Shown: piece by piece, positions 1 through 64,000 of the stretch
How positions within the stretch are numbered: the first letter of the stretch is position 1
Layout: the number at the start of each line of letters is the position of its first letter
IMG/VR virus record: IMGVR_UViG_3300037608_000261
Span: 17,920-81,919 of that record
Source of the DNA: a virus
Taxonomy: Duplodnaviria; Caudoviricetes
Reading direction: 5' to 3' (one strand)
DNA length: 64,000 nucleotides
Program-made: the position numbers and the translations under genes
Notes under the pieces: model-generated
What the model was told of the DNA's origin: nothing
Seen by the model: the letters and a program-made list of their open reading frames with translations, nothing else
The model's database searches: none

Positions 1-782
1 CCATGTCCTTCAAGTCTGGCAATAACTGAATTTACGGCATCCTTGATTCCGTTGACGTTGCCAAGGAAAGTATTCATTTCCTCAGCAGATACGAACCCGT
101 AACCACTGGTCGTGGCCGTTCCTGATACCGCCGTACCATCCGCAACATGCAAACCCGGAGTAGCTACAGCAATGTTTCCGGTCTCGTCAAACACAGCAAC
201 CTTGCCCGTAGGAACAGGATCGACCGGGACCTTTGTTGCGAGCCCGGACAAGCTCTGATTGTCTGATCCGGGAGCGTGGGAGTTTGTAATGGCACCCTTC
301 ACTGCCGCCACCGTAACAGCATTCGGGCCACCCGTGTCAAGCCCCTGGTCTGTTCCCTGGGTATGAACCTCGCTTATTTCAAGAGATGTATTGAGCCATA
401 CCGCAGCACCTTCCGTTGCATCGACACAGCGGTAAACCTCGTGAGGTGTTGCTGTCGTGTTGATCCAGACAGACCCCACAGAATATCCTTCCGTCTCGTC
501 ATTGTCGGCGTCCGGTGTAGTGGTTGCCCCGTAATTGTCCTTCTGGAAAGGCATGTACTCAGGAAGTACACCATCATCAAAGGTTGCAACTGAAGTAACC
601 ACCATGGCTGGGCGTTTCGCCTTCACCGCCGCTGTGATCACAATCGCATGTTCTGCCGGAACATTGACGGAAATACCGGCGCTTCCAATTGTCCCGCCCG
701 GCACTTCAAAATCAACGCCATACCCGATGTAATGCACTCCCGATGAACCGTAATTCTCAAACTTCAAAGCTGTTTTCAGCAT
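1..782 (-). CDS. Virion structural protein (fibre/decoration-like), 3' end outside window
   Basis: Hand-translated, not in the ORF track: RBS AAGGAGG, ATG at 782, MLKTALKFENYG...EGYSVGSVWINT...VYRCVDATEGAAVW..., open to position 1. The GYSVGSVWIN motif is typical of phage fibre proteins. Confidence 0.7.
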   Translation of the reverse strand, partial: MLKTALKFENYGSSGVHYIGYGVDFEVPGGTIGSAGISVNVPAEHAIVITAAVKAKRPAMVVTSVATFDDGVLPEYMPFQKDNYGATTTPDADNDETEGYSVGSVWINTTATPHEVYRCVDATEGAAVWLNTSLEISEVHTQGTDQGLDTGGPNAVTVAAVKGAITNSHAPGSDNQSLSGLATKVPVDPVPTGKVAVFDETGNIAVATPGLHVADGTAVSGTATTSGYGFVSAEEMNTFLGNVNGIKDAVNSVIARLEGH

Positions 783-796
783 TTCTTAAAACCTCC

Positions 797-3700
797 TTAT
801 GCAATTAATTCATAGATTACCTTCAAGTCAGTCGATGAAGGCATGTGCCACCAGGCTCCTTTGAACGCTTCCCCCGCATCCGAAAAGAACTGAGCCCCAT
901 AACGCGCTTTCAGAATGTCTTTTGTCCTGAAAAGCACACCGCTTTTTCCATTTCTGTCCTGGAAAAACCACTTCGCAAAGGGTTCCAAAACGGTCCCCCT
1001 GCGCCCTTTAAACCCTGGCAAAGCCATGCTTGTAATGTTGGTTTTGACCGTAATGCCGATTTTGGCAAACGCTTCTATTACTTCCTGCGGGACCTCCTTA
1101 TAGCGGGGATCACTCTTCAGCGCTTCCTGAGCGGCCCGCTCTTTATCGGCTTTCTTGGCTGTCACCGCCGATTCCAATTCGGCCACTACCCCGTCAACAT
1201 ATTGATGGGCGATCTGTCTGATTTGCTCGGCATTATCTCCCAATTCTATTGTACCAGCCCCTATTACGTCAGGAAGTCGGTATTTCAGGTTTGTCATAGT
1301 GGTAGAACCGTCTAAAACAGATCCAACAATGGCGTCAAAACCTCCCTTCTCTTCCAGGAAAGTAGCCCATCTTTTGGCACAATATTCACGTACTTCGACC
1401 TCTGTTGCTGTTTTCCCATAGCCAAGAGCAACTTCGTTGTAGTTGTTGCCGAACAATAGCCCCATTATGCCCGAAATATAGTAGCCCGACCCACCTTCAC
1501 GCTTTACCGCAAGGTAGGCTTCACATACTGCCTTGCGAAACCCCTCGTTGTTTGGTTCGGGGTAGACGATAGCTGCCGCAAGGCCCTCAGTAGAATACCC
1601 GTCAGCAATGTTTATTGCTCCGTCCTGATTGCGAACGACATATATGGAGTGCTGATCCCAATTGATCTCTTGGCGGTGATCGAGAAACGTCTCCTTATCA
1701 ATCCTGCCATCAATGAGCGAATTATAGTCATGCGGTTCCGACAATGCCTTTTTAAGGTTCAGCTCTTTCTCGGAATAGGAGACCTTTTTCAACCCTTTGG
1801 CTTCCAGTTTAGCCAGACTGCCAGCTAAGTACCACCCCCAATTACCCGGAACGCGCCCCAAGTCCATTGACCCGATCCGACCCGTGATATCTTCATACTT
1901 GAAGGCCCGGTGCACCGGATCAACCTCTGAAATCTTTATGATTCCATGTTCGTAATCACTCTTATATTCATAGCAATCACCAACAGCAACTACTTTGCCG
2001 GCCAGGGTCACACAGGCGCTTTCGGGTTTGTCTATCAGGGTTTCATCAAAGGGAAGTTGCCCTTTCTTTGCCTTTTGTTTAAGAAGACCAGCAGTCTGCT
2101 TCACTGTCGATGTCAGCCTGGTCCGTCTCTCATCAAATGTCTGATCCAGTGTTCCAAGCTTTACCGTAAAATTCTTCAGGGTTTGCTGCTTTTCAACAAT
2201 TTGGCTGCCCAATCTCATTCGATCATTCCCTTCGGCAGCCGACCACCTTTCCTGAAGCCTTTTGATTTCTGCCTCAAGATCAGGAATTCTCTTAGTCAGA
2301 CGCTCGCGCTCTGCCTGCCTTGCCACATCAAGGCCAGCAAGGTCCATAGTTGCCTGCGAAAGTATCTGTAACTGGTTTGCAAGTCGCCTTTGTTCTTTTT
2401 CGGCCTCTTCTGCCTGCTTCGCCGCCAGTCTATCCAACCGTCTCTTTTTGGCTGCCTCGGGATCTGCTTCAAGCATATCCATCATCTCATCTTGGCTTAA
2501 GGCATTTGCGTTTTCTGCCGTCGCGTCGGTACCGCCAAAGAGGTCGCTCATCCAATTTGATTTTGCTTTAAGTATCTCAAGACGGTATGCATCGAAAGAC
2601 CCTTTCCCGCAATAGTAGTAGATGTGAATCATGGGGGCAGTGTTGCCCTGTCTGACCCCGCGCCCGTTTCTCTGTTGGATACTCGCAGGCGTCCACGGAA
2701 GGGTTAAATGGTGAATGGCGGTAGTGCCTTTCTGAAGATTGACCCCGACTTCCGCCTTTTTGTTACAGATCACAAATTTCAGGCCCCCTGAATTATACTG
2801 GTCAGAAATTTTTTGCAGGTCCTCCCCCTGAGCTTCCTCAGCGTTAATAATACCGATCAATTTGGCAATGGTAGGAATATGGTGCACAATTAGTCGCAAA
2901 ATCTTTTGGTGCTGTGATTTCTCTTCCGTAAAGATCAGTTGCTTTCCGTCCGCCTCAAGGTCCGACCGTAGGTTTTCAATTAGACGTGCATATTTTGGCA
3001 TGAGGGGGTGTGAAACATTTTCCATGGCAATGTTATTTTGTGGGATTCGATCCACAACCAGGTTCTCGTATTCTTTTGGGAAGACCACAACATAGCTTCC
3101 GTTTTCCGTTCGTGAAGTAATTCTAAGCTCTACAGTGACTTCCCGAGATTTACCCTTGTTCATTTCAGGATCAAGTCCGAGTGCATCCATTTCCTCGTCA
3201 TCGAGGACACGCTTAACCTTGATAGATTGGGGAAGACTTTTTACCAGATCATCTACATTGGGCTTGTCCCCTTCCCGGAACACAAATGTCATTGTCTTAT
3301 TATAGAGGTCCATGTCCGTCGTGACCCTATCCATGTCTCGGATAACGGAAAACATGCTTTCCTTCTTTTCCCCTCGACCCGGTGGTTTTGCAGCATCCTT
3401 TGCCCGGTCGCGCAAGATTGCATAGACCCGTTGCTGTTCCTCGGTGAGTTCGATATTAAGACTTGTCTCCTCATGGGGAGGCAGCTTGATCTGATCGGGA
3501 AAGTCCTCTGCACTTTTCATATTTACATATTTGTGGAACATGCTGCGCAACCCATCAAGATTTTGAAATCCCGTCAGCCCATCTTTAGACTTTATGCCAC
3601 CATCAACCATCATTTTATCTACGCTCGTGATTTGCCCGAATACGCGGATGAAGTCGTCTGGGGTATATATGCCGTAGCGTTCAAATTCTTCTAAAGGGCA

Positions 3701-6700
3701 GGTATAGGAAAGCATGTTGAATATCTCGAATGGGCTGTTCGTAACCGGGGTAGCGGAAAGCATGTAGGCCCCTCGACCATTGTTAGCATCGCGCAGATAG
3801 GCCATCTTCATGGTCATATCGAGGGCGCGTTTTGCGGGCGGGGCCGTGGGAAGATAGGCCACATCCTGGTAGTGCTCCCCAGCAAGGAGATTATTTTTGA
3901 ATTCGTGGGATTCATCAATTATGATATCGGTGAACCCCATATCCTCGAAGTAGGGAAGTTCTCCCTTTTTCGCAGTTCCCTCATCGGAGAATTGCTGTTC
4001 AAGTCTTGTTTTCGCCACATCCTCATCGTAAGAAATCTTCTTCCCTGTTGACTTGTCATCGCCTTGAGCGTTGCCACCCGTCGCCTCTGCGTGCATTTTC
4101 TCGCTGATGAGCGACCTTTTGACCATCTTATCGGCATACGTCTTCTTGCTGTCCGGTCTCATAGGAATCATGCCGAATTTGTCTTTTGTCATAACAACAA
4201 GAGAATGATTTGACTGGGGGATTTTCCACATGGCTTCCCATACATCCTCTTTGCTGTTTCTCTCTACAAGAACATCCTGGTATTCAAGCTGTCCAGTAAA
4301 TGCGTTTGTCTTTGGGTTTCCCCTCTCGTCCTTGACGACTTCATGTTCGACTTGCCCATCCTTGCTTGTTTTTGGTTCAAAACCGATGAAGAGCGCATCG
4401 TTGAGATTACCCAGGAACTTCTTTGACTCATGATACCAGTTCCCCAGCACTGATTTAGGAACCACAATACAAGTTTTCTTGGAGCGGCCCATCTTTTTGT
4501 TATATGCATAGAGTCCGAGGGCTGAGTAGGTTTTCCCGAGCCCAACATTATGGGCCAGTATCCCCCGACCCTCTTCGGATAACCGCCTGACAGCCGCATT
4601 CTGATAACCGTGCAGCTTCACCTGTGGCGAAACTCCCTCCAGATGCAAATTACTATCTTCATAGTCAAAGGGCGTGAACCCATTGAATTTTCGGTTATAT
4701 TGTTCAGCAATTTCACTTATTTCAATATGCTGTTGCATCCATGCGTTGAACTGTTCTTCGAGAATTCGACAACGGTCTTTATACTCTTTGATTCTTTCTT
4801 GTGCATCTTCTCCGGATGATGTGACATTACCGCCGTTGAGATAGGAGAGAAACTGCTTCGGGAAACCGCCCTTACTGTCAATTCCCACAAATTCGCCAAA
4901 CGGATTATCATAGTCCTCTTTAAACTGCGTAGTGGTGAACGTCTTGCCGGAATAAGGGTCTTCTTTTTCTACCTTTTCCATTGCCCCGTAATTTACATTC
5001 GGGTACCCATTTTCTCTGAGAAATTCAACCACATATTTTCTATTGAACCACTTCTGACGCATACTGAATACAATATTGTCAGGCTCCGTTGTTATGCGCT
5101 TGCGCATGATCTCGGAGATTTGCTTCATATACTTGTCTTTAATCTGTTCATCCTTTTCCGCAGCCAGTGCATCGCCCATAGCCTGAATCTTCGGATAGAT
5201 ATCTCCTACGGTATAGCGCCCCATCGGGACAACGAAACCATCCGGGGTAATTGCCAGCGCGCCGTCATCGGCAAGGTCGGACAGTGACTTTATTTCACGT
5301 TTCCCTGTGTAAAGCTTTTGGATATCCTCCAGCTCTATTTCCCTAATTCCTTCCCGAACAAAGAGGTGTTCGACAATAGCTTGAAGATTTGTCGAATCAT
5401 ACTCCAAGGTCCGTCCCGATCCGCCCATGGTTCCGGCAAGCAGGTCGGAAAACTGGCCATTTTCATCAACAGCATTCTTGAAAAGGCCAAACATCTTTGA
5501 AGTTTCCCCGGTTATCAACAGCCCCTTGTTATTTTTAGGGTGCCCATAAGTATCGATCTCCTTGGAAACAAGCTCCTGCAGTTCAAGCCGATCCACATCT
5601 TCGGCAGTTCCGTCGTTGACAGAGTTCTGATAGCGTGCAATCATGCCGCCAATGATTGAGCCCCGGAATAGCTGTTCTTGGTATTCTTCCTTGGGCTGGC
5701 TCATGGCAAATTCGATGGAGGCCTTCTGTAGTGGGGTCAAGTATTCCGGGAAAGCTTTAAAGATGGCAAAGAGCTGCTTTGCGGAAAGAACCAGGGCTCC
5801 CTTTGGCGATGACAGGACTGCCTTCAGTTCGGCCAGGCTTGCCGCACCGTAGCGATCCTTGTCAATGGCCATGGATGTATCATCTGTCTTGACTACACGG
5901 GACCACCGTCCATTTGTCAGCTCATGCTCTGTGCCATTAATGATCTTCCGGTCGCCCTCTATATAATTCCTGGCTATGGGTTCCGATGCCTCAAGGAGGT
6001 CCCAGTTTATACGGGAGTCAAACTTTTGAGCCAGACGCACTTTCAGACCCGCATTGTCAATATCCCCGTCCACAACTTCCCGACTCCATCGATCACCCTC
6101 GACTTTCGGGACCCACTTGCCCATGATGAATTGGTGTCCTTCGCCAAGCCAGTATTGGCCGCTAACGAATTCATCCCAAACGACCTTTGCGGCCTTCATA
6201 ATATCGAAGGGAACGGTGTCTATTTTCTCCAAGAACTCTTTCGGATGCTTTCTAAAGACAACGATGTCCACAACAGTGTCGGTTCCCTGGGCCGAGAACG
6301 TCTTAGACGGTAGCTTGTGTGCCCCAAGAAATTCAGCTTTTTTGTTGACTGCTATTCTGAATTTTTCCCATTGCCCTCCCTTGGCACCCACGATGTTAGT
6401 GGGGACGACCAAGCAGCAGAGGCCACCAGGCCGAACCTTGTCTAAGGCTCTGAGAATAAAATAACGTTCAATCCGCTTTTCATCCTTGTAGTCTGGATCA
6501 TCATAAGCACTTGCACCTCGTGCATTGCCGAACGGGACATTGCCAACCACGGCATCAAAGGTGTTGTCTGGGGTTTCCATGACAACCTTTTCGAAGGATT
6601 GAGTTTTGATCAGATCATCCGGGTTGAGAAGCTGTGCCACTTTTGAACCTACAGGATCAATATCCGCCCCGGTGATGATCGTCCCTTTTGGCTTCGTTGC

Positions 6701-7135
6701 CGAGAAGACACCGGCGCCCGTGCAGGGGTCAAGAACGTTCCCATTCTCAAATCCGTTTGCCATCATACCATCCCACAGCCCTTCGGCCACATGAGTAGGC
6801 GTGTAATATTCAAACTGGGAATTCTCGGTAAGGCCACCGCGCCCTGAATATTGTTTCAGTATCTCCCGGTCCTCGTCCTTCAAAGCTCCAGAGTCCTTCA
6901 CGCGGTCGATAATCTCGCGGGCCTGTTCATTTAGCCTCTCGCGGGCTTTAATGCCCTTGACTTTTAGACCATAATCCGAGCTTTCATTTTTGTAATTGCT
7001 CGGGTCTTTTGGCGACTCTTGACCAGGTATTTGCTTCAAGTCAAAAAGGGTTTGAATAACTACTGCTATTTCAAAGAAATTGCCTGCTGCTTGAACCTTA
7101 GATTTCCAATCGGGTAAAGCACGTTCAAGAATCAT
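797..7135 (-). CDS. darB: DarB-like N6-adenine methyltransferase / SNF2-type helicase fusion (defence against restriction)
   Basis: 2112 aa; MTase motifs VLDPCTGAG and VGNVPFG; helicase motifs AHNVGLGKT, IIIDESHE, QRNGRGVRQGN; sits in a dar cluster. Confidence 0.9.
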   Translation of the reverse strand: MILERALPDWKSKVQAAGNFFEIAVVIQTLFDLKQIPGQESPKDPSNYKNESSDYGLKVKGIKARERLNEQAREIIDRVKDSGALKDEDREILKQYSGRGGLTENSQFEYYTPTHVAEGLWDGMMANGFENGNVLDPCTGAGVFSATKPKGTIITGADIDPVGSKVAQLLNPDDLIKTQSFEKVVMETPDNTFDAVVGNVPFGNARGASAYDDPDYKDEKRIERYFILRALDKVRPGGLCCLVVPTNIVGAKGGQWEKFRIAVNKKAEFLGAHKLPSKTFSAQGTDTVVDIVVFRKHPKEFLEKIDTVPFDIMKAAKVVWDEFVSGQYWLGEGHQFIMGKWVPKVEGDRWSREVVDGDIDNAGLKVRLAQKFDSRINWDLLEASEPIARNYIEGDRKIINGTEHELTNGRWSRVVKTDDTSMAIDKDRYGAASLAELKAVLSSPKGALVLSAKQLFAIFKAFPEYLTPLQKASIEFAMSQPKEEYQEQLFRGSIIGGMIARYQNSVNDGTAEDVDRLELQELVSKEIDTYGHPKNNKGLLITGETSKMFGLFKNAVDENGQFSDLLAGTMGGSGRTLEYDSTNLQAIVEHLFVREGIREIELEDIQKLYTGKREIKSLSDLADDGALAITPDGFVVPMGRYTVGDIYPKIQAMGDALAAEKDEQIKDKYMKQISEIMRKRITTEPDNIVFSMRQKWFNRKYVVEFLRENGYPNVNYGAMEKVEKEDPYSGKTFTTTQFKEDYDNPFGEFVGIDSKGGFPKQFLSYLNGGNVTSSGEDAQERIKEYKDRCRILEEQFNAWMQQHIEISEIAEQYNRKFNGFTPFDYEDSNLHLEGVSPQVKLHGYQNAAVRRLSEEGRGILAHNVGLGKTYSALGLYAYNKKMGRSKKTCIVVPKSVLGNWYHESKKFLGNLNDALFIGFEPKTSKDGQVEHEVVKDERGNPKTNAFTGQLEYQDVLVERNSKEDVWEAMWKIPQSNHSLVVMTKDKFGMIPMRPDSKKTYADKMVKRSLISEKMHAEATGGNAQGDDKSTGKKISYDEDVAKTRLEQQFSDEGTAKKGELPYFEDMGFTDIIIDESHEFKNNLLAGEHYQDVAYLPTAPPAKRALDMTMKMAYLRDANNGRGAYMLSATPVTNSPFEIFNMLSYTCPLEEFERYGIYTPDDFIRVFGQITSVDKMMVDGGIKSKDGLTGFQNLDGLRSMFHKYVNMKSAEDFPDQIKLPPHEETSLNIELTEEQQRVYAILRDRAKDAAKPPGRGEKKESMFSVIRDMDRVTTDMDLYNKTMTFVFREGDKPNVDDLVKSLPQSIKVKRVLDDEEMDALGLDPEMNKGKSREVTVELRITSRTENGSYVVVFPKEYENLVVDRIPQNNIAMENVSHPLMPKYARLIENLRSDLEADGKQLIFTEEKSQHQKILRLIVHHIPTIAKLIGIINAEEAQGEDLQKISDQYNSGGLKFVICNKKAEVGVNLQKGTTAIHHLTLPWTPASIQQRNGRGVRQGNTAPMIHIYYYCGKGSFDAYRLEILKAKSNWMSDLFGGTDATAENANALSQDEMMDMLEADPEAAKKRRLDRLAAKQAEEAEKEQRRLANQLQILSQATMDLAGLDVARQAERERLTKRIPDLEAEIKRLQERWSAAEGNDRMRLGSQIVEKQQTLKNFTVKLGTLDQTFDERRTRLTSTVKQTAGLLKQKAKKGQLPFDETLIDKPESACVTLAGKVVAVGDCYEYKSDYEHGIIKISEVDPVHRAFKYEDITGRIGSMDLGRVPGNWGWYLAGSLAKLEAKGLKKVSYSEKELNLKKALSEPHDYNSLIDGRIDKETFLDHRQEINWDQHSIYVVRNQDGAINIADGYSTEGLAAAIVYPEPNNEGFRKAVCEAYLAVKREGGSGYYISGIMGLLFGNNYNEVALGYGKTATEVEVREYCAKRWATFLEEKGGFDAIVGSVLDGSTTMTNLKYRLPDVIGAGTIELGDNAEQIRQIAHQYVDGVVAELESAVTAKKADKERAAQEALKSDPRYKEVPQEVIEAFAKIGITVKTNITSMALPGFKGRRGTVLEPFAKWFFQDRNGKSGVLFRTKDILKARYGAQFFSDAGEAFKGAWWHMPSSTDLKVIYELIA

Positions 7136-10100
7136 TATGCGCGTCCCTCCTGCAAAGATGTTTTGATGAGTTTCAATAACTTATCCATATTTCTCTGGTC
7201 ACTGAGCATATTCAACGGATCTTGTTTTAGAGTCCGTCTAATGTTCGGAATGATACTCCGATTGATTTCTTCCCGTAACGTGGAGAAATCAGATTGTTCA
7301 TATAATCCAATATGGGCGCTGTCTTTCATGATGCCGCTGATTTCCTGGAGATATCCAAGAATTTTTTTTATGTTCTTCCCGTAAGTCTTCCCCTTGCTTT
7401 CTTCCATAGCCAGAATGCTTTTGTATTTCTGATGATAGTCATCAATAAAAGCATCCAGTCTTGCGGTATCGTAAGAAGGGGTAACACTTCGGCGCTTTTC
7501 GATGATCAGATTGTTTAGGAAACTTCTTATCTTGTCTGCCGTGGGATTCTCTTCACGTAAGTAACGATCCCCTTGGGTCAAATAGCTGTCGGCTTCCGAG
7601 GTGATTTCCATGATTTGTTTCCGGGTAGAGGCTTCATTCAGTGCCTTTAGGTAGTTCCGGTATGCTTCAGCCCTTGGGTATGCTTGCCCTTGCGCCCTCT
7701 CTTCAGCAACCAGGACATTTATAAGGCTGGGAATGTCTTTATCGTTCCTCTTTTTATCTGATAGAATGTCTTGGTATTCATTTATGACTTCGGCGGGGAT
7801 ATCTTTCCCTGCCTTAATTGCGTCCTGAATATCTGTAAAATGCACCGCATAGGCTTGGGCTTCCGAGACAATTTCGGGATTACGTTTCCAGAATTCAGCG
7901 ATTGTCATCTCCCACGACTTTTTGGAATTATTTATTACCATCGGGAATATCTTTTCAAATACTGAGAATATCTCATCGAACGATACCGACACGCTAACGG
8001 CCCTTCTCCAATCAAATTCACCAGTATCCTCAAAAAGGTTCTTTCCGCCATCCTGGACGTGGTCGCGAGGCTTAAGACCCTCGGTCATCTTTCCCAAATA
8101 TGCTCTCCATGCAACGATTGATTTATCCTTGTTTTCGATTGCGGTTGCCCTTCGGTTCCTGCCATCAATAATGTCCCCGTCCGGTCCTATTAGGATTGGT
8201 TTAGAATGGTCAGCATCTGGATCATTGACAGGGTTAAGCGTTTTAGGATCGATTATTTCCAATTGCCAGTAATCGCCTGCCGCTGACCAGTGTTTTTTCT
8301 CGGCATCTGATACCTTTCCGAAGGTATCCCGATACTTGTTTATTTTGAGTACATTCTTATAGAAATCCTGCCATGCAAATGTATTTGCGGACTCTAAAAT
8401 GCCTTTGGCAACTTCTGTCGCTGCATCTATATCTTCATTTTGGGCTGACTCAAGAATAGTATTACTCGCGGACTTCATGATGTCGCCTTCGCGTAGCCAC
8501 TTTTTGAAGGCCTCCATGGAAAGCTCTGTAATTGCTCCTATCCTGTACACACCCTTACCATCTGAAAACCCTTTACAGTAAACTTCACGAGCATCTTCGC
8601 TGTCGTTACAACCAATAATCCCTTTGCATTCATCGAACTTCCCGGTATCTACATCAAGTTGATCGACAATAAACACCCGTTCGCTGTCTGTGTTTTCCCC
8701 TATATACACATCAAAATTGTCACCATCGGGGGCTTTTGTCTTTTTCACATATCCATAATGCGCAGGCATAGTAACGGACCACTTCTTTCCATTAGGGTCT
8801 ATCCCGGATCGCTCGGACCCCTTCGGGTTCTCAATGGCGATAGCCAGGCCACTAATAGTTACATGACCCTTACGGTAATTTCCCGCTTCTTTTTGGGCCT
8901 CTGTGGGCTCAGAAAGGTTATTCTTGGGAGAGGATGCCGCTTTGTGGGCTTCCTTGTCAATTGCAGATGACTCAAGAATCTCCTTGACAGCATTCATATC
9001 TGCGCCTATACTTTCTTTATAGTGAGTGTAATGCTCTCTATAAGAAGGTTCTGAGGCCGGGGCTAAATTCTCTGGAACAGAACTTTCTAAAGGTCCCGAC
9101 CTCCGGGCTTCTACCCCGGACAAACTTGGGGCCTTTCTTTTTTCGTAAAGCACATCAGGATCATGATTTAGATTGTAAAACAAGTGCCCCCTGTCATCTT
9201 CTCCGACTGTAACGCCTACAAGAATAATTTCATTTTCCATCTCAACTTTACCGTCAAAAAAATGAAACCTTTTGATATTGTCATGACGGGTTTTAAACGG
9301 ATCAGAAACGCAATGTTTCCCATATTGAATGATAACGGGTGCAACAGGAAGTAGTTTGGCTTTTTTAATGTCCGTTTTTATACCGCGTCTAAACTTTTCC
9401 CACCCTTTACCGGAAAACCTTATCTCCCCAACACCTTCCCTGGTTACTGTTTTGCCCTGTAGTTTTGCCCTATAATAGGCTCTGGCTGTCTTAACGGAAT
9501 TCTCCGAATCAATGTCATCACCTAATTCTTTACCGGTAAGCGTCATCAAGACACCACCTGCCGATTCAAATAACCTCGTCCCTTCTCTTGCGGTTTTTTC
9601 TTTTTCTATAGCCAGCGTTACAATTTGGGTCGGTGTCGGTAAAGGCTCCCCTGCATCTATAAGTTTGGGTGCTTTCTCATATTCAAGACGGGTTTTTAAT
9701 AATCTGCCTGCTTCTTTAAAAACCGCTCCCATGCGCTTTGCGGACCGGATACTATCATTGATAAACCTGGCGATATGCTTCGTATCCTCCGATACATTAT
9801 CAAAGAAACCGCCCTGATTGAGCACCATTTCAAGAGATTCCCCGTCTCCCTTTGATCTTTTAACCAGTTTTGCGGCCTCGATAATGCAGCCGGGTATGTT
9901 TATCCCCATAAGGTCCGATGATAAAGCCTTTGCCTGTGAGAATTCACCTGCTGCAACAGTCATGGCTGACAGGATGTTCTTTATTTTCGGGTCCATTTCC
10001 TCAGCCATAAGGGCAAGTAAATTATCATCCTGATATGCTTTCTGGAATATGGCAGCCTGTACACGGTCGATAAGCTGTTTTGTGTATCCTCCATCTTTTG

Positions 10101-11463
10101 TCATGTAGCCGGTTGCTGCAACTCCGCCCATGTTCTCGACGAATCTTGCCAGGAACGCACGGTTTGATGTAGCCGTTATATCTCCGTCTTCAGAAGGTTG
10201 AAAAAGGGCAAGGTCTTTGTCGGTAAGTTTTGCTGCATCCGCCCTGGCAAGTTCAGAAGGCGCCATTTGGGCAATCTCGTCTTCGTTGGCCTTTCTTGTA
10301 AACTCTGCCCGGTCTATTTCAGTAATGCGGATTCTTACCAGCACGGGTTTATCCATACCTTCGATAATCTTTCCGGAAATACCAAAATTACCTGAATTAT
10401 CAATTATCCACTGCTTGTATTCCTGCCCTTTTGTACCTGAATTATATGCTTTGCGTATTGCTATAGTCCTGCCGTTGCCAGACTCAACAGTGAGGTCCTG
10501 GCCGATAACAGGAGCTCCCGTTGAAACGCTTGTAGATTCTCCAAGACGTTCCGGATTTAACTTTCCAGCCATTTGCTCAACCTGTAATTTCATACCTTCC
10601 CTGGTACGGTCCCTGGGCTGAAGGTCCTGTGAAAAACCCTCATTGAGAGACATATCATCATCATGGGAAGTAATCAGGCGGTCGATCTCTACCACGGCAT
10701 ATTGAAGATCAATAGGGGTATTGTCATTAAGGTAGGAGGTTGCCTTTTCGCCTTTGGTGATGCCTGTTTCATTTTCGTCGTCAAGCTCTGCGGATTTCTC
10801 ACGCATACTCTTGATCTTACTTTCAAGCTCTGAAATCTCTCTGGAAATGAATTTCTTTACTACAATGGGCCCGAACATTGCCGCAAATACGTTCTCTATG
10901 TCGTCGAAAGAATGAGCGGCTTTAACTGCTTGATTATAGTCGGTGACTGGCTGGACACGCTCGAAAATGGGCTTGATAGAATTGGAAAGCGGGTCTATAC
11001 TCTCTTTGTAGAGAGCGTCATGCTCTCTGTCAAAAGGCTCCAAACCCCGGGCTTCTAACCTGGGTAAAATTGGGGCCTTTCTTTTTTCCATAAGTACATC
11101 CGGATCAGAAAACAGGTCTACATATCCTTCAGGCGGGATAAATCCTAATACCTCAAAATCACGGATGCTGTTTTGTTTTCCGTCTTCAAGATAAATCTTG
11201 CTAAGGGTAAGAACATGGTATATGTCTTCAGGAAAGGTTTGATCGCTTTCTTCCAGATCGAATTTATAGCCTCTCATTCCGAATCCGAATTCACGAAAAT
11301 ACTCTTTTAAAACTTTCTCCGGCATTTTAAGGCCATAATTATTGATCTGAAATTTTGCCGGGCAGTCAAACTCTGTCGGTTCTATTCTAAGCCCTATTTC
11401 TCCTGCAAGGGTCATAATGTTAAAAGTATAAGGAGTTACCGGATATTGAATGTTTTCAATCAT
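7135..11463 (-). CDS. Polyvalent DdrB-like internal virion protein (ddrB-type ParB, LPD3-like, inorganic-pyrophosphatase-like and second ParB-like domains)
   Basis: 1442 aa; QPRDR...GAPVIG...VESGNGRT (ddrB-ParB); EPTEAQKEAGNYRKGH...IENPKGSERSG...HYGY...DGDNFDV (InPase of polyvalent proteins); PILIGPDGDIIDGRNR (ParB/Srx). Confidence 0.8.
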   Translation of the reverse strand: MIENIQYPVTPYTFNIMTLAGEIGLRIEPTEFDCPAKFQINNYGLKMPEKVLKEYFREFGFGMRGYKFDLEESDQTFPEDIYHVLTLSKIYLEDGKQNSIRDFEVLGFIPPEGYVDLFSDPDVLMEKRKAPILPRLEARGLEPFDREHDALYKESIDPLSNSIKPIFERVQPVTDYNQAVKAAHSFDDIENVFAAMFGPIVVKKFISREISELESKIKSMREKSAELDDENETGITKGEKATSYLNDNTPIDLQYAVVEIDRLITSHDDDMSLNEGFSQDLQPRDRTREGMKLQVEQMAGKLNPERLGESTSVSTGAPVIGQDLTVESGNGRTIAIRKAYNSGTKGQEYKQWIIDNSGNFGISGKIIEGMDKPVLVRIRITEIDRAEFTRKANEDEIAQMAPSELARADAAKLTDKDLALFQPSEDGDITATSNRAFLARFVENMGGVAATGYMTKDGGYTKQLIDRVQAAIFQKAYQDDNLLALMAEEMDPKIKNILSAMTVAAGEFSQAKALSSDLMGINIPGCIIEAAKLVKRSKGDGESLEMVLNQGGFFDNVSEDTKHIARFINDSIRSAKRMGAVFKEAGRLLKTRLEYEKAPKLIDAGEPLPTPTQIVTLAIEKEKTAREGTRLFESAGGVLMTLTGKELGDDIDSENSVKTARAYYRAKLQGKTVTREGVGEIRFSGKGWEKFRRGIKTDIKKAKLLPVAPVIIQYGKHCVSDPFKTRHDNIKRFHFFDGKVEMENEIILVGVTVGEDDRGHLFYNLNHDPDVLYEKRKAPSLSGVEARRSGPLESSVPENLAPASEPSYREHYTHYKESIGADMNAVKEILESSAIDKEAHKAASSPKNNLSEPTEAQKEAGNYRKGHVTISGLAIAIENPKGSERSGIDPNGKKWSVTMPAHYGYVKKTKAPDGDNFDVYIGENTDSERVFIVDQLDVDTGKFDECKGIIGCNDSEDAREVYCKGFSDGKGVYRIGAITELSMEAFKKWLREGDIMKSASNTILESAQNEDIDAATEVAKGILESANTFAWQDFYKNVLKINKYRDTFGKVSDAEKKHWSAAGDYWQLEIIDPKTLNPVNDPDADHSKPILIGPDGDIIDGRNRRATAIENKDKSIVAWRAYLGKMTEGLKPRDHVQDGGKNLFEDTGEFDWRRAVSVSVSFDEIFSVFEKIFPMVINNSKKSWEMTIAEFWKRNPEIVSEAQAYAVHFTDIQDAIKAGKDIPAEVINEYQDILSDKKRNDKDIPSLINVLVAEERAQGQAYPRAEAYRNYLKALNEASTRKQIMEITSEADSYLTQGDRYLREENPTADKIRSFLNNLIIEKRRSVTPSYDTARLDAFIDDYHQKYKSILAMEESKGKTYGKNIKKILGYLQEISGIMKDSAHIGLYEQSDFSTLREEINRSIIPNIRRTLKQDPLNMLSDQRNMDKLLKLIKTSLQEGRA

Positions 11464-13586
11464 TTCAAGTCCTCAATAAATGTTGGGAGTTCTTCAATGT
11501 CTTGTAATTCAGGAGGCACTAACTTCTGTTTTACGCTGAGCTCCAGCTTGTAACCAATTGTTGATGCTGTTTTCGGATCAACAATGATTCCTTTTTGAAC
11601 GTAAAGGAGATAAAGGAATACAAAATTTCTTGCGTCCTGCCTGTTGCTAAAATACATACCGTGGGTTGCCATACCAGGTCCTTTAGGATCACCGGGGTAA
11701 TAATAATAAATTACTGTTGTTCCTTTGCTTTTGCCTCTGGACGCACCATAACCGTCTATGCTGACAATCAGCCCGTCGCCTTTACCTTTCCAGAATTCAT
11801 CATCTTTGGCTTTTTTTGCTAAGGACGCATAGAATTTATCAATAATTTCCTGCCTGCTTGTCTCGTTTAATGCAGCTTGCTGCACGATTCCCTTTTTGGC
11901 AATTTCTCTGGCTGTCGGCTTTGATCTCATGAAGCCAACCATCAGACTGAACATCTGCGGATCGCGCTTTGCAAGAAAGATTGTGTCTTCCGGAGAGGAA
12001 AACATCTGTAACCCCATGGAAAGCACTTCGGTAGAGGCTTGGCGATAAACTTTACCAACATAAGGATCAAAGAAATCATCTGTATAGGCAACTTCATCTG
12101 ATCTAAAACCAGGGTTCCCGGTAATGCTCTTCAAGCTCTTGAGCCCTTTCTCCTTTTTTGCTCTTGTATCCCGAAACGTTTCGCCCATGACTTCCAGTTT
12201 CATCTCTGCTTCCAGCAAGTGCGCCATTTCATGAAACAAAATCTTTTTTGTAAAGCGGCTGTCAACGTAGATTAACCCGCGAGAATGAATGGCATTTGCC
12301 CTTTTGTCTCCCTTTGAATCAAAAAACGCCTTGCCGATCCTGCCGCCTGTTAACCGGTAAAATTCTGCCATGTCCTTTCTGATTGCGTTTTCATCATATC
12401 CTTGCTTTTTTAGACGGGCTTTCGCTGTTTTACTTATCGCCTGGCTTTTTACCCACTGATCGGCTTCTTCTTCTGTCACGGGGGATACTTCAAGGATTTT
12501 AGCGACAACGACTTTCCCTGCCTGATCGGTAATCTCTTTTTTTCTGGCTTCCAGGCCCTTGATCTCTCCTTCCATATACTTGGTTTCAAGATCGGCCATT
12601 TTCTCACGGTATTTCTGTCCTATAGGCTCTATGAATGCATTCTGGAGGTCGCTTACTTTAGAAGAAATTTTGTCATATTCCTCGGCGTATCGTTTCAAAT
12701 ACTCATTTTGTTCTGTTGACCATTTGGGCCATCCTCCAGCACCGCTATCGCGTTGAGCTTTTTGATTGTTGTACACCCAGTCGTTGCGTTCTTTGTTCAT
12801 GTCATATAATTTCTTTGTCAGGACGTCCAGCCCACACGCTTTTCTTGCCGCTTCCTTATCCACTGCTAACTGATTAATCGTCTCCTCTAATTCCTCATTA
12901 TATTGCTGATGCAGGACATCTATTTTCTTTTGAAGTTCATCAATCTGATTCACATTTTCGTAAAAACTTGGCATAGCCTCATTGAGCAGTTTTTCTCCGT
13001 CTTTGCAATTCCTGTCAAAAAGATATTTGCCAACTAATGCAGGGGATTGAAGTTCTATTATGGCAGCATCTTTCATTGCTTTCCCTGCCATGTTCTTGAA
13101 GCCAGGGTTGTAACGGCATTCTCTGGCTATGCCTTCAATCTCACGGGCAATTTCGTATTTTATTTCAATGTCCGTTTCTGCCCGAAAGACATCATGAAGA
13201 GCCATAGCTTTCTTCGCAGCATCGTACTCTTTTTCCCATGAATCAGGATTAATACTGTAAGGAAAAAGACGAACGAATATGTTCAGAATGTCATCAAAGT
13301 TAAGAGCGTTTTGGACAAGACGAGGGTAATTGTCTTTTGCCGTAACAAAAACCACTTTAACTGGTGGGGTGTTGTCTGCACCTTCAAGTACTTTATCCTC
13401 TTCTTTGACGCCCATGGACTTTTTGAAAACGCCTACTACGTATTTCCTATAGGCTTCTCCGTCATCTGCCTCAGAAATACCGGCCTGTTCCTCGGTAATC
13501 TTCTTGGCTTTCTCCCATCGGTTTTCAGCTTCAGAAATACTGATGTTCTTTTCTTCTGCAAGAGTTCTTACAAGCGCCGCAGGCAT
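11460..13586 (-). CDS. Polyvalent protein with coiled coil and zincin metallopeptidase (HEXXH) domain
   Basis: 708 aa; ILFHEMAHLLE followed by YVGKVY...TEVLSMG; overlaps the next gene (ATGA coupling). Confidence 0.7.
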   Translation of the reverse strand: MPAALVRTLAEEKNISISEAENRWEKAKKITEEQAGISEADDGEAYRKYVVGVFKKSMGVKEEDKVLEGADNTPPVKVVFVTAKDNYPRLVQNALNFDDILNIFVRLFPYSINPDSWEKEYDAAKKAMALHDVFRAETDIEIKYEIAREIEGIARECRYNPGFKNMAGKAMKDAAIIELQSPALVGKYLFDRNCKDGEKLLNEAMPSFYENVNQIDELQKKIDVLHQQYNEELEETINQLAVDKEAARKACGLDVLTKKLYDMNKERNDWVYNNQKAQRDSGAGGWPKWSTEQNEYLKRYAEEYDKISSKVSDLQNAFIEPIGQKYREKMADLETKYMEGEIKGLEARKKEITDQAGKVVVAKILEVSPVTEEEADQWVKSQAISKTAKARLKKQGYDENAIRKDMAEFYRLTGGRIGKAFFDSKGDKRANAIHSRGLIYVDSRFTKKILFHEMAHLLEAEMKLEVMGETFRDTRAKKEKGLKSLKSITGNPGFRSDEVAYTDDFFDPYVGKVYRQASTEVLSMGLQMFSSPEDTIFLAKRDPQMFSLMVGFMRSKPTAREIAKKGIVQQAALNETSRQEIIDKFYASLAKKAKDDEFWKGKGDGLIVSIDGYGASRGKSKGTTVIYYYYPGDPKGPGMATHGMYFSNRQDARNFVFLYLLYVQKGIIVDPKTASTIGYKLELSVKQKLVPPELQDIEELPTFIEDLK

Positions 13587-13599
13587 AACCCAGTTCCCC

Positions 13600-14697
13600 T
13601 TAATTCACGTAACTGTTTGTTCTGGTCCAGAGTTTCCCGAACACTTCGCTGAGCGCGCTTTCCATGATTGCTTCAATCTTGTCCTGGTTGGTTTCAATGT
13701 ACGTGATTGTAGGTGGCTTTACGGGTTCGATATCGTTAATTTCCTCTACAATATCCTTCAGGACCTTCAAAAATACTTCGGGTGGTTCGTTGTTGTATTT
13801 GCCTGCAATAAGGTCGGTAAGTTTCTGATTCTGGTGTGGCCCTCCCTGACCATTTATGTAATTGGAATATGCTTTCACGGCATCGTAGGGTTCCGGAAAG
13901 TATTCAGTAACCCCTGCGCCTTTCTGATACATTACCCGGTAACCTTCACCTTGGCTGTATGATAGGAGAGCATCTCCACCGATACCGCCATGAAGAGTAA
14001 AGGCAATGCTGTCGCTTCGATCCTCAAGGACTTCTCCGCCGTGATCGATTACGGCGTTTTTCATCTTACGGATATCAGGATCGCCTTTTGGGTATTCGTC
14101 CTCTGTACCTGTCTTTTCGCCCACGCCTTTAACCTGTCCAAGTGTCTTGGTTCTCCAATATAAGTCAAGTTCAACATTAAGCCGTATCAGTTCTTCGATA
14201 TTGATATACCCCAGTTCTGCATTCTGTTTGTCATTGTTCAGGATCGCGTAACCAAATGCCTGAAGCTGCTCTTCTTCCGAATCCTTTTCTGTAATGTACC
14301 AGTCTGACCCGCCTTTGAAATAATGAAGATATACAACCGCGTCGTCGCCTTTGCCATCCTGCCCGTAAACCTTCGGCATGTCGTTAATAGCCTTGGCAAT
14401 TTCCACAAATTTGTCTTTAAAGGATTGACCTTCTTCACCCCTGGTCCCATTACCCATTGCGGATAATTGAGACGGTCCTATAAAATGCTTTACCAGAGGC
14501 ATGACATTATTAACGTCAGCTATCGTTGCAGGCTGCGGTTCAACTATGTCCAGCTTTTCCTTCAACTTTGCGAAAGCGTCCTGTATTTCCTTCTGAAGCG
14601 TTCTCTTCTCAGCAAAGGGGAGAGTACCAGCCTGAAGGTTAGCCAGATTCATTGTAATTACTTTTTGTAGACCTCGTTTTTCAGAGAATGAAAGCAT
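13600..14697 (-). CDS. Dar-cluster protein: DUF2958-like domain plus DarA C-terminal-like domain
   Basis: 365 aa; LHYFKGGSDWYITEKD...AFGY...ELGYINIEEL...VELDLYW; C-terminal LTDLIAGKY matches LNDILAGKY in DarA; N-terminal duplicated EKRxLQK. Confidence 0.65.
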   Translation of the reverse strand: MLSFSEKRGLQKVITMNLANLQAGTLPFAEKRTLQKEIQDAFAKLKEKLDIVEPQPATIADVNNVMPLVKHFIGPSQLSAMGNGTRGEEGQSFKDKFVEIAKAINDMPKVYGQDGKGDDAVVYLHYFKGGSDWYITEKDSEEEQLQAFGYAILNNDKQNAELGYINIEELIRLNVELDLYWRTKTLGQVKGVGEKTGTEDEYPKGDPDIRKMKNAVIDHGGEVLEDRSDSIAFTLHGGIGGDALLSYSQGEGYRVMYQKGAGVTEYFPEPYDAVKAYSNYINGQGGPHQNQKLTDLIAGKYNNEPPEVFLKVLKDIVEEINDIEPVKPPTITYIETNQDKIEAIMESALSEVFGKLWTRTNSYVN

Positions 14698-14698
14698 G

Positions 14699-16408
14699 TT
14701 ATGCAGCCTCCTTTTTCAAGAGTTCTGTTAAGTGATCCGCTGCGCTATTTAATAGAGAGTCGAATTCCTGAGCTTTCCCTTCTGCTTCCAGATCGGCAGC
14801 AGCCTTATCAAGGGCATCTCCCAACTTACCGGAATCTCCATCATATTTACCGGCAAGAATGTCGTTAAGGACGCTAACGGCTGGGGATTCGGTTGTATCG
14901 GTAGGTCCCTTAGTTGTATCCTGAGCGCCGCCTGCCAGTTTCAGCGACCCGTCAGCAAGGTATCCCTGAAGTTTGTCGTAGCTGATGCTGATACTGCTGT
15001 TATCGCTCTCAAATGTGATTGCGGGGAGATTTGAACCGCCAGCCTCCGCGCCGTCAAGCCTACGAACGGAAAACCCACTCATGTAATCATCCGCCTCAAA
15101 CGCTGGCGACACAAAGGTTTTACGGCTGAGCATATACTGGTCACCAACCTTAAACTGGCTTACAACGGATTGATATTTCGCCGCCCACCCTGCCACGGTT
15201 TCCCTGTCCTTGATTGCAGCATCGAATGCCTTGATAGCTTTATCAAAGGCATTGTTGGCTGTGACAATTCCCTTTGCCTCAAATTTTTTATCGGCTGCAT
15301 AAACAACGACCTTGCCTGCTGGCGCTTCGTCAACCATTTCAACGTAATAGGTGACCGATATGGTTTCGACCGCAAGCTTCCCTTTATAAGTTCCAACCAT
15401 GTCGATCCTGAATTCGTTGTCGTTTGTTCCACTTCTTTCTGCGCCCCGCCCCACCAATTCTTGCTCAAACTCTGCCTTCTTTGCCTTAAATTCCGTCCTT
15501 TCCTGCTCTGCTTTCATCTCTGCCTCGGTCTTCGGAGTGTCCCCGCCTGTTGCTTTTCCGTCATTACCTGCCTGCTTTCCTTTCAGTGCATCTATTTTAT
15601 TCTGTAAATCATCATTAAAGGCTTTCTGTTTCTCTATCCGTTCCTTCAGGTTGATAACTTTAGCATCTGCGGCTTCGACGGAATCCTGCTTTTCCTTCAG
15701 TGCAGCAACAAGCTCATCATGCTGTTTTACTACCGTATCAGCTTGTGCCTTCAGGTCCCCAAGTTGCTTTTTCTGTTCAAGAAGTTCTTTCTGCATAACC
15801 TGAAAGCGAACACTGTTTTTTTCCACCAGTTGTGCCGTTCTCTTGCCAATTTCCTGGAGGCTTATCTCAGCGTCATTTTCAGGAGACACGACATGGGTTA
15901 TATCTCTCTTATTCAAGAGCCAACGGAAAGCAATAATTTCATCATCTGCCGTGATCTTCATTTTGTTGTTATCCGGACTATGGAAAATTACGCTCACCAC
16001 CTGACCATCGCTAAATGGAATCTGGACAGTGACGGAAGCAAATAGACCTGTTTTCTTTGGTGTTCCGATTACCGGACTCATGGCTTCGATGTTCTTGTCT
16101 TTCAAATAACCGTTGAACACGCGCACAAGGGCGGCCATTTTAGTATCCGTCCGTGCAAACTTCTGAATCGTAATGGCTTCAAGAATCAGGAGCTCTTCGG
16201 TCTTCAGCCTGTCGTTTTCGTCATAAAAGTCCCCAGGGTTATAGACATCATTCACTTCATCCATGGTGGCAGTTTCGAATAGAAAACGTTCCTGCCTTTT
16301 ATCGGCAGTCAGCTTGTAATATGCTTCAGATAACTGAATGCCGGTAAAGCCTGTAGCAAAATAGTCATATCCTGTTTTAATCCTCTTACCTTCTGTCAGT
16401 GGATTCAT
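14699..16408 (-). CDS. darA: DarA-like head protein
   Basis: 569 aa; IPFSDGQVVSVIFHSPD...FRWLLNKRDITHVVSPE (DarA N-domain), coiled coil, DarA C-like tail; follows hdf as in P1. Confidence 0.85.
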   Translation of the reverse strand: MNPLTEGKRIKTGYDYFATGFTGIQLSEAYYKLTADKRQERFLFETATMDEVNDVYNPGDFYDENDRLKTEELLILEAITIQKFARTDTKMAALVRVFNGYLKDKNIEAMSPVIGTPKKTGLFASVTVQIPFSDGQVVSVIFHSPDNNKMKITADDEIIAFRWLLNKRDITHVVSPENDAEISLQEIGKRTAQLVEKNSVRFQVMQKELLEQKKQLGDLKAQADTVVKQHDELVAALKEKQDSVEAADAKVINLKERIEKQKAFNDDLQNKIDALKGKQAGNDGKATGGDTPKTEAEMKAEQERTEFKAKKAEFEQELVGRGAERSGTNDNEFRIDMVGTYKGKLAVETISVTYYVEMVDEAPAGKVVVYAADKKFEAKGIVTANNAFDKAIKAFDAAIKDRETVAGWAAKYQSVVSQFKVGDQYMLSRKTFVSPAFEADDYMSGFSVRRLDGAEAGGSNLPAITFESDNSSISISYDKLQGYLADGSLKLAGGAQDTTKGPTDTTESPAVSVLNDILAGKYDGDSGKLGDALDKAAADLEAEGKAQEFDSLLNSAADHLTELLKKEAA

Positions 16409-17016
16409 GCCGCCACCTCCTTTAACTGGTCGTATTCTGTCTGTAGAGATTCTCCCACGGCAACCAGATTGCTTAATTCGGTTTCAAGAGCAGCTACAGT
16501 ATTGCTTTTCTCTGTACCGGCGGTTTCAATCTCTGTTATCTGTGCGGTGATCTCTGCGTTGGCTGTATTTGTGTCATCAACGGTAGTCTGCATCTGTGAA
16601 ATATGCTCAGCCACCGTTGTGTTGACAGCTTTTATCTTAGGTATAACGACCTTTTGGCGCGCAAGAGCCTTCTCCTTCATTTTCTGATAATGAGGTTCGT
16701 TCGCCTTAACATAATCAACAACTTCCTGAATCGCCTTGTCGAGGTCGTCAACGTTCTTGATGGCCAAGACTTTGTTGTTCAGCTTGACCTGGAAAATTGA
16801 GCCACCCGCTTTTGCTTTCACGAGAAGTTTCTGTCCGCTCTCGAAGTTAATGATTGCGGATTTTACCTGGAATCCAGATTCACGCTTTGCCTTATTATCG
16901 GCCTCCACGTCAGCAACCGGCAAACCCGTTTTCTCGAACTTTTCCAGAATAGGCTTTAGCCCCACCTTGTTGAATTTGTCAAAATCGATATGAATCATCC
17001 TTAGCCTCCCTTTCAA
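16405..17016 (-). CDS. hdf: Hdf-like protein (DarA N-domain homologue); likely start MIHIDF at 16998
   Basis: 203 aa; KAKRESGFQVK...FESGQKL...GSIFQVKLNNK plus coiled coil; directly upstream of darA. Confidence 0.8.
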   Translation of the reverse strand: MKGRLRMIHIDFDKFNKVGLKPILEKFEKTGLPVADVEADNKAKRESGFQVKSAIINFESGQKLLVKAKAGGSIFQVKLNNKVLAIKNVDDLDKAIQEVVDYVKANEPHYQKMKEKALARQKVVIPKIKAVNTTVAEHISQMQTTVDDTNTANAEITAQITEIETAGTEKSNTVAALETELSNLVAVGESLQTEYDQLKEVAA

Positions 17017-17025
17017 TTAACTGTT

Positions 17026-17574
17026 TTAATCTATTGGCATCGTGGGCCACACCGGATTTTCATAATCTATTACCCCCGGTAAATCCCTTAACGCTTTTTT
17101 GTATGTCCGCCAAGCCGACTTTTGTTCTGCTAACATGACTTCCCAGCGATCTGCATTACAATGGACCGTGTCCGCTTCATTCAGTAGTTGATTTCGTTTT
17201 GGCCGGATATCCGTATCCAGCCATCTCTCGCGGTTTAATACCCATTTACCGTCATCAAAATCATGATACGCTGACGGCTGCGGATTATGATCAGCATCAG
17301 TTTCCTCAGGGAGAACATCCAACGCCTCGATCCGGAATTGTGTGCCATCGCGCTTCCACCACACCTCTCCACGGTAGTCAGCTACTATATGCCACGCTCC
17401 ATCATGGAAAACAGGGGCTTCATGTTCACCTGCCTGCGGCGGAGCATCGATAGTTGAGTGTGCTGGCATCAGATACACCTCTTTGTCCTGCTTTTTTGTT
17501 TCGAGCGGGTCTATTCTGGCTTCAGATGCCCCCATATATATTCCGGTTAATAGATCATAATGATATATCTGCAC
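17026..17574 (-). CDS. Tail fibre assembly chaperone
   Basis: 182 aa; MQIYHYDLLTGIYMG...PAHSTIDAPP...WHIVADYRG; C-terminal IRPKRNQLL...WRTYKKALRDLP; follows the fibre gene. Confidence 0.85.
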   Translation of the reverse strand: MQIYHYDLLTGIYMGASEARIDPLETKKQDKEVYLMPAHSTIDAPPQAGEHEAPVFHDGAWHIVADYRGEVWWKRDGTQFRIEALDVLPEETDADHNPQPSAYHDFDDGKWVLNRERWLDTDIRPKRNQLLNEADTVHCNADRWEVMLAEQKSAWRTYKKALRDLPGVIDYENPVWPTMPID

Positions 17575-17586
17575 ACGTCCTCCTTA

Positions 17587-19152
17587 TTAGTATCTAATTG
17601 TCCACATAACGTTTATGTTGATGGGACGGGTTTCGGTGCCGCCAGTTGCCTGAGTTGATACATCGCTGCGGTTACCGGCAGCCCCGCTACCCTGCAAAGT
17701 AAACGTGCCGCCCGCACCATCAGGTGTATTCTGCACATGTGAATGGCTTTTGAAAGCATCGCCTTGATTTGTCCCTACGTAGTCGCCGGTAGTCCCGTCG
17801 CCTCTGTTTGTACGGGTTGCTCTATCCGGGTCAATAGTTTGTCCATGCGCCCAGGCACGAGCAAACTTACCAGGCGTATTAGGTAAATAAAAATGACTGC
17901 TATCGGCATACCCGTATATTGGCCCACCAAAATATGTATATAAGCGGGCATATGTTGTTCTGGACAGGGATACTCCATTAATCTCCAACTCGCCCGCATC
18001 CAAATCTGCTATAAATTTTTGTTGTGTTTTGCCAACATCTTTAAGATAAGATGGCGCCTCGGTGCATATTACAAAACTATCTGACACCAACGTGTGATCT
18101 GGACTATCTCCCGTATCATACTCATATTCAAACACAGCAACCATCTGACAATAATGGGACGCACTGCGGGTATATGTACTGCCAGCCTCTAACAGCATGT
18201 GTGATAGGTCCGTTATTGTCGTTGTCGTAGTAACATTGCGGAGAGTATAGTCGCGGGATATCGCCCATATAATGCCGGTTCCGTCCCATATCGCATACAG
18301 GCAAGCCCAATATCGTGATCCATTTAACGATGTTCTACCCCAATAACCAGCAGTATCAGCCAGAATGAATTGAGATGTACCGGATAAATACGCTGCCGCC
18401 CTTGAACGGATCGTGTAGCCGTTACCATCAGGTACAGCTATGGATATAACGTTATTAGCATCCGGAACCGCTCCACCGCTTTTTGTGAAAATATCGAGCT
18501 TATTCACGGTGGAGTTCGCAACAATTTTTAAATTTCTTACAAACCCAGCGCTCGCATGAGCCGTTACGTCTGTATTATGGTTTCCTACGGCTGTGGCAAT
18601 TTGGGTAGGGATGTTGTGTGCGGTTGTAGACTCATTGTGAGTATCTGCTCCTCCCCGGATATCCTCATGAGCTGTCTCCGATGCGTTATGAGTCACAATG
18701 TCCGAGACCTTTGCTATGGTCACAGTCGGATCGACAACCAGTGTGATAGCGCTTGCGTTTGAAACCTCAAAAATTAATCTTACGACAAGCTCTTTCCCGG
18801 CACCCTCAGAAAATAGAGGCTTATACGTTACGGGAAACTTTCCTACAGCGAAGAGATTCCCTGTGCCGCTTATGAGACCAGCTTCTCTTATGTACCACCC
18901 TCCTTCCGTAGAGGGGATTACCATCTCTGCTATCACCCATCCAGGGTTATCCGGGTCCGTGGTTACCGAGTTAAGCCCCGCCCTATAGACCTCATTCACA
19001 AGTGAAGTCTGCCCTTCAGATGGTTCATAATAGTTCCCGTTTCCGTCTCCCAGCACCATATGCGTCAATGCCACTGGGATTGAAAGCGAGATCGCAGAGG
19101 AATATTCTGCCTGTCCCAATGATGTCAGTATGTTATAAAATTGTTCCGACAT
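17587..19152 (-). CDS. Tail fibre protein (baseplate-attachment N-domain, collar domain)
   Basis: 521 aa; LTSLGQA...MVLGDGNG...GGWYIREAGL...FAVGKFP; collar YARLY...FYLPNTPGKFARA; C-terminal ETRPININV. Confidence 0.9.
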   Translation of the reverse strand: MSEQFYNILTSLGQAEYSSAISLSIPVALTHMVLGDGNGNYYEPSEGQTSLVNEVYRAGLNSVTTDPDNPGWVIAEMVIPSTEGGWYIREAGLISGTGNLFAVGKFPVTYKPLFSEGAGKELVVRLIFEVSNASAITLVVDPTVTIAKVSDIVTHNASETAHEDIRGGADTHNESTTAHNIPTQIATAVGNHNTDVTAHASAGFVRNLKIVANSTVNKLDIFTKSGGAVPDANNVISIAVPDGNGYTIRSRAAAYLSGTSQFILADTAGYWGRTSLNGSRYWACLYAIWDGTGIIWAISRDYTLRNVTTTTTITDLSHMLLEAGSTYTRSASHYCQMVAVFEYEYDTGDSPDHTLVSDSFVICTEAPSYLKDVGKTQQKFIADLDAGELEINGVSLSRTTYARLYTYFGGPIYGYADSSHFYLPNTPGKFARAWAHGQTIDPDRATRTNRGDGTTGDYVGTNQGDAFKSHSHVQNTPDGAGGTFTLQGSGAAGNRSDVSTQATGGTETRPININVMWTIRY

Positions 19153-19167
19153 AATTCTGGCTCCTTT

Positions 19168-19887
19168 TTATTGTGGCCTGACTTCAACTGTTTCCAAACC
19201 AAATGATCCGCCGACAATTCTTGTCCGCGTTGTGCTCACCTCAAGAGATGCCCGTGTATATGGGTTGACGGTTGTCGTCTCACTACTCATCTCTCCAATC
19301 GCGATTTTGGGCATGTTGTTACACGACAAAGAGGCATATAGGCGGCATCTATCAAAAACGATATGTAGAGGCAAGAGGCTCCTGCACCTTCGGACAGCCA
19401 AATTTGCAGTATCTTCAGAAATTGGAACACTTGACATATCGATCACGAGCACGCCCCGAGATGTGAGAAGGCAGTTGTCCACGCTCTCTCCCAATACCGC
19501 AACATGCTCGCTGGTGTAAAACGCATCCCCATAGTCTGCATCTGGAAGCATATACAGGGGTTTCCATTCCGCAACAACCCCGAGACGCACCATGGCTCTC
19601 ACAAGCGGAATGTCGGTTTCCTTTTGGTGTAACTCCATCTTACGCATAGCAGTGCTGACTGGGATGTTTTCCTCGGCAATACCATCTTCAAAATATGGAC
19701 CTATCTCTACGAGAAGCTTTTTTTGATTGGTCGAATCAGCCGTATAAATGGAACGTAGGTTGGCGATTACATCGTAATCAGGATCAAAATTCTCTGCCCA
19801 AAACTCCTGAATAGCCTCGGCCAATTCCTTCCACCGCGAGGAATCTTTCTTTACGGGCGATAATCTTTTCTTCAGCCAATTTATCAT
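19168..19887 (-). CDS. Baseplate protein (P1 gp16-like); start MINWLKK at 19887
   Basis: ATGA overlap with the bplA stop; position between bplA and the fibre gene matches P1. Confidence 0.7.
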   Translation of the reverse strand: MINWLKKRLSPVKKDSSRWKELAEAIQEFWAENFDPDYDVIANLRSIYTADSTNQKKLLVEIGPYFEDGIAEENIPVSTAMRKMELHQKETDIPLVRAMVRLGVVAEWKPLYMLPDADYGDAFYTSEHVAVLGESVDNCLLTSRGVLVIDMSSVPISEDTANLAVRRCRSLLPLHIVFDRCRLYASLSCNNMPKIAIGEMSSETTTVNPYTRASLEVSTTRTRIVGGSFGLETVEVRPQ

Positions 19888-21317
19888 ACGTAGCTCAACG
19901 ATATTGTGGTTGCATCCATGTCTATGCACACCATTTCATTCAGTTCTGTCGCTTCAATCGTTCCGGTACATACAACTTCAAAATAAGCCCCGCTTGTAGA
20001 GAAATACCCGGTAGAGTTAATGATGCTATAAAAGTCCTTTACTCGCACTTCTGTCAGGCGGCTCGATGAATCCTTGCCATAATTATTTTCCAGGATCTCC
20101 GTGATTGCTGACAGAACATCAGATACAACTACGGTGCGAGAAACCTTCCCTGTAATAGCAAGAGAAAACGTTGAAAAAACAGGGGCTACCCACTCAAATT
20201 TACGATTAAGAATATTGACATCGGCAAGCGCTTCTGTAACTTCGGTAGAAAGGTTTGGCCGGTCGGTTGCATAAGCGGAAACAAATATCTTGTTGATATA
20301 CTGAAGGCTTGCCCCATGAAGCGCTTCGGCTTCCTCTTCTCCCCACACTTTAATCCAAAGGATATCAGCCACTGCCCTTTTGATGAAAAAGATATAGTCA
20401 TCACGCCACACAAGTTTTTCGTTGTATATCGGCCAATATTGGAGATTCTGTCTCATTTCCTCGACTGTCTCCGCATCCTGCCCATCTGTGATAGCTTCTG
20501 TTGTGACGATGGTTAGGTCAACAGTTTCCCCGGCGACATCCAAGGCCTCTCCTACAACATACAATGATTGCCCCTCGGCCAAACTTGCATCACCATCGGT
20601 AAGCCGGAACACAATCTTCACCGAGACCCCAACGGGAAGGATGGTTCCAACGTAACTATTACCAAAACGAATCCCGGCTTTTCCCGCATGTGTATAGAAC
20701 TCATCGTAGACACGGTCTCCCTCGTATGCATTCTGGAAAAGGCGTGAACAGTTCCAAAGTTCATACCTAAGACCCTCTCCCATATCGACGTAAACATCGA
20801 ATTCATATATTCTGGTAGCCTGATCGAGCGTTAAATCACTATCAAGATCTTCATCAAAAAGGATTTCATAGAACACTTTTGCTTCTGTAACGACATGGGT
20901 AACTTCCATGTCGGACCTTTGAATAAATTCAACGGTGGCCGATTGGCCGGGGGTGAGGGTCAATGCTTGACTCGTAGCATAATCAAGGTCTGCATCGGAA
21001 GATAACGGTTGATAGGCAGGCAAATAAACTGTGTTTTCGCCATTGTTTGTGATCGTTCCGGATCCCGATCCCGGAGTTCTTTTCCGGGGAATGTACTCCC
21101 GGTCCTCAACGCGTGCCAAAATACTGGATTTGTTCAATGCCGTGGAGAGAAAGAATTCTTGATAAACTCGCTCTATCGCCCAAAGCGACTCTCTCAACGC
21201 CCAGCTCATAAAAACAGCAAGGTGGTTGACAAACTGTGATTTCGCCAAAGTCTTCCATGACGACTTCGCCGTGAGAATCTCTTTGAATTTCGCTATTGCT
21301 TCGTCTTTGGTTATCAC
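19884..21317 (-). CDS. bplA: Baseplate wedge protein (BplA / gpJ-like)
   Basis: 477 aa; EFFLSTALNKSSILA, GIRFGN, AITDGQDAETVEEMR motifs; P1 synteny. Confidence 0.85.
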   Translation of the reverse strand: MITKDEAIAKFKEILTAKSSWKTLAKSQFVNHLAVFMSWALRESLWAIERVYQEFFLSTALNKSSILARVEDREYIPRKRTPGSGSGTITNNGENTVYLPAYQPLSSDADLDYATSQALTLTPGQSATVEFIQRSDMEVTHVVTEAKVFYEILFDEDLDSDLTLDQATRIYEFDVYVDMGEGLRYELWNCSRLFQNAYEGDRVYDEFYTHAGKAGIRFGNSYVGTILPVGVSVKIVFRLTDGDASLAEGQSLYVVGEALDVAGETVDLTIVTTEAITDGQDAETVEEMRQNLQYWPIYNEKLVWRDDYIFFIKRAVADILWIKVWGEEEAEALHGASLQYINKIFVSAYATDRPNLSTEVTEALADVNILNRKFEWVAPVFSTFSLAITGKVSRTVVVSDVLSAITEILENNYGKDSSSRLTEVRVKDFYSIINSTGYFSTSGAYFEVVCTGTIEATELNEMVCIDMDATTISLSYV

Positions 21318-21667
21318 AGTTCTATCTTCTCCTCAAATATTCCAATGCGGTGCATGATAGTTATCCGGCACAAGTCAATTTCTGTGAATTCAACACTGAC
21401 ACCCTGTATGACTAAATTTTCAATATCTTGCGGCATTTTTGTCATGATACTCATTTCTGCCACGACATTCAGGTTGATACTCTGGGGTTCGTGCTTCAAC
21501 GCCATAAGGTTATGTCCCCACTCAGGGAGGTCAGCCAGAGTTCCCTGGGGAGTTTCCAGCCATTCAAATATCCGATCCTGTACGGCATCCTCATCACCAT
21601 ATTTTCTGACCTCCGTTGTCGGATTCAGTTCGAGCAAGTGGTCAAATTCTTCGATATAATTACCCAT
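21314..21667 (-). CDS. gp25/W-like baseplate protein (P1 PmgA-like)
   Basis: 117 aa; EWLETPQGTLADLPEWGHNL; lies between sit and bplA. Confidence 0.75.
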   Translation of the reverse strand: MGNYIEEFDHLLELNPTTEVRKYGDEDAVQDRIFEWLETPQGTLADLPEWGHNLMALKHEPQSINLNVVAEMSIMTKMPQDIENLVIQGVSVEFTEIDLCRITIMHRIGIFEEKIEL

Positions 21668-21668
21668 A

Positions 21669-24458
21669 TTACATCCTGTCGTATGCCATGAGAGTCAGCA
21701 TGGTGTCGTCAAATTCCGTCCGGATTACCGGAGATCCCGATTGCTCAGCATCATCTTTGCCCGACATCTTTGCAACGCTTGCATTGAGCTTTTCGAGGAC
21801 AGCCGTCAGCATACCGCTGATATCAGCGCCACCCTGCTGCAAAGACCCCTTTGCCTGTTTCGGTAGCTCTTCCATCTTTGCCATGGCTGTGGTCATTCTT
21901 TCCGGCTGGCTTACAGGCCGTGCAGGTGAACCCGTGGCAAGGGCTGTAACCGGTTCGGCGAAGTTCATTGCGCCATCGATAAGCTTTGCATCAACACCTT
22001 TAATGCCGGTTGCTTCCATAAGCTTTGCGCCCAACCCTTTAATGCCTCCGGGTGCGTTGAAACGTCCGCTTGCCGTGGGAAGAGCGGTAGCGACTGTCAT
22101 AGGCTGTGGCTTGGCTGCATCACTTCCGTCAGCAAACATACCTTCACCTTTATTCTTGAAAGCAGGTTTTGCAGTGACTGTTGCTATGGGTTTCTCATCA
22201 ACAAACATCCCCTCGCCCTTGTTTCTGAATGCAGTTTGTGGAGTGACGGGCTTTACATTATCACTTCCGTCAGCGAACATACCTTCACCTTTGTTTCTAA
22301 AAACAGGCTTTGTTGTATCGTCAGCTATCGCTGCTTCCATCGACTTTGACCCTGTGGGTTGCCTTGTTTCGAGCTTTGCGACCTGAACGGGTTTCTCCGC
22401 ATTCGCCAAAGGCATCTCGGCTTTACGGGCAATGATGGTCGGGACAGCAGGTGCTGCAGTAGCTCCCGATAGAGGGTTGGCTAAATCTGCTGCTGTTTTA
22501 CTTATGCCAAATTTTTCGGGGGATTTAGTTGCTAATATTGGTGACGCATCAACCGAAGGTGGCTGCTGCCCTTTATTAGCCAGCATGGAATTTGGATTAG
22601 CGCCTGCCGCTACTGCATTGTCAGCGTACTTAGTCCGCCACATATTGAGGAAATCACGAGCGCTCATGCCCTCCTTCCCACCGTTCACATTCATCTGCTT
22701 TCGCAAGGCATCGGAGACAGGTGCATCGTTCTTGCTCGCATCAAGGAGGTCTACGACCCCGCCTTTTCCAACTCGCCCGACGCCCAATTGATGGGCCATG
22801 TATAGATTAGAGTCGCTCGTCGCTATCCCTCTTTTTTCAAGTTGTTTTTTATTGTCGGCAGTCAGCCTCGCTGCAGCTTCAATATTGGCCTGGGGATCAA
22901 ATTCTTTCCCTGAAATTCCATATTGACGAGCCGTACCACCAACGAATTGATAAAGCCCCTTAGCGCCTGTCGAACTGACCGCGCGTGCATTCCCCTGGCT
23001 CTCAATGTGCATCATGGTCTTCATATAATCTTCCGAGACACCGTTTTTGGCTGATGCATCCTTCACCGTCCCGGCATACTCGGTGTCATATTTGTTCTGG
23101 AACTTGACATCGGGCTTTCCTTTGCCGGTTATGAAATTTCCTATAGCCTCTTTTGTGTCATAGACCTGCCCCCCGAGGTTCCAGCCTTTTTTGCCCGTAA
23201 CATTCTCTCCGGCAGCATTCACGGCATTGCTAATAGGGTTCTCTTTCCCGGTTACGGCAGAATACGCAGCGCTACCTACCGCTCCCGCCGCTGCAAGTCC
23301 GGCTGCAATCGTACCAAGAGGTATGGCTGCAAGCAAGGGCGCCACCTTTGCAACCATTGACCCCAGTTTCCCCATCATACCGCCGCCAGCACCACCACCT
23401 ATTCCGGGTATTTTTGCCATTCCAGGGATACTATTCAACTTATCAAGGAGACCTCCACTTCTTTTCCCTCCGGGTATCTTTTCCGCCTTAGCGCTTGCAG
23501 ATACCTGTTTCTTTCGCAGCACATTCCGGGCTTTTTCCCTCATGGTTGACCCTGGGCCTGTCTCTTTGGCCGGGCCTTTGCCCCCACTTAAAATGGCCTT
23601 GACAAGCTCTTCGTGCCTCTTTTCATCTTTATCTTCCGTGTTATTAATTGCTTCAATGATCTTTGCGGCCTCTGGGTCAAGAAAACGACTTTTCTGGTCA
23701 TGGTTGGCCTTGACGTCGGTTGCCGTCTGAGTGCCGTTTCCCCCCTTAAATTTTGTATACTTTTCTTTCAGCGTATTTTTCGAGTCTTTGAAATCATCAT
23801 AATGAGACTTCATCTCTACTACTGCGTCATACATTGGTCCCAATGTTGCCCGGCCCACAGCTTCCCGCATTGTTTCTTTTTTATCTCCTACGCCTCCTTT
23901 TGTCATATGAACAGCGAAAGCTGTTAGCGTCGCCAATCGGCCCCTGTTTTTCGGGGAGTTATCATTACTCTCGTCAACCTTAACGCCTTGTGCTCTCTGT
24001 TTACCCGTAAAACGACCACTTGCGTCTCTTTTCGGCTCAACAGTGACCACAGCGGTCTGCGAATCATCTATTGCAGCTCTCTGGGGACTTGCAAAGCCCA
24101 CAGGGGATGAAAATGTCCGTCTCTTCTTCGGGATAGCAGCTTTCTTTGCAGCAATAGCCATGGTAACGACGGCTTTATCCGCTTTTTGTCTCTGGACCTT
24201 CTCTTTATTTCCTGCTGGCGATTGTGCTCTTTCGGCACGGACTGAAGGAGGGGCGGATGGGGAGACTGATTCTCTGGTGTTGACAGTTGCACGTTCATGA
24301 CCGGCACCAGGTCCTGCGAGAAATGTTCCTCTCTTTTTCAGGGCAGCGGTATTGGCCTCTATCTTCTTGAGAAGAGGTAAGACAGTTTCATTGTTTATAT
24401 TCTCAAGTACTTTGAGAATATAAGAGAAGGTGATTATATCGTTCTTTTCGTCGCTCAT
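21669..24458 (-). CDS. sit: Tape-measure / structural lytic transglycosylase (Sit-like)
   Basis: 929 aa, Ala/Lys/Gly-rich; SLT motifs IESQGNARAVSSTGAKGLYQF and LYMAHQLG. Confidence 0.8.
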   Translation of the reverse strand: MSDEKNDIITFSYILKVLENINNETVLPLLKKIEANTAALKKRGTFLAGPGAGHERATVNTRESVSPSAPPSVRAERAQSPAGNKEKVQRQKADKAVVTMAIAAKKAAIPKKRRTFSSPVGFASPQRAAIDDSQTAVVTVEPKRDASGRFTGKQRAQGVKVDESNDNSPKNRGRLATLTAFAVHMTKGGVGDKKETMREAVGRATLGPMYDAVVEMKSHYDDFKDSKNTLKEKYTKFKGGNGTQTATDVKANHDQKSRFLDPEAAKIIEAINNTEDKDEKRHEELVKAILSGGKGPAKETGPGSTMREKARNVLRKKQVSASAKAEKIPGGKRSGGLLDKLNSIPGMAKIPGIGGGAGGGMMGKLGSMVAKVAPLLAAIPLGTIAAGLAAAGAVGSAAYSAVTGKENPISNAVNAAGENVTGKKGWNLGGQVYDTKEAIGNFITGKGKPDVKFQNKYDTEYAGTVKDASAKNGVSEDYMKTMMHIESQGNARAVSSTGAKGLYQFVGGTARQYGISGKEFDPQANIEAAARLTADNKKQLEKRGIATSDSNLYMAHQLGVGRVGKGGVVDLLDASKNDAPVSDALRKQMNVNGGKEGMSARDFLNMWRTKYADNAVAAGANPNSMLANKGQQPPSVDASPILATKSPEKFGISKTAADLANPLSGATAAPAVPTIIARKAEMPLANAEKPVQVAKLETRQPTGSKSMEAAIADDTTKPVFRNKGEGMFADGSDNVKPVTPQTAFRNKGEGMFVDEKPIATVTAKPAFKNKGEGMFADGSDAAKPQPMTVATALPTASGRFNAPGGIKGLGAKLMEATGIKGVDAKLIDGAMNFAEPVTALATGSPARPVSQPERMTTAMAKMEELPKQAKGSLQQGGADISGMLTAVLEKLNASVAKMSGKDDAEQSGSPVIRTEFDDTMLTLMAYDRM

Positions 24459-24462
24459 GCCG

Positions 24463-24660
24463 TTATCGTCTGGTTATCTTCATTTTTCTTTGCAACGCCT
24501 TATGCAGCGCAATTACCTTGCTCTGTGGCGACCTTCTTAACCCATCTATTGTCTGGTTCCCGTACAGGCACAGATTTTCGATTATGATGTCCCAAGACCG
24601 TTCGCTATAAACCTGGTATGTAGTTGATATTCCAAAAGGGATAACGCACTCGCGTTTTTC
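24463..24660 (-). CDS. Probable frameshift-accessed C-terminal extension of the tail assembly chaperone
   Basis: Overlapping frame ...SERSWDIIIENLCLYGNQTIDGL...ITRR ending 5 nt before sit; no RBS-supported start near the upstream stop. Confidence 0.5.
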   Translation of the reverse strand, partial: EKRECVIPFGISTTYQVYSERSWDIIIENLCLYGNQTIDGLRRSPQSKVIALHKALQRKMKITRR

Positions 24661-25384
24661 CACCTCCTCCGGGGCACTCATGGGGCGGCATAATGAGATA
24701 ACAACGGCCCTCGTCGTATTCCATATCAAGCCCATGCTTTATCTCGGAAAGTAGACCGGATACCATTTCTGCAAACACCGAAAAATCATCCAAAGACATT
24801 GCCAGAATCTTATCTCTGGTCCTGACTTTGATCTTTTCCCGGTCCCTTGGCGTTTTGTCTGTTCTATCTTCGAAAATTACCGACATGGTGAAGTATTCAA
24901 GGGTCATCGCGGCTTTTGCCTTTTTGTGCTCCAGTCCGCCAGGGGCAAGCTCGAACATGAGGCGCTTACGCTCCAGGTCTTCCATGTCCCATCCGGTAAG
25001 AGGATGAACTACAATGTTTTCATCTTTCCACTGACCCTTTCTCAGTGGGGACCCGTTGAGCGCCGTGTAATGGTCGCCAAGGACCCTGAAATCCTGTAAG
25101 TAGATGTGTTTTTCTCCACAGTACAGGCAATCGTAGGACAGGGCTATATCATGGTCTGTTGTGGTATGAAGCCAATGCCAGAAGAGGGCAAGACAGCGAT
25201 CTTCCGCCGTCCATTTCCTTGGGTCCCTGATGGTCCCCTCCTGCATCTTCCTCAAGAACAAGGTGGTAAGCTCTTCCTCGTGGCTATCATCCACGTCCGC
25301 AAAGTCCATGGCATCGGCTACTGTAGCGTCTCTCAGTTGTATCTGTACTGTCGGGTCTGATGCTAAGGTAAAAGGCGGTATCAT
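24605..25384 (-). CDS. Tail/baseplate assembly chaperone (P1 PmgB-like)
   Basis: 259 aa; CxxC pair (CLYCG, PPHECP); directly upstream of tape measure. Confidence 0.7.
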   Translation of the reverse strand: MIPPFTLASDPTVQIQLRDATVADAMDFADVDDSHEEELTTLFLRKMQEGTIRDPRKWTAEDRCLALFWHWLHTTTDHDIALSYDCLYCGEKHIYLQDFRVLGDHYTALNGSPLRKGQWKDENIVVHPLTGWDMEDLERKRLMFELAPGGLEHKKAKAAMTLEYFTMSVIFEDRTDKTPRDREKIKVRTRDKILAMSLDDFSVFAEMVSGLLSEIKHGLDMEYDEGRCYLIMPPHECPGGGGKTRVRYPFWNINYIPGL

Positions 25385-25387
25385 TAT

Positions 25388-25891
25388 TTATTCACCCCAC
25401 GATCTAAATTGTATGAAAGATATCGGAAACTCTAAAAATCCTTCAGAATCTACAGATTCTGTGATATCCCCCAGTTTGGTCGGAAACACAAACCATGTAT
25501 CTTGTACCTCATCATTTGCCAGGTTGATGCGTTCAGCCTTCCTGACATAGCCAGCTTCGCCATATGGCAAGTTAACCGTCCCGTCGTAGTTGATCATTTC
25601 TTTTGACCATGCCGTAAACCAGTCATAGATACGCCGATCCTTGTTATCTCTCATAGTCATGGAGAGTCCCACAGGAGCCGTTCCGGTAGGGTAGGTCAAG
25701 GTCTGCATTCCAGCCTTAATACTCTCTGTTTCTACCTCAATCGGGCTAAAAGTGATGTCCTTGACATAAATATCAAGATCATCCGGTGAGTTTTCGTCAT
25801 CAATATCGAGACGAAACTGCCATCCTTCCTGAAAAGGCGTCCGCACCAGTTGCTTGGCGATTAATCGCAGTTTATTGAAATCTTCTTCCAT
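25388..25891 (-). CDS. Tail-tube-fold protein (P1 Tub-like)
   Basis: 167 aa; WQFRLDI...YVKDITFSP...IYDWF...DGTVNLP. Confidence 0.7.
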   Translation of the reverse strand: MEEDFNKLRLIAKQLVRTPFQEGWQFRLDIDDENSPDDLDIYVKDITFSPIEVETESIKAGMQTLTYPTGTAPVGLSMTMRDNKDRRIYDWFTAWSKEMINYDGTVNLPYGEAGYVRKAERINLANDEVQDTWFVFPTKLGDITESVDSEGFLEFPISFIQFRSWGE

Positions 25892-26436
25892 CAGTACACC
25901 GTGGCCATCGGGATGATTGCCCGTGAATCTTCTATGGCCAGTTCAAGATTTTCCGCTCTGCTCCTCAGTTCTTCTTCAGACGGATATTCCGCCTGTATTC
26001 CCGTTGCCGTGGCTATCTGTCTTGCTCGTGCTGTATTAGGGATTGCGATCAGGGCCTCAAGGTAGTCACGAAGAAGTCCGATGGTTTCGGACGGCAATTC
26101 ATCGTCATTAATGTCCATGTCGCGCAGATTGACAAAGTAGGAGACGATATACGGCTTGACGCTCTTCCCGCCTTGCACAACTACCGTAACTGAGTCTTTG
26201 CTCACCTGATGCTCGTGCCACCGCCCTTCCGCATCCGCCACATATATAATCTCCAATAGATCAGCAGGCGCGTCTACTTCTGTGGCGTTGTCGTCAAATT
26301 GAAGCTTTCTGACCACCCCGGCTTTATCCTGATAGGTCCCAAGAGCCTGTTTTAACAGGTTCGTCAATTTAGCTGGTTCAAGATAAATGACCTGAAACTG
26401 GGTCTTGACCTGGTCAAGCAACTCATTTGGTGTCAT
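25891..26436 (-). CDS. Neck/head-tail adaptor (P1 PmgC-like)
   Basis: 181 aa; synteny upstream of tub-like gene; helical adaptor-like ends. Confidence 0.55.
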   Translation of the reverse strand: MTPNELLDQVKTQFQVIYLEPAKLTNLLKQALGTYQDKAGVVRKLQFDDNATEVDAPADLLEIIYVADAEGRWHEHQVSKDSVTVVVQGGKSVKPYIVSYFVNLRDMDINDDELPSETIGLLRDYLEALIAIPNTARARQIATATGIQAEYPSEEELRSRAENLELAIEDSRAIIPMATVY

Positions 26437-26439
26437 GAT

Positions 26440-26967
26440 TTATTCCCAGGGGAGCGTTTCCTGCTCCTCATCTGCCCATGTCACCCAGTTGCCGTGAATG
26501 GTCCCGGTCGGCTTTATCAGCGTTGTCGTGTCGTCGACCGACAGATCGATGGCGTCGATTTCAATCCAGGCATCTTCCATGACAACGGAGTTCGCAACAG
26601 CCGAGTCTGGAAGACTCTCTGAAATCAGCGCAAGCGTGACCTGCTTGTACTCTTTATTTTTCACCCACGCCCGTAAGGCCTCCAATGCCTTCCCGGAAAT
26701 AACTTCCTTAAAGGTGATAGTGATGTCCTGGGCGTTCATGAAGTTGCCCTGTTGATTGAACATCACTCCGTGGGGCCCCTTAGATTCAATCATTTCCCGC
26801 TTGAGGGCCGGAAGCTGAGTGGACTGTACGAGAAATTCAAGATCGGGATAGCCTTCAATGGTCATCCTGAAATCGTCGCCTTTTACTCCCTCGCCCATTG
26901 ATACCAATTTTTTATACGAATTCTTAACCAGCGGCACGTTTTGCCGAACATTGGATATGTTAGCCAT
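26440..26967 (-). CDS. Tail tube protein (P1 BplB-like)
   Basis: 175 aa; FRMTIEGYPDLEFLVQSTQLP...ITITFKE tube-family pattern. Confidence 0.7.
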   Translation of the reverse strand: MANISNVRQNVPLVKNSYKKLVSMGEGVKGDDFRMTIEGYPDLEFLVQSTQLPALKREMIESKGPHGVMFNQQGNFMNAQDITITFKEVISGKALEALRAWVKNKEYKQVTLALISESLPDSAVANSVVMEDAWIEIDAIDLSVDDTTTLIKPTGTIHGNWVTWADEEQETLPWE

Positions 26968-26988
26968 CTTTTTCTCCTCTCTTGTTTT

Positions 26989-27669
26989 TTACGGCCATGT
27001 CTGCCCGATGTTTTCCTTGTTCAACATGACCTTTGTGGATATGGACAGCGTTGCATCTGCCCTGACAAGATATCCCTCCTTGGTCTTCTCCTTATCCAAT
27101 GGCACAGACATTGATTCAATGACACAATTAGGAATCATCATGCGTCGACCGATGTTCAGAATAACGGGCTGAGGAATCCTGCCCCCCGGTATAGTGCCCT
27201 TGATAAGTTCCATCACGGCACCGTCTTTCTCTGATCCAGCCGAGACATTGGGCCCCATCATCTTTTCGAGCTCGCGTAGTGGAAACATGACTTCTTTCTG
27301 TGCATCGTTAATGGCATAGAAAGAAAGGGTCAAGTTAAAGGTGTGCGGCCTGTTTCCTTCCCATATTTGTGTTGATGACAGCGTAGTAACTGATGTCTTT
27401 CCGGTTGCCGCCTGCAAAAACCCTCCCGTTTTCTCAAACATTCCCCCGAGGCTGCTTTGCTCGAACGGGCTGTTCCAGTTGGCCTGCAGGGACCGGGTTG
27501 TTCCCGGCCCTATCAGACCAATAACGCAAATACTTATTTTGCTTTCCTCATCCGGCTGGGCGATCCACGCCTTCAGATAGGGGCTTACCTTATCGTCGGC
27601 GTTGCCATATATCTGTAAACTTCCGGCTTTGCCTTGGGCGGTCGTCTTTTCAGCATCTGTCAGTGCCAA
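26989..27669 (-). CDS. Tube-initiator/baseplate protein (P1 PmgG-like)
   Basis: 226 aa; QIWEGNRPHTFNLTLSF...VILNIGRRMMIPNCVIESMS. Confidence 0.6.
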   Translation of the reverse strand: MALTDAEKTTAQGKAGSLQIYGNADDKVSPYLKAWIAQPDEESKISICVIGLIGPGTTRSLQANWNSPFEQSSLGGMFEKTGGFLQAATGKTSVTTLSSTQIWEGNRPHTFNLTLSFYAINDAQKEVMFPLRELEKMMGPNVSAGSEKDGAVMELIKGTIPGGRIPQPVILNIGRRMMIPNCVIESMSVPLDKEKTKEGYLVRADATLSISTKVMLNKENIGQTWP

Positions 27670-28326
27670 TTACATACCTCTTTTGCGACGCATCCTCATC
27701 GATTTAGCTCTGGCAAGTTTTGCCGCACCGGTAAAGGCTCTTCTCCGGGCGATCTTCAAGCCAGCTTTCTGTGCAGCCGTCATCTTGTGGGGCCGTCCAA
27801 TTCGTTTCGTTTTGAATACGATCTGTCCGTTTCTAACAACTTTGATCACGGATTCCATAATCGGGGCATTGCTGACAGCATAATGGCTGACCAGAGTGTC
27901 GTCATCATCCTGGACGCTCTGCATTTTCTCAGACAAGAAGGTCCCTAACTTTGCACCTTCTTCGTCATCTTCGTTGTCGATGAAAGTTTGAATGTTTCCG
28001 GCGTCTGCGCCCAAAGCGGTGAAGGCATAGCCGACCTCGGTCAGCAGGTCATTGTAATAGGCTTCCTCATCGTTGGTGAACTCTTCGTCTCCGTCCAGAT
28101 CAGCAATGGTTGCGACGGAATCGGCCAAAGCCCCAAAGGAATAGTCCCCATTCTCCAACCACGTGAGAGCGCAAGCCATAGCCTGAGACCTCATCTGTTT
28201 TTTTGCGAAATCATCGATGGATCCCACATCGGCAGCTTCTTCGAATATCTTGCATTCCTTGGCCTTCTCAAAAATGAGATCACCGAAAATTTCATTGGCT
28301 TCGTTTGTTCCAAACACACCCTTCAT
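27670..28326 (-). CDS. Prohead core-like protein (P1 gp21 position); likely start MKGVFG at 28326
   Basis: Acidic body; basic C-terminus KVVRNG...AQKAGLKIARRRA...MRRKRGM resembles T4 prohead core gp68; RBS before 28326. Confidence 0.6.
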   Translation of the reverse strand: MKGVFGTNEANEIFGDLIFEKAKECKIFEEAADVGSIDDFAKKQMRSQAMACALTWLENGDYSFGALADSVATIADLDGDEEFTNDEEAYYNDLLTEVGYAFTALGADAGNIQTFIDNEDDEEGAKLGTFLSEKMQSVQDDDDTLVSHYAVSNAPIMESVIKVVRNGQIVFKTKRIGRPHKMTAAQKAGLKIARRRAFTGAAKLARAKSMRMRRKRGM

Positions 28327-28339
28327 ATCCTTTTCCTCC

Positions 28340-30208
28340 TTATTTAATAAGTCTTGGCTGTCCCGCAATACGACGGGCCGCTCCGGTAGGGCAAAAGTCC
28401 CAAGTGACAAGCCAGAGGTCTATTTCTTCCTGTGTCACGTTCAGGATATATGGTTGTGTCCCGTCCGCATCATCTCTGGGTTTAACCAGGGCGCCGGAAG
28501 TGACAAGTTGATCAAGTATTTCTTTTGTCATCTTTGTAAGACCCTGTTTGGTGAGGCCATCCGGCTCGAATTTCATATAAGCCGCACCTTCGACAAACCG
28601 GTGGTCAATATAGTCGGCGATGTCGTTTACCCATCCGAACCTGCTGTAATTTTGCTTGTACCAGACGGTAAGATCATCGTCGATCACCGCGCCGCCAGTG
28701 TCCCCTGATACAACAGGGTTAATGCGAGCGTCGTAGAAATCGTCACGGTTTATTGCATCGTCCGGAAACAAGGGCTTGATACCGGTGCGGGTCAGTTTCC
28801 CCCGGTTGATACCTGCGGGAGAGTAATGAACGCCTGGGGTTGCTCCTGTAAAGTTTGCCAATCCGCGTGCTTTTGAGGCGACTGCCGCCCCTGATACACC
28901 CCAGACTGTTTTTCCGCCGTACCATCGGTCGTTCGCCGAAAACGGTGAATAATAACAACGTGCGTGCCTGCTCTCGACACCCATGCCTTTCAGCCATGCA
29001 ATCGCCTGATCTGATTGAAGATTTGGGTTAACATCGAAGAAAAAGGAACAGTGCCGTTTATCCGCAATGTCTATGCAGTTTGCAATCACTTCTTCGTCGT
29101 AGACACCAGCCGCAAACATGAGGTTGCAGGTGTAGGTCTCGTTTCTAAATAAATCCCATGCGGAAATCCAGTTCTCGGTTGAAGGATCGTCACCATTGTC
29201 TCCGCCAACAAATGTTGCCTTGACCCCGTATTTCAGGCTATCTTTGATGGTATCCCATGTAAGGTCTTCATCAATGTTGCCCCTGAACCGGTCGCTGTTT
29301 TGTTCCAGAACGGTTTCAAAGAACGCCGGACGGCCCATGTCGTCTTTATCTGTAGGGTTAAGACCAGCCACATAAGTTTCAAGAAGGTACTCATCGCCGT
29401 TCTCATCTTTGTCATAAATGTTGATGGTGAATCTCTGGTCGTATTGCCCTTTGTATGCCTTCCAGGTGGTTCCGGGGATGGCCAGCGTTGGAGCGTCACC
29501 TGAAGACGTGTGCGCTGTGGTGCAGATCAGTTTCCCGCCCGTAACGGTTATTACATCATTTACTTCGTAGGACGTAGTAGTCACCCACGCGCCTTTTTCC
29601 GTTATGACATTTGTGATCTCGAAAGACCGGTTAGTGCTTGGATCGCCGTCAATGGGCCACACTTCAAGGACATATCCTGCCCCAAGAGAAAGAGAGGTCC
29701 CGTATGGGTGCCCATCCTCATTCGACGTTTGACCCACTTCAAGGCTGCCGGTAAATACCTCCCAATTTATTGCGTTCGGGGGGTCATTCTCGCTGGATGA
29801 GGTGTGTGCCAGGATACAGATATACGTGACGCCGCCAAGCGTAACAACATCATCCTTCACATAATCATGGCCAGACACCCATGCACCATGATAGGCAATC
29901 AATTTCACCAATAGAGAAGGGAAACGGGCCTCATCATCAATGGCCCGCACAACATTCACATAATTGCATTCCTTGACCGCGTCTGCAAGATGCCTGAGCC
30001 CTTCCATGAAGGTCGCTTTTCTGGAAAGAGGCTCTCCTAAAAGGCTCTCCCAGTTATCATCTCTTACCTGAAATACTTTTCCTACAGGTCCCTTGATCGC
30101 TGCAACAACCGTGGCACCCACGGATACCGGGCCTCCACCAGTCTTGTATGTATTATCAATCAACCGCAGGACGGTTATCTCTGCGGCATTTGTGATAACT
30201 GATTTCAT
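28340..30208 (-). CDS. Contractile tail sheath protein with two inserted carbohydrate-binding-like modules
   Basis: 622 aa; FFFDV, HYSPAGINRG, ARINPV, DYIDHRF sheath motifs; P1 gp22 position. Confidence 0.9.
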   Translation of the reverse strand: MKSVITNAAEITVLRLIDNTYKTGGGPVSVGATVVAAIKGPVGKVFQVRDDNWESLLGEPLSRKATFMEGLRHLADAVKECNYVNVVRAIDDEARFPSLLVKLIAYHGAWVSGHDYVKDDVVTLGGVTYICILAHTSSSENDPPNAINWEVFTGSLEVGQTSNEDGHPYGTSLSLGAGYVLEVWPIDGDPSTNRSFEITNVITEKGAWVTTTSYEVNDVITVTGGKLICTTAHTSSGDAPTLAIPGTTWKAYKGQYDQRFTINIYDKDENGDEYLLETYVAGLNPTDKDDMGRPAFFETVLEQNSDRFRGNIDEDLTWDTIKDSLKYGVKATFVGGDNGDDPSTENWISAWDLFRNETYTCNLMFAAGVYDEEVIANCIDIADKRHCSFFFDVNPNLQSDQAIAWLKGMGVESRHARCYYSPFSANDRWYGGKTVWGVSGAAVASKARGLANFTGATPGVHYSPAGINRGKLTRTGIKPLFPDDAINRDDFYDARINPVVSGDTGGAVIDDDLTVWYKQNYSRFGWVNDIADYIDHRFVEGAAYMKFEPDGLTKQGLTKMTKEILDQLVTSGALVKPRDDADGTQPYILNVTQEEIDLWLVTWDFCPTGAARRIAGQPRLIK

Positions 30209-30627
30209 TTTTTACCTCCACTCTTCTTTTTCTTCTTCTTCGTGTTCCCTATACTCACCGTAGCTTTCCCTTGTGGGGTCGTTTCCGTCGTCTCTGTCCC
30301 GTCTGTGGTTGTGGTTTCAGTTGTGGTTTCAGTCTCTGATTTGGATTCGGGCTCCCCTACCCCTTCTTCAGTAGTCTCTGCCTGCGGGTCCGTCTCTGTG
30401 CTGGTTTCGCTTACAACAGACTGGACCGCTTCTTTGGTCTTCTCTGCCGCAACAATCGGCGTACATATGACTGCGGGGTGCCTGTGTTTGAGGTAGGAAA
30501 GAGCATTTTTGACGTATTGGCGGGGAACATCGACTATTTGTGATGACCGTCCGGGGATGTCAAGAGTAAAACCTATGTACCTTCGATTTACCCCCGACAC
30601 ACTGTTATTTTCGAACTTGATTTTCAT
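30205..30627 (-). CDS. Hypothetical virion-associated protein, Thr/Glu-rich linker and basic tail
   Basis: 140 aa; RBS AGGAGG; between capsid and sheath genes. Confidence 0.75.
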   Translation of the reverse strand: MKIKFENNSVSGVNRRYIGFTLDIPGRSSQIVDVPRQYVKNALSYLKHRHPAVICTPIVAAEKTKEAVQSVVSETSTETDPQAETTEEGVGEPESKSETETTTETTTTDGTETTETTPQGKATVSIGNTKKKKKKSGGKK

Positions 30628-30645
30628 GGTTAGCCTCCTACTGCC

Positions 30646-30676
30646 GTTTCACAATCCACGCCCACTCGGGGGTGAC
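30646..30676 (-). repeat. Solitary type I-C CRISPR-repeat-like unit
   Basis: Minus strand GTCACCCCCGAGTGGGCGTGGATTGTGAAAC; intergenic; no second repeat nearby. Confidence 0.6.
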
Positions 30677-30691
30677 TAATACAGAGAAATT

Positions 30692-30738
30692 GAAAGAAGG
30701 GCGATCCACCCGACAATAATTATGCGGATGGATCGCCC
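30692..30738 (-). terminator. Intrinsic terminator after the major capsid gene
   Basis: 14-bp stem GGGCGATCCATCCG/CGGGTGGATCGCCC (one U-G pair on the minus strand, a C-A mismatch on plus) followed by TTCTTTC. Confidence 0.8.
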
Positions 30739-30747
30739 ATGATATTC

Positions 30748-32373
30748 TTATTCCTCTGTGTCAGTAATGGCCAACTCCATGAAATACTCTCGGCCATCAA
30801 ACGGATTCAGGTCGCGGTAGGCCAACTCCCACAGTGTGTTCTCATATTTTAAATCGCTCTGCATGGCGTGTTTGAATGCCATTGCAGGGATAGCGTCACC
30901 GGCAATGTAACCGGCCTCACCTATGTTTTTCCCTTTCGCGTAGCAGAGACTGCTGTAGTCGGTAGACCGCTGCGGATCCTCGTAAAGGTCCCACATGCCG
31001 AAAAGACGACCGACATAGTGCGGCTGAGGAATCCTTACATACCCCGGAGCAGGTGAGAAATTAGGCTCCTTCATACTCTTAAACAGGACCGCAGTCTTGG
31101 AATCAGCTACAAGGCCAATGAGTCCGGATGTCCCGGTCTGAGACATAAGTATTGCGTCTATTTCCAGGAGAGTCTGCTTTACACTTTCGTAATGTTCCTG
31201 GAAATATGTGCTGGCCGGTACATGCATGTTCCAGGACTTCTGTCCCTTCATATAGAAATACATATCGGCAAGGTGCTTGCGATCTTTGTCGGCACTCAGC
31301 AAGTTCCTCATAGCGAGCATAGCCATGCTGTCGGCATTCAAGTTAAATTCTCTGCGCAACCCCCACAAAGACTGGAGTGTAGTGCTTGCTTCAATAGCCG
31401 ATTCGTGCGGATAAATAGTCCTTGAATCCATCTCGTGATTTACTGCCGGTATTAGAGTCGGGTCTTTTTCGATATCGATATCAATCCCGACATGTACCTC
31501 AATTCCGGTAGCTGGCGCTGTTGAAAAAACGGGGTGAACAATACCGCTGGCATAGTTGACCGTACCGGTTACGGTAATCGTGGTACCGCCGACAACAAAA
31601 CTCCCCGACAATACAGCGGCCCCATCATCCTTTGCCACAACGTTGCGGTCATGGATAATCTTGATGGATTTTTTCTTGAAAGGCCGAATGCCGCCCCATT
31701 TTGTGTTAGAGTTCAAATCAAACTCATTTGATGATCCTGTTTTGGTTCCGTTGCCGGTACCCGTAAGAAATCGCTGATCCATCGTTCCATACTGACCGGC
31801 GAAATCATGGGTGATCTTGTCGTTTATGGTGAGGTCACCAAATGTACTGGCAGCTACTCGCCAAATCTTGAATATCTCGCTCTGATTGAAAGTTCCGGGA
31901 ATATATGACACAATGTTCCCGGTAACGGACAGGAGCATGACAGGCAGAATAAGCGCCACCATGCGGTCCCTCATGAGAATCCCCTCTGTCGTCGAAATAT
32001 TGGCTGCCTCAAGAAGCATACCGCCCACTTCATGTCTTCCATTTCCGACAGTTGCAGTAATTGCATTTTCAATAGCCTGATGAGCACTGGCAAGCATCTC
32101 CTCGGAGGGCATATGACCTCTCTGGTTACAATACTGCCTCAATGCGTTTGACCATGTAGCCTGAATTGTAGCGGCCCCTTTGCCAAGACCTTCAAAAATG
32201 CTTCCCTTGGTTGCGATCTCCAGCCGGTCTGCCCTTGTTCTACGATCACCAATAAACATCCCGGTTGCCTCATCAATCACTGGAACCAACAAAACATCCC
32301 GAAGATGGTTTGCCTTGTCCGTGATCGATTTTACTCTTTCATGGTATTCTTTCATCGTATCCTTTACCTCCAT
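30748..32373 (-). CDS. Major capsid protein (P1 gp23-like); probable start MKEYH at 32355
   Basis: 541 aa; MLASAHQAIEN, LILPVMLL, LIPAVNHEM, GYIAGDAIPA parallel P1 gp23 as recalled. Confidence 0.92.
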   Translation of the reverse strand: MEVKDTMKEYHERVKSITDKANHLRDVLLVPVIDEATGMFIGDRRTRADRLEIATKGSIFEGLGKGAATIQATWSNALRQYCNQRGHMPSEEMLASAHQAIENAITATVGNGRHEVGGMLLEAANISTTEGILMRDRMVALILPVMLLSVTGNIVSYIPGTFNQSEIFKIWRVAASTFGDLTINDKITHDFAGQYGTMDQRFLTGTGNGTKTGSSNEFDLNSNTKWGGIRPFKKKSIKIIHDRNVVAKDDGAAVLSGSFVVGGTTITVTGTVNYASGIVHPVFSTAPATGIEVHVGIDIDIEKDPTLIPAVNHEMDSRTIYPHESAIEASTTLQSLWGLRREFNLNADSMAMLAMRNLLSADKDRKHLADMYFYMKGQKSWNMHVPASTYFQEHYESVKQTLLEIDAILMSQTGTSGLIGLVADSKTAVLFKSMKEPNFSPAPGYVRIPQPHYVGRLFGMWDLYEDPQRSTDYSSLCYAKGKNIGEAGYIAGDAIPAMAFKHAMQSDLKYENTLWELAYRDLNPFDGREYFMELAITDTEE

Positions 32374-32478
32374 TTCGTAGGTCTGTTTTGTGTTGCTCCT
32401 CGTTAAGCGGCGCGGGGGTGCCGCGTAAAGTGGCCGTTACAGTAAGGGTAATAGGATTCGAGTTGAATGAAAATACAG

Positions 32479-32514
32479 GAAAAACGAAGGATTGTAATAG
32501 AAAAACGAAGGATT
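32479..32514. promoter_or_regulatory. Tandem 15-bp direct repeat, candidate late-promoter regulator site
   Basis: GAAAAACGAAGGATT at 32479-32493 and 32500-32514 (21-bp period), ~110-140 bp upstream of the capsid gene. Confidence 0.5.
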
Positions 32515-32610
32515 ACATGATTTAGGGTGAAAAGAAATCGCTCCTGTCATTTCAAGTGGGTAATACAGTTTGTTGGCTGCAAGATATGTCGGCACTTGAA
32601 GTGTGAATAA

Positions 32611-32827
32611 CTTCCTGAAGTTGATACTGCGTGGTTTTTGCCTTAGATGCAACACTTCTTCATGTAATTCACACTTCGTGGCTTTTGCCTGAAGCGTAAT
32701 GTTCTTCCTGAAGTTGATACTGCGTGGTTTTTGCCAAAGGCACTGCTTTCTTACCGAAATGCACGCTGCTCGGTTCTTTCCTTAGTCACAAACTTCTTCC
32801 TGAATTTTATACTGCGTGGTTTTTGCC
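32611..32827. repeat. Five-unit non-coding tandem array, 46-47 bp period
   Basis: 32-bp core CTTCCTGAAGTTGATACTGCGTGGTTTTTGCC at 32611, 32704 (identical) and 32796 (30/32); degenerate copies at 32658 (25/32) and 32750 (21/32). Confidence 0.9.
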
Positions 32828-32917
32828 TTAAATACAATGCTTCAAATCGGACTCTACAACACTGATAAAAATTCCCCTTGACATAATGTCATAACAGGAA
32901 GAAAATGTGAAAGAGCA

Positions 32918-33811
32918 ATGTTTTATAAAATTACTGTTAATTCTTGGAATGATATCCTTTTACTCTTTGATAAGATGAATGGAAGAGGTTGGGACTGGGT
33001 ATTTAGAGGACAATCTAATGATAGGTTGGAATTGTCTACCAAATTTGAAAGAGACGCAAAAAAATATCGATGCGATGACACTTATTGGTTTAGGAATCGT
33101 GAGAAATATATATTATGGGATTTTCAACGTAGAGCGCATCAGTATATTAAGATTTTACCAAAATTAGAAAACCTCATAGAATGGTTATCTCTATTACAGC
33201 ACCATGGGGGAGCAACGAGGCTACTTGATTTTACATGGTCGTGTTATGTTGCTGCATTCTTTGCTGTCGAAACATCGGAGACTGATTCGATCATATGGGC
33301 AGTCAATATTAAGAAATTGATTGAGCAGCTAAAGAATATTAACGATAGCAAGATAACAGAGAAAGAACATGCATGGGAAGATATTATCGAAAGGAATAAT
33401 CAGTGGGCCAATGGTATAATCAAGGATAGAAAAAATGATAATCTCGTCCTCTTGGTCGAGCCTTTCCAGCAGCATGAACGAATTTCTATACAGCAAGGGC
33501 TTTTTCTTTTTCCAGGCAATATTGAAGAGTCTTTTGAGTTTAATATATCCTCAGTTTTTAAGTTTGATTTTAAGGAACTTTCAGATAATAATGCGTCTAA
33601 TATAGTATTTTCAAGAAATGATAAATTTGATTTTTCAGATATCTCAATTATAAAAATCGTTATTCCATTTGGTTTACACTCAGAAGTACTTATGAAACTA
33701 TATAACATGAATATAACAGCTGCCACTCTTTTTCCTGGGCTTGATGGATTTGCTCGAAGTCTATCTTATCGTTTTAGAGAACTTGATTATTTCTTAAATC
33801 GTAAAGGTTGA
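32918..33811 (+). CDS. FRG-domain protein (accessory, possible defence)
   Basis: 297 aa; WVFRGQ, LQHHGGATRLLDFT, AAFFA, RISIQQGLF, LFPGLDGFA; AT-rich; TTGACA at 32878. Confidence 0.9.
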   Translation: MFYKITVNSWNDILLLFDKMNGRGWDWVFRGQSNDRLELSTKFERDAKKYRCDDTYWFRNREKYILWDFQRRAHQYIKILPKLENLIEWLSLLQHHGGATRLLDFTWSCYVAAFFAVETSETDSIIWAVNIKKLIEQLKNINDSKITEKEHAWEDIIERNNQWANGIIKDRKNDNLVLLVEPFQQHERISIQQGLFLFPGNIEESFEFNISSVFKFDFKELSDNNASNIVFSRNDKFDFSDISIIKIVIPFGLHSEVLMKLYNMNITAATLFPGLDGFARSLSYRFRELDYFLNRKG

Positions 33812-34160
33812 AGAAAGACTTATTACATAATGTAATTATTGTTGTTTCTTTGATGATAGGCCATTTTGTTGCAGGTGGAGCACACAATTTTTAATATTGA
33901 TTCGATTTAGAAATTCATTTCTAAGATGTACTTCCTGTTATCGAATTTTTCATAAAGAAACAATTTGTCCTATTTTCAAGTGGTAATGTAGAAAACAATA
34001 ATAATTTTCTTGACATAATTTGCATACAATATAAGAATAAAACAAAAAGTTATATAAAAATGGTGAAGAAAGGGTGGGGATAGCAATTGAAGGTTTCCCT
34101 CTGATCCAAAAAAACTAACTCTTTTTGCTGCTATTGCTCATTAATAAAGTGGAGGGCACA

Positions 34161-34757
34161 ATGGATATAGACAAGTTCCAGAAAATAGCTTCTTGTTGCA
34201 GTTCCTGCGTTGTCGCGGTTGCATTAATCATCGGTGCTATCTGGGCCATCTACACATTTAATTCAGAGCTACGTGTACAAAACGCAAAAGCACAGTTGGA
34301 AAAACTGAATAGAGATCTTGCTCAAGAACCAAAATTAGAGATAGATATTGAGATGCAGCAACTATCTACGCATCCATCAAAAGAGAGAATAATAATTGGC
34401 AAACTATTGGTAACAAATATTGGGACTGGCGACGTAGTTTTGAAGCAAGCAGGTAAAGATAAGGATGACCCACCGCTACACCTTTATGAAGTGAGATGGA
34501 GCAAAGGCCATGAGGATTGGAAACACGTGGTATCGTTTTATTTGCCTTTAGGAAAGGATATGAGGTTTGGGGAGATGACAGTATATGCAGGACTAACAAA
34601 CCAAGCGCGCTTTTGTATCACAGTGCCACGACCAGGTTTATATGTTTTGGTGTTTAAAATACCTGGGGACAACGTTGAATTGGAGCGGGCAAAGAGAGCA
34701 GGGGCTACGCTCCCCGACATTTTTTCGCACGCATCTAACTATATATTGGTAAAATAG
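34161..34757 (+). CDS. Membrane-anchored hypothetical protein (accessory)
   Basis: RBS GGAGG before ATG 34161; N-terminal TM VVAVALIIGAIWAIYTF, short coiled coil, beta-rich domain; TTGACA at 34010. Confidence 0.75.
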   Translation: MDIDKFQKIASCCSSCVVAVALIIGAIWAIYTFNSELRVQNAKAQLEKLNRDLAQEPKLEIDIEMQQLSTHPSKERIIIGKLLVTNIGTGDVVLKQAGKDKDDPPLHLYEVRWSKGHEDWKHVVSFYLPLGKDMRFGEMTVYAGLTNQARFCITVPRPGLYVLVFKIPGDNVELERAKRAGATLPDIFSHASNYILVK

Positions 34758-35112
34758 CTCATGACATTTAAATTTATTGTTAAAACTATTGAGTAGTAAA
34801 AGTGGCACAAAGCCATTATATAACCGTTGACAAGCTAATAAATCGCTTCAGTCAATCAGCCATAAATACGGTCACTATGGCTAAACCTGGCTACTTCCTC
34901 TGTTTCAATTGGTAGTTCTCGATAATGTATTTATTTGAAATCACTCAGTTGTAGGTGCAGTTATTTCGTATAGCAACTTGAAATCCTCATATTGGCACCC
35001 TTCTCTTTGAATATATGAAGTGTCGGGGTTAGCATATCTCATATTAGCTACTCAATGCGAGAAAGAGACTCTATAAATCTTAGGTAAGAGGCCTGGAGCC
35101 CCCTACCCTGTT

Positions 35113-35910
35113 TTAATGGCTGTGGTGGTTTGTATTTGACCCGCCATCAATTATATTGCCGGTTGCACTGATATTTCCCTTCACATCAATGGGGCCAACT
35201 ATCTCAAAATTACCTGTCAATACAGCAGTTGCTCCTCCTCCACCCATGCCTAACGCGCCAGCATTAATATTTACAACCGGTGCGCTTATCGTGACCGACT
35301 GCTCGCCATTCAATGCCAGTTGCGGAGCGGTGATAAGAGCAGCTTCCTTTGCTGATGCAAAAATCTTCTTTTCACTATGCAGAGTAATATCCCCTTGCGG
35401 TGATATGCGTATCGCCGTCCCGGACGCTCGCTGAGTCACGGCAAAAGAGGTATCCTCATTAATTTCAATGGTGACGCCGTGCTGTGTATAAACACAGTTT
35501 CTATGATATGTAGCGGCTGCCGGTGCAGGCTCTTCACCGGTTGTCTTGTGGACAAGTTTGCTGGCTCCCGCAAATGCCTCATGAGGAAAATTAGGAACTT
35601 TCCCCGGTGCCATATGGACTGATCCGGTAATACGAGGTCTTCGCGGGTCGGTATTGTACGGAAAATCCACCCAGACATAATCTCCCAGGTCTACCGGAGT
35701 AAAGAACCCGTCATTTACCCGTGCGCCCAGAGGAAGCTTGTACTCTGCCCATGGAAGGGCCTTCATCGGCACCTGTTCGGTATGTATAGAAAACACTCTG
35801 ACTTGCACCCTCATGAGATGGTTAGGATCGTCTATGCACTCTACGCGGCCAATGTGCTCACCGTAATATTTGCCTTGATTTGTAGATGTCTGATTAGGTT
35901 CGCCGTTCAT
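35113..35910 (-). CDS. Baseplate spike (gpV/gp5 OB-fold)
   Basis: 265 aa; DDPNHLMRVQVRV...LPWA...GDYVWVDF; C-terminal metal-binding NTNHHSH. Confidence 0.9.
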   Translation of the reverse strand: MNGEPNQTSTNQGKYYGEHIGRVECIDDPNHLMRVQVRVFSIHTEQVPMKALPWAEYKLPLGARVNDGFFTPVDLGDYVWVDFPYNTDPRRPRITGSVHMAPGKVPNFPHEAFAGASKLVHKTTGEEPAPAAATYHRNCVYTQHGVTIEINEDTSFAVTQRASGTAIRISPQGDITLHSEKKIFASAKEAALITAPQLALNGEQSVTISAPVVNINAGALGMGGGGATAVLTGNFEIVGPIDVKGNISATGNIIDGGSNTNHHSH

Positions 35911-36911
35911 TTTGGCAACACTCCTTTAACTCTGGTAAAGAATTTCTGTGCGCCATAATAATGTGCTACTGTCCCGATGACCACCTTTGCCGGTAAGCTT
36001 TCGTCGATAGGTGCATCAATTCTGGCAGCATTCCATTTCAAGGAGATTGTCGCCCCAGGCACAAGCGTGCCATTGCCCAGTGCGGTAAAATCAATGGCTG
36101 GGTAAGGAATCTCGGCAAGATTGTTCATGGTCGCCATATTGAAAACAGAAACGAATTCAGGCGGTTTTGTTGTCTTCTTTCCCGACTTCATGACACCCTT
36201 GACCATATCCCATCCGATGACATTACGATCCACGCGGTCCTTGATAAGTGCCTTGGCGTTTTCTCTGGTAAAAAATATGATCTGGTTTTTAGCCTTCGGG
36301 TTATCGTGCTCATAGGTGTGCTTCGCTTCCTTCTTAAAGAGTTCCGCCAGTTTTATGAATACAAGTGCCCCTCGCCGGTAAAAACAAAGACCACCTCTTT
36401 CTTTTGCCATCTGCCGCAATAGTTTTGTCGGCCTCTCACCTGGAAGCAAGTGATAGGCTTCAAGCGTTGGAAAGTTGCCAACATTGTATCGGAGACCTGG
36501 GGCCAGACGCTTCAGTATTGTTTCTATCGGTGCCTTCGGAAATAGTATGCTGTCCTTTGCGGGTTGTTTCAGAAGGTCAACATTGCGCTGCATACAGTTC
36601 AGTGTGACCATGTTTCCTTTGTTCGGCATCGTCCAGATTGTAAACTGCATGGTCTGGTCAATACCATCCCGCCCCCACACGTCGGCTATACGAACCTGCA
36701 ACACATCCCGCTCTTTGACCTTCATATCATCCCGGATGATCGAGTGGGCATCATCAAAGGTCATCATGAGACGAGGCCCCGATAAGTCGAGGGTCTCAAC
36801 AAAGGTTACTTCCTTGAGAAATGACAGATCGAATGTTCGGGCCTCCACCCCGTTTCTGATTAACTTCACATCCTGCAGAAGGTAATCTTCCTGTTTGACA
36901 GCTTCAGACAT
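35907..36911 (-). CDS. Baseplate hub protein (P1 gp6-like)
   Basis: 334 aa; ETLDLSGPRLMMTFDD...; upstream of the spike gene. Confidence 0.7.
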   Translation of the reverse strand: MSEAVKQEDYLLQDVKLIRNGVEARTFDLSFLKEVTFVETLDLSGPRLMMTFDDAHSIIRDDMKVKERDVLQVRIADVWGRDGIDQTMQFTIWTMPNKGNMVTLNCMQRNVDLLKQPAKDSILFPKAPIETILKRLAPGLRYNVGNFPTLEAYHLLPGERPTKLLRQMAKERGGLCFYRRGALVFIKLAELFKKEAKHTYEHDNPKAKNQIIFFTRENAKALIKDRVDRNVIGWDMVKGVMKSGKKTTKPPEFVSVFNMATMNNLAEIPYPAIDFTALGNGTLVPGATISLKWNAARIDAPIDESLPAKVVIGTVAHYYGAQKFFTRVKGVLPK

Positions 36912-37650
36912 TGGTGCCCCCTGGCAGATAGTCGTTATTTATATAGCTTTGCAGAATGCCTTGGATTTCAACATTGTCCGGAGCATCCACGCCTGCACCG
37001 AAAATAACATCCGTAGCGACTTGCACTCCCGTGGAGACAGCATAAACCCGGCCTCCATCCTGACCGGGAGGAATACTCTCATCGGTACAAAGTAACGATT
37101 TATGATCACCTATATGTGCCGGAATATCAAACACGTCCTCCACTCCAACCCGGTACCGGCACGTGAATGTTTCATTTCTTACCATGTAGGCGTACCAAGC
37201 CAGTTGTATCTTATCAAGTGTCGGCTTGTCCCAGGCCAGGAAGAATAGCCTGTAGTCCAGGACAAGAGGAAGGACCATGAATTTATATGCGTTCGCAAGG
37301 CCATCTTCGCTTTCCGAGAACATAAAGCGTCCACGTCTCGTCATTTCTTTGTCGATGCCATTTGTGAGACCGGGTTTGCGGAAATAGTAGATCAGAGGAA
37401 GTTCAACAAGATTCAACTTCGCACCTGCAACGGTCTTTTCGGCTGTTTTTGCAGACCGGTACGCCTTCAGGAATTCTGCCGGGCTCTCGGCGTCGTGGCG
37501 ATAAATCTGCCTGTTTGTAGGTCTGCCCAGGAACTCCCTGAATCCCTTGGGACCAGCCTGGTCATTCAAGCCATTGAGAGCCGCAGCGATGAAGGCCCCA
37601 AGACCAAAATCAACGGCCTGTAGTTCAGAAAATTCGTTTTCGTTGCTCAT
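36904..37650 (-). CDS. Tail terminator-like protein (P1 gp24 position); start MSNENE at 37650
   Basis: ATGA overlap with the upstream stop; LPLIYYFR motif; P1 order 5-6-24-7-25-26. Confidence 0.6.
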   Translation of the reverse strand: MSNENEFSELQAVDFGLGAFIAAALNGLNDQAGPKGFREFLGRPTNRQIYRHDAESPAEFLKAYRSAKTAEKTVAGAKLNLVELPLIYYFRKPGLTNGIDKEMTRRGRFMFSESEDGLANAYKFMVLPLVLDYRLFFLAWDKPTLDKIQLAWYAYMVRNETFTCRYRVGVEDVFDIPAHIGDHKSLLCTDESIPPGQDGGRVYAVSTGVQVATDVIFGAGVDAPDNVEIQGILQSYINNDYLPGGTNV

Positions 37651-38471
37651 TGAAAGACCTCCATAGTGGTAAACCTTGTTTCCTCGGACCAATCCGACCA
37701 CACTGCTTCTTCGCCTTCCTCATCACCCACAGCGCCGCGATACCGGACACGCCAGAAATAGACATTAGCAGCTTCCAGATTTTCTGCCGGAACAATATGG
37801 CTTCTCAGATCTGCACACGCCCCGCTATCGTAGGCTGGGTCGTCGTCATAGGTCCCGTCCTCTGTCCGAATCTGCCATTGGCTCTTTCCGTGGGTGTCGT
37901 CTTCGTTGGAGTGTAAGACAAACTCGCTTGCTGTCAAGGTGGGCGTTTCACCAATGTCCTCGGCCTCATCCTCGGGGGATTCATTCAAGGGCGGCTCAAT
38001 AAATTCATAATCGAACACCTGGAATGGCACACAGTAATGCTTCTCACAAACGCCAGGGGCCTCTCCTATGATCTCGCTGCGCATGATATATAACGACACC
38101 ACCCGGACGTCGGTATCGTTGATAAATTCCCGGTACGAAGCCACAGTCTGTTTCGGGATGTCAGGATCTCCGATAAGGAGAACTACGGGCTGGTCCATAT
38201 TCCCGTCAGGTTCGCCGCCTGTATCCACGGCCCCGAAGGGAAATTCATCGGGGATCAAAACGGCCTTGGCCATGACAGGATCGAGGTATTCGATTGCCCT
38301 CTCTTCACTTTCCAAGGCACCGACCACATCCTGATTAACAGCCACCGTTTCGAGGGAATCCGGATCCGGCTTGAAAAGCAGAACATCAAAGGCATCCGGG
38401 TGATTTCTGACAAAGACCATGAAGTCCTCTGACATCGCTTTATTGAAGCCCCTGTAGTCACGTGGTTTCAT
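37647..38471 (-). CDS. Neck/tail protein (P1 gp7 position) with C-terminal FN3/Ig-like domain
   Basis: 274 aa; C-terminal YFWRVRYRG...WSDWSEETRFTT. Confidence 0.65.
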   Translation of the reverse strand: MKPRDYRGFNKAMSEDFMVFVRNHPDAFDVLLFKPDPDSLETVAVNQDVVGALESEERAIEYLDPVMAKAVLIPDEFPFGAVDTGGEPDGNMDQPVVLLIGDPDIPKQTVASYREFINDTDVRVVSLYIMRSEIIGEAPGVCEKHYCVPFQVFDYEFIEPPLNESPEDEAEDIGETPTLTASEFVLHSNEDDTHGKSQWQIRTEDGTYDDDPAYDSGACADLRSHIVPAENLEAANVYFWRVRYRGAVGDEEGEEAVWSDWSEETRFTTMEVFQ

Positions 38472-39676
38472 AGGATGCTCGCCTCCTTTCCCAATTTCTC
38501 GACCTCTTTCACAGTCATTTTGTTTGCATCTGCAAATGACTTTATAGCCTCGTCTTTCGGCTTTTTGCCAATCTGAACTGCTCGCAGGATATGGGCATCA
38601 AGCTTGCCAATAAGGATGTCTCTGTCTTTGGCCGCTGATTCTTTTTCGAGTTGTTTGTTTTTCTTAATTTCATGCTTCAGTAGTGTTTCTGATACCGTTC
38701 CCTTGCCAAGCATAGCATCCATCTTTTTCTCCGTTTTTTTCGTTCTTCCGGTGAGAAGACTTAATATCTTTTGTCCTATCCCCTGCTGCGCCTTCTTCAT
38801 GTCCTTGAAAGCCTTCACAATATCAACGTTCCCGCTGAGTTCTGATGCCTGTAAATCTTTCCCTTCCATGAACGTCTCTGTGGGTCGCTCTCCATGCAGC
38901 AGGCGACTGAACCAGCCCTTTTTCTGGGCTTGCGCCTTCATCTCCAGGGCGATCCGGCTTTGCACAAAGGGTGTCTGCATGACGGCTAACGTTTTTATGA
39001 CATGTTTGCAGCAACATCCTTGCAACTTCGGGTTCCGTATCTTTGGGAAAGCAAATTCTTTAGGGTCAAGGGCAAAGCCACCGATAGTAGCCAAATAACG
39101 ATACCAATACTGATGTCTACCACAGTCACAGTCGAAGGATACCCGGCCACGGGCTGCGCTTGCCGCTGCAGGTAAATAAGTATCGCCCCTTCCCGCTCTG
39201 ACCTCATGTTCCCAGTCTTCTATCCGAATTTTTACTTGATGATAACCATTATCATTTTGGCTTGTTGCCCGGAATAGCATAATGGACCCGTCAAACTTGT
39301 AAAGGGTTGAATTTGTGATCTTCTTTGCCCTTTCAATGTCAATCTTTCGAGAAGACCGGATCAAATCCGCCACAGAAACACCCCTTGTCGATTCCCCGAA
39401 TTTGCCCTCGGCCTTCTCCATGGCCTTTGCCATTTTGTTAAGATCGGCCAACGTGTATGAAACTTTACCACCTTGAGAGCCAAGATCGAGAACAAGCTTT
39501 TGTTTTCCACTTTGGGTAACCTCACGTCGTCTCCGCAAAAGATCGGGAGTAAGAAAAGCATCTCGCCTGTCGGCTTGACGCTCGGTGCTTTTCTTTGCCC
39601 AAACCCGTTTGAACATCTTCTCAAACTGCTTTAACTCATCCTTCTTTTTATCGCCGAAAAGTCCGAAAAAAGCCAT
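38468..39676 (-). CDS. P1 gp25-like tail protein with SWIM-like Zn finger
   Basis: 402 aa; FDCDCGRHQYWYRY...GCCCKH. Confidence 0.7.
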   Translation of the reverse strand: MAFFGLFGDKKKDELKQFEKMFKRVWAKKSTERQADRRDAFLTPDLLRRRREVTQSGKQKLVLDLGSQGGKVSYTLADLNKMAKAMEKAEGKFGESTRGVSVADLIRSSRKIDIERAKKITNSTLYKFDGSIMLFRATSQNDNGYHQVKIRIEDWEHEVRAGRGDTYLPAAASAARGRVSFDCDCGRHQYWYRYLATIGGFALDPKEFAFPKIRNPKLQGCCCKHVIKTLAVMQTPFVQSRIALEMKAQAQKKGWFSRLLHGERPTETFMEGKDLQASELSGNVDIVKAFKDMKKAQQGIGQKILSLLTGRTKKTEKKMDAMLGKGTVSETLLKHEIKKNKQLEKESAAKDRDILIGKLDAHILRAVQIGKKPKDEAIKSFADANKMTVKEVEKLGKEASIL

Positions 39677-39729
39677 TATAATTTATCCCTGCTTTGACTT
39701 ATTGTAACATATTTGTTAATATCTCTATT

Positions 39730-40014
39730 ATGCAGTGGGAGATTGAGTATTACAGTGAGAAGGTAAGAACAACCATTGATGCCTGGCCGGTTGGAATAAG
39801 GGCTTTTTATGCGAGAACGGTGGACAGAATCATGATATACGGCCCTGAGTTGCCGTTTCCTTTTACCAGAAGCATAGGAAATAAACTTTTTGAAATCAGA
39901 GCTATTGGCAAACAAGGCATAGGTCGCGCCTTTTATTGTACCGACAAGACGCCGCTTCGAGAACTTGAAACGGCAAGAAAAAGATTGCAAGAGGTGCAAT
40001 ATGAAAACACATGA
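39730..40014 (+). CDS. higB: RelE/HigB (Gp49-like) toxin, apparently internally deleted
   Basis: MQWEIEYYS...LFEIRAIGKQGIGRAFYC|TDKTPLRELETARKR; the usual IVxLHxFxKK segment is absent. Confidence 0.7.
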   Translation: MQWEIEYYSEKVRTTIDAWPVGIRAFYARTVDRIMIYGPELPFPFTRSIGNKLFEIRAIGKQGIGRAFYCTDKTPLRELETARKRLQEVQYENT

Positions 40015-40291
40015 TGAAATGGTGTCCGATTGGATGAAAGACCCTGAGTTTAAAGTCGCATACGACGCCCTTGAGGATGATTTTACCCTCTTTGATGAAT
40101 GCCTCAAAGCCCGAAAACGGATAGGTCTTACCCAGGAACAGATAGCGGATCGTATGGGTACAAAGGCATCTGCTGTAGCAAGGATAGAAGCAGGCGGAGG
40201 CAGTAAAAAACATTCTCCGTCAATTGCCACACTTCGCCGGTACGCCGATGCTGTTGGATGTAAGCTCAAGATTGAGTTGGTAGAAAAGTAA
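40001..40291 (+). CDS. higA: HigA-like XRE HTH antitoxin
   Basis: MKTHDEM...ARKRIGLTQEQIADRMGTKASAVARIE...PSIATLRRYA; overlaps the toxin 3' end. Confidence 0.85.
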   Translation: MKTHDEMVSDWMKDPEFKVAYDALEDDFTLFDECLKARKRIGLTQEQIADRMGTKASAVARIEAGGGSKKHSPSIATLRRYADAVGCKLKIELVEK

Positions 40292-40304
40292 GAACCGTTA
40301 TGTA

Positions 40305-40613
40305 TCATTCTCCGGTATCTCCAGCGTAAAACTTGATCCGCTCACGTATCCAGACAGTCGGGGGTAATCTGATTAATGTTCCTGCCTCCAGAACCTCTCG
40401 CATATCATCCAGGCCCGCAGCAATTAGAACAACCCACTTCAAGAGATCGGTGCCGTAGAAACGGTAGGCAACCAGTTCCGGCATATATACCTCATCGGGC
40501 TGTATTTCGTATTGTGGCCAGTCGTCGTTCCCTTTTTTGATCTCGCGGTACAGGTCGGACCGTAAGAGGTCGTCAGCGATGTTATATGGCGAAAGCCGCG
40601 ATATTGTTGTCAT
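40305..40613 (-). CDS. Baseplate wedge protein (T4 gp53 / P1 gp26-like, LysM-like)
   Basis: 102 aa; YEIQPDEVYMPELVAYRFYGTDLLKWVVL...GTLIRLP. Confidence 0.8.
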   Translation of the reverse strand: MTTISRLSPYNIADDLLRSDLYREIKKGNDDWPQYEIQPDEVYMPELVAYRFYGTDLLKWVVLIAAGLDDMREVLEAGTLIRLPPTVWIRERIKFYAGDTGE

Positions 40614-40834
40614 AACAGGGCACCTTCTTGTAAGGTTTCCTGGCTCTTGCTGTCTCCTGTAATGAGAACCATTTCCCCATTAAGTATTATTTGATCACCT
40701 ATTTTCAATGGCGTTGATGCTTCCCAGTTCATATTTTTCATTTCTCCTTTGTCTCCTGGAATCTTGGTAATCCCGTTACTTGCCCTCACTCGTTGGCCGT
40801 TCTTTTTCTCTCTTTTGAACCGCTCAATGGTCAT
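40610..40834 (-). CDS. Small hypothetical protein; start MTIERF at 40834
   Basis: ATGA overlaps with neighbours at both ends. Confidence 0.55.
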   Translation of the reverse strand: MTIERFKREKKNGQRVRASNGITKIPGDKGEMKNMNWEASTPLKIGDQIILNGEMVLITGDSKSQETLQEGALL

Positions 40835-41493
40835 CTTCTTTCTTCCATCTCCTTTGCCAACTCTTCCCTTGCCTCTTCCAATGCTTTCCCTTTGCCTAAA
40901 TCCATGGCGGCGAATATCTTTGCCCATCGCCTTACCGGATTGTTGTCTTCAGGATCTGGAATGGGCTCCCCAAACATGGCAGCAATAAAGCGGTCGCTCA
41001 AAGGTTCAGTCATAGCGGCAACAACACAGAGAAGGATGGCTCGGTGCCCACCGGTAAATGACGACCAATCAATTGAGTAGTACGGTTTCCCTTTCTCATC
41101 CTGCTTCTTTTCAACCTTCTGACCCTCGCCGCCCGCCCGAATCAGAAACCGCTTTGCATCGTCGTCGGCTATCAGGTTTCCCATATCCTGCAAGGCAAAA
41201 TACCAGTCAAGTGCATTATACAGGTTGCTGCGTTCCTCGATATCTTCAAGGAGATATTGCGTTGCATACTGCGCAATTAAGTCGGTCTTTTCCTCAACGA
41301 TCACGACATAGCCCTTAGCTTTTTTGTCAATTATTTCATCTACAATGGGCTTACGCCAGAAGGCAAACATCCCGGCAATAGGATCAACTCGACTGATAAC
41401 AAGTTGTTCTCCATTGAACACAGCATACGCCTTACTCCGTTGAGTCCCCATTAAGGAGATGGTCATTATTTTCAGGATTTCGCCGGTATTCAT
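40831..41493 (-). CDS. Morphogenesis-region hypothetical protein
   Basis: 220 aa; translationally coupled to pacB. Confidence 0.75.
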   Translation of the reverse strand: MNTGEILKIMTISLMGTQRSKAYAVFNGEQLVISRVDPIAGMFAFWRKPIVDEIIDKKAKGYVVIVEEKTDLIAQYATQYLLEDIEERSNLYNALDWYFALQDMGNLIADDDAKRFLIRAGGEGQKVEKKQDEKGKPYYSIDWSSFTGGHRAILLCVVAAMTEPLSDRFIAAMFGEPIPDPEDNNPVRRWAKIFAAMDLGKGKALEEAREELAKEMEERR

Positions 41494-42983
41494 GATGCTT
41501 CTCCCTCAGCTATGATCTTTCTGGCCATGGCAAGGAGTTCATTTTCCTCGCCACTTGTTATCTCAATGTCTTCCCCTGCCGGTGTGTAGTCAACCAGGAA
41601 GAAAAAGCAATGAGTATCAAACCGGTCAGGCGATTTGATACCGTTGGACTTCATCTGCTCTTTAGGCATCATCTGATACCGTCCGGCCTCTTCAATCTTG
41701 TAGGGGAGAAGCGACCCTTGTTCGACGGTCTTTTTGTGGCCATCAATTCTCATCCGGCCTTCAAAGATCGCTTCCCTGACCTTCACGTGAGAATAGGCCC
41801 TCAAGTTCTTGTATCGTCTTCTGTCCCCCTCCGTATGTGGAGGAAGGCCCCAGTGGATACGTTCCACAACGTACCCCAGGTCTTCAAGCTCAAGGATTGT
41901 TGCACGTCCGGCGCCATCTGCATCAATGGCTATGGTGATATTTGGAAGACCCATGACCCTCTCGTGTATCTTGTGAGCAAATTGCTTTTCATTCAAATCA
42001 TTGTATTCCATGCAATCAACGACCTGAACCCGGCGATCCGGCCCATACCCGGATACTTTCCCAAGGGTCCATACTGACGAGTCCCGGTGAACGCCTTCCC
42101 CGACGTCGCCGGTAATTACCCACCCCCAAGGAACCAGATGAACGATGACGAGAAGTTTCGATTCTTCAAGCCAGCTCCGGGGGATCAGGAAACCGGAAAG
42201 GTTATCCGGGAAACGCCCGAGCACCTTGATTTGATATTCCGGGCTATGGTGCCCACCGTATTCGATCAGTTTTTCCCGTATGAACTCCCTGGAAACGAGG
42301 GGGCTTTCTTCCGAGTTGAACGTCAGGCATGTGTAAATGTCTCTCAGTGACTTGAAGGCATCCGCAAAGTGGCCTACCGTCCGTGTCGGCTGTGATATCA
42401 TTACATAGCGGTTTTCCTTATTCGTAAGGCCTCCGCGAAGAACACCATGAATTTCATCCTCCACACCACTCGCCTCATCGACCAGCACGGTATACCATTG
42501 GCGATGTTGGCCGGCCACGCCTTCCGGTTTATGTTTTGGGGCCGTCTTGGGGATAACATACCAGCTATCTTTATGCCCACGTGCGTAGTACCGCTGAGTC
42601 TCTTTGATGAAATATTCATTCAGCCACGGGTAACGCTCTGCTACTTGGGCAGTTACTGTGTCCAGTTCCTTCCATACAACTGTTCGGAGCTGGGAAACGT
42701 TCGTGGAGGTCAGCATTGTGTTGCTCCACGGGTATACCTTCAAAAGCCAGTCGCACGTTACTGCATAGCATCTACTTTTACCGGTTCCATGGCCGCTCCC
42801 GGCAGCGGTACGGCTACCCGGCTTTTCTATCGCCTCAAACAAGTCACGTTGCTGCCAAGTTGGGTCCATGCCCGTGACTTCGATTGCATACCGATTAAGT
42901 TGATGCCTGTACCGCATACAAAAGTCCTTGTAGCGGTTCAAGATCGTACTTGGGGCAGATAATATGCTATGATTCTTGGCCAC
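41490..42983 (-). CDS. pacB: Terminase large subunit (P1 PacB-like)
   Basis: 497 aa; Walker A GSGHGTGKS, Walker B VLVDEASG, SQPTR, NSEESPLV, SPDRFDT. Confidence 0.95.
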   Translation of the reverse strand: MAKNHSILSAPSTILNRYKDFCMRYRHQLNRYAIEVTGMDPTWQQRDLFEAIEKPGSRTAAGSGHGTGKSRCYAVTCDWLLKVYPWSNTMLTSTNVSQLRTVVWKELDTVTAQVAERYPWLNEYFIKETQRYYARGHKDSWYVIPKTAPKHKPEGVAGQHRQWYTVLVDEASGVEDEIHGVLRGGLTNKENRYVMISQPTRTVGHFADAFKSLRDIYTCLTFNSEESPLVSREFIREKLIEYGGHHSPEYQIKVLGRFPDNLSGFLIPRSWLEESKLLVIVHLVPWGWVITGDVGEGVHRDSSVWTLGKVSGYGPDRRVQVVDCMEYNDLNEKQFAHKIHERVMGLPNITIAIDADGAGRATILELEDLGYVVERIHWGLPPHTEGDRRRYKNLRAYSHVKVREAIFEGRMRIDGHKKTVEQGSLLPYKIEEAGRYQMMPKEQMKSNGIKSPDRFDTHCFFFLVDYTPAGEDIEITSGEENELLAMARKIIAEGEAS

Positions 42984-43905
42984 GGTCCCCTTTTGTCATC
43001 TCAGCGTCGGGGCCGAAAGATTCGATATCCTTCAACTCGTCTTTAATCCCCTGGACTTCATCACGACGTTTCGGCACCCATTCCTGTTCCTGTTTATCAA
43101 TTTCTGCCATTTTGCGCCTATACCCAGCCTCAAGCTCAGCGTCATCCATAGCTGGCGGGAGTTCTGGAGGAGGAACGTCGGGTGGTGTTTTTTCGAGTTC
43201 AATCTTCATGACTTCGGGGATCTGTTCGCCGATCATGTAGAGTTTGTATGCAGCCTCCTTGGCGGTTATATTCTCGGCGAGCAATTCTTTTATGATTGCA
43301 ACGGCCTCACGGCTCGGCACGGGTTTGTCTCCATATCCTCTTTTCCTGCCTTTTGTTTTCAGTCCGAAGATTGTTGACACCTCCGCTCCAGCAATAATAT
43401 TTCGATGGAGGGCCTCTTCCCATGCGTCAATCTTGGCCTCATTAACCTCGTCATATCTCGCCATGAAAGCATTGTCCGTATCTCGCCAGTGGTAAAATGT
43501 TTGCCGTGATATACCAGCCTCTTTACATGCTTTGTAGATGCAGAAACGATTGTTCGTGAGGGCTTCAAGAAACCTATCCTGGCACGCTCGCGTGAGTTCT
43601 TTCCTGCGGCTTCCGATCCGGGGAGGGTTTTTACTTCCTCTTGTTGTTTTAACTTCCGCTTTCTTTGAAATATTTTTCTTCAACACTTTTGCAGCAACTG
43701 TTACCTTCTTCTTTGAAGGCGCCTTCGATTTTTTTGTGGCCACCACTTTCGCTTTTTTCACTTCCGGGCCATTCTTCTTTACCGTAGTGACCTTCGGTGC
43801 GGCTTTAGACTTTAAGGCTGTGCTCTTCCCAGACCCGGATAATCCCTTTTTGTCCGCTCTTTGTACAATTGCAGATGTTCCTGTTTTTACTACTTTATTT
43901 CCCAT
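42967..43905 (-). CDS. pacA: Terminase small subunit (PacA-like C-terminus, HTH, Lys-rich N-terminus)
   Basis: 312 aa; IYKACKEAGISRQTFYHW HTH; EAAYKL...IPEVMK...WVPKRRDEV; overlaps pacB. Confidence 0.8.
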   Translation of the reverse strand: MGNKVVKTGTSAIVQRADKKGLSGSGKSTALKSKAAPKVTTVKKNGPEVKKAKVVATKKSKAPSKKKVTVAAKVLKKNISKKAEVKTTRGSKNPPRIGSRRKELTRACQDRFLEALTNNRFCIYKACKEAGISRQTFYHWRDTDNAFMARYDEVNEAKIDAWEEALHRNIIAGAEVSTIFGLKTKGRKRGYGDKPVPSREAVAIIKELLAENITAKEAAYKLYMIGEQIPEVMKIELEKTPPDVPPPELPPAMDDAELEAGYRRKMAEIDKQEQEWVPKRRDEVQGIKDELKDIESFGPDAEMTKGDRGQES

Positions 43906-44354
43906 GTACGTCTCCCTTTCAGGATATTTGGCACCTTTGCCCCTCGCTCCGCCCAGCCAAGATTAACAGCCAATAACTCATTAAAATCCTTCGTTGTATG
44001 ATCATTGAGCCTACCAAATGGCTTCCCAATATGCCTAAGTTCGTGGTACATGAGTAGGGCCCGTTGCTCTAAGGTCATGTAATCACACATAGATTCATAA
44101 AAAACAATTGCATAAAGCTTATTTGTGAACAAACTGATTGGATGATCTCCAAACCTATAGCACCGCGCAAGCGCCTTGGGGCGAGACTTCATTTCCTGCA
44201 AGAAAAGAATCTCTTCAAGGTTAATAAAATCAAAGACTTCATATCGGCGTATAATATTATTTGCCAATTTCTTAAGATCAGCCGATTCTTTATATTCGAG
44301 AAACATATTTTGCTTTTTCTCCAAGCTATTCCGGCCTGTCCGGTTTTTCCTCAC
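43890..44354 (-). CDS. Putative phage metallopeptidase; likely start MFLEYK at 44306
   Basis: RALLMYHELRHIG (HEXXH) followed by HTTKDF. Confidence 0.75.
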   Translation of the reverse strand: MRKNRTGRNSLEKKQNMFLEYKESADLKKLANNIIRRYEVFDFINLEEILFLQEMKSRPKALARCYRFGDHPISLFTNKLYAIVFYESMCDYMTLEQRALLMYHELRHIGKPFGRLNDHTTKDFNELLAVNLGWAERGAKVPNILKGRRTWEIK

Positions 44355-44757
44355 TTGCCTTTATCGTTGACTCCATACCTTTATTTGTCCCCTTTATCTC
44401 ATCGATGCGGACATTCACTTCGTGCTCAATGGCGGCCAAGAGCACCTTCCTTGCTCCTTCTCTAATAATATCAATATCTTCTACCCGTAAGATGCTCTTA
44501 TGTCCTTCCCCTTTATTTTCTGTTTTGACCGGAACACCACTCTTTGTAGGCACATTCATCCTTTCATCCCTCCAGGCTTGATATTTCTCCTTACTCATTT
44601 CGAGCCTGCCGCTTATTTTTTGAACAGGAAGGTTCTCGTTTTTGATCCTGCTGACAACCGCCTGCCAATCCGATAGTTGCAGAAAATGCAGAATCCCCTT
44701 GCGGCCAATGATTAAGTCATCATCGCGGTCAGCAATAGGATCATCCTTCATCTTCAT
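44326..44757 (-). CDS. Putative DNA-binding protein; start MKMKDD at 44757
   Basis: IIGRKGILHFLQLSDWQAV...LPVQKISGR resembles a winged HTH; ATGA overlap. Confidence 0.55.
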   Translation of the reverse strand: MKMKDDPIADRDDDLIIGRKGILHFLQLSDWQAVVSRIKNENLPVQKISGRLEMSKEKYQAWRDERMNVPTKSGVPVKTENKGEGHKSILRVEDIDIIREGARKVLLAAIEHEVNVRIDEIKGTNKGMESTIKASEEKPDRPE

Positions 44758-45275
44758 GCCTCCATTGTATCTGCACATGTGACAGCAACCGCCAGCGCTG
44801 CCCACCCATGCCCGGATATACCAAACAGCCTGCCACCCTTGATAACATCCTTGTTTCCTTTTTTATTGTACTTGACATATTGCAGGTCTTCCAACTTATC
44901 AATAAGTGCTTGCCGAATATATGTATCGTTCGTCGTGGTGTTGCCGCAAAGATGATTTTTAATATCCTTTCGCGGTATGAGTTTGACAATAGGAATCCCG
45001 GCTTCCCTTGCCGATATATCGAACCTTCCTATCCATTCACATGTTTCATAAGTATCATTCCCGGCAACCTGTCCGTATCCCCTGATTCTTTCTATTGCCA
45101 GTGCTGTGAGTCTGTGGCCCTTAACCAGATAATGCCTCAATGCTTCATTTTCCATCGTACCAGCCTCGGCCCTTGCTCCATCCCAAATAACATAACCGCT
45201 TTCTTTTGGCCCCGGATCAATACCCAATATCCTCATACCCTCAGATCCTTTCATCGTCCTTTTTCCTCCTGTCAT
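44754..45275 (-). CDS. RuvC-like Holliday junction resolvase
   Basis: ILGIDPG, LAIERI, HGWAALAVA; lies downstream of the initiator. Confidence 0.8.
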   Translation of the reverse strand: MTGGKRTMKGSEGMRILGIDPGPKESGYVIWDGARAEAGTMENEALRHYLVKGHRLTALAIERIRGYGQVAGNDTYETCEWIGRFDISAREAGIPIVKLIPRKDIKNHLCGNTTTNDTYIRQALIDKLEDLQYVKYNKKGNKDVIKGGRLFGISGHGWAALAVAVTCADTMEA

Positions 45276-46330
45276 CGTTTATATGTCACCCCCATTTGTG
45301 AAGCTAAATTATCTACAAGGTCATTCACCTGTTTAATCTTTTCAGGGTCTGGGTCCTCATGTTCAAAGACTTCAGTTTTTTTGGGAGTATCTTTTTGTGG
45401 TTGTGCAGGTTTTTGTTCGGCTACTTTAATTTTTTCCGGGAAATATCCCTTACGTTCCCAGACACCGATGGTGGCATAGTCAGACTCATATTCTTTCCGC
45501 CACTTTTTAATACCCTTTGATTCAATTTTCAAATTCATGTAATCAAGCAATTCTTGAAAATGGCTGTTGTATTTGACTTTCAGTTTTTCATGCTCATCTT
45601 CAGTTAAAAGCAAGTGACCGAAAAGCTTCTTTTCGGGTAAAGTTTCTTCTTCTTTTTTCTTTTGTATAGTTTCTTTCTTTTCTTTTGTGGTCGTCTGTAG
45701 AGACGATAGAAATGTCGTCTGTAGAGACGATATTAGCGACACGAAATGACGATAGCAACCCTGCCTATCGTCTGGATTGACGATAAGGAACTCTTTGATC
45801 ATTTCGTGCAATTTATGGTGACAAGGCAGACAGACAAAAATGGTATTTTCCTTAATGTCCTTTCCACCCATAGATTTAGGTAAGATATGATGATTATTTA
45901 TATTTCCATTAAAACTGAATTCGTTAAAACAGAACCCGCAGAGAGTGTTATGCGATGACTTGTAGCGATACCCAGGCGGGGGAAACCACTTCGGCCTTGT
46001 GTCTCTGTAGACGATATTTGTCGTCTCAGGTGACGATACCTTCCATGTGTCCCAATCCTTATTGAACCCTATCGAATGCCCATCAATGACAAGGAGATTC
46101 TTGTCTATAAGGCTTTTCTTTGCTCTGCCGACGTTTCTACGGTCCAGTTGGGTGAGGTCTTCTAACTGTGATACCGAAACAAAGTCCATCTTCTTGTGCC
46201 ACCCGTATGTTTTTCTAAATATCGCCCACAGAATTCGCCATTCGTAGGGGGAAAGGTTTATTGTCGCAAACTTCTCCACTATGTCATTTGCGATATCAAT
46301 ATGCCCATCTTCAGCTTGCGGACTTGCCAT
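45272..46330 (-). CDS. Lambda O-like replication initiator with in-frame HNH domain
   Basis: 352 aa; EDGHIDIANDIVE...RKTYGWHKK...GFNKDW (O N-domain); CGFC...NHHILPKSMGGKD..NTIFVCLPCHHKLH (HNH). Confidence 0.88.
   Translation of the reverse strand: MASPQAEDGHIDIANDIVEKFATINLSPYEWRILWAIFRKTYGWHKKMDFVSVSQLEDLTQLDRRNVGRAKKSLIDKNLLVIDGHSIGFNKDWDTWKVSSPETTNIVYRDTRPKWFPPPGYRYKSSHNTLCGFCFNEFSFNGNINNHHILPKSMGGKDIKENTIFVCLPCHHKLHEMIKEFLIVNPDDRQGCYRHFVSLISSLQTTFLSSLQTTTKEKKETIQKKKEEETLPEKKLFGHLLLTEDEHEKLKVKYNSHFQELLDYMNLKIESKGIKKWRKEYESDYATIGVWERKGYFPEKIKVAEQKPAQPQKDTPKKTEVFEHEDPDPEKIKQVNDLVDNLASQMGVTYKR
45643..46038. promoter_or_regulatory. Lytic replication origin: dyad iterons plus AT-rich tract
   Basis: TCGTCT-N4-(A/T)GACGA-TA at 45691, 45715, 45768 and 46021; variants at 45737 and 45999; adjacent strand-biased T-rich tract 45643-45687. 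Confidence 0.75.
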
Positions 46331-46363
46331 TAAAGTAATTTCTCCGTTATTGCCAGCAACATA

Positions 46364-46612
46364 CTAATATTTTTGATAAATGCCCCTTTCCATAAGTAAT
46401 TCCATAATCTTCCCAGCCAAAACATCCGGTATCAATTCTTCTGGTGCAACGGGTATAATTGTTGCTATTGTCATCTGTAAATGATCGATACACCGGCAAT
46501 CCGGTGCATATCTGCATTGTCCGTCGTGGCAATAGTCTGTTTCTGAATGGGGTTTCCGGTGAGGGCATATCTCGGAGTCACACTGACGGTTTGCAATGAG
46601 TATCTTCTCCAT
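46364..46612 (-). CDS. Small Cys/His-rich (Zn-binding) hypothetical protein
   Basis: 82 aa; CDSEICPH...HSETDYCHDGQCRYAPDCRC. Confidence 0.6.
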   Translation of the reverse strand: MEKILIANRQCDSEICPHRKPHSETDYCHDGQCRYAPDCRCIDHLQMTIATIIPVAPEELIPDVLAGKIMELLMERGIYQKY

Positions 46613-46807
46613 TTATTGACCCCTTAGAAAAAACTGCTCAAGCGTCTTAAACTGTTTCTTGGTGAGCATTACGCCGCCTTTCCGGGCTGCTATCTCACCC
46701 GTGGCCTCATGTTTTCCGAAAACAATGATTGATAACGATCCGTCCGAATTGACTGTGGCCTTTTTCAACAAGTCATTGCTATCATGCAAAATCAACTCTT
46801 GTGCCAT
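46613..46807 (-). CDS. Small hypothetical protein
   Basis: 64 aa; RBS GGAGG; abuts the next gene. Confidence 0.6.
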   Translation of the reverse strand: MAQELILHDSNDLLKKATVNSDGSLSIIVFGKHEATGEIAARKGGVMLTKKQFKTLEQFFLRGQ

Positions 46808-46902
46808 AAATCCCCCTCCAAAATCCTTGTAGTCATTTTTAGAAAAACCATGTCATTAATTTCGTGACGCCTGTAAAGAGCAAAAAAAAGATGAAAACAC
46901 CA

Positions 46903-47367
46903 TTACCTTGCCATGCAATTCACCTTCTCAACAAAGACCGCCACTTGTCTGATTAATTCCCATGCGTCTTTCTCAATCCGTTTTGCTTCCCTGCCTGATA
47001 TACGTCCATCCTTCATGGACTCCGATGCCTCTTTTGAGAGTTCTCCAAAGTCAGAAATGGTTTTCAAAAGCTCCAGTGAAAGTTCTTCCATATTCTCCGT
47101 TGTTTTTGGGACCGGGATAAGAATTTGTTTGAATCGTTCAGCAAGGTATTGAATGGGCGCCAATGCATTGTCCGGATGTTCTCCGAGCGCGAGACTTGTT
47201 TCTATGATGGTTTCTATTCTATCCAGGGGGTTATATGTTCCTGAGTCGTTGAAGTCAGTAGATGGTTCCATCCACTTATTGAGAAGTGGCGCTGATTTGT
47301 GCAATTTCTTTGCGTGCTCTATGGTCTTTCCCGCTACTGCCCGTTGTATTGCCTCATATGATTTCAT
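46903..47367 (-). CDS. CII-family phage regulatory protein
   Basis: 154 aa; YNPLDRIETII...QYLAERF...ELLKTISDFGEL...DGRISGREAKRI; RBS AGGAGG. Confidence 0.75.
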   Translation of the reverse strand: MKSYEAIQRAVAGKTIEHAKKLHKSAPLLNKWMEPSTDFNDSGTYNPLDRIETIIETSLALGEHPDNALAPIQYLAERFKQILIPVPKTTENMEELSLELLKTISDFGELSKEASESMKDGRISGREAKRIEKDAWELIRQVAVFVEKVNCMAR

Positions 47368-47485
47368 TTATAACATACCTCCTATTCTTACGATCTATCA
47401 AAAATCCTGCCTTGACAATCCCCCGCGCCATGTGAAAGAATCGAAGTTGCGAGCAACAATAAATCCACAATGACGGAGGGAATAT

Positions 47486-47941
47486 TCATGACTTATTCGA
47501 TCCTATTGACATTCGATGAAGTCGGCGTGCATCACCCCGCACTCCAAAGATACGAAGGTCTTCAAGAGGTAATAACAAATACCGCCAGAACCAATAAAAC
47601 TTTTCGTATATTATCAAAACATACAATAATGATTCCGCTAAGCATTCCTTTAGAGCAGGTAGGACCGATTCTATCCCTCCTCGGCGAAGGGATCCGATAT
47701 AAATACGCAATCGTTCCTCAAGACTTCGAATGGATTGATACTGAAAAGAATATCTGACGACTTTCAGGCCTAAGTGCGCTTTCTTGCCATAGGTGGGGAT
47801 AATGACCTTCTTCCTGGTGATCGCGTCTTTAATGATGGCCACGGTCCAGAACCCCAGCAGCCCGAGAATTACAGCTGCCAATAACCAGACCAGAATATGA
47901 GCTACAACAAAGACAATATTGAGGTAGAGATGGTATATCAT
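47486..47941 (-). CDS. Possible membrane protein; start MIYHLY at 47941; 3' half antisense to the 47488 gene
   Basis: Hydrophobic IVFVVAHILVWLLAAVILGLLGFWTVAII; coupled to a 17-aa ORF by ATGA. Confidence 0.4.
   Translation of the reverse strand: MIYHLYLNIVFVVAHILVWLLAAVILGLLGFWTVAIIKDAITRKKVIIPTYGKKAHLGLKVVRYSFQYQSIRSLEERLRIYIGSLRRGGIESVLPALKECLAESLLYVLIIYEKFYWFWRYLLLPLEDLRIFGVRGDARRLHRMSIGSNKS
47488..47757 (+). CDS. Small accessory protein, opposite to its operon
   Basis: RBS GGAGG; TTGACA at ~47412. Confidence 0.6.
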   Translation: MTYSILLTFDEVGVHHPALQRYEGLQEVITNTARTNKTFRILSKHTIMIPLSIPLEQVGPILSLLGEGIRYKYAIVPQDFEWIDTEKNI

Positions 47942-48057
47942 GCCCCCGTTTTCCCTGTGCACTTCATTATCCTGCCTCTATATGATTTCATTATAATCCC
48001 TCCTGTTGTCTGTAATTGCGAGGGGTTCACGGTTAAGGTAGAAAAGGGAATGATTCA

Positions 48058-48255
48058 TCAATCGCACACAGTTAATAATATCTCCACGGATGCTCCCAAC
48101 GCTGTGGCAATTCGAGTAAGAATCCCAACAGTCGGGTTCATACTCCCTGCCTCTATCCTTGTCACTGTGGATCGTTCGATACCTACTTTTTCGGCTAAAG
48201 CAGCCTGTGTCAAACCCTGTCTTTCCCTCAACTCTTTTATCTGTTTTCCAACCAT
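48058..48255 (-). CDS. cro: Cro-like XRE HTH repressor; start MVGKQ at 48255 (or 48261)
   Basis: IKELRERQGLTQAALAEKVGIERSTVTRIEAG; divergent from cI. Confidence 0.85.
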   Translation of the reverse strand: MVGKQIKELRERQGLTQAALAEKVGIERSTVTRIEAGSMNPTVGILTRIATALGASVEILLTVCD

Positions 48256-48340
48256 GTGCATATTATTCACTCGTAAAGTGTGAATGTCAAGAACTTTTAT
48301 GTCATATACAAGCACATTTTCTCATTGTAAAATATTTGAC
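48256..48340. promoter_or_regulatory. PR/PRM divergent promoters with operator
   Basis: Minus strand TTGACA(48290-85)-17-AATAAT; plus strand TATACA(48305)-17-TAAAAT(48328); palindrome ATTCAC-N9-GTGAAT at 48265-48285. Confidence 0.7.
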
Positions 48341-48967
48341 ATGTTTGTCCCTGACACATTACGTCGTACTCTAAGGTCATTACGAAAAGATAGGGGGATC
48401 AAGCAAGAGACGGTGGCTATTGTGTTGGGCATGACCAGAAGCAATTACACAAAAATAGAATCAGGTTTAGTTAAGGTAATTAATCCACAACATCTGGCAA
48501 AACTGAGTGAATATTATCAGTTAAGCCTTGAAAATTTAATTACTGGGCCTTCTGCAGAGCCTGCTATCCTTCCCTCACGCCTCGTCCCACTCATCTCCTG
48601 GATAAAGGCTGGGGACTTCCATGAACCATCCGACATTTACCAACCAGGCATTGCTGACGAGTGGATTTCCTCTAACACGAAAGGGGAAAATACCTTTGCC
48701 CTCCGTGTGGTAGGAGACAGTATGACTCCTGAGTTTAGGACTGGTGACATTATCGTCGTCGATCCCTCTCGTGAACCTCAATCAGGTGAATTTGCCGTGG
48801 TCAAAATTGATGATGAGGTTACATTCAAACAAGTCTATTTTACCATGAACAAAATTATCCTCAAACCGATTAACGAACAGGGGCATAAAACCATTGAAAT
48901 AGACCGCAACGATGGAGTGACAGTGCGTATTATAGGAAAAGTCATAGAACAGATCAGAAAGAGATGA
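48341..48967 (+). CDS. cI: CI-like repressor (XRE HTH + S24 peptidase)
   Basis: LRKDRGIKQETVA...NYTKIESG; VPLISWIKAG; FALRVVGDSM; VTFKQ. Confidence 0.92.
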   Translation: MFVPDTLRRTLRSLRKDRGIKQETVAIVLGMTRSNYTKIESGLVKVINPQHLAKLSEYYQLSLENLITGPSAEPAILPSRLVPLISWIKAGDFHEPSDIYQPGIADEWISSNTKGENTFALRVVGDSMTPEFRTGDIIVVDPSREPQSGEFAVVKIDDEVTFKQVYFTMNKIILKPINEQGHKTIEIDRNDGVTVRIIGKVIEQIRKR

Positions 48968-49121
48968 ACCGGGGAAATTTATAGCAATATCAAATATGTA
49001 AAGCGTAGCATAATCCTGCGCCGCTATATTGAAAAGAGTTTAATGTATCTTACAGGAAAGATCATAGAAAAACCTGAACGACATAGCCCTATAATAAAAT
49101 TTCAAGAGGGGGGGGAGAACA

Positions 49122-49964
49122 ATGAAACATTTTTTTAATTCAGGTTCCAAGATCGCTATATTCTTCATATTATTAATTATTCTTACACTATCTGGTTGTG
49201 GATCCAAAACACCTTCGTGTGCCGACCAGAAAACCACTGACCTGATTAAACAGATTTGCCATCAATGGCTGGAAGAACATCTTGTCCGCGAGAAAGTAGA
49301 CCCAGCGTCAACCAAAACAGCAATGGCTCTTCCGCTCAATGTTACTATGATCCGCACAGCCGGTCACGATGAAAAGCTCGGCAAATATACATGCGAGGCG
49401 GTACTCGAAACCACATATTCAGATCAGGCTACCAAGATAAAGGGTTTTGATGCCGTCAATAGGGTGAATATAAAATATACCTCACAGCTTACCGACGATA
49501 AAAAGCAGCAATTAGTAGAACTCTTCGGACACCTACCGCTTATGCAACGTATCCTCAGTATCGCATATTTAGGCGCAGAACAACAACCAGCGCCTGCGCC
49601 GTCATCATCGTCTCAACCAGCGGTAGCGCCCCACGACGGTTCAAATTCATCTGTCGAACAAAGTGGTATTTGCAAGGGTCTCGACCTGTCCATCACTGTG
49701 GAACAAAAAGAATGCCTCAGTAGAAAATACGCCGCTGCCGATAAAGGGCTTAATGACACATATAAGCAGCTAATGGCTCGATTGGATAATTCCCGCAAAA
49801 CAGGATTAAAAAAAGAACAAGTGGCATGGATTAAAGAAAAAGAGTCAAAATGTGCAAAGGCCGGGAAGGAAATGGAGGGTGGAACTCTTGAAGGGATTAT
49901 GGTCCAGGACTGTCACGTACAAATGACAGAAAAACGACTCGAATACTTGAAAAACTTCAAATAG
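49122..49964 (+). CDS. Lipoprotein with C-terminal LprI (DUF1311) domain
   Basis: Lipobox LSGC; C-terminal ECLSRKYAAADKGLNDTYKQL...LKKEQVAWIKEKESKC...C...RLEYL. Confidence 0.8.
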   Translation: MKHFFNSGSKIAIFFILLIILTLSGCGSKTPSCADQKTTDLIKQICHQWLEEHLVREKVDPASTKTAMALPLNVTMIRTAGHDEKLGKYTCEAVLETTYSDQATKIKGFDAVNRVNIKYTSQLTDDKKQQLVELFGHLPLMQRILSIAYLGAEQQPAPAPSSSSQPAVAPHDGSNSSVEQSGICKGLDLSITVEQKECLSRKYAAADKGLNDTYKQLMARLDNSRKTGLKKEQVAWIKEKESKCAKAGKEMEGGTLEGIMVQDCHVQMTEKRLEYLKNFK

Positions 49965-50137
49965 GGGGGGATGTAGTATTATCCCAACTCATTAAATAAT
50001 GCCAGAATCCAAATCATCATCCATAACCACGCGTGTTATAGCGGGCACATTGACCGCCGCTGCGCTTTGGGCCTTATTCAAAATTAGCCACCTATCCAAG
50101 CCACAGGGAATAATCAAGTTTAAAATAAGGAGAGTAC

Positions 50138-50371
50138 ATGCCAAGAAAAGAATATCGCAAAGAACATTTTAAATGCCCTCTTTGTGAGAAAGAAGGTTGG
50201 GCTGAGTATGAGGAAAATTCAGATACTTGTCATAGTCGAGGGCAACTTGATACAAAAATAGAAAATATTTCTATCGGTTTTCATTATCACAAAAATGATA
50301 AAGGAGATTTTGAAATTCAGTGTGATAAATGTAACGCTCCTATCTATTTAATTATTTCTACTTCTAATTAG
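50138..50371 (+). CDS. Small Zn-ribbon protein
   Basis: 77 aa; CPLC...CDKC; RBS AGGAG. Confidence 0.65.
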   Translation: MPRKEYRKEHFKCPLCEKEGWAEYEENSDTCHSRGQLDTKIENISIGFHYHKNDKGDFEIQCDKCNAPIYLIISTSN

Positions 50372-50387
50372 GACACTACCGACAAGC

Positions 50388-50669
50388 TCACGCATGAGTA
50401 TCCTTCCTTTGCCCTGATATACTCTCCACAAGAAGCATCTTAATAAGAGACTGATATGGAACATCCCTTTGATTTGCCATAGCCTTAAGCCTGTTTAGAA
50501 GCATGGCCGGGAGCCTTATTGATATGGTGGTTGTGGACGGTTTTAAATTAGGAAATGTTGCCCTCACCGCTTTAGAATAATCAAAATATTCAGTAGAATC
50601 GTGAGTTGCCCAGAATTCCCGTTCCTCATCTTCATCCTTGAATTCAGGTATTTCTTTTAATGCTTTCAT
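50388..50669 (-). CDS. brnA: BrnA-type antitoxin
   Basis: IPEFKDEDEEREFWATHDST...ISIRLP...DVPYQSLIK. Confidence 0.9.
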   Translation of the reverse strand: MKALKEIPEFKDEDEEREFWATHDSTEYFDYSKAVRATFPNLKPSTTTISIRLPAMLLNRLKAMANQRDVPYQSLIKMLLVESISGQRKDTHA

Positions 50670-50949
50670 TATAATCTTTCCTCTCTTTTTTATTCATATC
50701 TCTTGCCGAAACAATCCTGATCCTGTTGTTCCTAACGGTAAATATTATAAACAGCGGCCTGCCTGAAAAGGTGGCTGATAGAGCTGAATATCTTTGTTCT
50801 CTGCCTGAATGCTTAATATCCTCTCCGACAATAATCGGCATATTTACCATAGCCTCTTCGCATTCCGTGTAATGAACACCGTGCTTCTCATTTTTACTTC
50901 TGTTCCCTGCATCCCATTCAAAGCCTGTTATGATGGAAAAATCAATCAT
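50644..50949 (-). CDS. brnT: BrnT toxin
   Basis: FEWDAGNRSKNEKHGV...HSGREQRY...IRIVSARDMNKKER. Confidence 0.92.
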   Translation of the reverse strand: MIDFSIITGFEWDAGNRSKNEKHGVHYTECEEAMVNMPIIVGEDIKHSGREQRYSALSATFSGRPLFIIFTVRNNRIRIVSARDMNKKERKDYNESIKRNT

Positions 50950-51121
50950 ATTTGTATATAGATATAATATACATTATTGTTTTTGTCAACCCATTGCTCT
51001 CCACTACCCGCAGCAAGTCCTAAAATCCTCCAGATAATTCGTCTTTGAAATTACCTCCCCTAAAAAATAATTTCATGGAAACCATAAATTTGCAAAATAT
51101 TCATAACCTCACATAAAGTTC

Positions 51122-51150
51122 TTGACATTCACATTTATAAGGTGAATACT
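51122..51150 (+). promoter_or_regulatory. PL-like early promoter with operator
   Basis: TTGACA(51122)-17-AATACT; ATTCAC-N9-GTGAAT at 51127-51147, the same palindrome as at PR. Confidence 0.75.
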
Positions 51151-51249
51151 ATGAACATGAAAATCATCCACCCAAAGGAGGAGCCCATGACAGAAATCAT
51201 TCTTGTTTGTTTCAATCCACGCCCTAACCGAAGGGGGCGACTAATATGA
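51151..51249 (+). CDS. Short leader ORF containing the CRISPR-repeat-like unit
   Basis: MNMKIIHPKEEPMTEIILVCFNPRPNRRGRLI; internal RBS AAGGAGGAG before ATG 51187; stop overlaps the next ATG. Confidence 0.45.
   Translation: MNMKIIHPKEEPMTEIILVCFNPRPNRRGRLI
51209..51241 (-). repeat. Solitary type I-C CRISPR-repeat-like unit
   Basis: Minus strand GTCGCCCCCTTCGGTTAGGGCGTGGATTGAAAC; GTCGC 5' end, CGCCC/GGGCG stem, GTGGATTGAAAC 3' end. Confidence 0.75.
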
Positions 51250-51461
51250 ACAATATATCACACCCTGGATCTGAGGAGTTAAAAAAAGAAATCATTCTTG
51301 AAGATCATAAAACCTTTCAGAAGAAGTGCCGCATCCGTAAAAACGGCGTTATTGAGATCTATTATGACTTCGGCGAGGATCGGTGTGTGAGACCCCGGAG
51401 CGTGTTGCTCAGGTCTGAGAGCATCAAGATTTTATCGACCGCTCTCGCGAGGCAATCATGA
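51246..51461 (+). CDS. Early small hypothetical protein
   Basis: 71 aa; coupled at both ends. Confidence 0.65.
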   Translation: MNNISHPGSEELKKEIILEDHKTFQKKCRIRKNGVIEIYYDFGEDRCVRPRSVLLRSESIKILSTALARQS

Positions 51462-51622
51462 ATGATAGAGATGATTTCTGGCCAATGATGGGTATGCTAT
51501 TCTGCGTCTTTGTTTTATTGATGCTCTTTGTTTTCAACAGAAGCCCTCAGCGGCACCACCAGGAAAAGCCGATAACCACACCCCTCGAAAAGGTACAGGA
51601 ATTGGTTATAAAGAACCGTTGA
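51458..51622 (+). CDS. Early small membrane protein (54 aa, not in ORF track)
   Basis: MNDRDDFWPMMGMLFCVFVLLMLFVF...KNR; ATGA overlap. Confidence 0.55.
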   Translation: MNDRDDFWPMMGMLFCVFVLLMLFVFNRSPQRHHQEKPITTPLEKVQELVIKNR

Positions 51623-51731
51623 AACCCCCAAAGGACATTTCGTCCACATCCCGAGGATACGCGACGGCGGAAAAGGGTCACCTCCCCCTTCCTTGGGATT
51701 CCAAAGAGGTAATCAAAAAGGAGGTGAGGAC

Positions 51732-51914
51732 GTGATTTACAACGGCAGGGAAGTGGTCATCGTGAAGAATTACGGTCCGAATTTCTTGGGCGATCCTCTG
51801 GTAAAGGTGGCGGCGAAAGCTGACCCGACGTGGGTAAGAGAAGCGTGGAAGTCGGAGTTAAAACCGGGGAAAACAGCGCAAACCACAGGGGGTGACACAT
51901 GCTCGAAAATATAA
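51732..51914 (+). CDS. Early small hypothetical protein (GTG start)
   Basis: RBS GGAGGTGAGG before GTG. Confidence 0.6.
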   Translation: MIYNGREVVIVKNYGPNFLGDPLVKVAAKADPTWVREAWKSELKPGKTAQTTGGDTCSKI

Positions 51915-52123
51915 ATGAACAGTCAACCAGTCATGCAGAGGATGTAGTCCCTCAAGCATCGGTCAAATTACCAAGGCCTTTTTCCATAGATGAGGCAAAA
52001 TCCTTGTTTGAATTCAGAGAGAATTTATTTAATGACGTCAAGGATGAAGCAACCAGACGAATAGTAAGTAATTGTTACATCGAATACCTTAGAAACAGAG
52101 TGGAACAATCAAGGGAGAGGTAA
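51899..52123 (+). CDS. Early small hypothetical protein
   Basis: 74 aa; in operon. Confidence 0.6.
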   Translation: MLENINEQSTSHAEDVVPQASVKLPRPFSIDEAKSLFEFRENLFNDVKDEATRRIVSNCYIEYLRNRVEQSRER

Positions 52124-52124
52124 G

Positions 52125-53399
52125 ATGATGAAGATAGCCCATATAGCAGATTTGCACTTTCAAAATAGGCAGCCGGTGCTTGCAGACATCATTAAATGCG
52201 CGGCCTTCGCCCTCGAAGAAATCAGAAAAGAAGCCCCGGATCTGATTTTGATTGCTGGGGATACGGTTGATTTTCTGGCATCACCTGAAGGGATCATGAT
52301 CGGGAGTCCGGCGCACATGGCAGCGGTAGAGTTCGTCTATGGATGTGGCATGATGGCGCCTACGGTGATCGTAAGGGGAACCCCAACACATGACGGGCCT
52401 GGAGCTTTGGATGCAATGGCGAGGTTGAAAACAGTGTACCCCGTCTATGTGACGGAGAGGCCGGAACAGATATGCCTTACCCTTGATAATGTATTCCAGC
52501 CTTGGAACGATGTAGTTGCCACAATATCTTTTGCGGAAGGTATGTTTAAAACTCTTATTTCTTGCCTTCCCACCATCACCAAGGGCAACGTCCTTGCCTA
52601 CACATCCGGCTCAGTTGAAGATACCACACGGGAAACACAGGATCTTATTCGGGATATGTTTCATGCCTGGGGCGTGGTTAACGAACAGGTCCGAGCGGAG
52701 GGAATTCCCACGGTAATGGTGGGCCACGGAACATTGACAGGCTCAAGGTTATCTACTGGACAGGTTATGACGGGAAAGGATTTGGAATTTAGCTTAAGCG
52801 ATTTGGCGTTGGCAAAATGCGACATTTACTGTTTTGGACATATCCACTTGAGACAGGAATTTTCCCTGCCCAATTCTACAGCACGTTTCTTCTTTTCCGG
52901 ATCCATTACCCGTCTTAACCATGGTGAAACAGAAAGCAAAGGCTTTTACATCCATCAGATCGAGGACGGCGAGATCGATAGTAGGTTCATTGAAACTCCG
53001 GCGCGGGTGATGCGGACACTGAAACAGGAAGGATTGCCGGACGTAAATTGCGTTCAGGATGTACATGAAGGAGAAAACGTAAGAATCGTTTATCAGGTAG
53101 CTGAGGCGGACGTGGGTAAGGTGGATGAGGAAGCCATTAGACAGGAGGCTCTTGCGAGGGGTGCGGCAGATGTGAAGATTGAGAAATTGATTATTCCAAC
53201 GGTGCGAGTCCGGGCGGAAGGAATAAGCAAGGAACATACCCTGACAGCAAAGCTGGATAAATGGGCAGAGACTACCGGTCAAACGGACCCAGAGGACCTC
53301 TACGACAAGCTGGCAAACCTTGAGGTAAGGGAAGTGGAAGACATCATTGCTGATTATGACTCAGTAAAAGAGGACGCAATAACGGAGGTAGCGGCTTAA
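52125..53399 (+). CDS. sbcD: SbcD/Mre11-like metallophosphoesterase nuclease
   Basis: IAHIADLH, LIAGD, GTPTHD, MVGHG, FGHIH, SGS. Confidence 0.92.
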   Translation: MMKIAHIADLHFQNRQPVLADIIKCAAFALEEIRKEAPDLILIAGDTVDFLASPEGIMIGSPAHMAAVEFVYGCGMMAPTVIVRGTPTHDGPGALDAMARLKTVYPVYVTERPEQICLTLDNVFQPWNDVVATISFAEGMFKTLISCLPTITKGNVLAYTSGSVEDTTRETQDLIRDMFHAWGVVNEQVRAEGIPTVMVGHGTLTGSRLSTGQVMTGKDLEFSLSDLALAKCDIYCFGHIHLRQEFSLPNSTARFFFSGSITRLNHGETESKGFYIHQIEDGEIDSRFIETPARVMRTLKQEGLPDVNCVQDVHEGENVRIVYQVAEADVGKVDEEAIRQEALARGAADVKIEKLIIPTVRVRAEGISKEHTLTAKLDKWAETTGQTDPEDLYDKLANLEVREVEDIIADYDSVKEDAITEVAA

Positions 53400-53506
53400 A
53401 ATGGGTAGACCTTCAACAGCTTCTAAACTTATCGGGAACAAATTGATGATGGATGGACAGTTGATGATGCCTTGGAAAAACCAATAAGAAAAGTAGGGGT
53501 GACCAA

Positions 53507-55951
53507 ATGAGACCACTTTATTTAAGACTTAAGGGGTTCAAGGGGATTAAAGCAGGAATGAATGTTGAGGAGATAACCATAGACTTCGAAAAGTTACCTC
53601 CTGGAATTATCGCATTTGCCGCAAGGAACGGTGGTGGCAAGACGACAATCCTTGATAACGCCCATTGTTTCAGACTCATGCCGTACCGTATGAACAGCCG
53701 GGAAAGCAATTATAAGCCGTCAGCATTCTCCTATTATGATCAGATTGAAGGCGACGCGGAAAAGGAATTCATCTTCGAGGTCGACGGCGTGAGGTATCGC
53801 AGCCTCATACAGATCAACGCGGAGAGAAAGAAACAAGAGGCGTACCTGTTTACCGAAGTCATGCCTGGAATGTGGAAAGTGATAGAAGAAACGAAAGCGG
53901 GCAAGCTCGACCCTTATGACCAGATCATTGAACAACTCGTCGGTTCTCCCGAATTATTTTTCACTTCCATTTTCCGCGCTCAGAATGCCAAGGCCCTCAG
54001 CGACTACGTTAAGGGCGATATAAAGGATCTTTTTACAGAATTGCTTTGCATCGAAAACCTCAAACTCATCGGAGAAAAAGCACACCGCGTCAAACAGTAC
54101 CTGCAAGACAAAGTCGAAACCCTTATGCTCGAGCGGTCGCGGCTAAAAGCAATAGTAGATGAGGAAGCAACGAAGCGGACAGAGTTTGTCACAGTAACCG
54201 GTAGAATAGAATCTGCAACCAAACAGATAGACGATCTGGATGTTCAACTTTATGACCTCCAAAAGCAGATTAATGAATGCGATATTCAAGTAGGTATGGA
54301 GACAAAACGCCTTGAAGAAAAGGCGAAGATTGATCAAGAACTAAAGGCAAGGGAAGCTGAAAGAGTAGAACTTGAGACTGACCAGAAAGCGAAGGTCCGG
54401 GACACCAACGAGAAGGTAGTGGCATTGACCACAAAAATTAGTGACGCACAGGCTTTGGCCGATAAGAGGCCGACAGTACAGAAATACATTGACGCGAAGG
54501 ATGGTTTTGAAACTTCTTTAGTAACAGCACGGGAAGAAGTGAAAAAGCATGATGCAGAGATAGACCGGATCACCGGAGAAATCGGAAAGATTCAGGAAAC
54601 AGAGACTACGTTGGCAGGTCTTGAGAAGGATCTTCTCAGTATTAAATCAGCCGGGAAAGTGGCGGTTGATAATGCGCAGAGGAAAAGAGACGCGGCAGTA
54701 AAAGAGGGGGACAAACTTGCGAAATCGCCATGCACGTCATGTGCGGCCAAGAAATCGGAAATGGTGTTGTCAAAGGTTTTGGGTGGCCAGGCTCCTTGTG
54801 ACAAATGCAAGTTTGTAAGCGATGCCCTAATAGAGTGGAACAAATTATCGGAATACGAAGCAGTCCTTACTGAAGCGCTTAAGGCGGACCCTCGTGAAAA
54901 CGGGATTACCGCACGTATAGATAACCTGAAGAAGACCATATCAGGGAAGACGATCCTTCAGAAAGAGCTTGCCTGGAAGAGAACAGAAAAAAGCGGTGCA
55001 CAGTCCCGAGTGACCGATCTGGAAACAAAGCTTTCCAACGCGCAAAAGGCACTCGGAATGCTCCCGCGTATAGAGTTGGCAGAGCATCAGTTGCCGGAAT
55101 TGAGGAAGGAGAAAGCCACGGTTGAAGAGGAGAATGTGCAAGCAGAAGAGAAAATGCAGGCAAAGATTGAAGCTCTGGACTTCATCATTACTGAATTGTC
55201 ACTATCATTGATCGAAACTACCGTGACGGGGCCGACATGGGCACAACAAAAAGATGGATGTGTTACCGCTATGGCCGAAATCAAACTGAAGATAGACGAA
55301 ATAAGAACGCAAAGTGAAACGGACAGCAAGGCGGTTGGAGCCATTGAACAATCGTTGAGTGAGATCGGAAAAGCCACAGTGGACCTCGAAGGCATAAGCC
55401 AGAAAATAGAATACCTTAACGACGAAATCTCGCAGTGGGCAACCTTGGAAAAAGCTTTCGGAAACGACGGTATCATCGCCTTAGAGCTGGATGATGCTGG
55501 GCCCCAAGTTGCAACGGTAGCCAACGAGCTTTTAAAGGAATACGGCGGGCGCTTTCAGGTCAGGATAGACACACAAATCGCCAAGGCTGATGGCAAGGGG
55601 AACAAGGAGGTTTTCGATATCTCTGTCTTCGATAACGAGACGAACGAGGTTAAAAGCATCAGAAAAATGTCTGGCGGTGAAAAGACCTGGATTGAGGACA
55701 GCATGACTAAAGCTATTGCACTTTATCTGGCCAGCTCGTCTGGAAGGAGATATGAGGCAACTTTCAGTGATGAGAAAGACGGTGCTCTGGATCCTACGAA
55801 GAAGAAAGAATTTTTCGCGGCCATGAGACGGGCCATGGAGTTGGGCGGGTACCGCAATCTCTTTACCATTACACAAACACCTGAACTTCAGTCCATGGCA
55901 GATGCGGTGATCCGGTTGGAGCGGGGAAAGGTAGAGATCATTATCCAATGA
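53507..55951 (+). CDS. sbcC: SbcC/Rad50-like SMC ATPase
   Basis: ARNGGGKTT, long coiled coil, hook-like CxxC motifs (CTSC, CDKC), MSGGEK, FSDEKDGALD. Confidence 0.92.
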   Translation: MRPLYLRLKGFKGIKAGMNVEEITIDFEKLPPGIIAFAARNGGGKTTILDNAHCFRLMPYRMNSRESNYKPSAFSYYDQIEGDAEKEFIFEVDGVRYRSLIQINAERKKQEAYLFTEVMPGMWKVIEETKAGKLDPYDQIIEQLVGSPELFFTSIFRAQNAKALSDYVKGDIKDLFTELLCIENLKLIGEKAHRVKQYLQDKVETLMLERSRLKAIVDEEATKRTEFVTVTGRIESATKQIDDLDVQLYDLQKQINECDIQVGMETKRLEEKAKIDQELKAREAERVELETDQKAKVRDTNEKVVALTTKISDAQALADKRPTVQKYIDAKDGFETSLVTAREEVKKHDAEIDRITGEIGKIQETETTLAGLEKDLLSIKSAGKVAVDNAQRKRDAAVKEGDKLAKSPCTSCAAKKSEMVLSKVLGGQAPCDKCKFVSDALIEWNKLSEYEAVLTEALKADPRENGITARIDNLKKTISGKTILQKELAWKRTEKSGAQSRVTDLETKLSNAQKALGMLPRIELAEHQLPELRKEKATVEEENVQAEEKMQAKIEALDFIITELSLSLIETTVTGPTWAQQKDGCVTAMAEIKLKIDEIRTQSETDSKAVGAIEQSLSEIGKATVDLEGISQKIEYLNDEISQWATLEKAFGNDGIIALELDDAGPQVATVANELLKEYGGRFQVRIDTQIAKADGKGNKEVFDISVFDNETNEVKSIRKMSGGEKTWIEDSMTKAIALYLASSSGRRYEATFSDEKDGALDPTKKKEFFAAMRRAMELGGYRNLFTITQTPELQSMADAVIRLERGKVEIIIQ

Positions 55952-56226
55952 AGAAGGAACGTAGGTGGAGAATTAGTGTGTATGACGTTGAAGGCTGTAA
56001 CAAGTCTGATGCTCCAAAGATACACCATGCTTGCAAAGCAAAAGGCAGAGCACTGGAGTTATTTGAGAAATATAACCAGGGTATATCGGGACATACATTT
56101 ACCCGAGTCATTATGCATCAAGGCAATTTGAAGGGATGGGTGTTCAAAATATGGCTCGATACCGATTGGTTTAAAAATGTGGGTGGCTACAAGACCCACA
56201 TGGGTAGAGACAACCAAAGCTGTTGA
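55948..56226 (+). CDS. Hypothetical protein
   Basis: 92 aa; ATGA overlap. Confidence 0.6.
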   Translation: MKKERRWRISVYDVEGCNKSDAPKIHHACKAKGRALELFEKYNQGISGHTFTRVIMHQGNLKGWVFKIWLDTDWFKNVGGYKTHMGRDNQSC

Positions 56227-56268
56227 TGGGTGAGACCGAGCAAGCCGGCCACACCGGAGGCACAAAAA

Positions 56269-56296
56269 GACTTGTTGGGGCGGCTCCCAATGAGTC
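56269..56296 (+). other. Intergenic 11-bp stem-loop before the recombination gene
   Basis: GACTTGTTGGG/CCCAATGAGTC with two G-U pairs on the plus strand; no U tract. Confidence 0.45.
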
Positions 56297-56319
56297 TATA
56301 AATAAAAAGGAGGAAAGCC

Positions 56320-57672
56320 ATGGTTAAGGATTATAGAGACGATCTTATAGGGGGACGCGATAATGTTTTGCGCCTGCCTGTCTTAGGAAACATTAGGCCA
56401 GGAATTAAACGGTTAAAAAACGGCTGTAGCGATACCGACAAGACAATATACGAGACGATGGTAAAGGCCGGGGCGATGTGGCATGAGATTGATGTCAAGT
56501 TGGGCACGGATAAGGGCGGGAAAACAAAGCTGATACCAGGGAATGAAACGCACTTTACCGTGAGACCTACTGATTGCCGTACAAACCAAGAAAACGCTCA
56601 AATACTCCACGAGAAGTATGGTGACCCAGTAGACGGTCAGATTAGGCGATTTCCCATAGTCTTCCTATCCAATGAGTGGACAGAAAATTTGCCCCACGAA
56701 CTCATGTGCTGGACAGCGAGAGAACTGAAGTACCGTAGTAAATACAAAGCTTGCATCAGTCAGGAAACCGGAGAATCAGGTTATGAGCGCGTGTGCATTG
56801 CTCCCGTGCCGTACAGGAAAGGTGTGCGCCCCTTTGGTGGTCGAGATTATAGCGAGGTACGCCCATGCAAGCCTCAGACGTGCGACGAGTATCAGAGAGG
56901 CATGTGCAAACTCAGAGGCCACATTCAGGGAATCATACCGGGCACAAAAGGTGCTGGGGTATGGAAGATAGAAACAACCTCTTACTACTCACTTGCTCAG
57001 ATCAGAGAACAAATGGAGATGGTGCAACGCATTACCCACAGGCTCCAGGGACTTATTAATGAGAAAAAGGGAGAGCCCGTGTTCTGGCTCAGAAAAGTTA
57101 CTGATTCCATAAGCCGTGTAGATGTAGAAAAGGGCGAGGCCACAAGAACTGAACAGGACTTGATTTATCTTGAGGCTGATATCGATATGTATGAACTGAT
57201 TACTAACTATCAACCACAAAAAGTCCTCGAACGTGGCCAAAATGCACAGGCCCTTCTGGCGGGTAATCCCGGTACAATAGAACCGAGCACTGACACTGAG
57301 AAGCAGCCCCGAGCCTACAAACTTAAACATTATGACACTACTACTGCTGAGGCTGCGCCCAAAACAGAGACTAAGGCAGAAGGCGAAACCCTCGACAGCT
57401 TCATTCCGGAGATTGAATACCTTGACGATCAGGGGGAGGATACGGGGAAGGACAACGCTGATGATGCATTAGACCCGATCACGGCATCCAGCATTATCCA
57501 CGACCACTACCGTGCCGAGTTGAACCAATGTGGCTCGGTCGCACGATACAAGGAACTGGCCACTGAGTTCAAGGCCATTCCAGACGGGAAAATTATGGCC
57601 GATGACCTCGATGATCTTAAAACACTGTGGCAAGCTACAGCAACAAGACTCAGAGGAGACCTGGCAGCATAA
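56320..57672 (+). CDS. Gp3-like ('recombination directionality factor-like') phage recombination protein
   Basis: 450 aa; LPVLGNIRPG, ETHFTV, CKPQTC...CKLRG, GVWKIETTSYYS. Confidence 0.65.
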   Translation: MVKDYRDDLIGGRDNVLRLPVLGNIRPGIKRLKNGCSDTDKTIYETMVKAGAMWHEIDVKLGTDKGGKTKLIPGNETHFTVRPTDCRTNQENAQILHEKYGDPVDGQIRRFPIVFLSNEWTENLPHELMCWTARELKYRSKYKACISQETGESGYERVCIAPVPYRKGVRPFGGRDYSEVRPCKPQTCDEYQRGMCKLRGHIQGIIPGTKGAGVWKIETTSYYSLAQIREQMEMVQRITHRLQGLINEKKGEPVFWLRKVTDSISRVDVEKGEATRTEQDLIYLEADIDMYELITNYQPQKVLERGQNAQALLAGNPGTIEPSTDTEKQPRAYKLKHYDTTTAEAAPKTETKAEGETLDSFIPEIEYLDDQGEDTGKDNADDALDPITASSIIHDHYRAELNQCGSVARYKELATEFKAIPDGKIMADDLDDLKTLWQATATRLRGDLAA

Positions 57673-57687
57673 AAAAGGGGTTCGAGT

Positions 57688-57954
57688 ATGGCACATGACA
57701 CAATTAACCAGACAGTAAAGCTTGTAGCGTTATGCGACTTTTGCGGAAATTTCTTGTCAATATCTAAGGCAGAGGACCCCACGGCTACCAATGCTGCCAG
57801 GATTCACGTCGAGCCGTGCAAGATATGCCTCGAAGGAGCCAGAGTGGACGGATATCATGAGGCTGAGGACGAACTGAGAAAAAAGGGCAATAAAGAATCT
57901 GATGGCGACCCAGAGACGGTCAACCCGTCTCTACAAAAAAACAGAAAGGAGTGA
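57688..57954 (+). CDS. Small Zn-finger protein
   Basis: CDFC...IHVEPCKIC. Confidence 0.65.
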   Translation: MAHDTINQTVKLVALCDFCGNFLSISKAEDPTATNAARIHVEPCKICLEGARVDGYHEAEDELRKKGNKESDGDPETVNPSLQKNRKE

Positions 57955-58652
57955 GGAACATGGGTAAAATTGGAGCAAAAACAGTAGAAGCAATTGTTGA
58001 AATTTTGGAGCGCAATCTTACCAAGGAATTGCCGGGGCTTAACGAAGGGTATGCACTTTCTGATGCAAAAGAAGGTTTCCCGGTCACGATGAAGAGCATA
58101 ATCAAGAAAGAATTTGACGGCTCCATAAGTACCAAAACAACCATATCATACGTCAAGGAAAAAGTTCAATTGTCGGGGTCTTCGTCGGTCAGGGAAGACG
58201 ATGAATCTGATACTCCTTTGGAAGCCGAAATCCGAAAAAGAACTCAGGAGGGAATGAACAATGTACATTTTATTAGGCCGGTTATAACCACCTGTGAAGA
58301 CTGGTTCAGCGGTTTTGACTGGCTCGTAGGATGGGGCAAAGACGAAGATAAGTATGAAATATACCCCCAAGGGGCTGGACTTATTGAGTATGCAGAATTG
58401 AATAGGATGCGGGATGATTTAGAAGAACGCATGGAAATAGTCACCGAGCTTGTCGAGGCAAGGGATCATGAGATAAAAACTGTGTATAGGAAAATTATGT
58501 ATGGAATAGACGAAGTAGCACCTATCCGTGAAACGGAACAACCGACGCATGAAACAAATGGCCCTTTTCCTGAAACAAAGAAGAACCGCACTGATAAATT
58601 GGCAGATGTTCAAAGAAGAGAGAGGGCCGAGAGTAAGGCGGTCGGGAAATAG
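57951..58652 (+). CDS. Hypothetical protein
   Basis: 233 aa; in operon. Confidence 0.7.
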   Translation: MRNMGKIGAKTVEAIVEILERNLTKELPGLNEGYALSDAKEGFPVTMKSIIKKEFDGSISTKTTISYVKEKVQLSGSSSVREDDESDTPLEAEIRKRTQEGMNNVHFIRPVITTCEDWFSGFDWLVGWGKDEDKYEIYPQGAGLIEYAELNRMRDDLEERMEIVTELVEARDHEIKTVYRKIMYGIDEVAPIRETEQPTHETNGPFPETKKNRTDKLADVQRRERAESKAVGK

Positions 58653-58653
58653 G

Positions 58654-60183
58654 ATGGTGAATACAGCTACAGTGGGGAATATCATTCAAGCTGCTGATCT
58701 CTTTTGCGGAGCTGGGGGAACCTCAACCGGGCTTTACAACGCCTGTCACTCCCTGGGCAAAACGGTGGACCTTTTAGCGGTCAATCATTGGAAAGTAGCC
58801 ATAAAGACACACGCTTTAAATCATCCCGGCGCCCGGCACATCTGCGCTATGCTGGAGGCAATAAGGCCTGAAGATGCAGTCCCGTCGGGAAAGCTTGATA
58901 TCCTTGTAGCCTCTCCTGAATGTACTCACCACAGTATAGCAAGGGGAGGTCGTCCGGTGTCCGATCAGATGAGGGCTTCAGCCTGGCTGATACTGAGATG
59001 GATCGAGGCGCTGAGGATTGAGAACATACTTATAGAGAATGTCCGGGAGTTTCGTGATTGGGGACCTACCGGGGTAACCGGTAAACCATTGAAAGATAGA
59101 AAGGGAGAAACATACAGGGCCTTCCTGAACGCCCTCCGGTCTTTTGGCTACAACGTGGAGGACCGAATCCTGAACGCCGCTGATTATGGCGATGCTACGG
59201 CAAGACGTAGGCTTTTTATAATGGCGAGGAAAGGCAACAAAAAAATCCTGTGGCCGGAAAGCACCCACGGAGAGCCGGGCAGATTGGGCAACCTTAAACC
59301 ATATAAAACGGCAAGGGATATAATCGACTGGACTGTGAAGGGGAAAAGTATCTTTAATCGTAAGAAGCCACTCGCGCCTGCAACGTTGGCAAGGATTGCT
59401 GCAGGTCTTAAAAAGTTCGGTGGGAAAAACGCCCAACCGTTTCTTGTAATGCTATATGGCACTGGCAATACACGATCAGTAGACCGGCCTTTGCCCACAG
59501 TTACAGCAAGCGGACAGCACATCGGATTAGCTGAGCCTTTCCTGATTAAATATCATGGCAGCCATAAGGGAAAAAGCGACGGCGAAAACAGGTCGCATGA
59601 TCTTGACCGGCCTATTCCTACCCTCGATACGTCTAATAGATTCGCTCTTGTGGAACCGTTCCTGTGCCAGGTAAATCATACCGGAAATGGTTATGCCCTT
59701 ATAGAGCCCTTTATTGCAATCCTCAAGGGTCAGAGTAAAGTCCGCAGTTGCGACGAACCCTTGCCTACCATCACAACAAACCCGCACCTTTATTTATGTG
59801 AACCATTTCTGGCAATAATAAAGGGCAAAAGTACGGCAAGAGAGTGTGATAAGCCTCTACCGGCGATCACTACAAAGTCATACCTCGGCCTTGTGGAGCC
59901 GTTCCTTGTTAAGTATTACGGACGGAGCAAAATACAGAGTGTAGATGAACCGCTCGATACAATCACAACCAAGGACCGCTTTGGCCTTGTTGAGGCATCC
60001 GGTAAATACCAGATTGATATCCGATTTCGAATGCTGAAGCCACACGAACTTGCAGCGGCCATGTCGTTGCACAATTACCAGTTGACCGGCACGATAGCAG
60101 ACCAGGTGAAACAGGTGGGCAACGCAGTACCGGCAGAGATGGCAGAGGCATTGTGTAGAGCGATGCTGGTGGGGGAAAGATGA
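58654..60183 (+). CDS. C5-cytosine DNA methyltransferase
   Basis: DLFCGAGG, ASPECTHHS, IENVREF, RRRLF, QVGNAVP; ATG at 58654. Confidence 0.92.
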   Translation: MVNTATVGNIIQAADLFCGAGGTSTGLYNACHSLGKTVDLLAVNHWKVAIKTHALNHPGARHICAMLEAIRPEDAVPSGKLDILVASPECTHHSIARGGRPVSDQMRASAWLILRWIEALRIENILIENVREFRDWGPTGVTGKPLKDRKGETYRAFLNALRSFGYNVEDRILNAADYGDATARRRLFIMARKGNKKILWPESTHGEPGRLGNLKPYKTARDIIDWTVKGKSIFNRKKPLAPATLARIAAGLKKFGGKNAQPFLVMLYGTGNTRSVDRPLPTVTASGQHIGLAEPFLIKYHGSHKGKSDGENRSHDLDRPIPTLDTSNRFALVEPFLCQVNHTGNGYALIEPFIAILKGQSKVRSCDEPLPTITTNPHLYLCEPFLAIIKGKSTARECDKPLPAITTKSYLGLVEPFLVKYYGRSKIQSVDEPLDTITTKDRFGLVEASGKYQIDIRFRMLKPHELAAAMSLHNYQLTGTIADQVKQVGNAVPAEMAEALCRAMLVGER

Positions 60184-61388
60184 ATCAACATCAAATTGAA
60201 TTATTCCAGTCTCATGAAACAGCGCCTTTACAAAAATACATATTACGTCCTTATCAGCAAGAAGCAGTTGATATCGCCGTAAAGTTTTTTAAGAGTAAAG
60301 CTAAATATAACACCATTGAGGTGCTGCCTACCGGATCAGGCAAGAGTTTGATTATTGCCAACATAGTGAAAGCCCTTGGAGAGCCTACACTTATTTTTCA
60401 ACCGTCAAAAGAGATTCTTGAACAGAATTTTTCAAAGCTGATTTCATACGGTTATTTTGCAACAATTTATTCAGCGTCAAAGGGACAGAAGAAAATTTCA
60501 GATATTACTTTTGCCACTATCGGCAGCGTCACAAATAAGGCCGAACTATTTAAAGAGTTTAAATATATCATAGTCGATGAATGCCATTTTGTAAACTCCA
60601 AGGGTGGTATGTATTCTCAATTTTTCTCTCAGATCAAAAATGTAAAAATCCTTGGATTAACAGCAACTCCTTACCGTCTTGTAACCGATGGTTTCGGTGG
60701 TTCAATTCTGAAATTCCTTACCAGAACAAGGCCTCGGATATTCAAGGAAGTAATTTATTTTGTTCAGAACAAACAGCTTTTTGATGCGGGCTATCTTGCG
60801 AAGTTGAATTACGCGCCTACTAATGGGTTTAACCGTAATCAGCTAAAATTAAACACAACTGGGGCAGATTTTACCGATAATTCAGTTAGACAATATTACC
60901 ACTCATCAAGGTTTCCTGACCACGTTGTCAAGGTAGTAAAAGAACAAACAAAAACAAGGCGTAATGCATTGGTCTTCACAAGATTTGTAGAAGAAGCCAA
61001 ATATGTCGTCAAAAGTGTAGATGGCGCCGCTATAGTCACGGGTGAAACCCAAAAGAAAGAACGAGAGAACGTTATTGAAGGATTCAAGCATGGGGATATA
61101 AAGACCATCTGCAATGTTGGCGTACTTTCTGGCGGTTTTGATTACCCTGAGCTTGAGACAATTATTATTGCCCGGCCAACGATGAGTCTTGCCCTGTATT
61201 ATCAAATGATAGGTAGAGGCATAAGGCCACACCCAGACAAAGAATATACACAAGTAATTGATATGTGTAACAACTCAGCACTCTTTGGCAGGGTTGAAGA
61301 CTTACAAATTGTCGATGGTGGCAATGGCAAATGGTTTGTTTCCAGTAAGGGCAAACAACTCACTAATATTTATTATGGTGGAAGATAG
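60180..61388 (+). CDS. SF2 DEAD/DEAH-box helicase
   Basis: LRPYQ, LPTGSGKS, IVDECH, LTATP, YQMIGRGIR. Confidence 0.92.
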   Translation: MNQHQIELFQSHETAPLQKYILRPYQQEAVDIAVKFFKSKAKYNTIEVLPTGSGKSLIIANIVKALGEPTLIFQPSKEILEQNFSKLISYGYFATIYSASKGQKKISDITFATIGSVTNKAELFKEFKYIIVDECHFVNSKGGMYSQFFSQIKNVKILGLTATPYRLVTDGFGGSILKFLTRTRPRIFKEVIYFVQNKQLFDAGYLAKLNYAPTNGFNRNQLKLNTTGADFTDNSVRQYYHSSRFPDHVVKVVKEQTKTRRNALVFTRFVEEAKYVVKSVDGAAIVTGETQKKERENVIEGFKHGDIKTICNVGVLSGGFDYPELETIIIARPTMSLALYYQMIGRGIRPHPDKEYTQVIDMCNNSALFGRVEDLQIVDGGNGKWFVSSKGKQLTNIYYGGR

Positions 61389-61411
61389 ACCTGGAAAGAT
61401 GGAGGTGTGAT

Positions 61412-61930
61412 ATGTGGAATTCATATGCAAAGTTACCAAGATTAAAAAAAGCCCTGCAATCCAGGGAAATAGACCCGGAGAAAATGTCCATTGCTCAATT
61501 ACTCCATACCCTCGAAAAAAGAGGTATGACGGACCATACAATGAACAACATAGTATGGACACTAATAAGCCATTTGGAACCCCCTGGTTGCAGAATGTCC
61601 CACTGCGAGCATTATGGCAACTCCGGAGCACCCTGTAACTGCAGTCTTGAGCGGATTCCCGGAAGATGCAAAGACTATCGGGAATATCTGAAGCGCCGTG
61701 AGGAAAGGGCTGCCAAAATAAGGCCTGTTAACGATGAAGAGTATTCATCTTATTTATCGCTGCTTCGATCCACAAAAGGCATGTACAAATACCCCACAGA
61801 AGAAGAAATAACGGCCATGGCCATTCCCAGGGAAAAACTTGCAGTGATCGGACCAGGAACATCTCTTTGTGAATTCGGAGAAATGCCGGATGAGGCGGAA
61901 GAAAAGAAAGGGGTGGCGAATGCCGATTGA
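61412..61930 (+). CDS. Hypothetical protein with Cys cluster
   Basis: 172 aa; RBS GGAGG. Confidence 0.65.
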   Translation: MWNSYAKLPRLKKALQSREIDPEKMSIAQLLHTLEKRGMTDHTMNNIVWTLISHLEPPGCRMSHCEHYGNSGAPCNCSLERIPGRCKDYREYLKRREERAAKIRPVNDEEYSSYLSLLRSTKGMYKYPTEEEITAMAIPREKLAVIGPGTSLCEFGEMPDEAEEKKGVANAD

Positions 61931-62732
61931 GACGAAGAAGACGGGTACAAAAGAGTGGGCCCCACATTCCATGAATATCTTCACTGGCTGTAGCCATAAC
62001 TGCCGATACTGTTATGCCCGGCATGACGCTTTGAGATATAAGAGAATCGCGGATCCCGAGAAATGGACTACCATGGAACCGAACCACAAGGCATATTTGA
62101 AGAAGGCTAAGAAAATAGACGGTAGAATTATGTTTCCAACAACCCACGATCTGCTTCCCGAACACAAATGGTATATACGGGATTATCTTGAACCATGGCT
62201 CGAAGAAGGGAATGATTTTCTACTCGTTACCAAACCGCACCTTGAGGTAGTCAAATTCCTCTGCGAAGAGTTTGTGGCCTACCGGAAGCAAATCACTTGG
62301 AGATTTACAATAGGCTCTATGGACGATGAGATATTGCGGTTTTGGGAGCCCGGTGCGCCCTCCTTTATATATCGTCTGAGTGCCTTGCAAACCGCATATT
62401 CTCGTGGATATTCGACCTCAGTTTCTTGTGAACCGTTTCTCGACAGAAAGGTCAAAGAACTGTTTTTGACGCTCAGGTCGGCCATCACCGACACCTTTTG
62501 GGTAGGCAAAATGAACCGCATCAGCACCCGAGTGGATGTATCGAAGATCGAGAATAAAGATTTTTTCCGCTATGTCGAACCCCTTATAAACCCGATCAAG
62601 GAAGGGATTTATAGTGATCATTTCATCAAGAATGAACTATACGGAGATCTCGCCTTCCGGTATGACGAGAAGGTGAGGTGGAAGGATTCGATCAAGAAGG
62701 TCTTGGGATTGCCGGAAGAGGATATAGGATGA
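61920..62732 (+). CDS. Radical-SAM-like protein (DUF5131/Gp37Gp68-like)
   Basis: GCSHNCRYCYA (CxxxCxxC); SVSCEPFL. Confidence 0.75.
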   Translation: MPIETKKTGTKEWAPHSMNIFTGCSHNCRYCYARHDALRYKRIADPEKWTTMEPNHKAYLKKAKKIDGRIMFPTTHDLLPEHKWYIRDYLEPWLEEGNDFLLVTKPHLEVVKFLCEEFVAYRKQITWRFTIGSMDDEILRFWEPGAPSFIYRLSALQTAYSRGYSTSVSCEPFLDRKVKELFLTLRSAITDTFWVGKMNRISTRVDVSKIENKDFFRYVEPLINPIKEGIYSDHFIKNELYGDLAFRYDEKVRWKDSIKKVLGLPEEDIG

Positions 62733-63124
62733 GTGCCGGGACTGATTTCACCTATGCTCTTTCCATCCATCAACCTTGGGCCTGGCTAATCGTAGCCGGA
62801 CACAAGGATATCGAAAACAGGTCTTGGCCTATCTACAAACAGGAAACGCTTCTGATCCATGCAGCGAAGAAAATCGACCTTGAAGAGTTGAATTGGGTCC
62901 GGCTGCATTTTCCCAAGATAAGTTTACCTGAGCATTTTACAACCGGTGCCATAATCGGGCAGGCGGAAGTGGTAGGTTGCGTGGAAAGTCACGAGTCAGA
63001 GTGGTTTACCGGACCTTATGGGTTCGTGCTGAGGAATCCAATTAAGTATCCGAAACCTATTCCATACAGGGGTGCGTTGGGATTGTTTGAGGTGCCTGAT
63101 TATGTACTGAAGGGTGCGGTATGA
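62729..63124 (+). CDS. ASCH-domain protein
   Basis: ALSIHQPWAWLIVAGHKDIENRSW. Confidence 0.9.
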   Translation: MSAGTDFTYALSIHQPWAWLIVAGHKDIENRSWPIYKQETLLIHAAKKIDLEELNWVRLHFPKISLPEHFTTGAIIGQAEVVGCVESHESEWFTGPYGFVLRNPIKYPKPIPYRGALGLFEVPDYVLKGAV

Positions 63125-63633
63125 TCGTTTTTGCCATGCATGAATTGCCAAGTATTGTTGCACAAGAGATGTACCGCAGGGCAAAACATAGTTTTTTCAG
63201 CGGCACTGACACACCCGATGACAAGAAGTTGATTAACCATTGTACTGCGCAGCACAGCGCCACGGGAACCATTATTATCTTTACGAGAGATATCGGTTAT
63301 CACACAAGTGGATGGTGGAAAAACCCCGACTATGAGCGGTGCTGGCATCTTTCCCTTTCATTCCGTGAACCCCTGAGTGGTAGCATTCTGCCAAAGGATG
63401 AGCAAATCAGCAAGTTATGGTTGGACGCCTTCTTTTCCCTTGAGGATCAAAAGAAAATATGGGTTGAGCCTCCACACTATTCAAATGGTAAGACCAACGA
63501 CGTATGGCATTACCGACTCTTCTGCGATAAACATTGGTTGCCGTTGTTGCCGAGAAAAGAGGTCTATACAACGGAATTTACGGAGAAGGGTTGGAAGAGT
63601 TTTTCTGAGGTTCAGGCAAGCGTGAAGGGATGA
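63121..63633 (+). CDS. Hypothetical protein
   Basis: 170 aa; ATGA overlap. Confidence 0.7.
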   Translation: MIVFAMHELPSIVAQEMYRRAKHSFFSGTDTPDDKKLINHCTAQHSATGTIIIFTRDIGYHTSGWWKNPDYERCWHLSLSFREPLSGSILPKDEQISKLWLDAFFSLEDQKKIWVEPPHYSNGKTNDVWHYRLFCDKHWLPLLPRKEVYTTEFTEKGWKSFSEVQASVKG

Positions 63634-63678
63634 AAGGAAGGGAGAAAATAAACCCGATGCCAATACCACCACAATGGT

Positions 63679-63716
63679 GCCAGAGCCTTAATTTGAGGCC
63701 AGAGCCTTAATTTGAG
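63679..63716. repeat. Perfect 19-bp tandem duplication upstream of the xis-like gene
   Basis: GCCAGAGCCTTAATTTGAG twice. Confidence 0.9.
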
Positions 63717-63721
63717 GAAGA

Positions 63722-64000
63722 TTGGAGAATAATTTGACCGATCAGGACATAAAAATAAAACGTATCGAAGAGAAGATAGATACGCTTATCGCCATAAGAA
63801 CAGCGCCACGATGGCTCTCCCTGGCCAGTGCCGCGCAATATGCCTCCATGTCAAAGAATACCTTTATTAAGTATATCCAGGATGGAAAAATATATGCTAC
63901 ACAGAAGGGCGGAAAGTGGTATGTAGACAGGGAAAGTATTGACCATTTTATGATAGAGGATGACGTGATTGTGAGGAAAGTTCTTGACAGTTTTCGATGA
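63722..64000 (+). CDS. Excisionase-like MerR-type HTH protein
   Basis: RWLSLASAAQYASMSKNTFIKYIQDGKIYATQKGGKWYVDRESIDHF; last gene of the early operon. Confidence 0.75.
   Translation: MENNLTDQDIKIKRIEEKIDTLIAIRTAPRWLSLASAAQYASMSKNTFIKYIQDGKIYATQKGGKWYVDRESIDHFMIEDDVIVRKVLDSFR

Follow-up and report, generated by a model that had tools for sequence, protein, structure and literature searches.

A repeated 24-residue leader in the head-cargo proteins of a distant P1-like phage, a candidate capsid-targeting signal

How Dar and other polyvalent cargo proteins find the prohead, and which receptor in the capsid interior receives them, is the question raised by the locus described here. [quoted passage not shown] The motif analyzed below is a sequence-defined candidate for such a common head-packaging signal.

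The dar operon and four copies of one motif

The window, i.e. the whole 64,000-nucleotide stretch of DNA that was analyzed, comes from a myophage distantly related to P1 and contains its dar (defence against restriction) operon. The head genes of this phage are homologous to those of P1 (30% identity for the capsid protein, 32% for the prohead protease Pro, and 34% for the portal), and a search of the phage collection for near-identical DNA found no relative. The genes that concern us are the following.

797..7135, minus strand: DarB-like cargo gene, 2112 aa, N6 methylase and SNF2/helicase, 35-37% identity to P1 and D6 DarB
7135..11463, minus strand: DdrB-like polyvalent protein, 1442 aa, with ddrB-ParB (aa 247-379), LPD3 (aa 657-763), and InPase (aa 855-990)
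11460..13586, minus strand: 708-aa cargo gene with an HExxH zincin domain (invariant H452, E453, and H456)
14699..16408, minus strand: DarA-like gene, 569 aa, without the motif
16405..17016, minus strand: Hdf-like gene, 203 aa, without the motif; candidate partner or receptor together with DarA

The first three make up the late cargo set, of the DarA/Hdf-dependent type, and the DarB-like and 1442-aa genes are placed between tail and head genes. At least two disparate conflict-type domains, the mark of a polyvalent protein, are present in the 1442-aa protein (ddrB-ParB, LPD3, and InPase) and in the DarB-like protein (methylase and helicase), and the 708-aa protein is the counterpart of the C-terminal metallopeptidase half of P1 DdrB. 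As in the P1 dar system, Hdf, DarA, DdrB-like, and DarB proteins are all found. What differs from P1 is that one motif, hereafter the tag, is common to the three cargo proteins, whose genes are adjacent in the operon, and is repeated inside the polyprotein.

7040..7111, minus strand: tag copy 1, DarB-like protein aa 9-32, N-terminal leader
10870..10941, minus strand: tag copy 2, aa 175-198 of the 1442-aa protein, leading the ddrB-ParB module
7942..8013, minus strand: tag copy 3, aa 1151-1174 of the 1442-aa protein, leading the C-terminal module
13260..13331, minus strand: tag copy 4, aa 86-109 of the 708-aa protein

The four copies had been picked out by the first-pass annotation and read as quoted there, on the minus strand only; the plus strand at the same coordinates gives unrelated text. 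They are ungapped and pairwise identical at 8-10 of 24 positions, and among the 66,920 24-mers of the six-frame translation of the 81.9-kb genome these four are the only ones that share eight or more identities. An HMM built from the four copies scored them at 42-45 bits, with the next best match in the phage genome at 4.7 bits. In leave-one-out HMMs, three copies were each the best non-training match (iE 2e-4 to 4e-3); the DarB copy alone was weak (3.2 bits) and is rescued because the DarB N-termini are conserved in relatives. A fifth copy considered in the 752-aa pentapeptide-repeat protein adjoining the portal (genome positions 5552-7810) had 5-7 of 24 identities, was recovered by no HMM, and was rejected.

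The tag has the architecture of a helix-turn-helix leader of about 24-30 residues, with a first helix of the form D-W-[RK]-x-A-I-x-x-A and a second of the form [ST]-F-[DE]-[DE]-I-x-x-V-F-x-x-x-F-[PG]. In the AlphaFold model of the 708-aa protein, tag copy 4 is a helix hairpin (helix 84-92, a turn, and helix 97-107). No entry of Pfam at E<=10 and none among the PDB sequences covers the tag.

Conservation and distribution of the tag

All four copies are kept in related prophages and viral contigs (L004, L011/12, and L013, with two copies in L005) at about 50-80% protein identity, and the DarB N-terminus is near-identical in L004, L011, and L013 and recognizable in L005. The 82-kb viral contig among them (G003/L013), which is independent and was outside the profile training, contains exactly four matches, spread over three adjacent ORFs (E 8e-15 to 2e-9). 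Two MAG genomes, 5.5 and 6.8 Mb in size, had no significant matches outside the dar locus of the prophage.

When the profile was run against 1.84 billion proteins, it returned 18 at E<=1e-3, many with two or three tags each. Polyvalent-protein domains (ddrB-ParB, LPD1/3, InPase, ART, PBECR, and MuF_C) were identified in 15 of the 17 new matches, and no Pfam family in the remaining two or in P0010. Among the proteins found, the tag is confined to polyvalent/head-cargo proteins, and at least seven different domain types are preceded by it; the motif is a conserved, portable leader, in agreement with the modularity proposed earlier. A refined HMM of 45 instances parts members cleanly from noise, with a gap in the score distribution.

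The genomic context, taken from the related-loci search, showed that the tag-bearing loci all have Hdf and DarA at least 40% identical to those of this phage, and the tag co-occurs only with that DarA/Hdf subclade. It is absent from 30 other polyvalent-protein loci without DarA/Hdf, and the same effector domains are untagged in other phage types. A viral-contig locus search with the 708-aa protein as single query retrieved no locus. When two tag-containing segments were compared by tblastn with 50,697 cultured-phage records, only noise was obtained and no tag carrier is known there, and the motif HMMs had no matches in the dar regions of P1, Xanthomonas phage Rb1, and Acinetobacter phage ABMM1.

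The relation to P1 is one of place. As with the P1 DarB signal, the tag of the DarB-like protein falls within the first ~30 residues and directly precedes the conserved DarB body; by BLASTP, aa 33 onward of this DarB align, weakly, with aa 18 onward of P1 DarB. The 45-instance HMM detected no homology in the N-termini of P1 DarB, DdrB, DdrA, and Ulx, and its best match in the P1 locus (4.9 bits) was in a non-gene frame. The N-termini of P1 DdrB and DarB look vaguely similar to the tag by eye, a likeness that is without statistical support, and homology is not claimed. Position therefore suggests a link between the tag and the proven P1 signal, and suggests it weakly.

Candidate protease sites and the prohead protease

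The first-pass annotation had placed an [ILV][LF]E site 4-17 residues before each copy, and all four sites were found again (gaps of 4, 6, 5, and 17 residues for copies 1 to 4). Further sites occur in the 1442-aa protein, in the DarA-like protein (I-L-E/A, aa 75-77), and in the major capsid protein (a slash marks the candidate or mapped cut).

7124..7132, minus strand: I-L-E before tag copy 1, DarB-like protein aa 2-4, gap 4
10960..10968, minus strand: I-F-E before tag copy 2, 1442-aa protein aa 166-168, gap 6
8029..8037, minus strand: L-F-E before tag copy 3, 1442-aa protein aa 1143-1145, gap 5
13383..13391, minus strand: V-L-E/G before tag copy 4, 708-aa protein aa 66-68, gap 17
9565..9573, minus strand: L-F-E/S-A with no tag after it, 1442-aa protein aa 631-633, between the ParB and LPD3 modules
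8971..8979, minus strand: I-L-E/S-S, 1442-aa protein aa 829-831, between LPD3 and InPase
8392..8457, minus strand: two I-L-E/S-A sites, 1442-aa protein aa 1003-1005 and 1022-1024, directly after InPase
32008..32016, minus strand: L-L-E/A-A in the major capsid protein, aa 120-122

From composition, [ILV][LF]E is expected at 0.0019 per residue, or about 0.026 per 14-residue stretch, and six of the seven strict sites of the 1442-aa protein lie at domain boundaries. Several sites or their contexts are conserved: the M-I-L-E-R start of the DarB-like protein is kept in L004, L011, and L013, L-F-E together with the G-E-F-D-W context of tag copy 3 recurs in L004, L013, and many metagenomic proteins, and P1 DdrB has a G-L-F-E-S site at aa 439-441 that matches the one between the ParB and LPD3 modules. 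The site before tag copy 4 lies inside a predicted disordered linker (pLDDT <50 at 64-83), and orthologues of the 708-aa protein have I-S-E/S or I-S-E/N in its place.

Across the collected instances, internal tags are coupled to such sites. A hydrophobic-[LFMIV]-E motif is found no more than 25 aa upstream in 22 of the 30 internal tags, as against a background of 22%, a count that overstates independence in that many tag instances are homologous copies. I-S-E or V-T-E lies upstream in five more (22-27 of 30 in total), the spacing from site to tag is mostly 4-8 aa, and no consistent candidate site was found downstream of the tag. Predicted cuts would create N-termini 4-9 residues before the internal tags, which would then resemble natively N-terminal tags such as those of the orthologues P0011 and P0012, in which the tag is at the very N-terminus. 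It had been anticipated that a motif HMM would match only head cargo, behind such a site; the restriction to head-cargo/polyvalent proteins held, and the site did not hold throughout, some tags being natively N-terminal with none upstream. The tripeptide V-F-E occurs inside many tags, and the context of a site must therefore matter.

The capsid protein site aligns with the P1 gp23 capsid cut, which was mapped experimentally at M-L-E120/S121 (PMC9024508), and the I-L-E/A of DarA aligns with the single such site of P1 DarA, L-L-E/A at aa 66-68 (E68), residues 1-69 of P1 DarA being invisible by cryo-EM (PMC12810830). These alignments suggest that the hydrophobic-[L/F]-E sites are likely cut sites of the capsid protease. 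The Pro homologue is encoded outside the window, next to the portal gene (genome positions 2473-3501). Its AF2 model (pLDDT 81) has the T4 gp21 protease fold: the best match was 5jbl_B (T4 gp21; Z 10.6, rmsd 2.8 A over 128 aa), and herpesvirus proteases came next (Z 5-7.5). Foldseek alone gave a weak E-value for gp21 (0.075), and VIA-align gave the clear match. H54 and S127, the candidate catalytic residues, are invariant in 37 Pro homologues. Pro homologues also have conserved I-L-E-S-A sites of their own.

Capsid targeting and the competing explanations

We consider, with moderate confidence, that the tag is a leader specific to this lineage, which targets cargo to the capsid or retains it there and is coupled to the processing of polyproteins by the prohead protease; both loading and cleavage are inferred. 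The leader, whether terminal or internal, would dock the cargo to the inner side of the assembling prohead, where its partner would probably be the DarA-Hdf layer or the scaffold region of the capsid protein. After encapsidation, the gp21-fold Pro would cut the precursors at hydrophobic-[L/F]-E in interdomain linkers, and the polyprotein would separate into effector modules, of which the tagged ones would begin 4-9 residues before the tag, like DarB. The order of these steps departs from the original proposal that cleavage exposes an N-terminal address tag. The prohead protease acts inside the assembled prohead, and cleavage therefore cannot precede loading or expose the tag for it; the tag must then act while internal, or serve in retention or ejection after the cut. 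The idea that each cargo module carries a tag also had to be given up, as three predicted fragments of the 1442-aa protein (1-168, 634-831, and 832-1005) are without one.

A more far-reaching version, which we put forward tentatively and regard as possible rather than probable, is that this uncultivated P1-like clade builds its injected arsenal from a cassette consisting of a prohead-protease site and a retained tag of about 30 residues that binds the DarA-Hdf layer, such that any effector behind the cassette would be loaded, separated, and delivered. If true, the missing packaging code common to Dar systems would have been found, with a logic opposite to that of the removable signal of T4.

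Alternatively, the tag might function after injection rather than in head-loading, as an interaction peptide in the infected cell that gathers the modules on the incoming DNA or binds a common host factor. Such a role would suit the predicted cuts, which would leave the tag attached to the mature modules, and the many unrelated effector domains that it precedes. We nevertheless think it unlikely, since the limitation of the tag to one head/DarA-Hdf lineage, though the same effectors are untagged elsewhere, fits a virion-side partner better, and since the tag occupies a position equivalent to that of the proven packaging signal of P1 DarB (PMC9024508).

Slightly more doubtful is a role in processing only, in which the hairpin would be an exosite that steers the prohead protease or the 708-aa zincin to the upstream linker. 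The tight, short spacing between site and tag in most internal copies could be read in this way, and metallopeptidase-driven processing has been proposed for P1 DdrB in the portions of Iyer et al. cited here (PMC5512222). However, at least ten tags lie at the extreme N-terminus without an upstream site (e.g., P0011, P0021, P0024, P0030, and P0034), where there is nothing to cut, and no tag follows the strict sites of the 1442-aa protein at aa 631, 829, 1003, and 1022 or the sites of the capsid protein, DarA, and Pro.

We give still less credence to the tag as an ejection leader, whose free N-terminal position would allow each module to be threaded through the portal and tail, with loading left to other determinants. 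This is the only model in which exposure of the N-terminus matters, and the predicted cuts do put every tag 4-9 residues from a free N-terminus; yet the predicted fragments that lack a tag (LPD3, InPase, and the N-terminal module) would be left behind, an odd outcome for effector domains. Finally, a chance or compositional likeness of amphipathic helices, to which the 3.2 bits of the DarB copy in the leave-one-out HMM might point, can be set aside, given four unique mutual matches in the genome that are conserved in relatives, 18 specific matches in 1.84e9 proteins, and a clean score gap.

A capsid-targeting leader of this kind can be compared with other phage systems. The likeness to the internal proteins of T4 lies in a short conserved leader common to otherwise unrelated injected anti-restriction proteins, in a prohead protease of the gp21 fold that cuts after hydrophobic-x-E, and in modular cargo (PMC9026906, PMC3012670). 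In T4, by contrast, a 10-residue propeptide serves as the signal, lies upstream of the cut, and is removed (PMC9026906), whereas the tag is 4-17 residues downstream of the candidate site, would be retained, and is reiterated within multi-domain polyproteins. In the giant phages SPN3US and phiKZ, a gp21-like protease processes many ejection proteins of the head interior at short x-E motifs, as would be the case here; these phages belong to another group, the motif is another one, and no shared retained leader is known to us from that work (PMC7411985, PMC10052503). The tag and its sites raise the question of whether the head protease cuts polyvalent proteins, as true polyproteins, into modules. 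The tag carriers (ddrB-ParB, LPD1/3, InPase, ART-PolyVal, PBECR, MuF_C, and zincin peptidase proteins) are of the types described by Iyer et al. (2017), who predicted that polyvalent proteins are packaged and injected; the portions of their account cited here ascribe the processing of P1 DdrB to the metallopeptidase domain within that protein rather than to Pro, and mention neither a leader nor protease-type sites at module boundaries (PMC5512222).

With 45 instances, a clean profile, and presence in all late cargo proteins of one phage, the tag could help annotators to recognize head-packaged, injected proteins in metagenomic phages and, if the targeting role holds, could serve as a compact handle for studies of protein packaging in P1-type heads. 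In two of the matches, P0025 and P0027, the tag lies near the C-terminus of the predicted protein, and these may be truncated gene calls.

The dar operon and its tag copies

The window belongs to a single-contig phage genome of 81,919 bp, in which the capsid protein shares 30% identity with P1 gp23 (98% of the length covered) and the tail, baseplate and portal genes have P1/T4-type family matches. A complete dar-type operon is present on the minus strand at 797-17016; its genes and the prohead protease homologue (Pro) are as follows.

Genes of the dar operon (window coordinates) and Pro (genome coordinates)
within 797-17016, minus: Hdf-like gene
within 797-17016, minus: DarA-like gene
within 797-17016, minus: 365-aa protein with a DdrA-like end
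within 797-17016, minus: zincin protein (HExxH) of 708 aa, corresponding to the C-terminal half of P1 DdrB
7135-11463, minus: 1442-aa protein with ddrB-ParB, LPD3 and InPase domains
within 797-17016, minus: DarB-like methylase-helicase of 2112 aa
genome 2473-3501, outside the window: Pro homologue, beside the portal gene

Upstream of the operon, outside the window (genome 12819-16099; the phage's own locus, L010), lie genes for a PLD-family nuclease and for a protein with a Shedu SduA_C domain.

The first-pass annotation had described four copies of a 24-residue tag, one in the DarB-like protein, two in the 1442-aa protein and one in the 708-aa protein, each behind a protease-type tripeptide, and when read on the minus strand all four segments and all four upstream tripeptides are exactly as claimed. 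Compared in register, the copies have 8-10 identities in 24 residues. Of the 66,920 windows in all six frames of the genome, no others match one another at this level, and a motif HMM scored them at 42-45 bits versus at most 4.7 bits for everything else. Leave-one-out models recovered three copies (iE 2e-4 to 4e-3), and the DarB copy was weak when this test was taken alone. Chance is excluded as the source of the similarity. A weak tag-like stretch (5-7/24 identities) in a 752-aa pentapeptide-repeat protein beside the portal gene (genome 5552-7810, minus strand, L010, outside the window) had no HMM support and was rejected.

Occurrence of the tag in related loci

A tag profile of 10 sequences (A3) was searched against whole records, including an 82-kb viral contig (G003) left out of its construction, in which it found four matches in three adjacent ORFs (E 8e-15 to 2e-9). 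In two bacterial MAGs (5.5 and 6.8 Mb), significant matches were confined to the prophage dar locus, and the strongest match elsewhere had an E of 0.02. Among 1.84 billion representative proteins, A3 matched 18 at E<=1e-3, many of them with two or three tags. Of the 17 new matches, 15 contain polyvalent-protein domains (ddrB-ParB, LPD1, LPD3, InPase, ART-PolyVal, PBECR1/3 and MuF_C); two were without any family, and P0010, a homologue of the 708-aa protein, has no Pfam domain on record. With a refined model of 45 instances, members scored at least 12 bits, with a clean gap to noise. No Pfam model or PDB sequence covered the tag.

Related loci at ~50-80% protein identity, namely a Syntrophorhabdaceae MAG prophage (L004) and two viral contigs (L011/L012 and L013), have a matching set of copies: one each at the DarB N-terminus, which starts M-I-L-E-R, one in the zincin protein wherever that gene exists, and two or three in a DdrB-like polyprotein. 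In L005, a more distantly related prophage from a Pseudomonadota MAG, the tag is at the N-termini of the zincin and DarB-like proteins. The tag is also kept in homologues of the 708-aa protein; in P0007-P0010 it is preceded by an N-terminal extension of ~85 residues, which is conserved, and by an I-S-E/S or I-S-E/N site (the slash marks the candidate cut), and in P0011 and P0012, which lack the extension, it is at the very N-terminus.

The tag was absent from 30 further viral loci that have cargo domains in common with protein P0022 but lack DarA/Hdf, and from the dar loci of P1, Xanthomonas phage Rb1 and two Pseudomonadota prophages (L006 and L007). No carrier was found among the cultured phages in a collection of 50,697 records. 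Therefore, the tag is lineage-specific and the effector domains are not. The DarB-like proteins of Rb1 and the two prophages (L002:17867-24583, L006:10963-17760, L007:11059-18060), which are without the tag, have in common a different N-terminal element, T-P-F/V-G-V ... F-P, which may be another lineage's leader.

Candidate cut sites and the proposed role of the tag

A hydrophobic-[LFMIV]-E tripeptide was found within 25 residues upstream of 22 of the 30 internal tags (those starting more than 30 residues into the ORF), against a background of 22% for positions drawn at random from these proteins, and I-S-E or V-T-E precedes five further internal tags. The glutamate of the site is usually 4-8 residues ahead of the profile start. 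Since natively N-terminal tags begin at residues 1-16, cleavage would leave internal tags in a position similar to that of terminal tags. The 1442-aa protein has seven strict [ILV][LF]E sites, of which six are at domain boundaries (aa 166, 631, 829, 1003, 1022 and 1143) and one is inside tag 3.

For this type of site, hydrophobic-[L/F]-E, P1 provides experimental support. Its mature gp23 begins at S121, following M-L-E120 (PMC9024508), and this cut aligns with L-L-E122/A of the capsid protein studied here. P1 DarA (639 residues; L001:18905-20824) contains exactly one [ILVM][LF]E site, L-L-E68/A, which fits the absence of residues 1-69 by cryo-EM (PMC12810830); the DarA-like protein of this phage has I-L-E77/A. 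The P1 DarA fragment N-terminal to E68 is 7.8 kDa, compared with the ~9 kDa reported. P1 DdrB (L001:15543-18530) has G-L-F-E441/S directly after its ParB region, the counterpart of the aa 631-633 site in the 1442-aa protein.

On balance we lean, with some reserve, towards the tag being a leader that the late Dar cargo proteins of this lineage share for head targeting or retention, coupled to processing of polyvalent precursors into modules by Pro. A link to loading is suggested by the position of the tag in DarB, at the place of the 30-residue packaging signal proven for P1 DarB (PMC9024508), by its confinement to cargo proteins, by its absence from Hdf and DarA, and by its co-occurrence with one DarA/Hdf subclade. 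In P1, Hdf and DarA enter first and are required for other cargo (PMC12810830). The earlier proposal that cleavage exposes the tag for loading is ruled out, because a prohead protease has its site of action in the interior of the assembled prohead. Thus, either the tag would function in its internal position, or its being at a free N-terminus would matter at a later step (retention, ordered release or ejection). In T4 the signal is a propeptide that is removed, whereas here the predicted order is the reverse, a cut followed by a retained tag. Among other roles, a peptide for interactions after injection is unlikely, a cassette serving processing only is slightly less likely again, and a leader for ejection is the least probable of these.

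Precedents exist for capsid-targeting leaders, for gp21-type processing and for polyvalent proteins. What seems to be new is a defined motif that is common to all late Dar-type cargo of one phage, is reiterated within polyproteins directly behind protease-type sites, and is retained on the predicted mature modules. In the open-access literature, such a leader is not described by Gonzales et al., who found no consensus in P1 (PMC9024508), in the 2026 DarA/Hdf structure paper, or in the searched passages of Iyer et al. (PMC5512222).

Architecture of the polyproteins and of Pro

AlphaFold (pLDDT 82.5) models the 708-aa protein with an N-domain of three helices, followed by a disordered linker in which the V-L-E68 site lies; the tag is modelled as two short helices (84-92 and 97-107). 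The N-terminal mini-domain (aa 1-57; 13416-13586, minus strand), ahead of the linker and cut site, is conserved in P0007-P0010 and missing from P0011 and P0012; if V-L-E68 were used, it would be freed as a ~7.5-kDa peptide. The 1442-aa protein (7135-11463, minus strand) has a duplicated linker element, D-P-D-V-L-x-E-K-R-K-A-P and then Y-K-E-S-I, once after the N-terminal module (aa ~115-160) and once after LPD3 (aa ~770-815). The order of modules differs in the L004 relative, and polyprotein modules seem to be shuffled along with their linkers.

Pro had no Pfam match. The best match of its AlphaFold model (pLDDT 81) was T4 gp21 (Foldseek probability 0.91; by VIA-align, Z 10.6 and rmsd 2.8 A over 128 residues), followed by herpesvirus proteases (Z 5-7.5 by VIA-align). 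Pro homologues themselves contain conserved I-L-E-S-A type sites, as gp21 likewise does (PMC9026906). Some Pro homologues (P0042, P0048 and P0051) have an additional N-terminal part and reach ~530 aa. An LPD3 domain (PF18798) is present in P0048, and therefore in some relatives the prohead protease is itself directly joined to a polyvalent-protein domain.

Follow-up and report, generated by a model that had tools for sequence, protein, structure and literature searches.

Our sequence analysis revealed, at the head of the early operon of a provirus, a solitary 33-nt repeat (unit 1, minus strand, 51241..51209) which derives from the type I-C CRISPR repeats of the host lineage, Syntrophorhabdaceae, and which keeps the determinants of Cas5c while standing alone. 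We tentatively interpret unit 1 as a putative Racr-type RNA anti-CRISPR, that is, a decoy against CRISPR immunity, and give this interpretation slightly less than an even chance. The system that would be deceived is present in the host lineage, and the same lineage holds evidence that I-C immunity targets this phage family.

The window, meaning the whole stretch of 64,000 nt that was analysed, comprises bases 17920-81919 of an 81.9-kb IMG/VR provirus record. The capsid protein is 30% identical to gp23 of P1, which identifies this temperate phage as a distant P1 relative. Around unit 1 the gene order is a CI/LexA-type repressor, an LprI-domain gene, BrnT/BrnA, a promoter-like site, four small ORFs and homologues of SbcD and SbcC, with the following features:

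51209..51241, minus strand: unit 1, solitary type I-C CRISPR-repeat-like sequence, 33 nt
51122..51150, plus strand: promoter-like site of the rightward early operon, TTGACA-17-AATACT, from a consensus scan
51187..51249, plus strand: leader ORF of 20 codons with ribosome-binding site AAGGAGGAG, reading across the complement of unit 1
51246..52123, plus strand: four small early ORFs (51246-51461, 51458-51622, 51732-51914 and 51899-52123), family-less in searches
48284-48967, plus strand: CI/LexA-type repressor
50388..50949, minus strand: BrnT/BrnA toxin-antitoxin pair, served by a TTGACA promoter of its own and lying on the strand of unit 1, downstream of it

Unit 1 lies about 60 nt downstream of the plus-strand early promoter-like site. 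It is placed between real genes, yet within a leader ORF of the opposite strand (20-35 codons), the stop of which (51249) overlaps the start of the 71-aa ORF in an ATGA. The first-pass annotation had described just this setting, with the repeat some 60 bp after PL (the promoter-like site at 51122-51150), inside a leader ORF (the one ending at 51249) and ahead of four tiny ORFs. Its proposal that the small ORFs are Acr candidates found no such backing: none of the four showed likeness to any anti-CRISPR in searches of Pfam, PHROGs, PDB sequences and the ESM Atlas, and the homologue search for the 71-aa ORF returned nothing, leaving it an orphan. No known acr or aca genes, which are frequent though not obligatory neighbours of Racrs, were found near unit 1, and the four small ORFs match no Acr/Aca family or structure. 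Two further elements of this region were recorded. The BrnT/BrnA pair, consisting of a ribonuclease toxin and a CopG-type antitoxin, is situated between the immunity region and the early operon. The int-alpA RNA motif (Rfam RF02996) was detected within the same early operon (window:51650-51709, plus strand) at 38.1 bits against a gathering score of 35.8, immediately upstream of the third small ORF with its ribosome-binding site and its GTG start (51732).

Unit 1 occurs once in the window, and 0 of 100 shuffles yielded a match to it within 3 mismatches. It opens with a 5' overhang of 2 nt, continues with a lower stem of 5 bp and an irregular top of 10 nt that contains UUCG, and closes with a canonical 11-nt 3' tail. 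A covariance model (R2) trained on five array repeats of the host class Syntrophorhabdia, with the phage units left out, gave unit 1 a score of 33.3 bits (E 1.4e-7 in a search of 166 kb); the Rfam family CRISPR-DR9 gave 21.3 bits, below its gathering score of 45. The solitary I-C repeat reported in the first-pass annotation at 51209-51241 of the minus strand was recovered exactly and as a unique sequence of the window. The annotation had further equated 9 nt at the 5' end and 16 nt at the 3' end with an I-C repeat, which holds true against the Syntrophorhabdia arrays, the repeats of which start with GTCGCCCCC and finish with GGGCGTGGATTGAAAC.

Unit 1 and the Syntrophorhabdia arrays agree in the 5' overhang, the lower stem, the UGG cleavage context and the whole 11-nt 3' tail, and the differences are confined to the upper stem and the loop. 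The UGG directly after the stem base and the 11-nt 3' overhang, which constitute the recognition and cleavage context of Cas5c, are both present, and in Syntrophorhabdia arrays adjoining an I-C cas operon the tail has exactly the same sequence. Cas5c enzymes have been reported to rely on the base of the stem together with the 3' overhang and to accept variation in the loop and in the 5' overhang (PMC8524198). The parts of unit 1 that equal the host arrays are thus the parts that these enzymes need, which was counted in favour of the Racr interpretation. The stem has 5 regular pairs, its upper part being replaced by the irregular 10-nt top, compared with 7 bp and a pentaloop in the class, and the fold was computed at -9.4 kcal/mol, compared with -13 to -15 kcal/mol for host repeats.

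The identity of unit 1 to the closest repeats found among 96 host-class genomes is approximately 25/33 (about 76%), which, judged against these repeats, falls below the cut-off of SRUFinder, which is 90% in both identity and coverage. No further full or partial repeat is located within 100 bp of unit 1, the distance over which SRUs are judged solitary. The exact repeat had no second copy in IMG/VR, the 20-mer of the hairpin retrieved a single unrelated high-GC chance match from JGI metagenome contigs, and no array carrying the exact hairpin was found in the viral or metagenome collections. Accordingly, unit 1 is a diverged mimic rather than a fresh copy of a known array. The same features, namely an identity of about 25/33, the lack of an array with the exact hairpin and a weaker stem, were counted against the Racr interpretation. 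As a separate observation, the stretch 51198-51224 of the window agrees in 26 of 27 positions with a repeat-spacer junction of a Syntrophorhabdaceae genome (G001:C1:1166221-1166247); the match covers the terminal 16 bases of unit 1 and the next 11, and its A-rich spacer part (10/11) may be a trace of array origin or chance.

The assignment of the phage to a host lineage is based on its relatives. Homologues of SbcD with a source name belong mostly to Syntrophorhabdus and other Syntrophorhabdales. A sister prophage resides in a complete Syntrophorhabdaceae genome (OY762209.1, hereafter G001) and shares 67% identity in SbcD and 92% in the capsid protein, and a third member of the family, the viral contig G011 of 82 kb, has a capsid protein 90% identical. 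A capsid search through 96 genomes of the class found a member of the family in G001 only. With three members at hand, the phage family is too small for covariation statistics. Other phages with a related SbcD (G006-G009) are not P1-like and are without I-C units. Separately, a distant SbcD-carrying viral contig (IMGVR_UViG_3300038805_000346) contains a two-repeat I-C mini-array (L059:1756-1854, plus strand; 44 and 22.8 bits) and, as a weak third match, a repeat-like sequence (L059:3102-3133, plus strand), these being situated 2-3 kb upstream of SbcD in the same orientation.

Type I-C CRISPR-Cas, the subtype of unit 1, is present in the host lineage, at the level of Syntrophorhabdia. Arrays of repeats starting with GTCGCCCC and finishing with GGGCGTGGATTGAAAC were detected in 15 of 96 Syntrophorhabdia genomes, a count obtained with a restricted pattern. 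In G001 an array of 94 repeats stands directly behind cas3, cas5c, cas8c, cas7, cas4 and cas1c, and the degenerate last repeat fixes its orientation; cas5c of this operon is at L117:6826-7476. Matching the repeat to those of hosts had been suggested in the first-pass annotation as a check, and the absence of an I-C system from the host lineage as one of the grounds for dismissal; the Syntrophorhabdia I-C repeats turned out to be near-identical at the two ends and the system to be there. Inserted between cas7 and cas4 of the G001 operon is a gene for a four-helix-bundle protein with a 'suffix domain' (L117:2997-3575, minus strand).

The G001 array also contains a record of contact with the phage family. 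A trailer-proximal spacer of this array (~L018:1837-1870, minus strand) matches the genome's own prophage in 33 of 34 positions (G001:C1:3737606-3737639, inside L122), the mismatch being at spacer position 2. The three bases 5' of the target are TGC in G001 and TTC at the homologous sites of the phage described here and of G011, TTC being the I-C flanking motif, as is also reported in PMC8406640. The spacer looks like the outcome of a past acquisition from the phage family, after which the resident prophage escaped by mutation, leaving a self-match that is now tolerated. I-C immunity targets this phage family, and a live I-C conflict is documented by the self-matching spacer and by the altered motif that flanks its target in the sister lysogen. 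A comparison of the 144 spacers of six Syntrophorhabdia arrays with the whole 81.9-kb record gave chance-level matches only.

The immediate surroundings of unit 1 proved to be rearranged. The 5' end of the first early gene is present twice, on either side of the repeat, and one of the two copies contains a promoter-like motif:

51151..51205, plus strand: copy A, one of two diverged 55-bp versions of the first early gene's 5' end, just past the 3' side of unit 1 when read in the repeat sense
51246..51300, plus strand: copy B, the other version, with which the 71-aa ORF now begins and which contains the -10-like motif
51252..51260, minus strand: extended -10-like motif TG-n-TATATT, recognized by eye, ending 10 nt upstream of unit 1 in the repeat sense

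The two copies are identical in 42 of 73 aligned columns and share an identical 14-mer and the start ATGAAC. Read in the repeat sense, the order is reverse copy B, four bases, unit 1, three bases and reverse copy A. Unit 1 has no counterpart in the G001 prophage or in G011, and a comparison of the DNA of 50950-52130 with both G001 and G011 gave no homologue of the unit 1 locus. This, and the lack of a known acr or aca gene nearby, was counted against the Racr interpretation.

The same observations bear on an unlikely, though by no means negligible, alternative, according to which unit 1 is an inert scar: a piece of a host array, or of the older second unit of this phage (unit 2, described below), caught by illegitimate recombination while the gene start was duplicated. 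Such an origin would agree with the absence of unit 1 from both relatives in an early region that is itself unique, with its location inside the local duplication of 55 bp, which indicates that rearrangement was recent, and with the weakened stem and the lack of a promoter by consensus scan. The 11 bases past the repeat point the same way if their agreement, in 10 positions, with the beginning of a G001 spacer is an array remnant and not chance. What speaks against a scar is that all positions read by Cas5c are intact while the loop has drifted, which is the pattern expected under selection.

Under the Racr interpretation, unit 1 would be transcribed from the minus strand, bind Cas proteins and inhibit interference. 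The only candidate promoter for an RNA in the sense of unit 1 is the TG-n-TATATT motif (51260-51252), which is without a -35 element and which, going by its sequence, may act as the sense promoter. The consensus scan of the minus strand at unit 1 predicted no promoter and no terminator, and the promoter signal is accordingly graded as weak; this, as well as the -10 lacking a -35, was counted against the interpretation. A start from the motif would place unit 1 4-6 nt from the 5' end of the RNA, which fits the published remark that phage SRUs are often located directly downstream of a predicted promoter (PMC10651486). A further point held against the interpretation is the well-signalled 20-codon ORF that runs through unit 1 on the opposite strand, so that the unit is not strictly intergenic.

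The proposed course of events is as follows. A short minus-strand transcript would begin a few nucleotides upstream of unit 1, at the weak extended -10 site within the duplicated start of the first early gene. Its 11-nt tail and the phage RNA behind it would then lead to unproductive assemblies of Cas5c and Cas7, diverting the Cas proteins from real crRNAs. This RNA could possibly be made in the lysogen, because unit 1 points away from the CI-controlled early operon and adjoins the immunity region.

The duplication also invites a reading in which the sequence behind the repeat serves as a guide. Here, unit 1 would be a one-repeat guide cassette, with the 11-nt tail and copy A as the guide, directed either against siblings without the insert, in the manner of a mini-array or of homing, or, as a Cracr/crlRNA, against a promoter of host cas or defence genes. 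The repeat is indeed flanked by a diverged duplication of a gene's 5' end, and the would-be guide would therefore be an older allele of the gene start; TTC adjoins the junction with copy B, and viral I-C Cracr arrays have been described (10.1101/2024.10.29.618823). However, the register with this TTC fails by four bases, as the shared 14-mer starts from guide position 4, and the insert-free allele would present three mismatches beside the flanking motif and GAT instead of TTC as the motif itself. Cracrs are identified by at least 9 base pairs beside the flanking motif, matching the spacer part of host CreA/CreR RNAs, which regulate cas or toxin genes (10.1101/2024.10.29.618823); in the one host compared, the cas-array locus of G001 has no TTC-flanked site at 2 or fewer mismatches in the first 12 bases. 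Neither a second nor a degenerate repeat follows unit 1, and the sibling allele was absent from all collections searched. On this balance a guide cassette appears improbable. Its most specific form is a 95-bp module, composed of copy B with the new -10, four bases, the repeat, three bases and copy A, which as a self-contained one-repeat cassette would provide host Cascade with a guide derived from the phage's early gene start, acting on cassette-less siblings or coupling control of the early operon to host Cas; we assign this form a small probability. If it were true, the phage family, considering unit 2 as well, would employ host Cas5c and Cascade in its own gene control.

The first-pass annotation had noted that neither an array nor cas genes accompany the repeat. 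No array and no cas gene was found in the whole 81.9-kb record, and to that extent the statement stands; what it left out is a second solitary I-C-like unit in the late operon:

30646..30676, minus strand: unit 2, a lone I-C-like unit of 31 nt, its stem containing an A.C mismatch and its tail being longer by 2 nt

Unit 2 scored 16.4 bits (E 0.03) with the host-only covariance model. It is oriented in the sense of late transcription, with the terminator-like hairpin of the capsid gene on one side and the following gene's ribosome-binding site on the other. The sister prophage of G001 holds a unit at the same junction (L017:11776-11804), scored at 27.3 bits by the same model. When unit 2 is aligned with its G001 counterpart, one stem pair has changed in a compensatory manner (C-G to U-A) and a G-C pair takes the place of the A.C mismatch; apart from a 2-nt indel and the replacement of U by C at the first base, the tails agree. 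At that late junction of G011, the terminator hairpin is followed directly by the ribosome-binding site, without a unit. The presence of two SRUs in one phage, one of them kept in position in the sister prophage with a compensatory stem change, was counted for the Racr interpretation; it also argues against an inert scar, as it suggests that such units are kept.

Two candidate features were examined alongside the units and set aside. The sequence ATTAG precedes all three phage units (unit 1, unit 2 and the G001 unit); it was compared with the array leader ends of three host genomes, and the likeness was unconvincing. A repeat-like string with an I-C-like start and a GGATTG..AAAC tail occurs at window:28853-28888 (minus strand) inside a 622-aa late gene; being located in a coding gene, having no stem and going unreported by both covariance-model searches, it is probably due to chance.

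The location of unit 2 raises the question of a role in the processing of phage transcripts. In this reading, the units would be Cas5c-dependent RNA processing or docking sites, mainly in the form of unit 2, and unit 1 would be a copy on an antisense RNA. Unit 2 and its G001 counterpart lie in sense at the same spot, flanked by the capsid terminator hairpin and the ribosome-binding site that follows, and late expression would come too late for classic anti-CRISPR action. However, the third relative, G011, manages without a unit at the junction, and the G001 unit has CGG, as opposed to the UGG needed by characterised Cas5c (PMC8524198). The likelihood of a processing site is therefore judged to be slim.

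The orientation of the late units is likewise relevant to a reading in which the plus strand of unit 1 is the active one. The early mRNA would then carry the complement of the repeat, pair with the repeats of host pre-crRNA (25/33) and block or misdirect crRNA maturation. The only clear promoter nearby is indeed the plus-strand early promoter, about 60 nt upstream; the complement is certainly transcribed if the early operon is, and its own predicted fold is likewise a hairpin (-10.7 kcal/mol, z -1.9). Opposed to this are the position of the complement within a translated leader ORF, the in-sense orientation of unit 2 and the G001 unit, and the lack of a precedent in PMC10651486 or 10.1101/2024.10.29.618823, which together make action through the plus strand very improbable.

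SRUs and Racrs are already known, including one validated I-C Racr, RacrIC1 (PMC10651486). Of interest in the present case are the group of hosts, how far the repeat has diverged, the occurrence of two units in one genome, the location of unit 1 antisense within a duplicated gene start, and the position-conserved late unit. The case would extend SRUs and Racrs to P1-like phages of syntrophic Desulfobacterota in anaerobic habitats, a group without genetics. Furthermore, repeat mimics at about 76% identity would escape the published identity-based search, which suggests undercounting. The pair of units, one antisense at the head of the early operon and one in sense in late mRNA, also represents a compact test set for the tolerance of Cas5c and for the purpose of such units.

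Compared with the canonical I-C repeat, the substrate of Cas5c (PMC8524198), unit 1 has the same 5' overhang of 2 nt, the same UGG following the cleavage site and an identical 11-nt 3' overhang; the canonical repeat has 7 pairs and a pentaloop and is arrayed, whereas unit 1 has 5 pairs and an irregular 10-nt top and belongs to no array. Virus-borne mini-CRISPR arrays resemble unit 1 in that repeats are carried by a virus without cas genes, but their spacer is bounded by two repeats, in contrast to the single repeat per site seen here. In the viral crlRNAs and Cracr arrays of Liu et al. (10.1101/2024.10.29.618823), for which I-C examples exist, a phage repeat is likewise followed by non-array sequence that possibly acts as a guide. 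Cracrs have a promoter-type match in the host, whereas the sequence downstream of unit 1 is without a TTC-flanked site in one cas locus (G001) and without a degenerate second repeat.

The Racrs and viral SRUs of Camara-Wilpert et al. 2023 (PMC10651486) are likewise single mimics of a repeat on a prophage, without cas genes or an array. Unit 1 shares with them the match to a subtype of the host lineage, a promoter-like element directly upstream and the retained recognition elements of Cas5c; 83% of prophage SRUs whose host has a cas operon match the subtype of that operon (PMC10651486). It departs from them in several respects. SRU calls use 90% or more identity, compared with about 76% between unit 1 and the closest repeats found among hosts; RacrIC1 shares a transcript with acrIC5, which it follows at 11 nt, whereas unit 1 runs antisense to the adjacent operon, overlaps a small ORF and is accompanied by no recognisable acr; and, unlike the published cases, there are two units in one genome here. 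By analogy, unit 1 is probably best filed beside the viral SRUs and Racrs.
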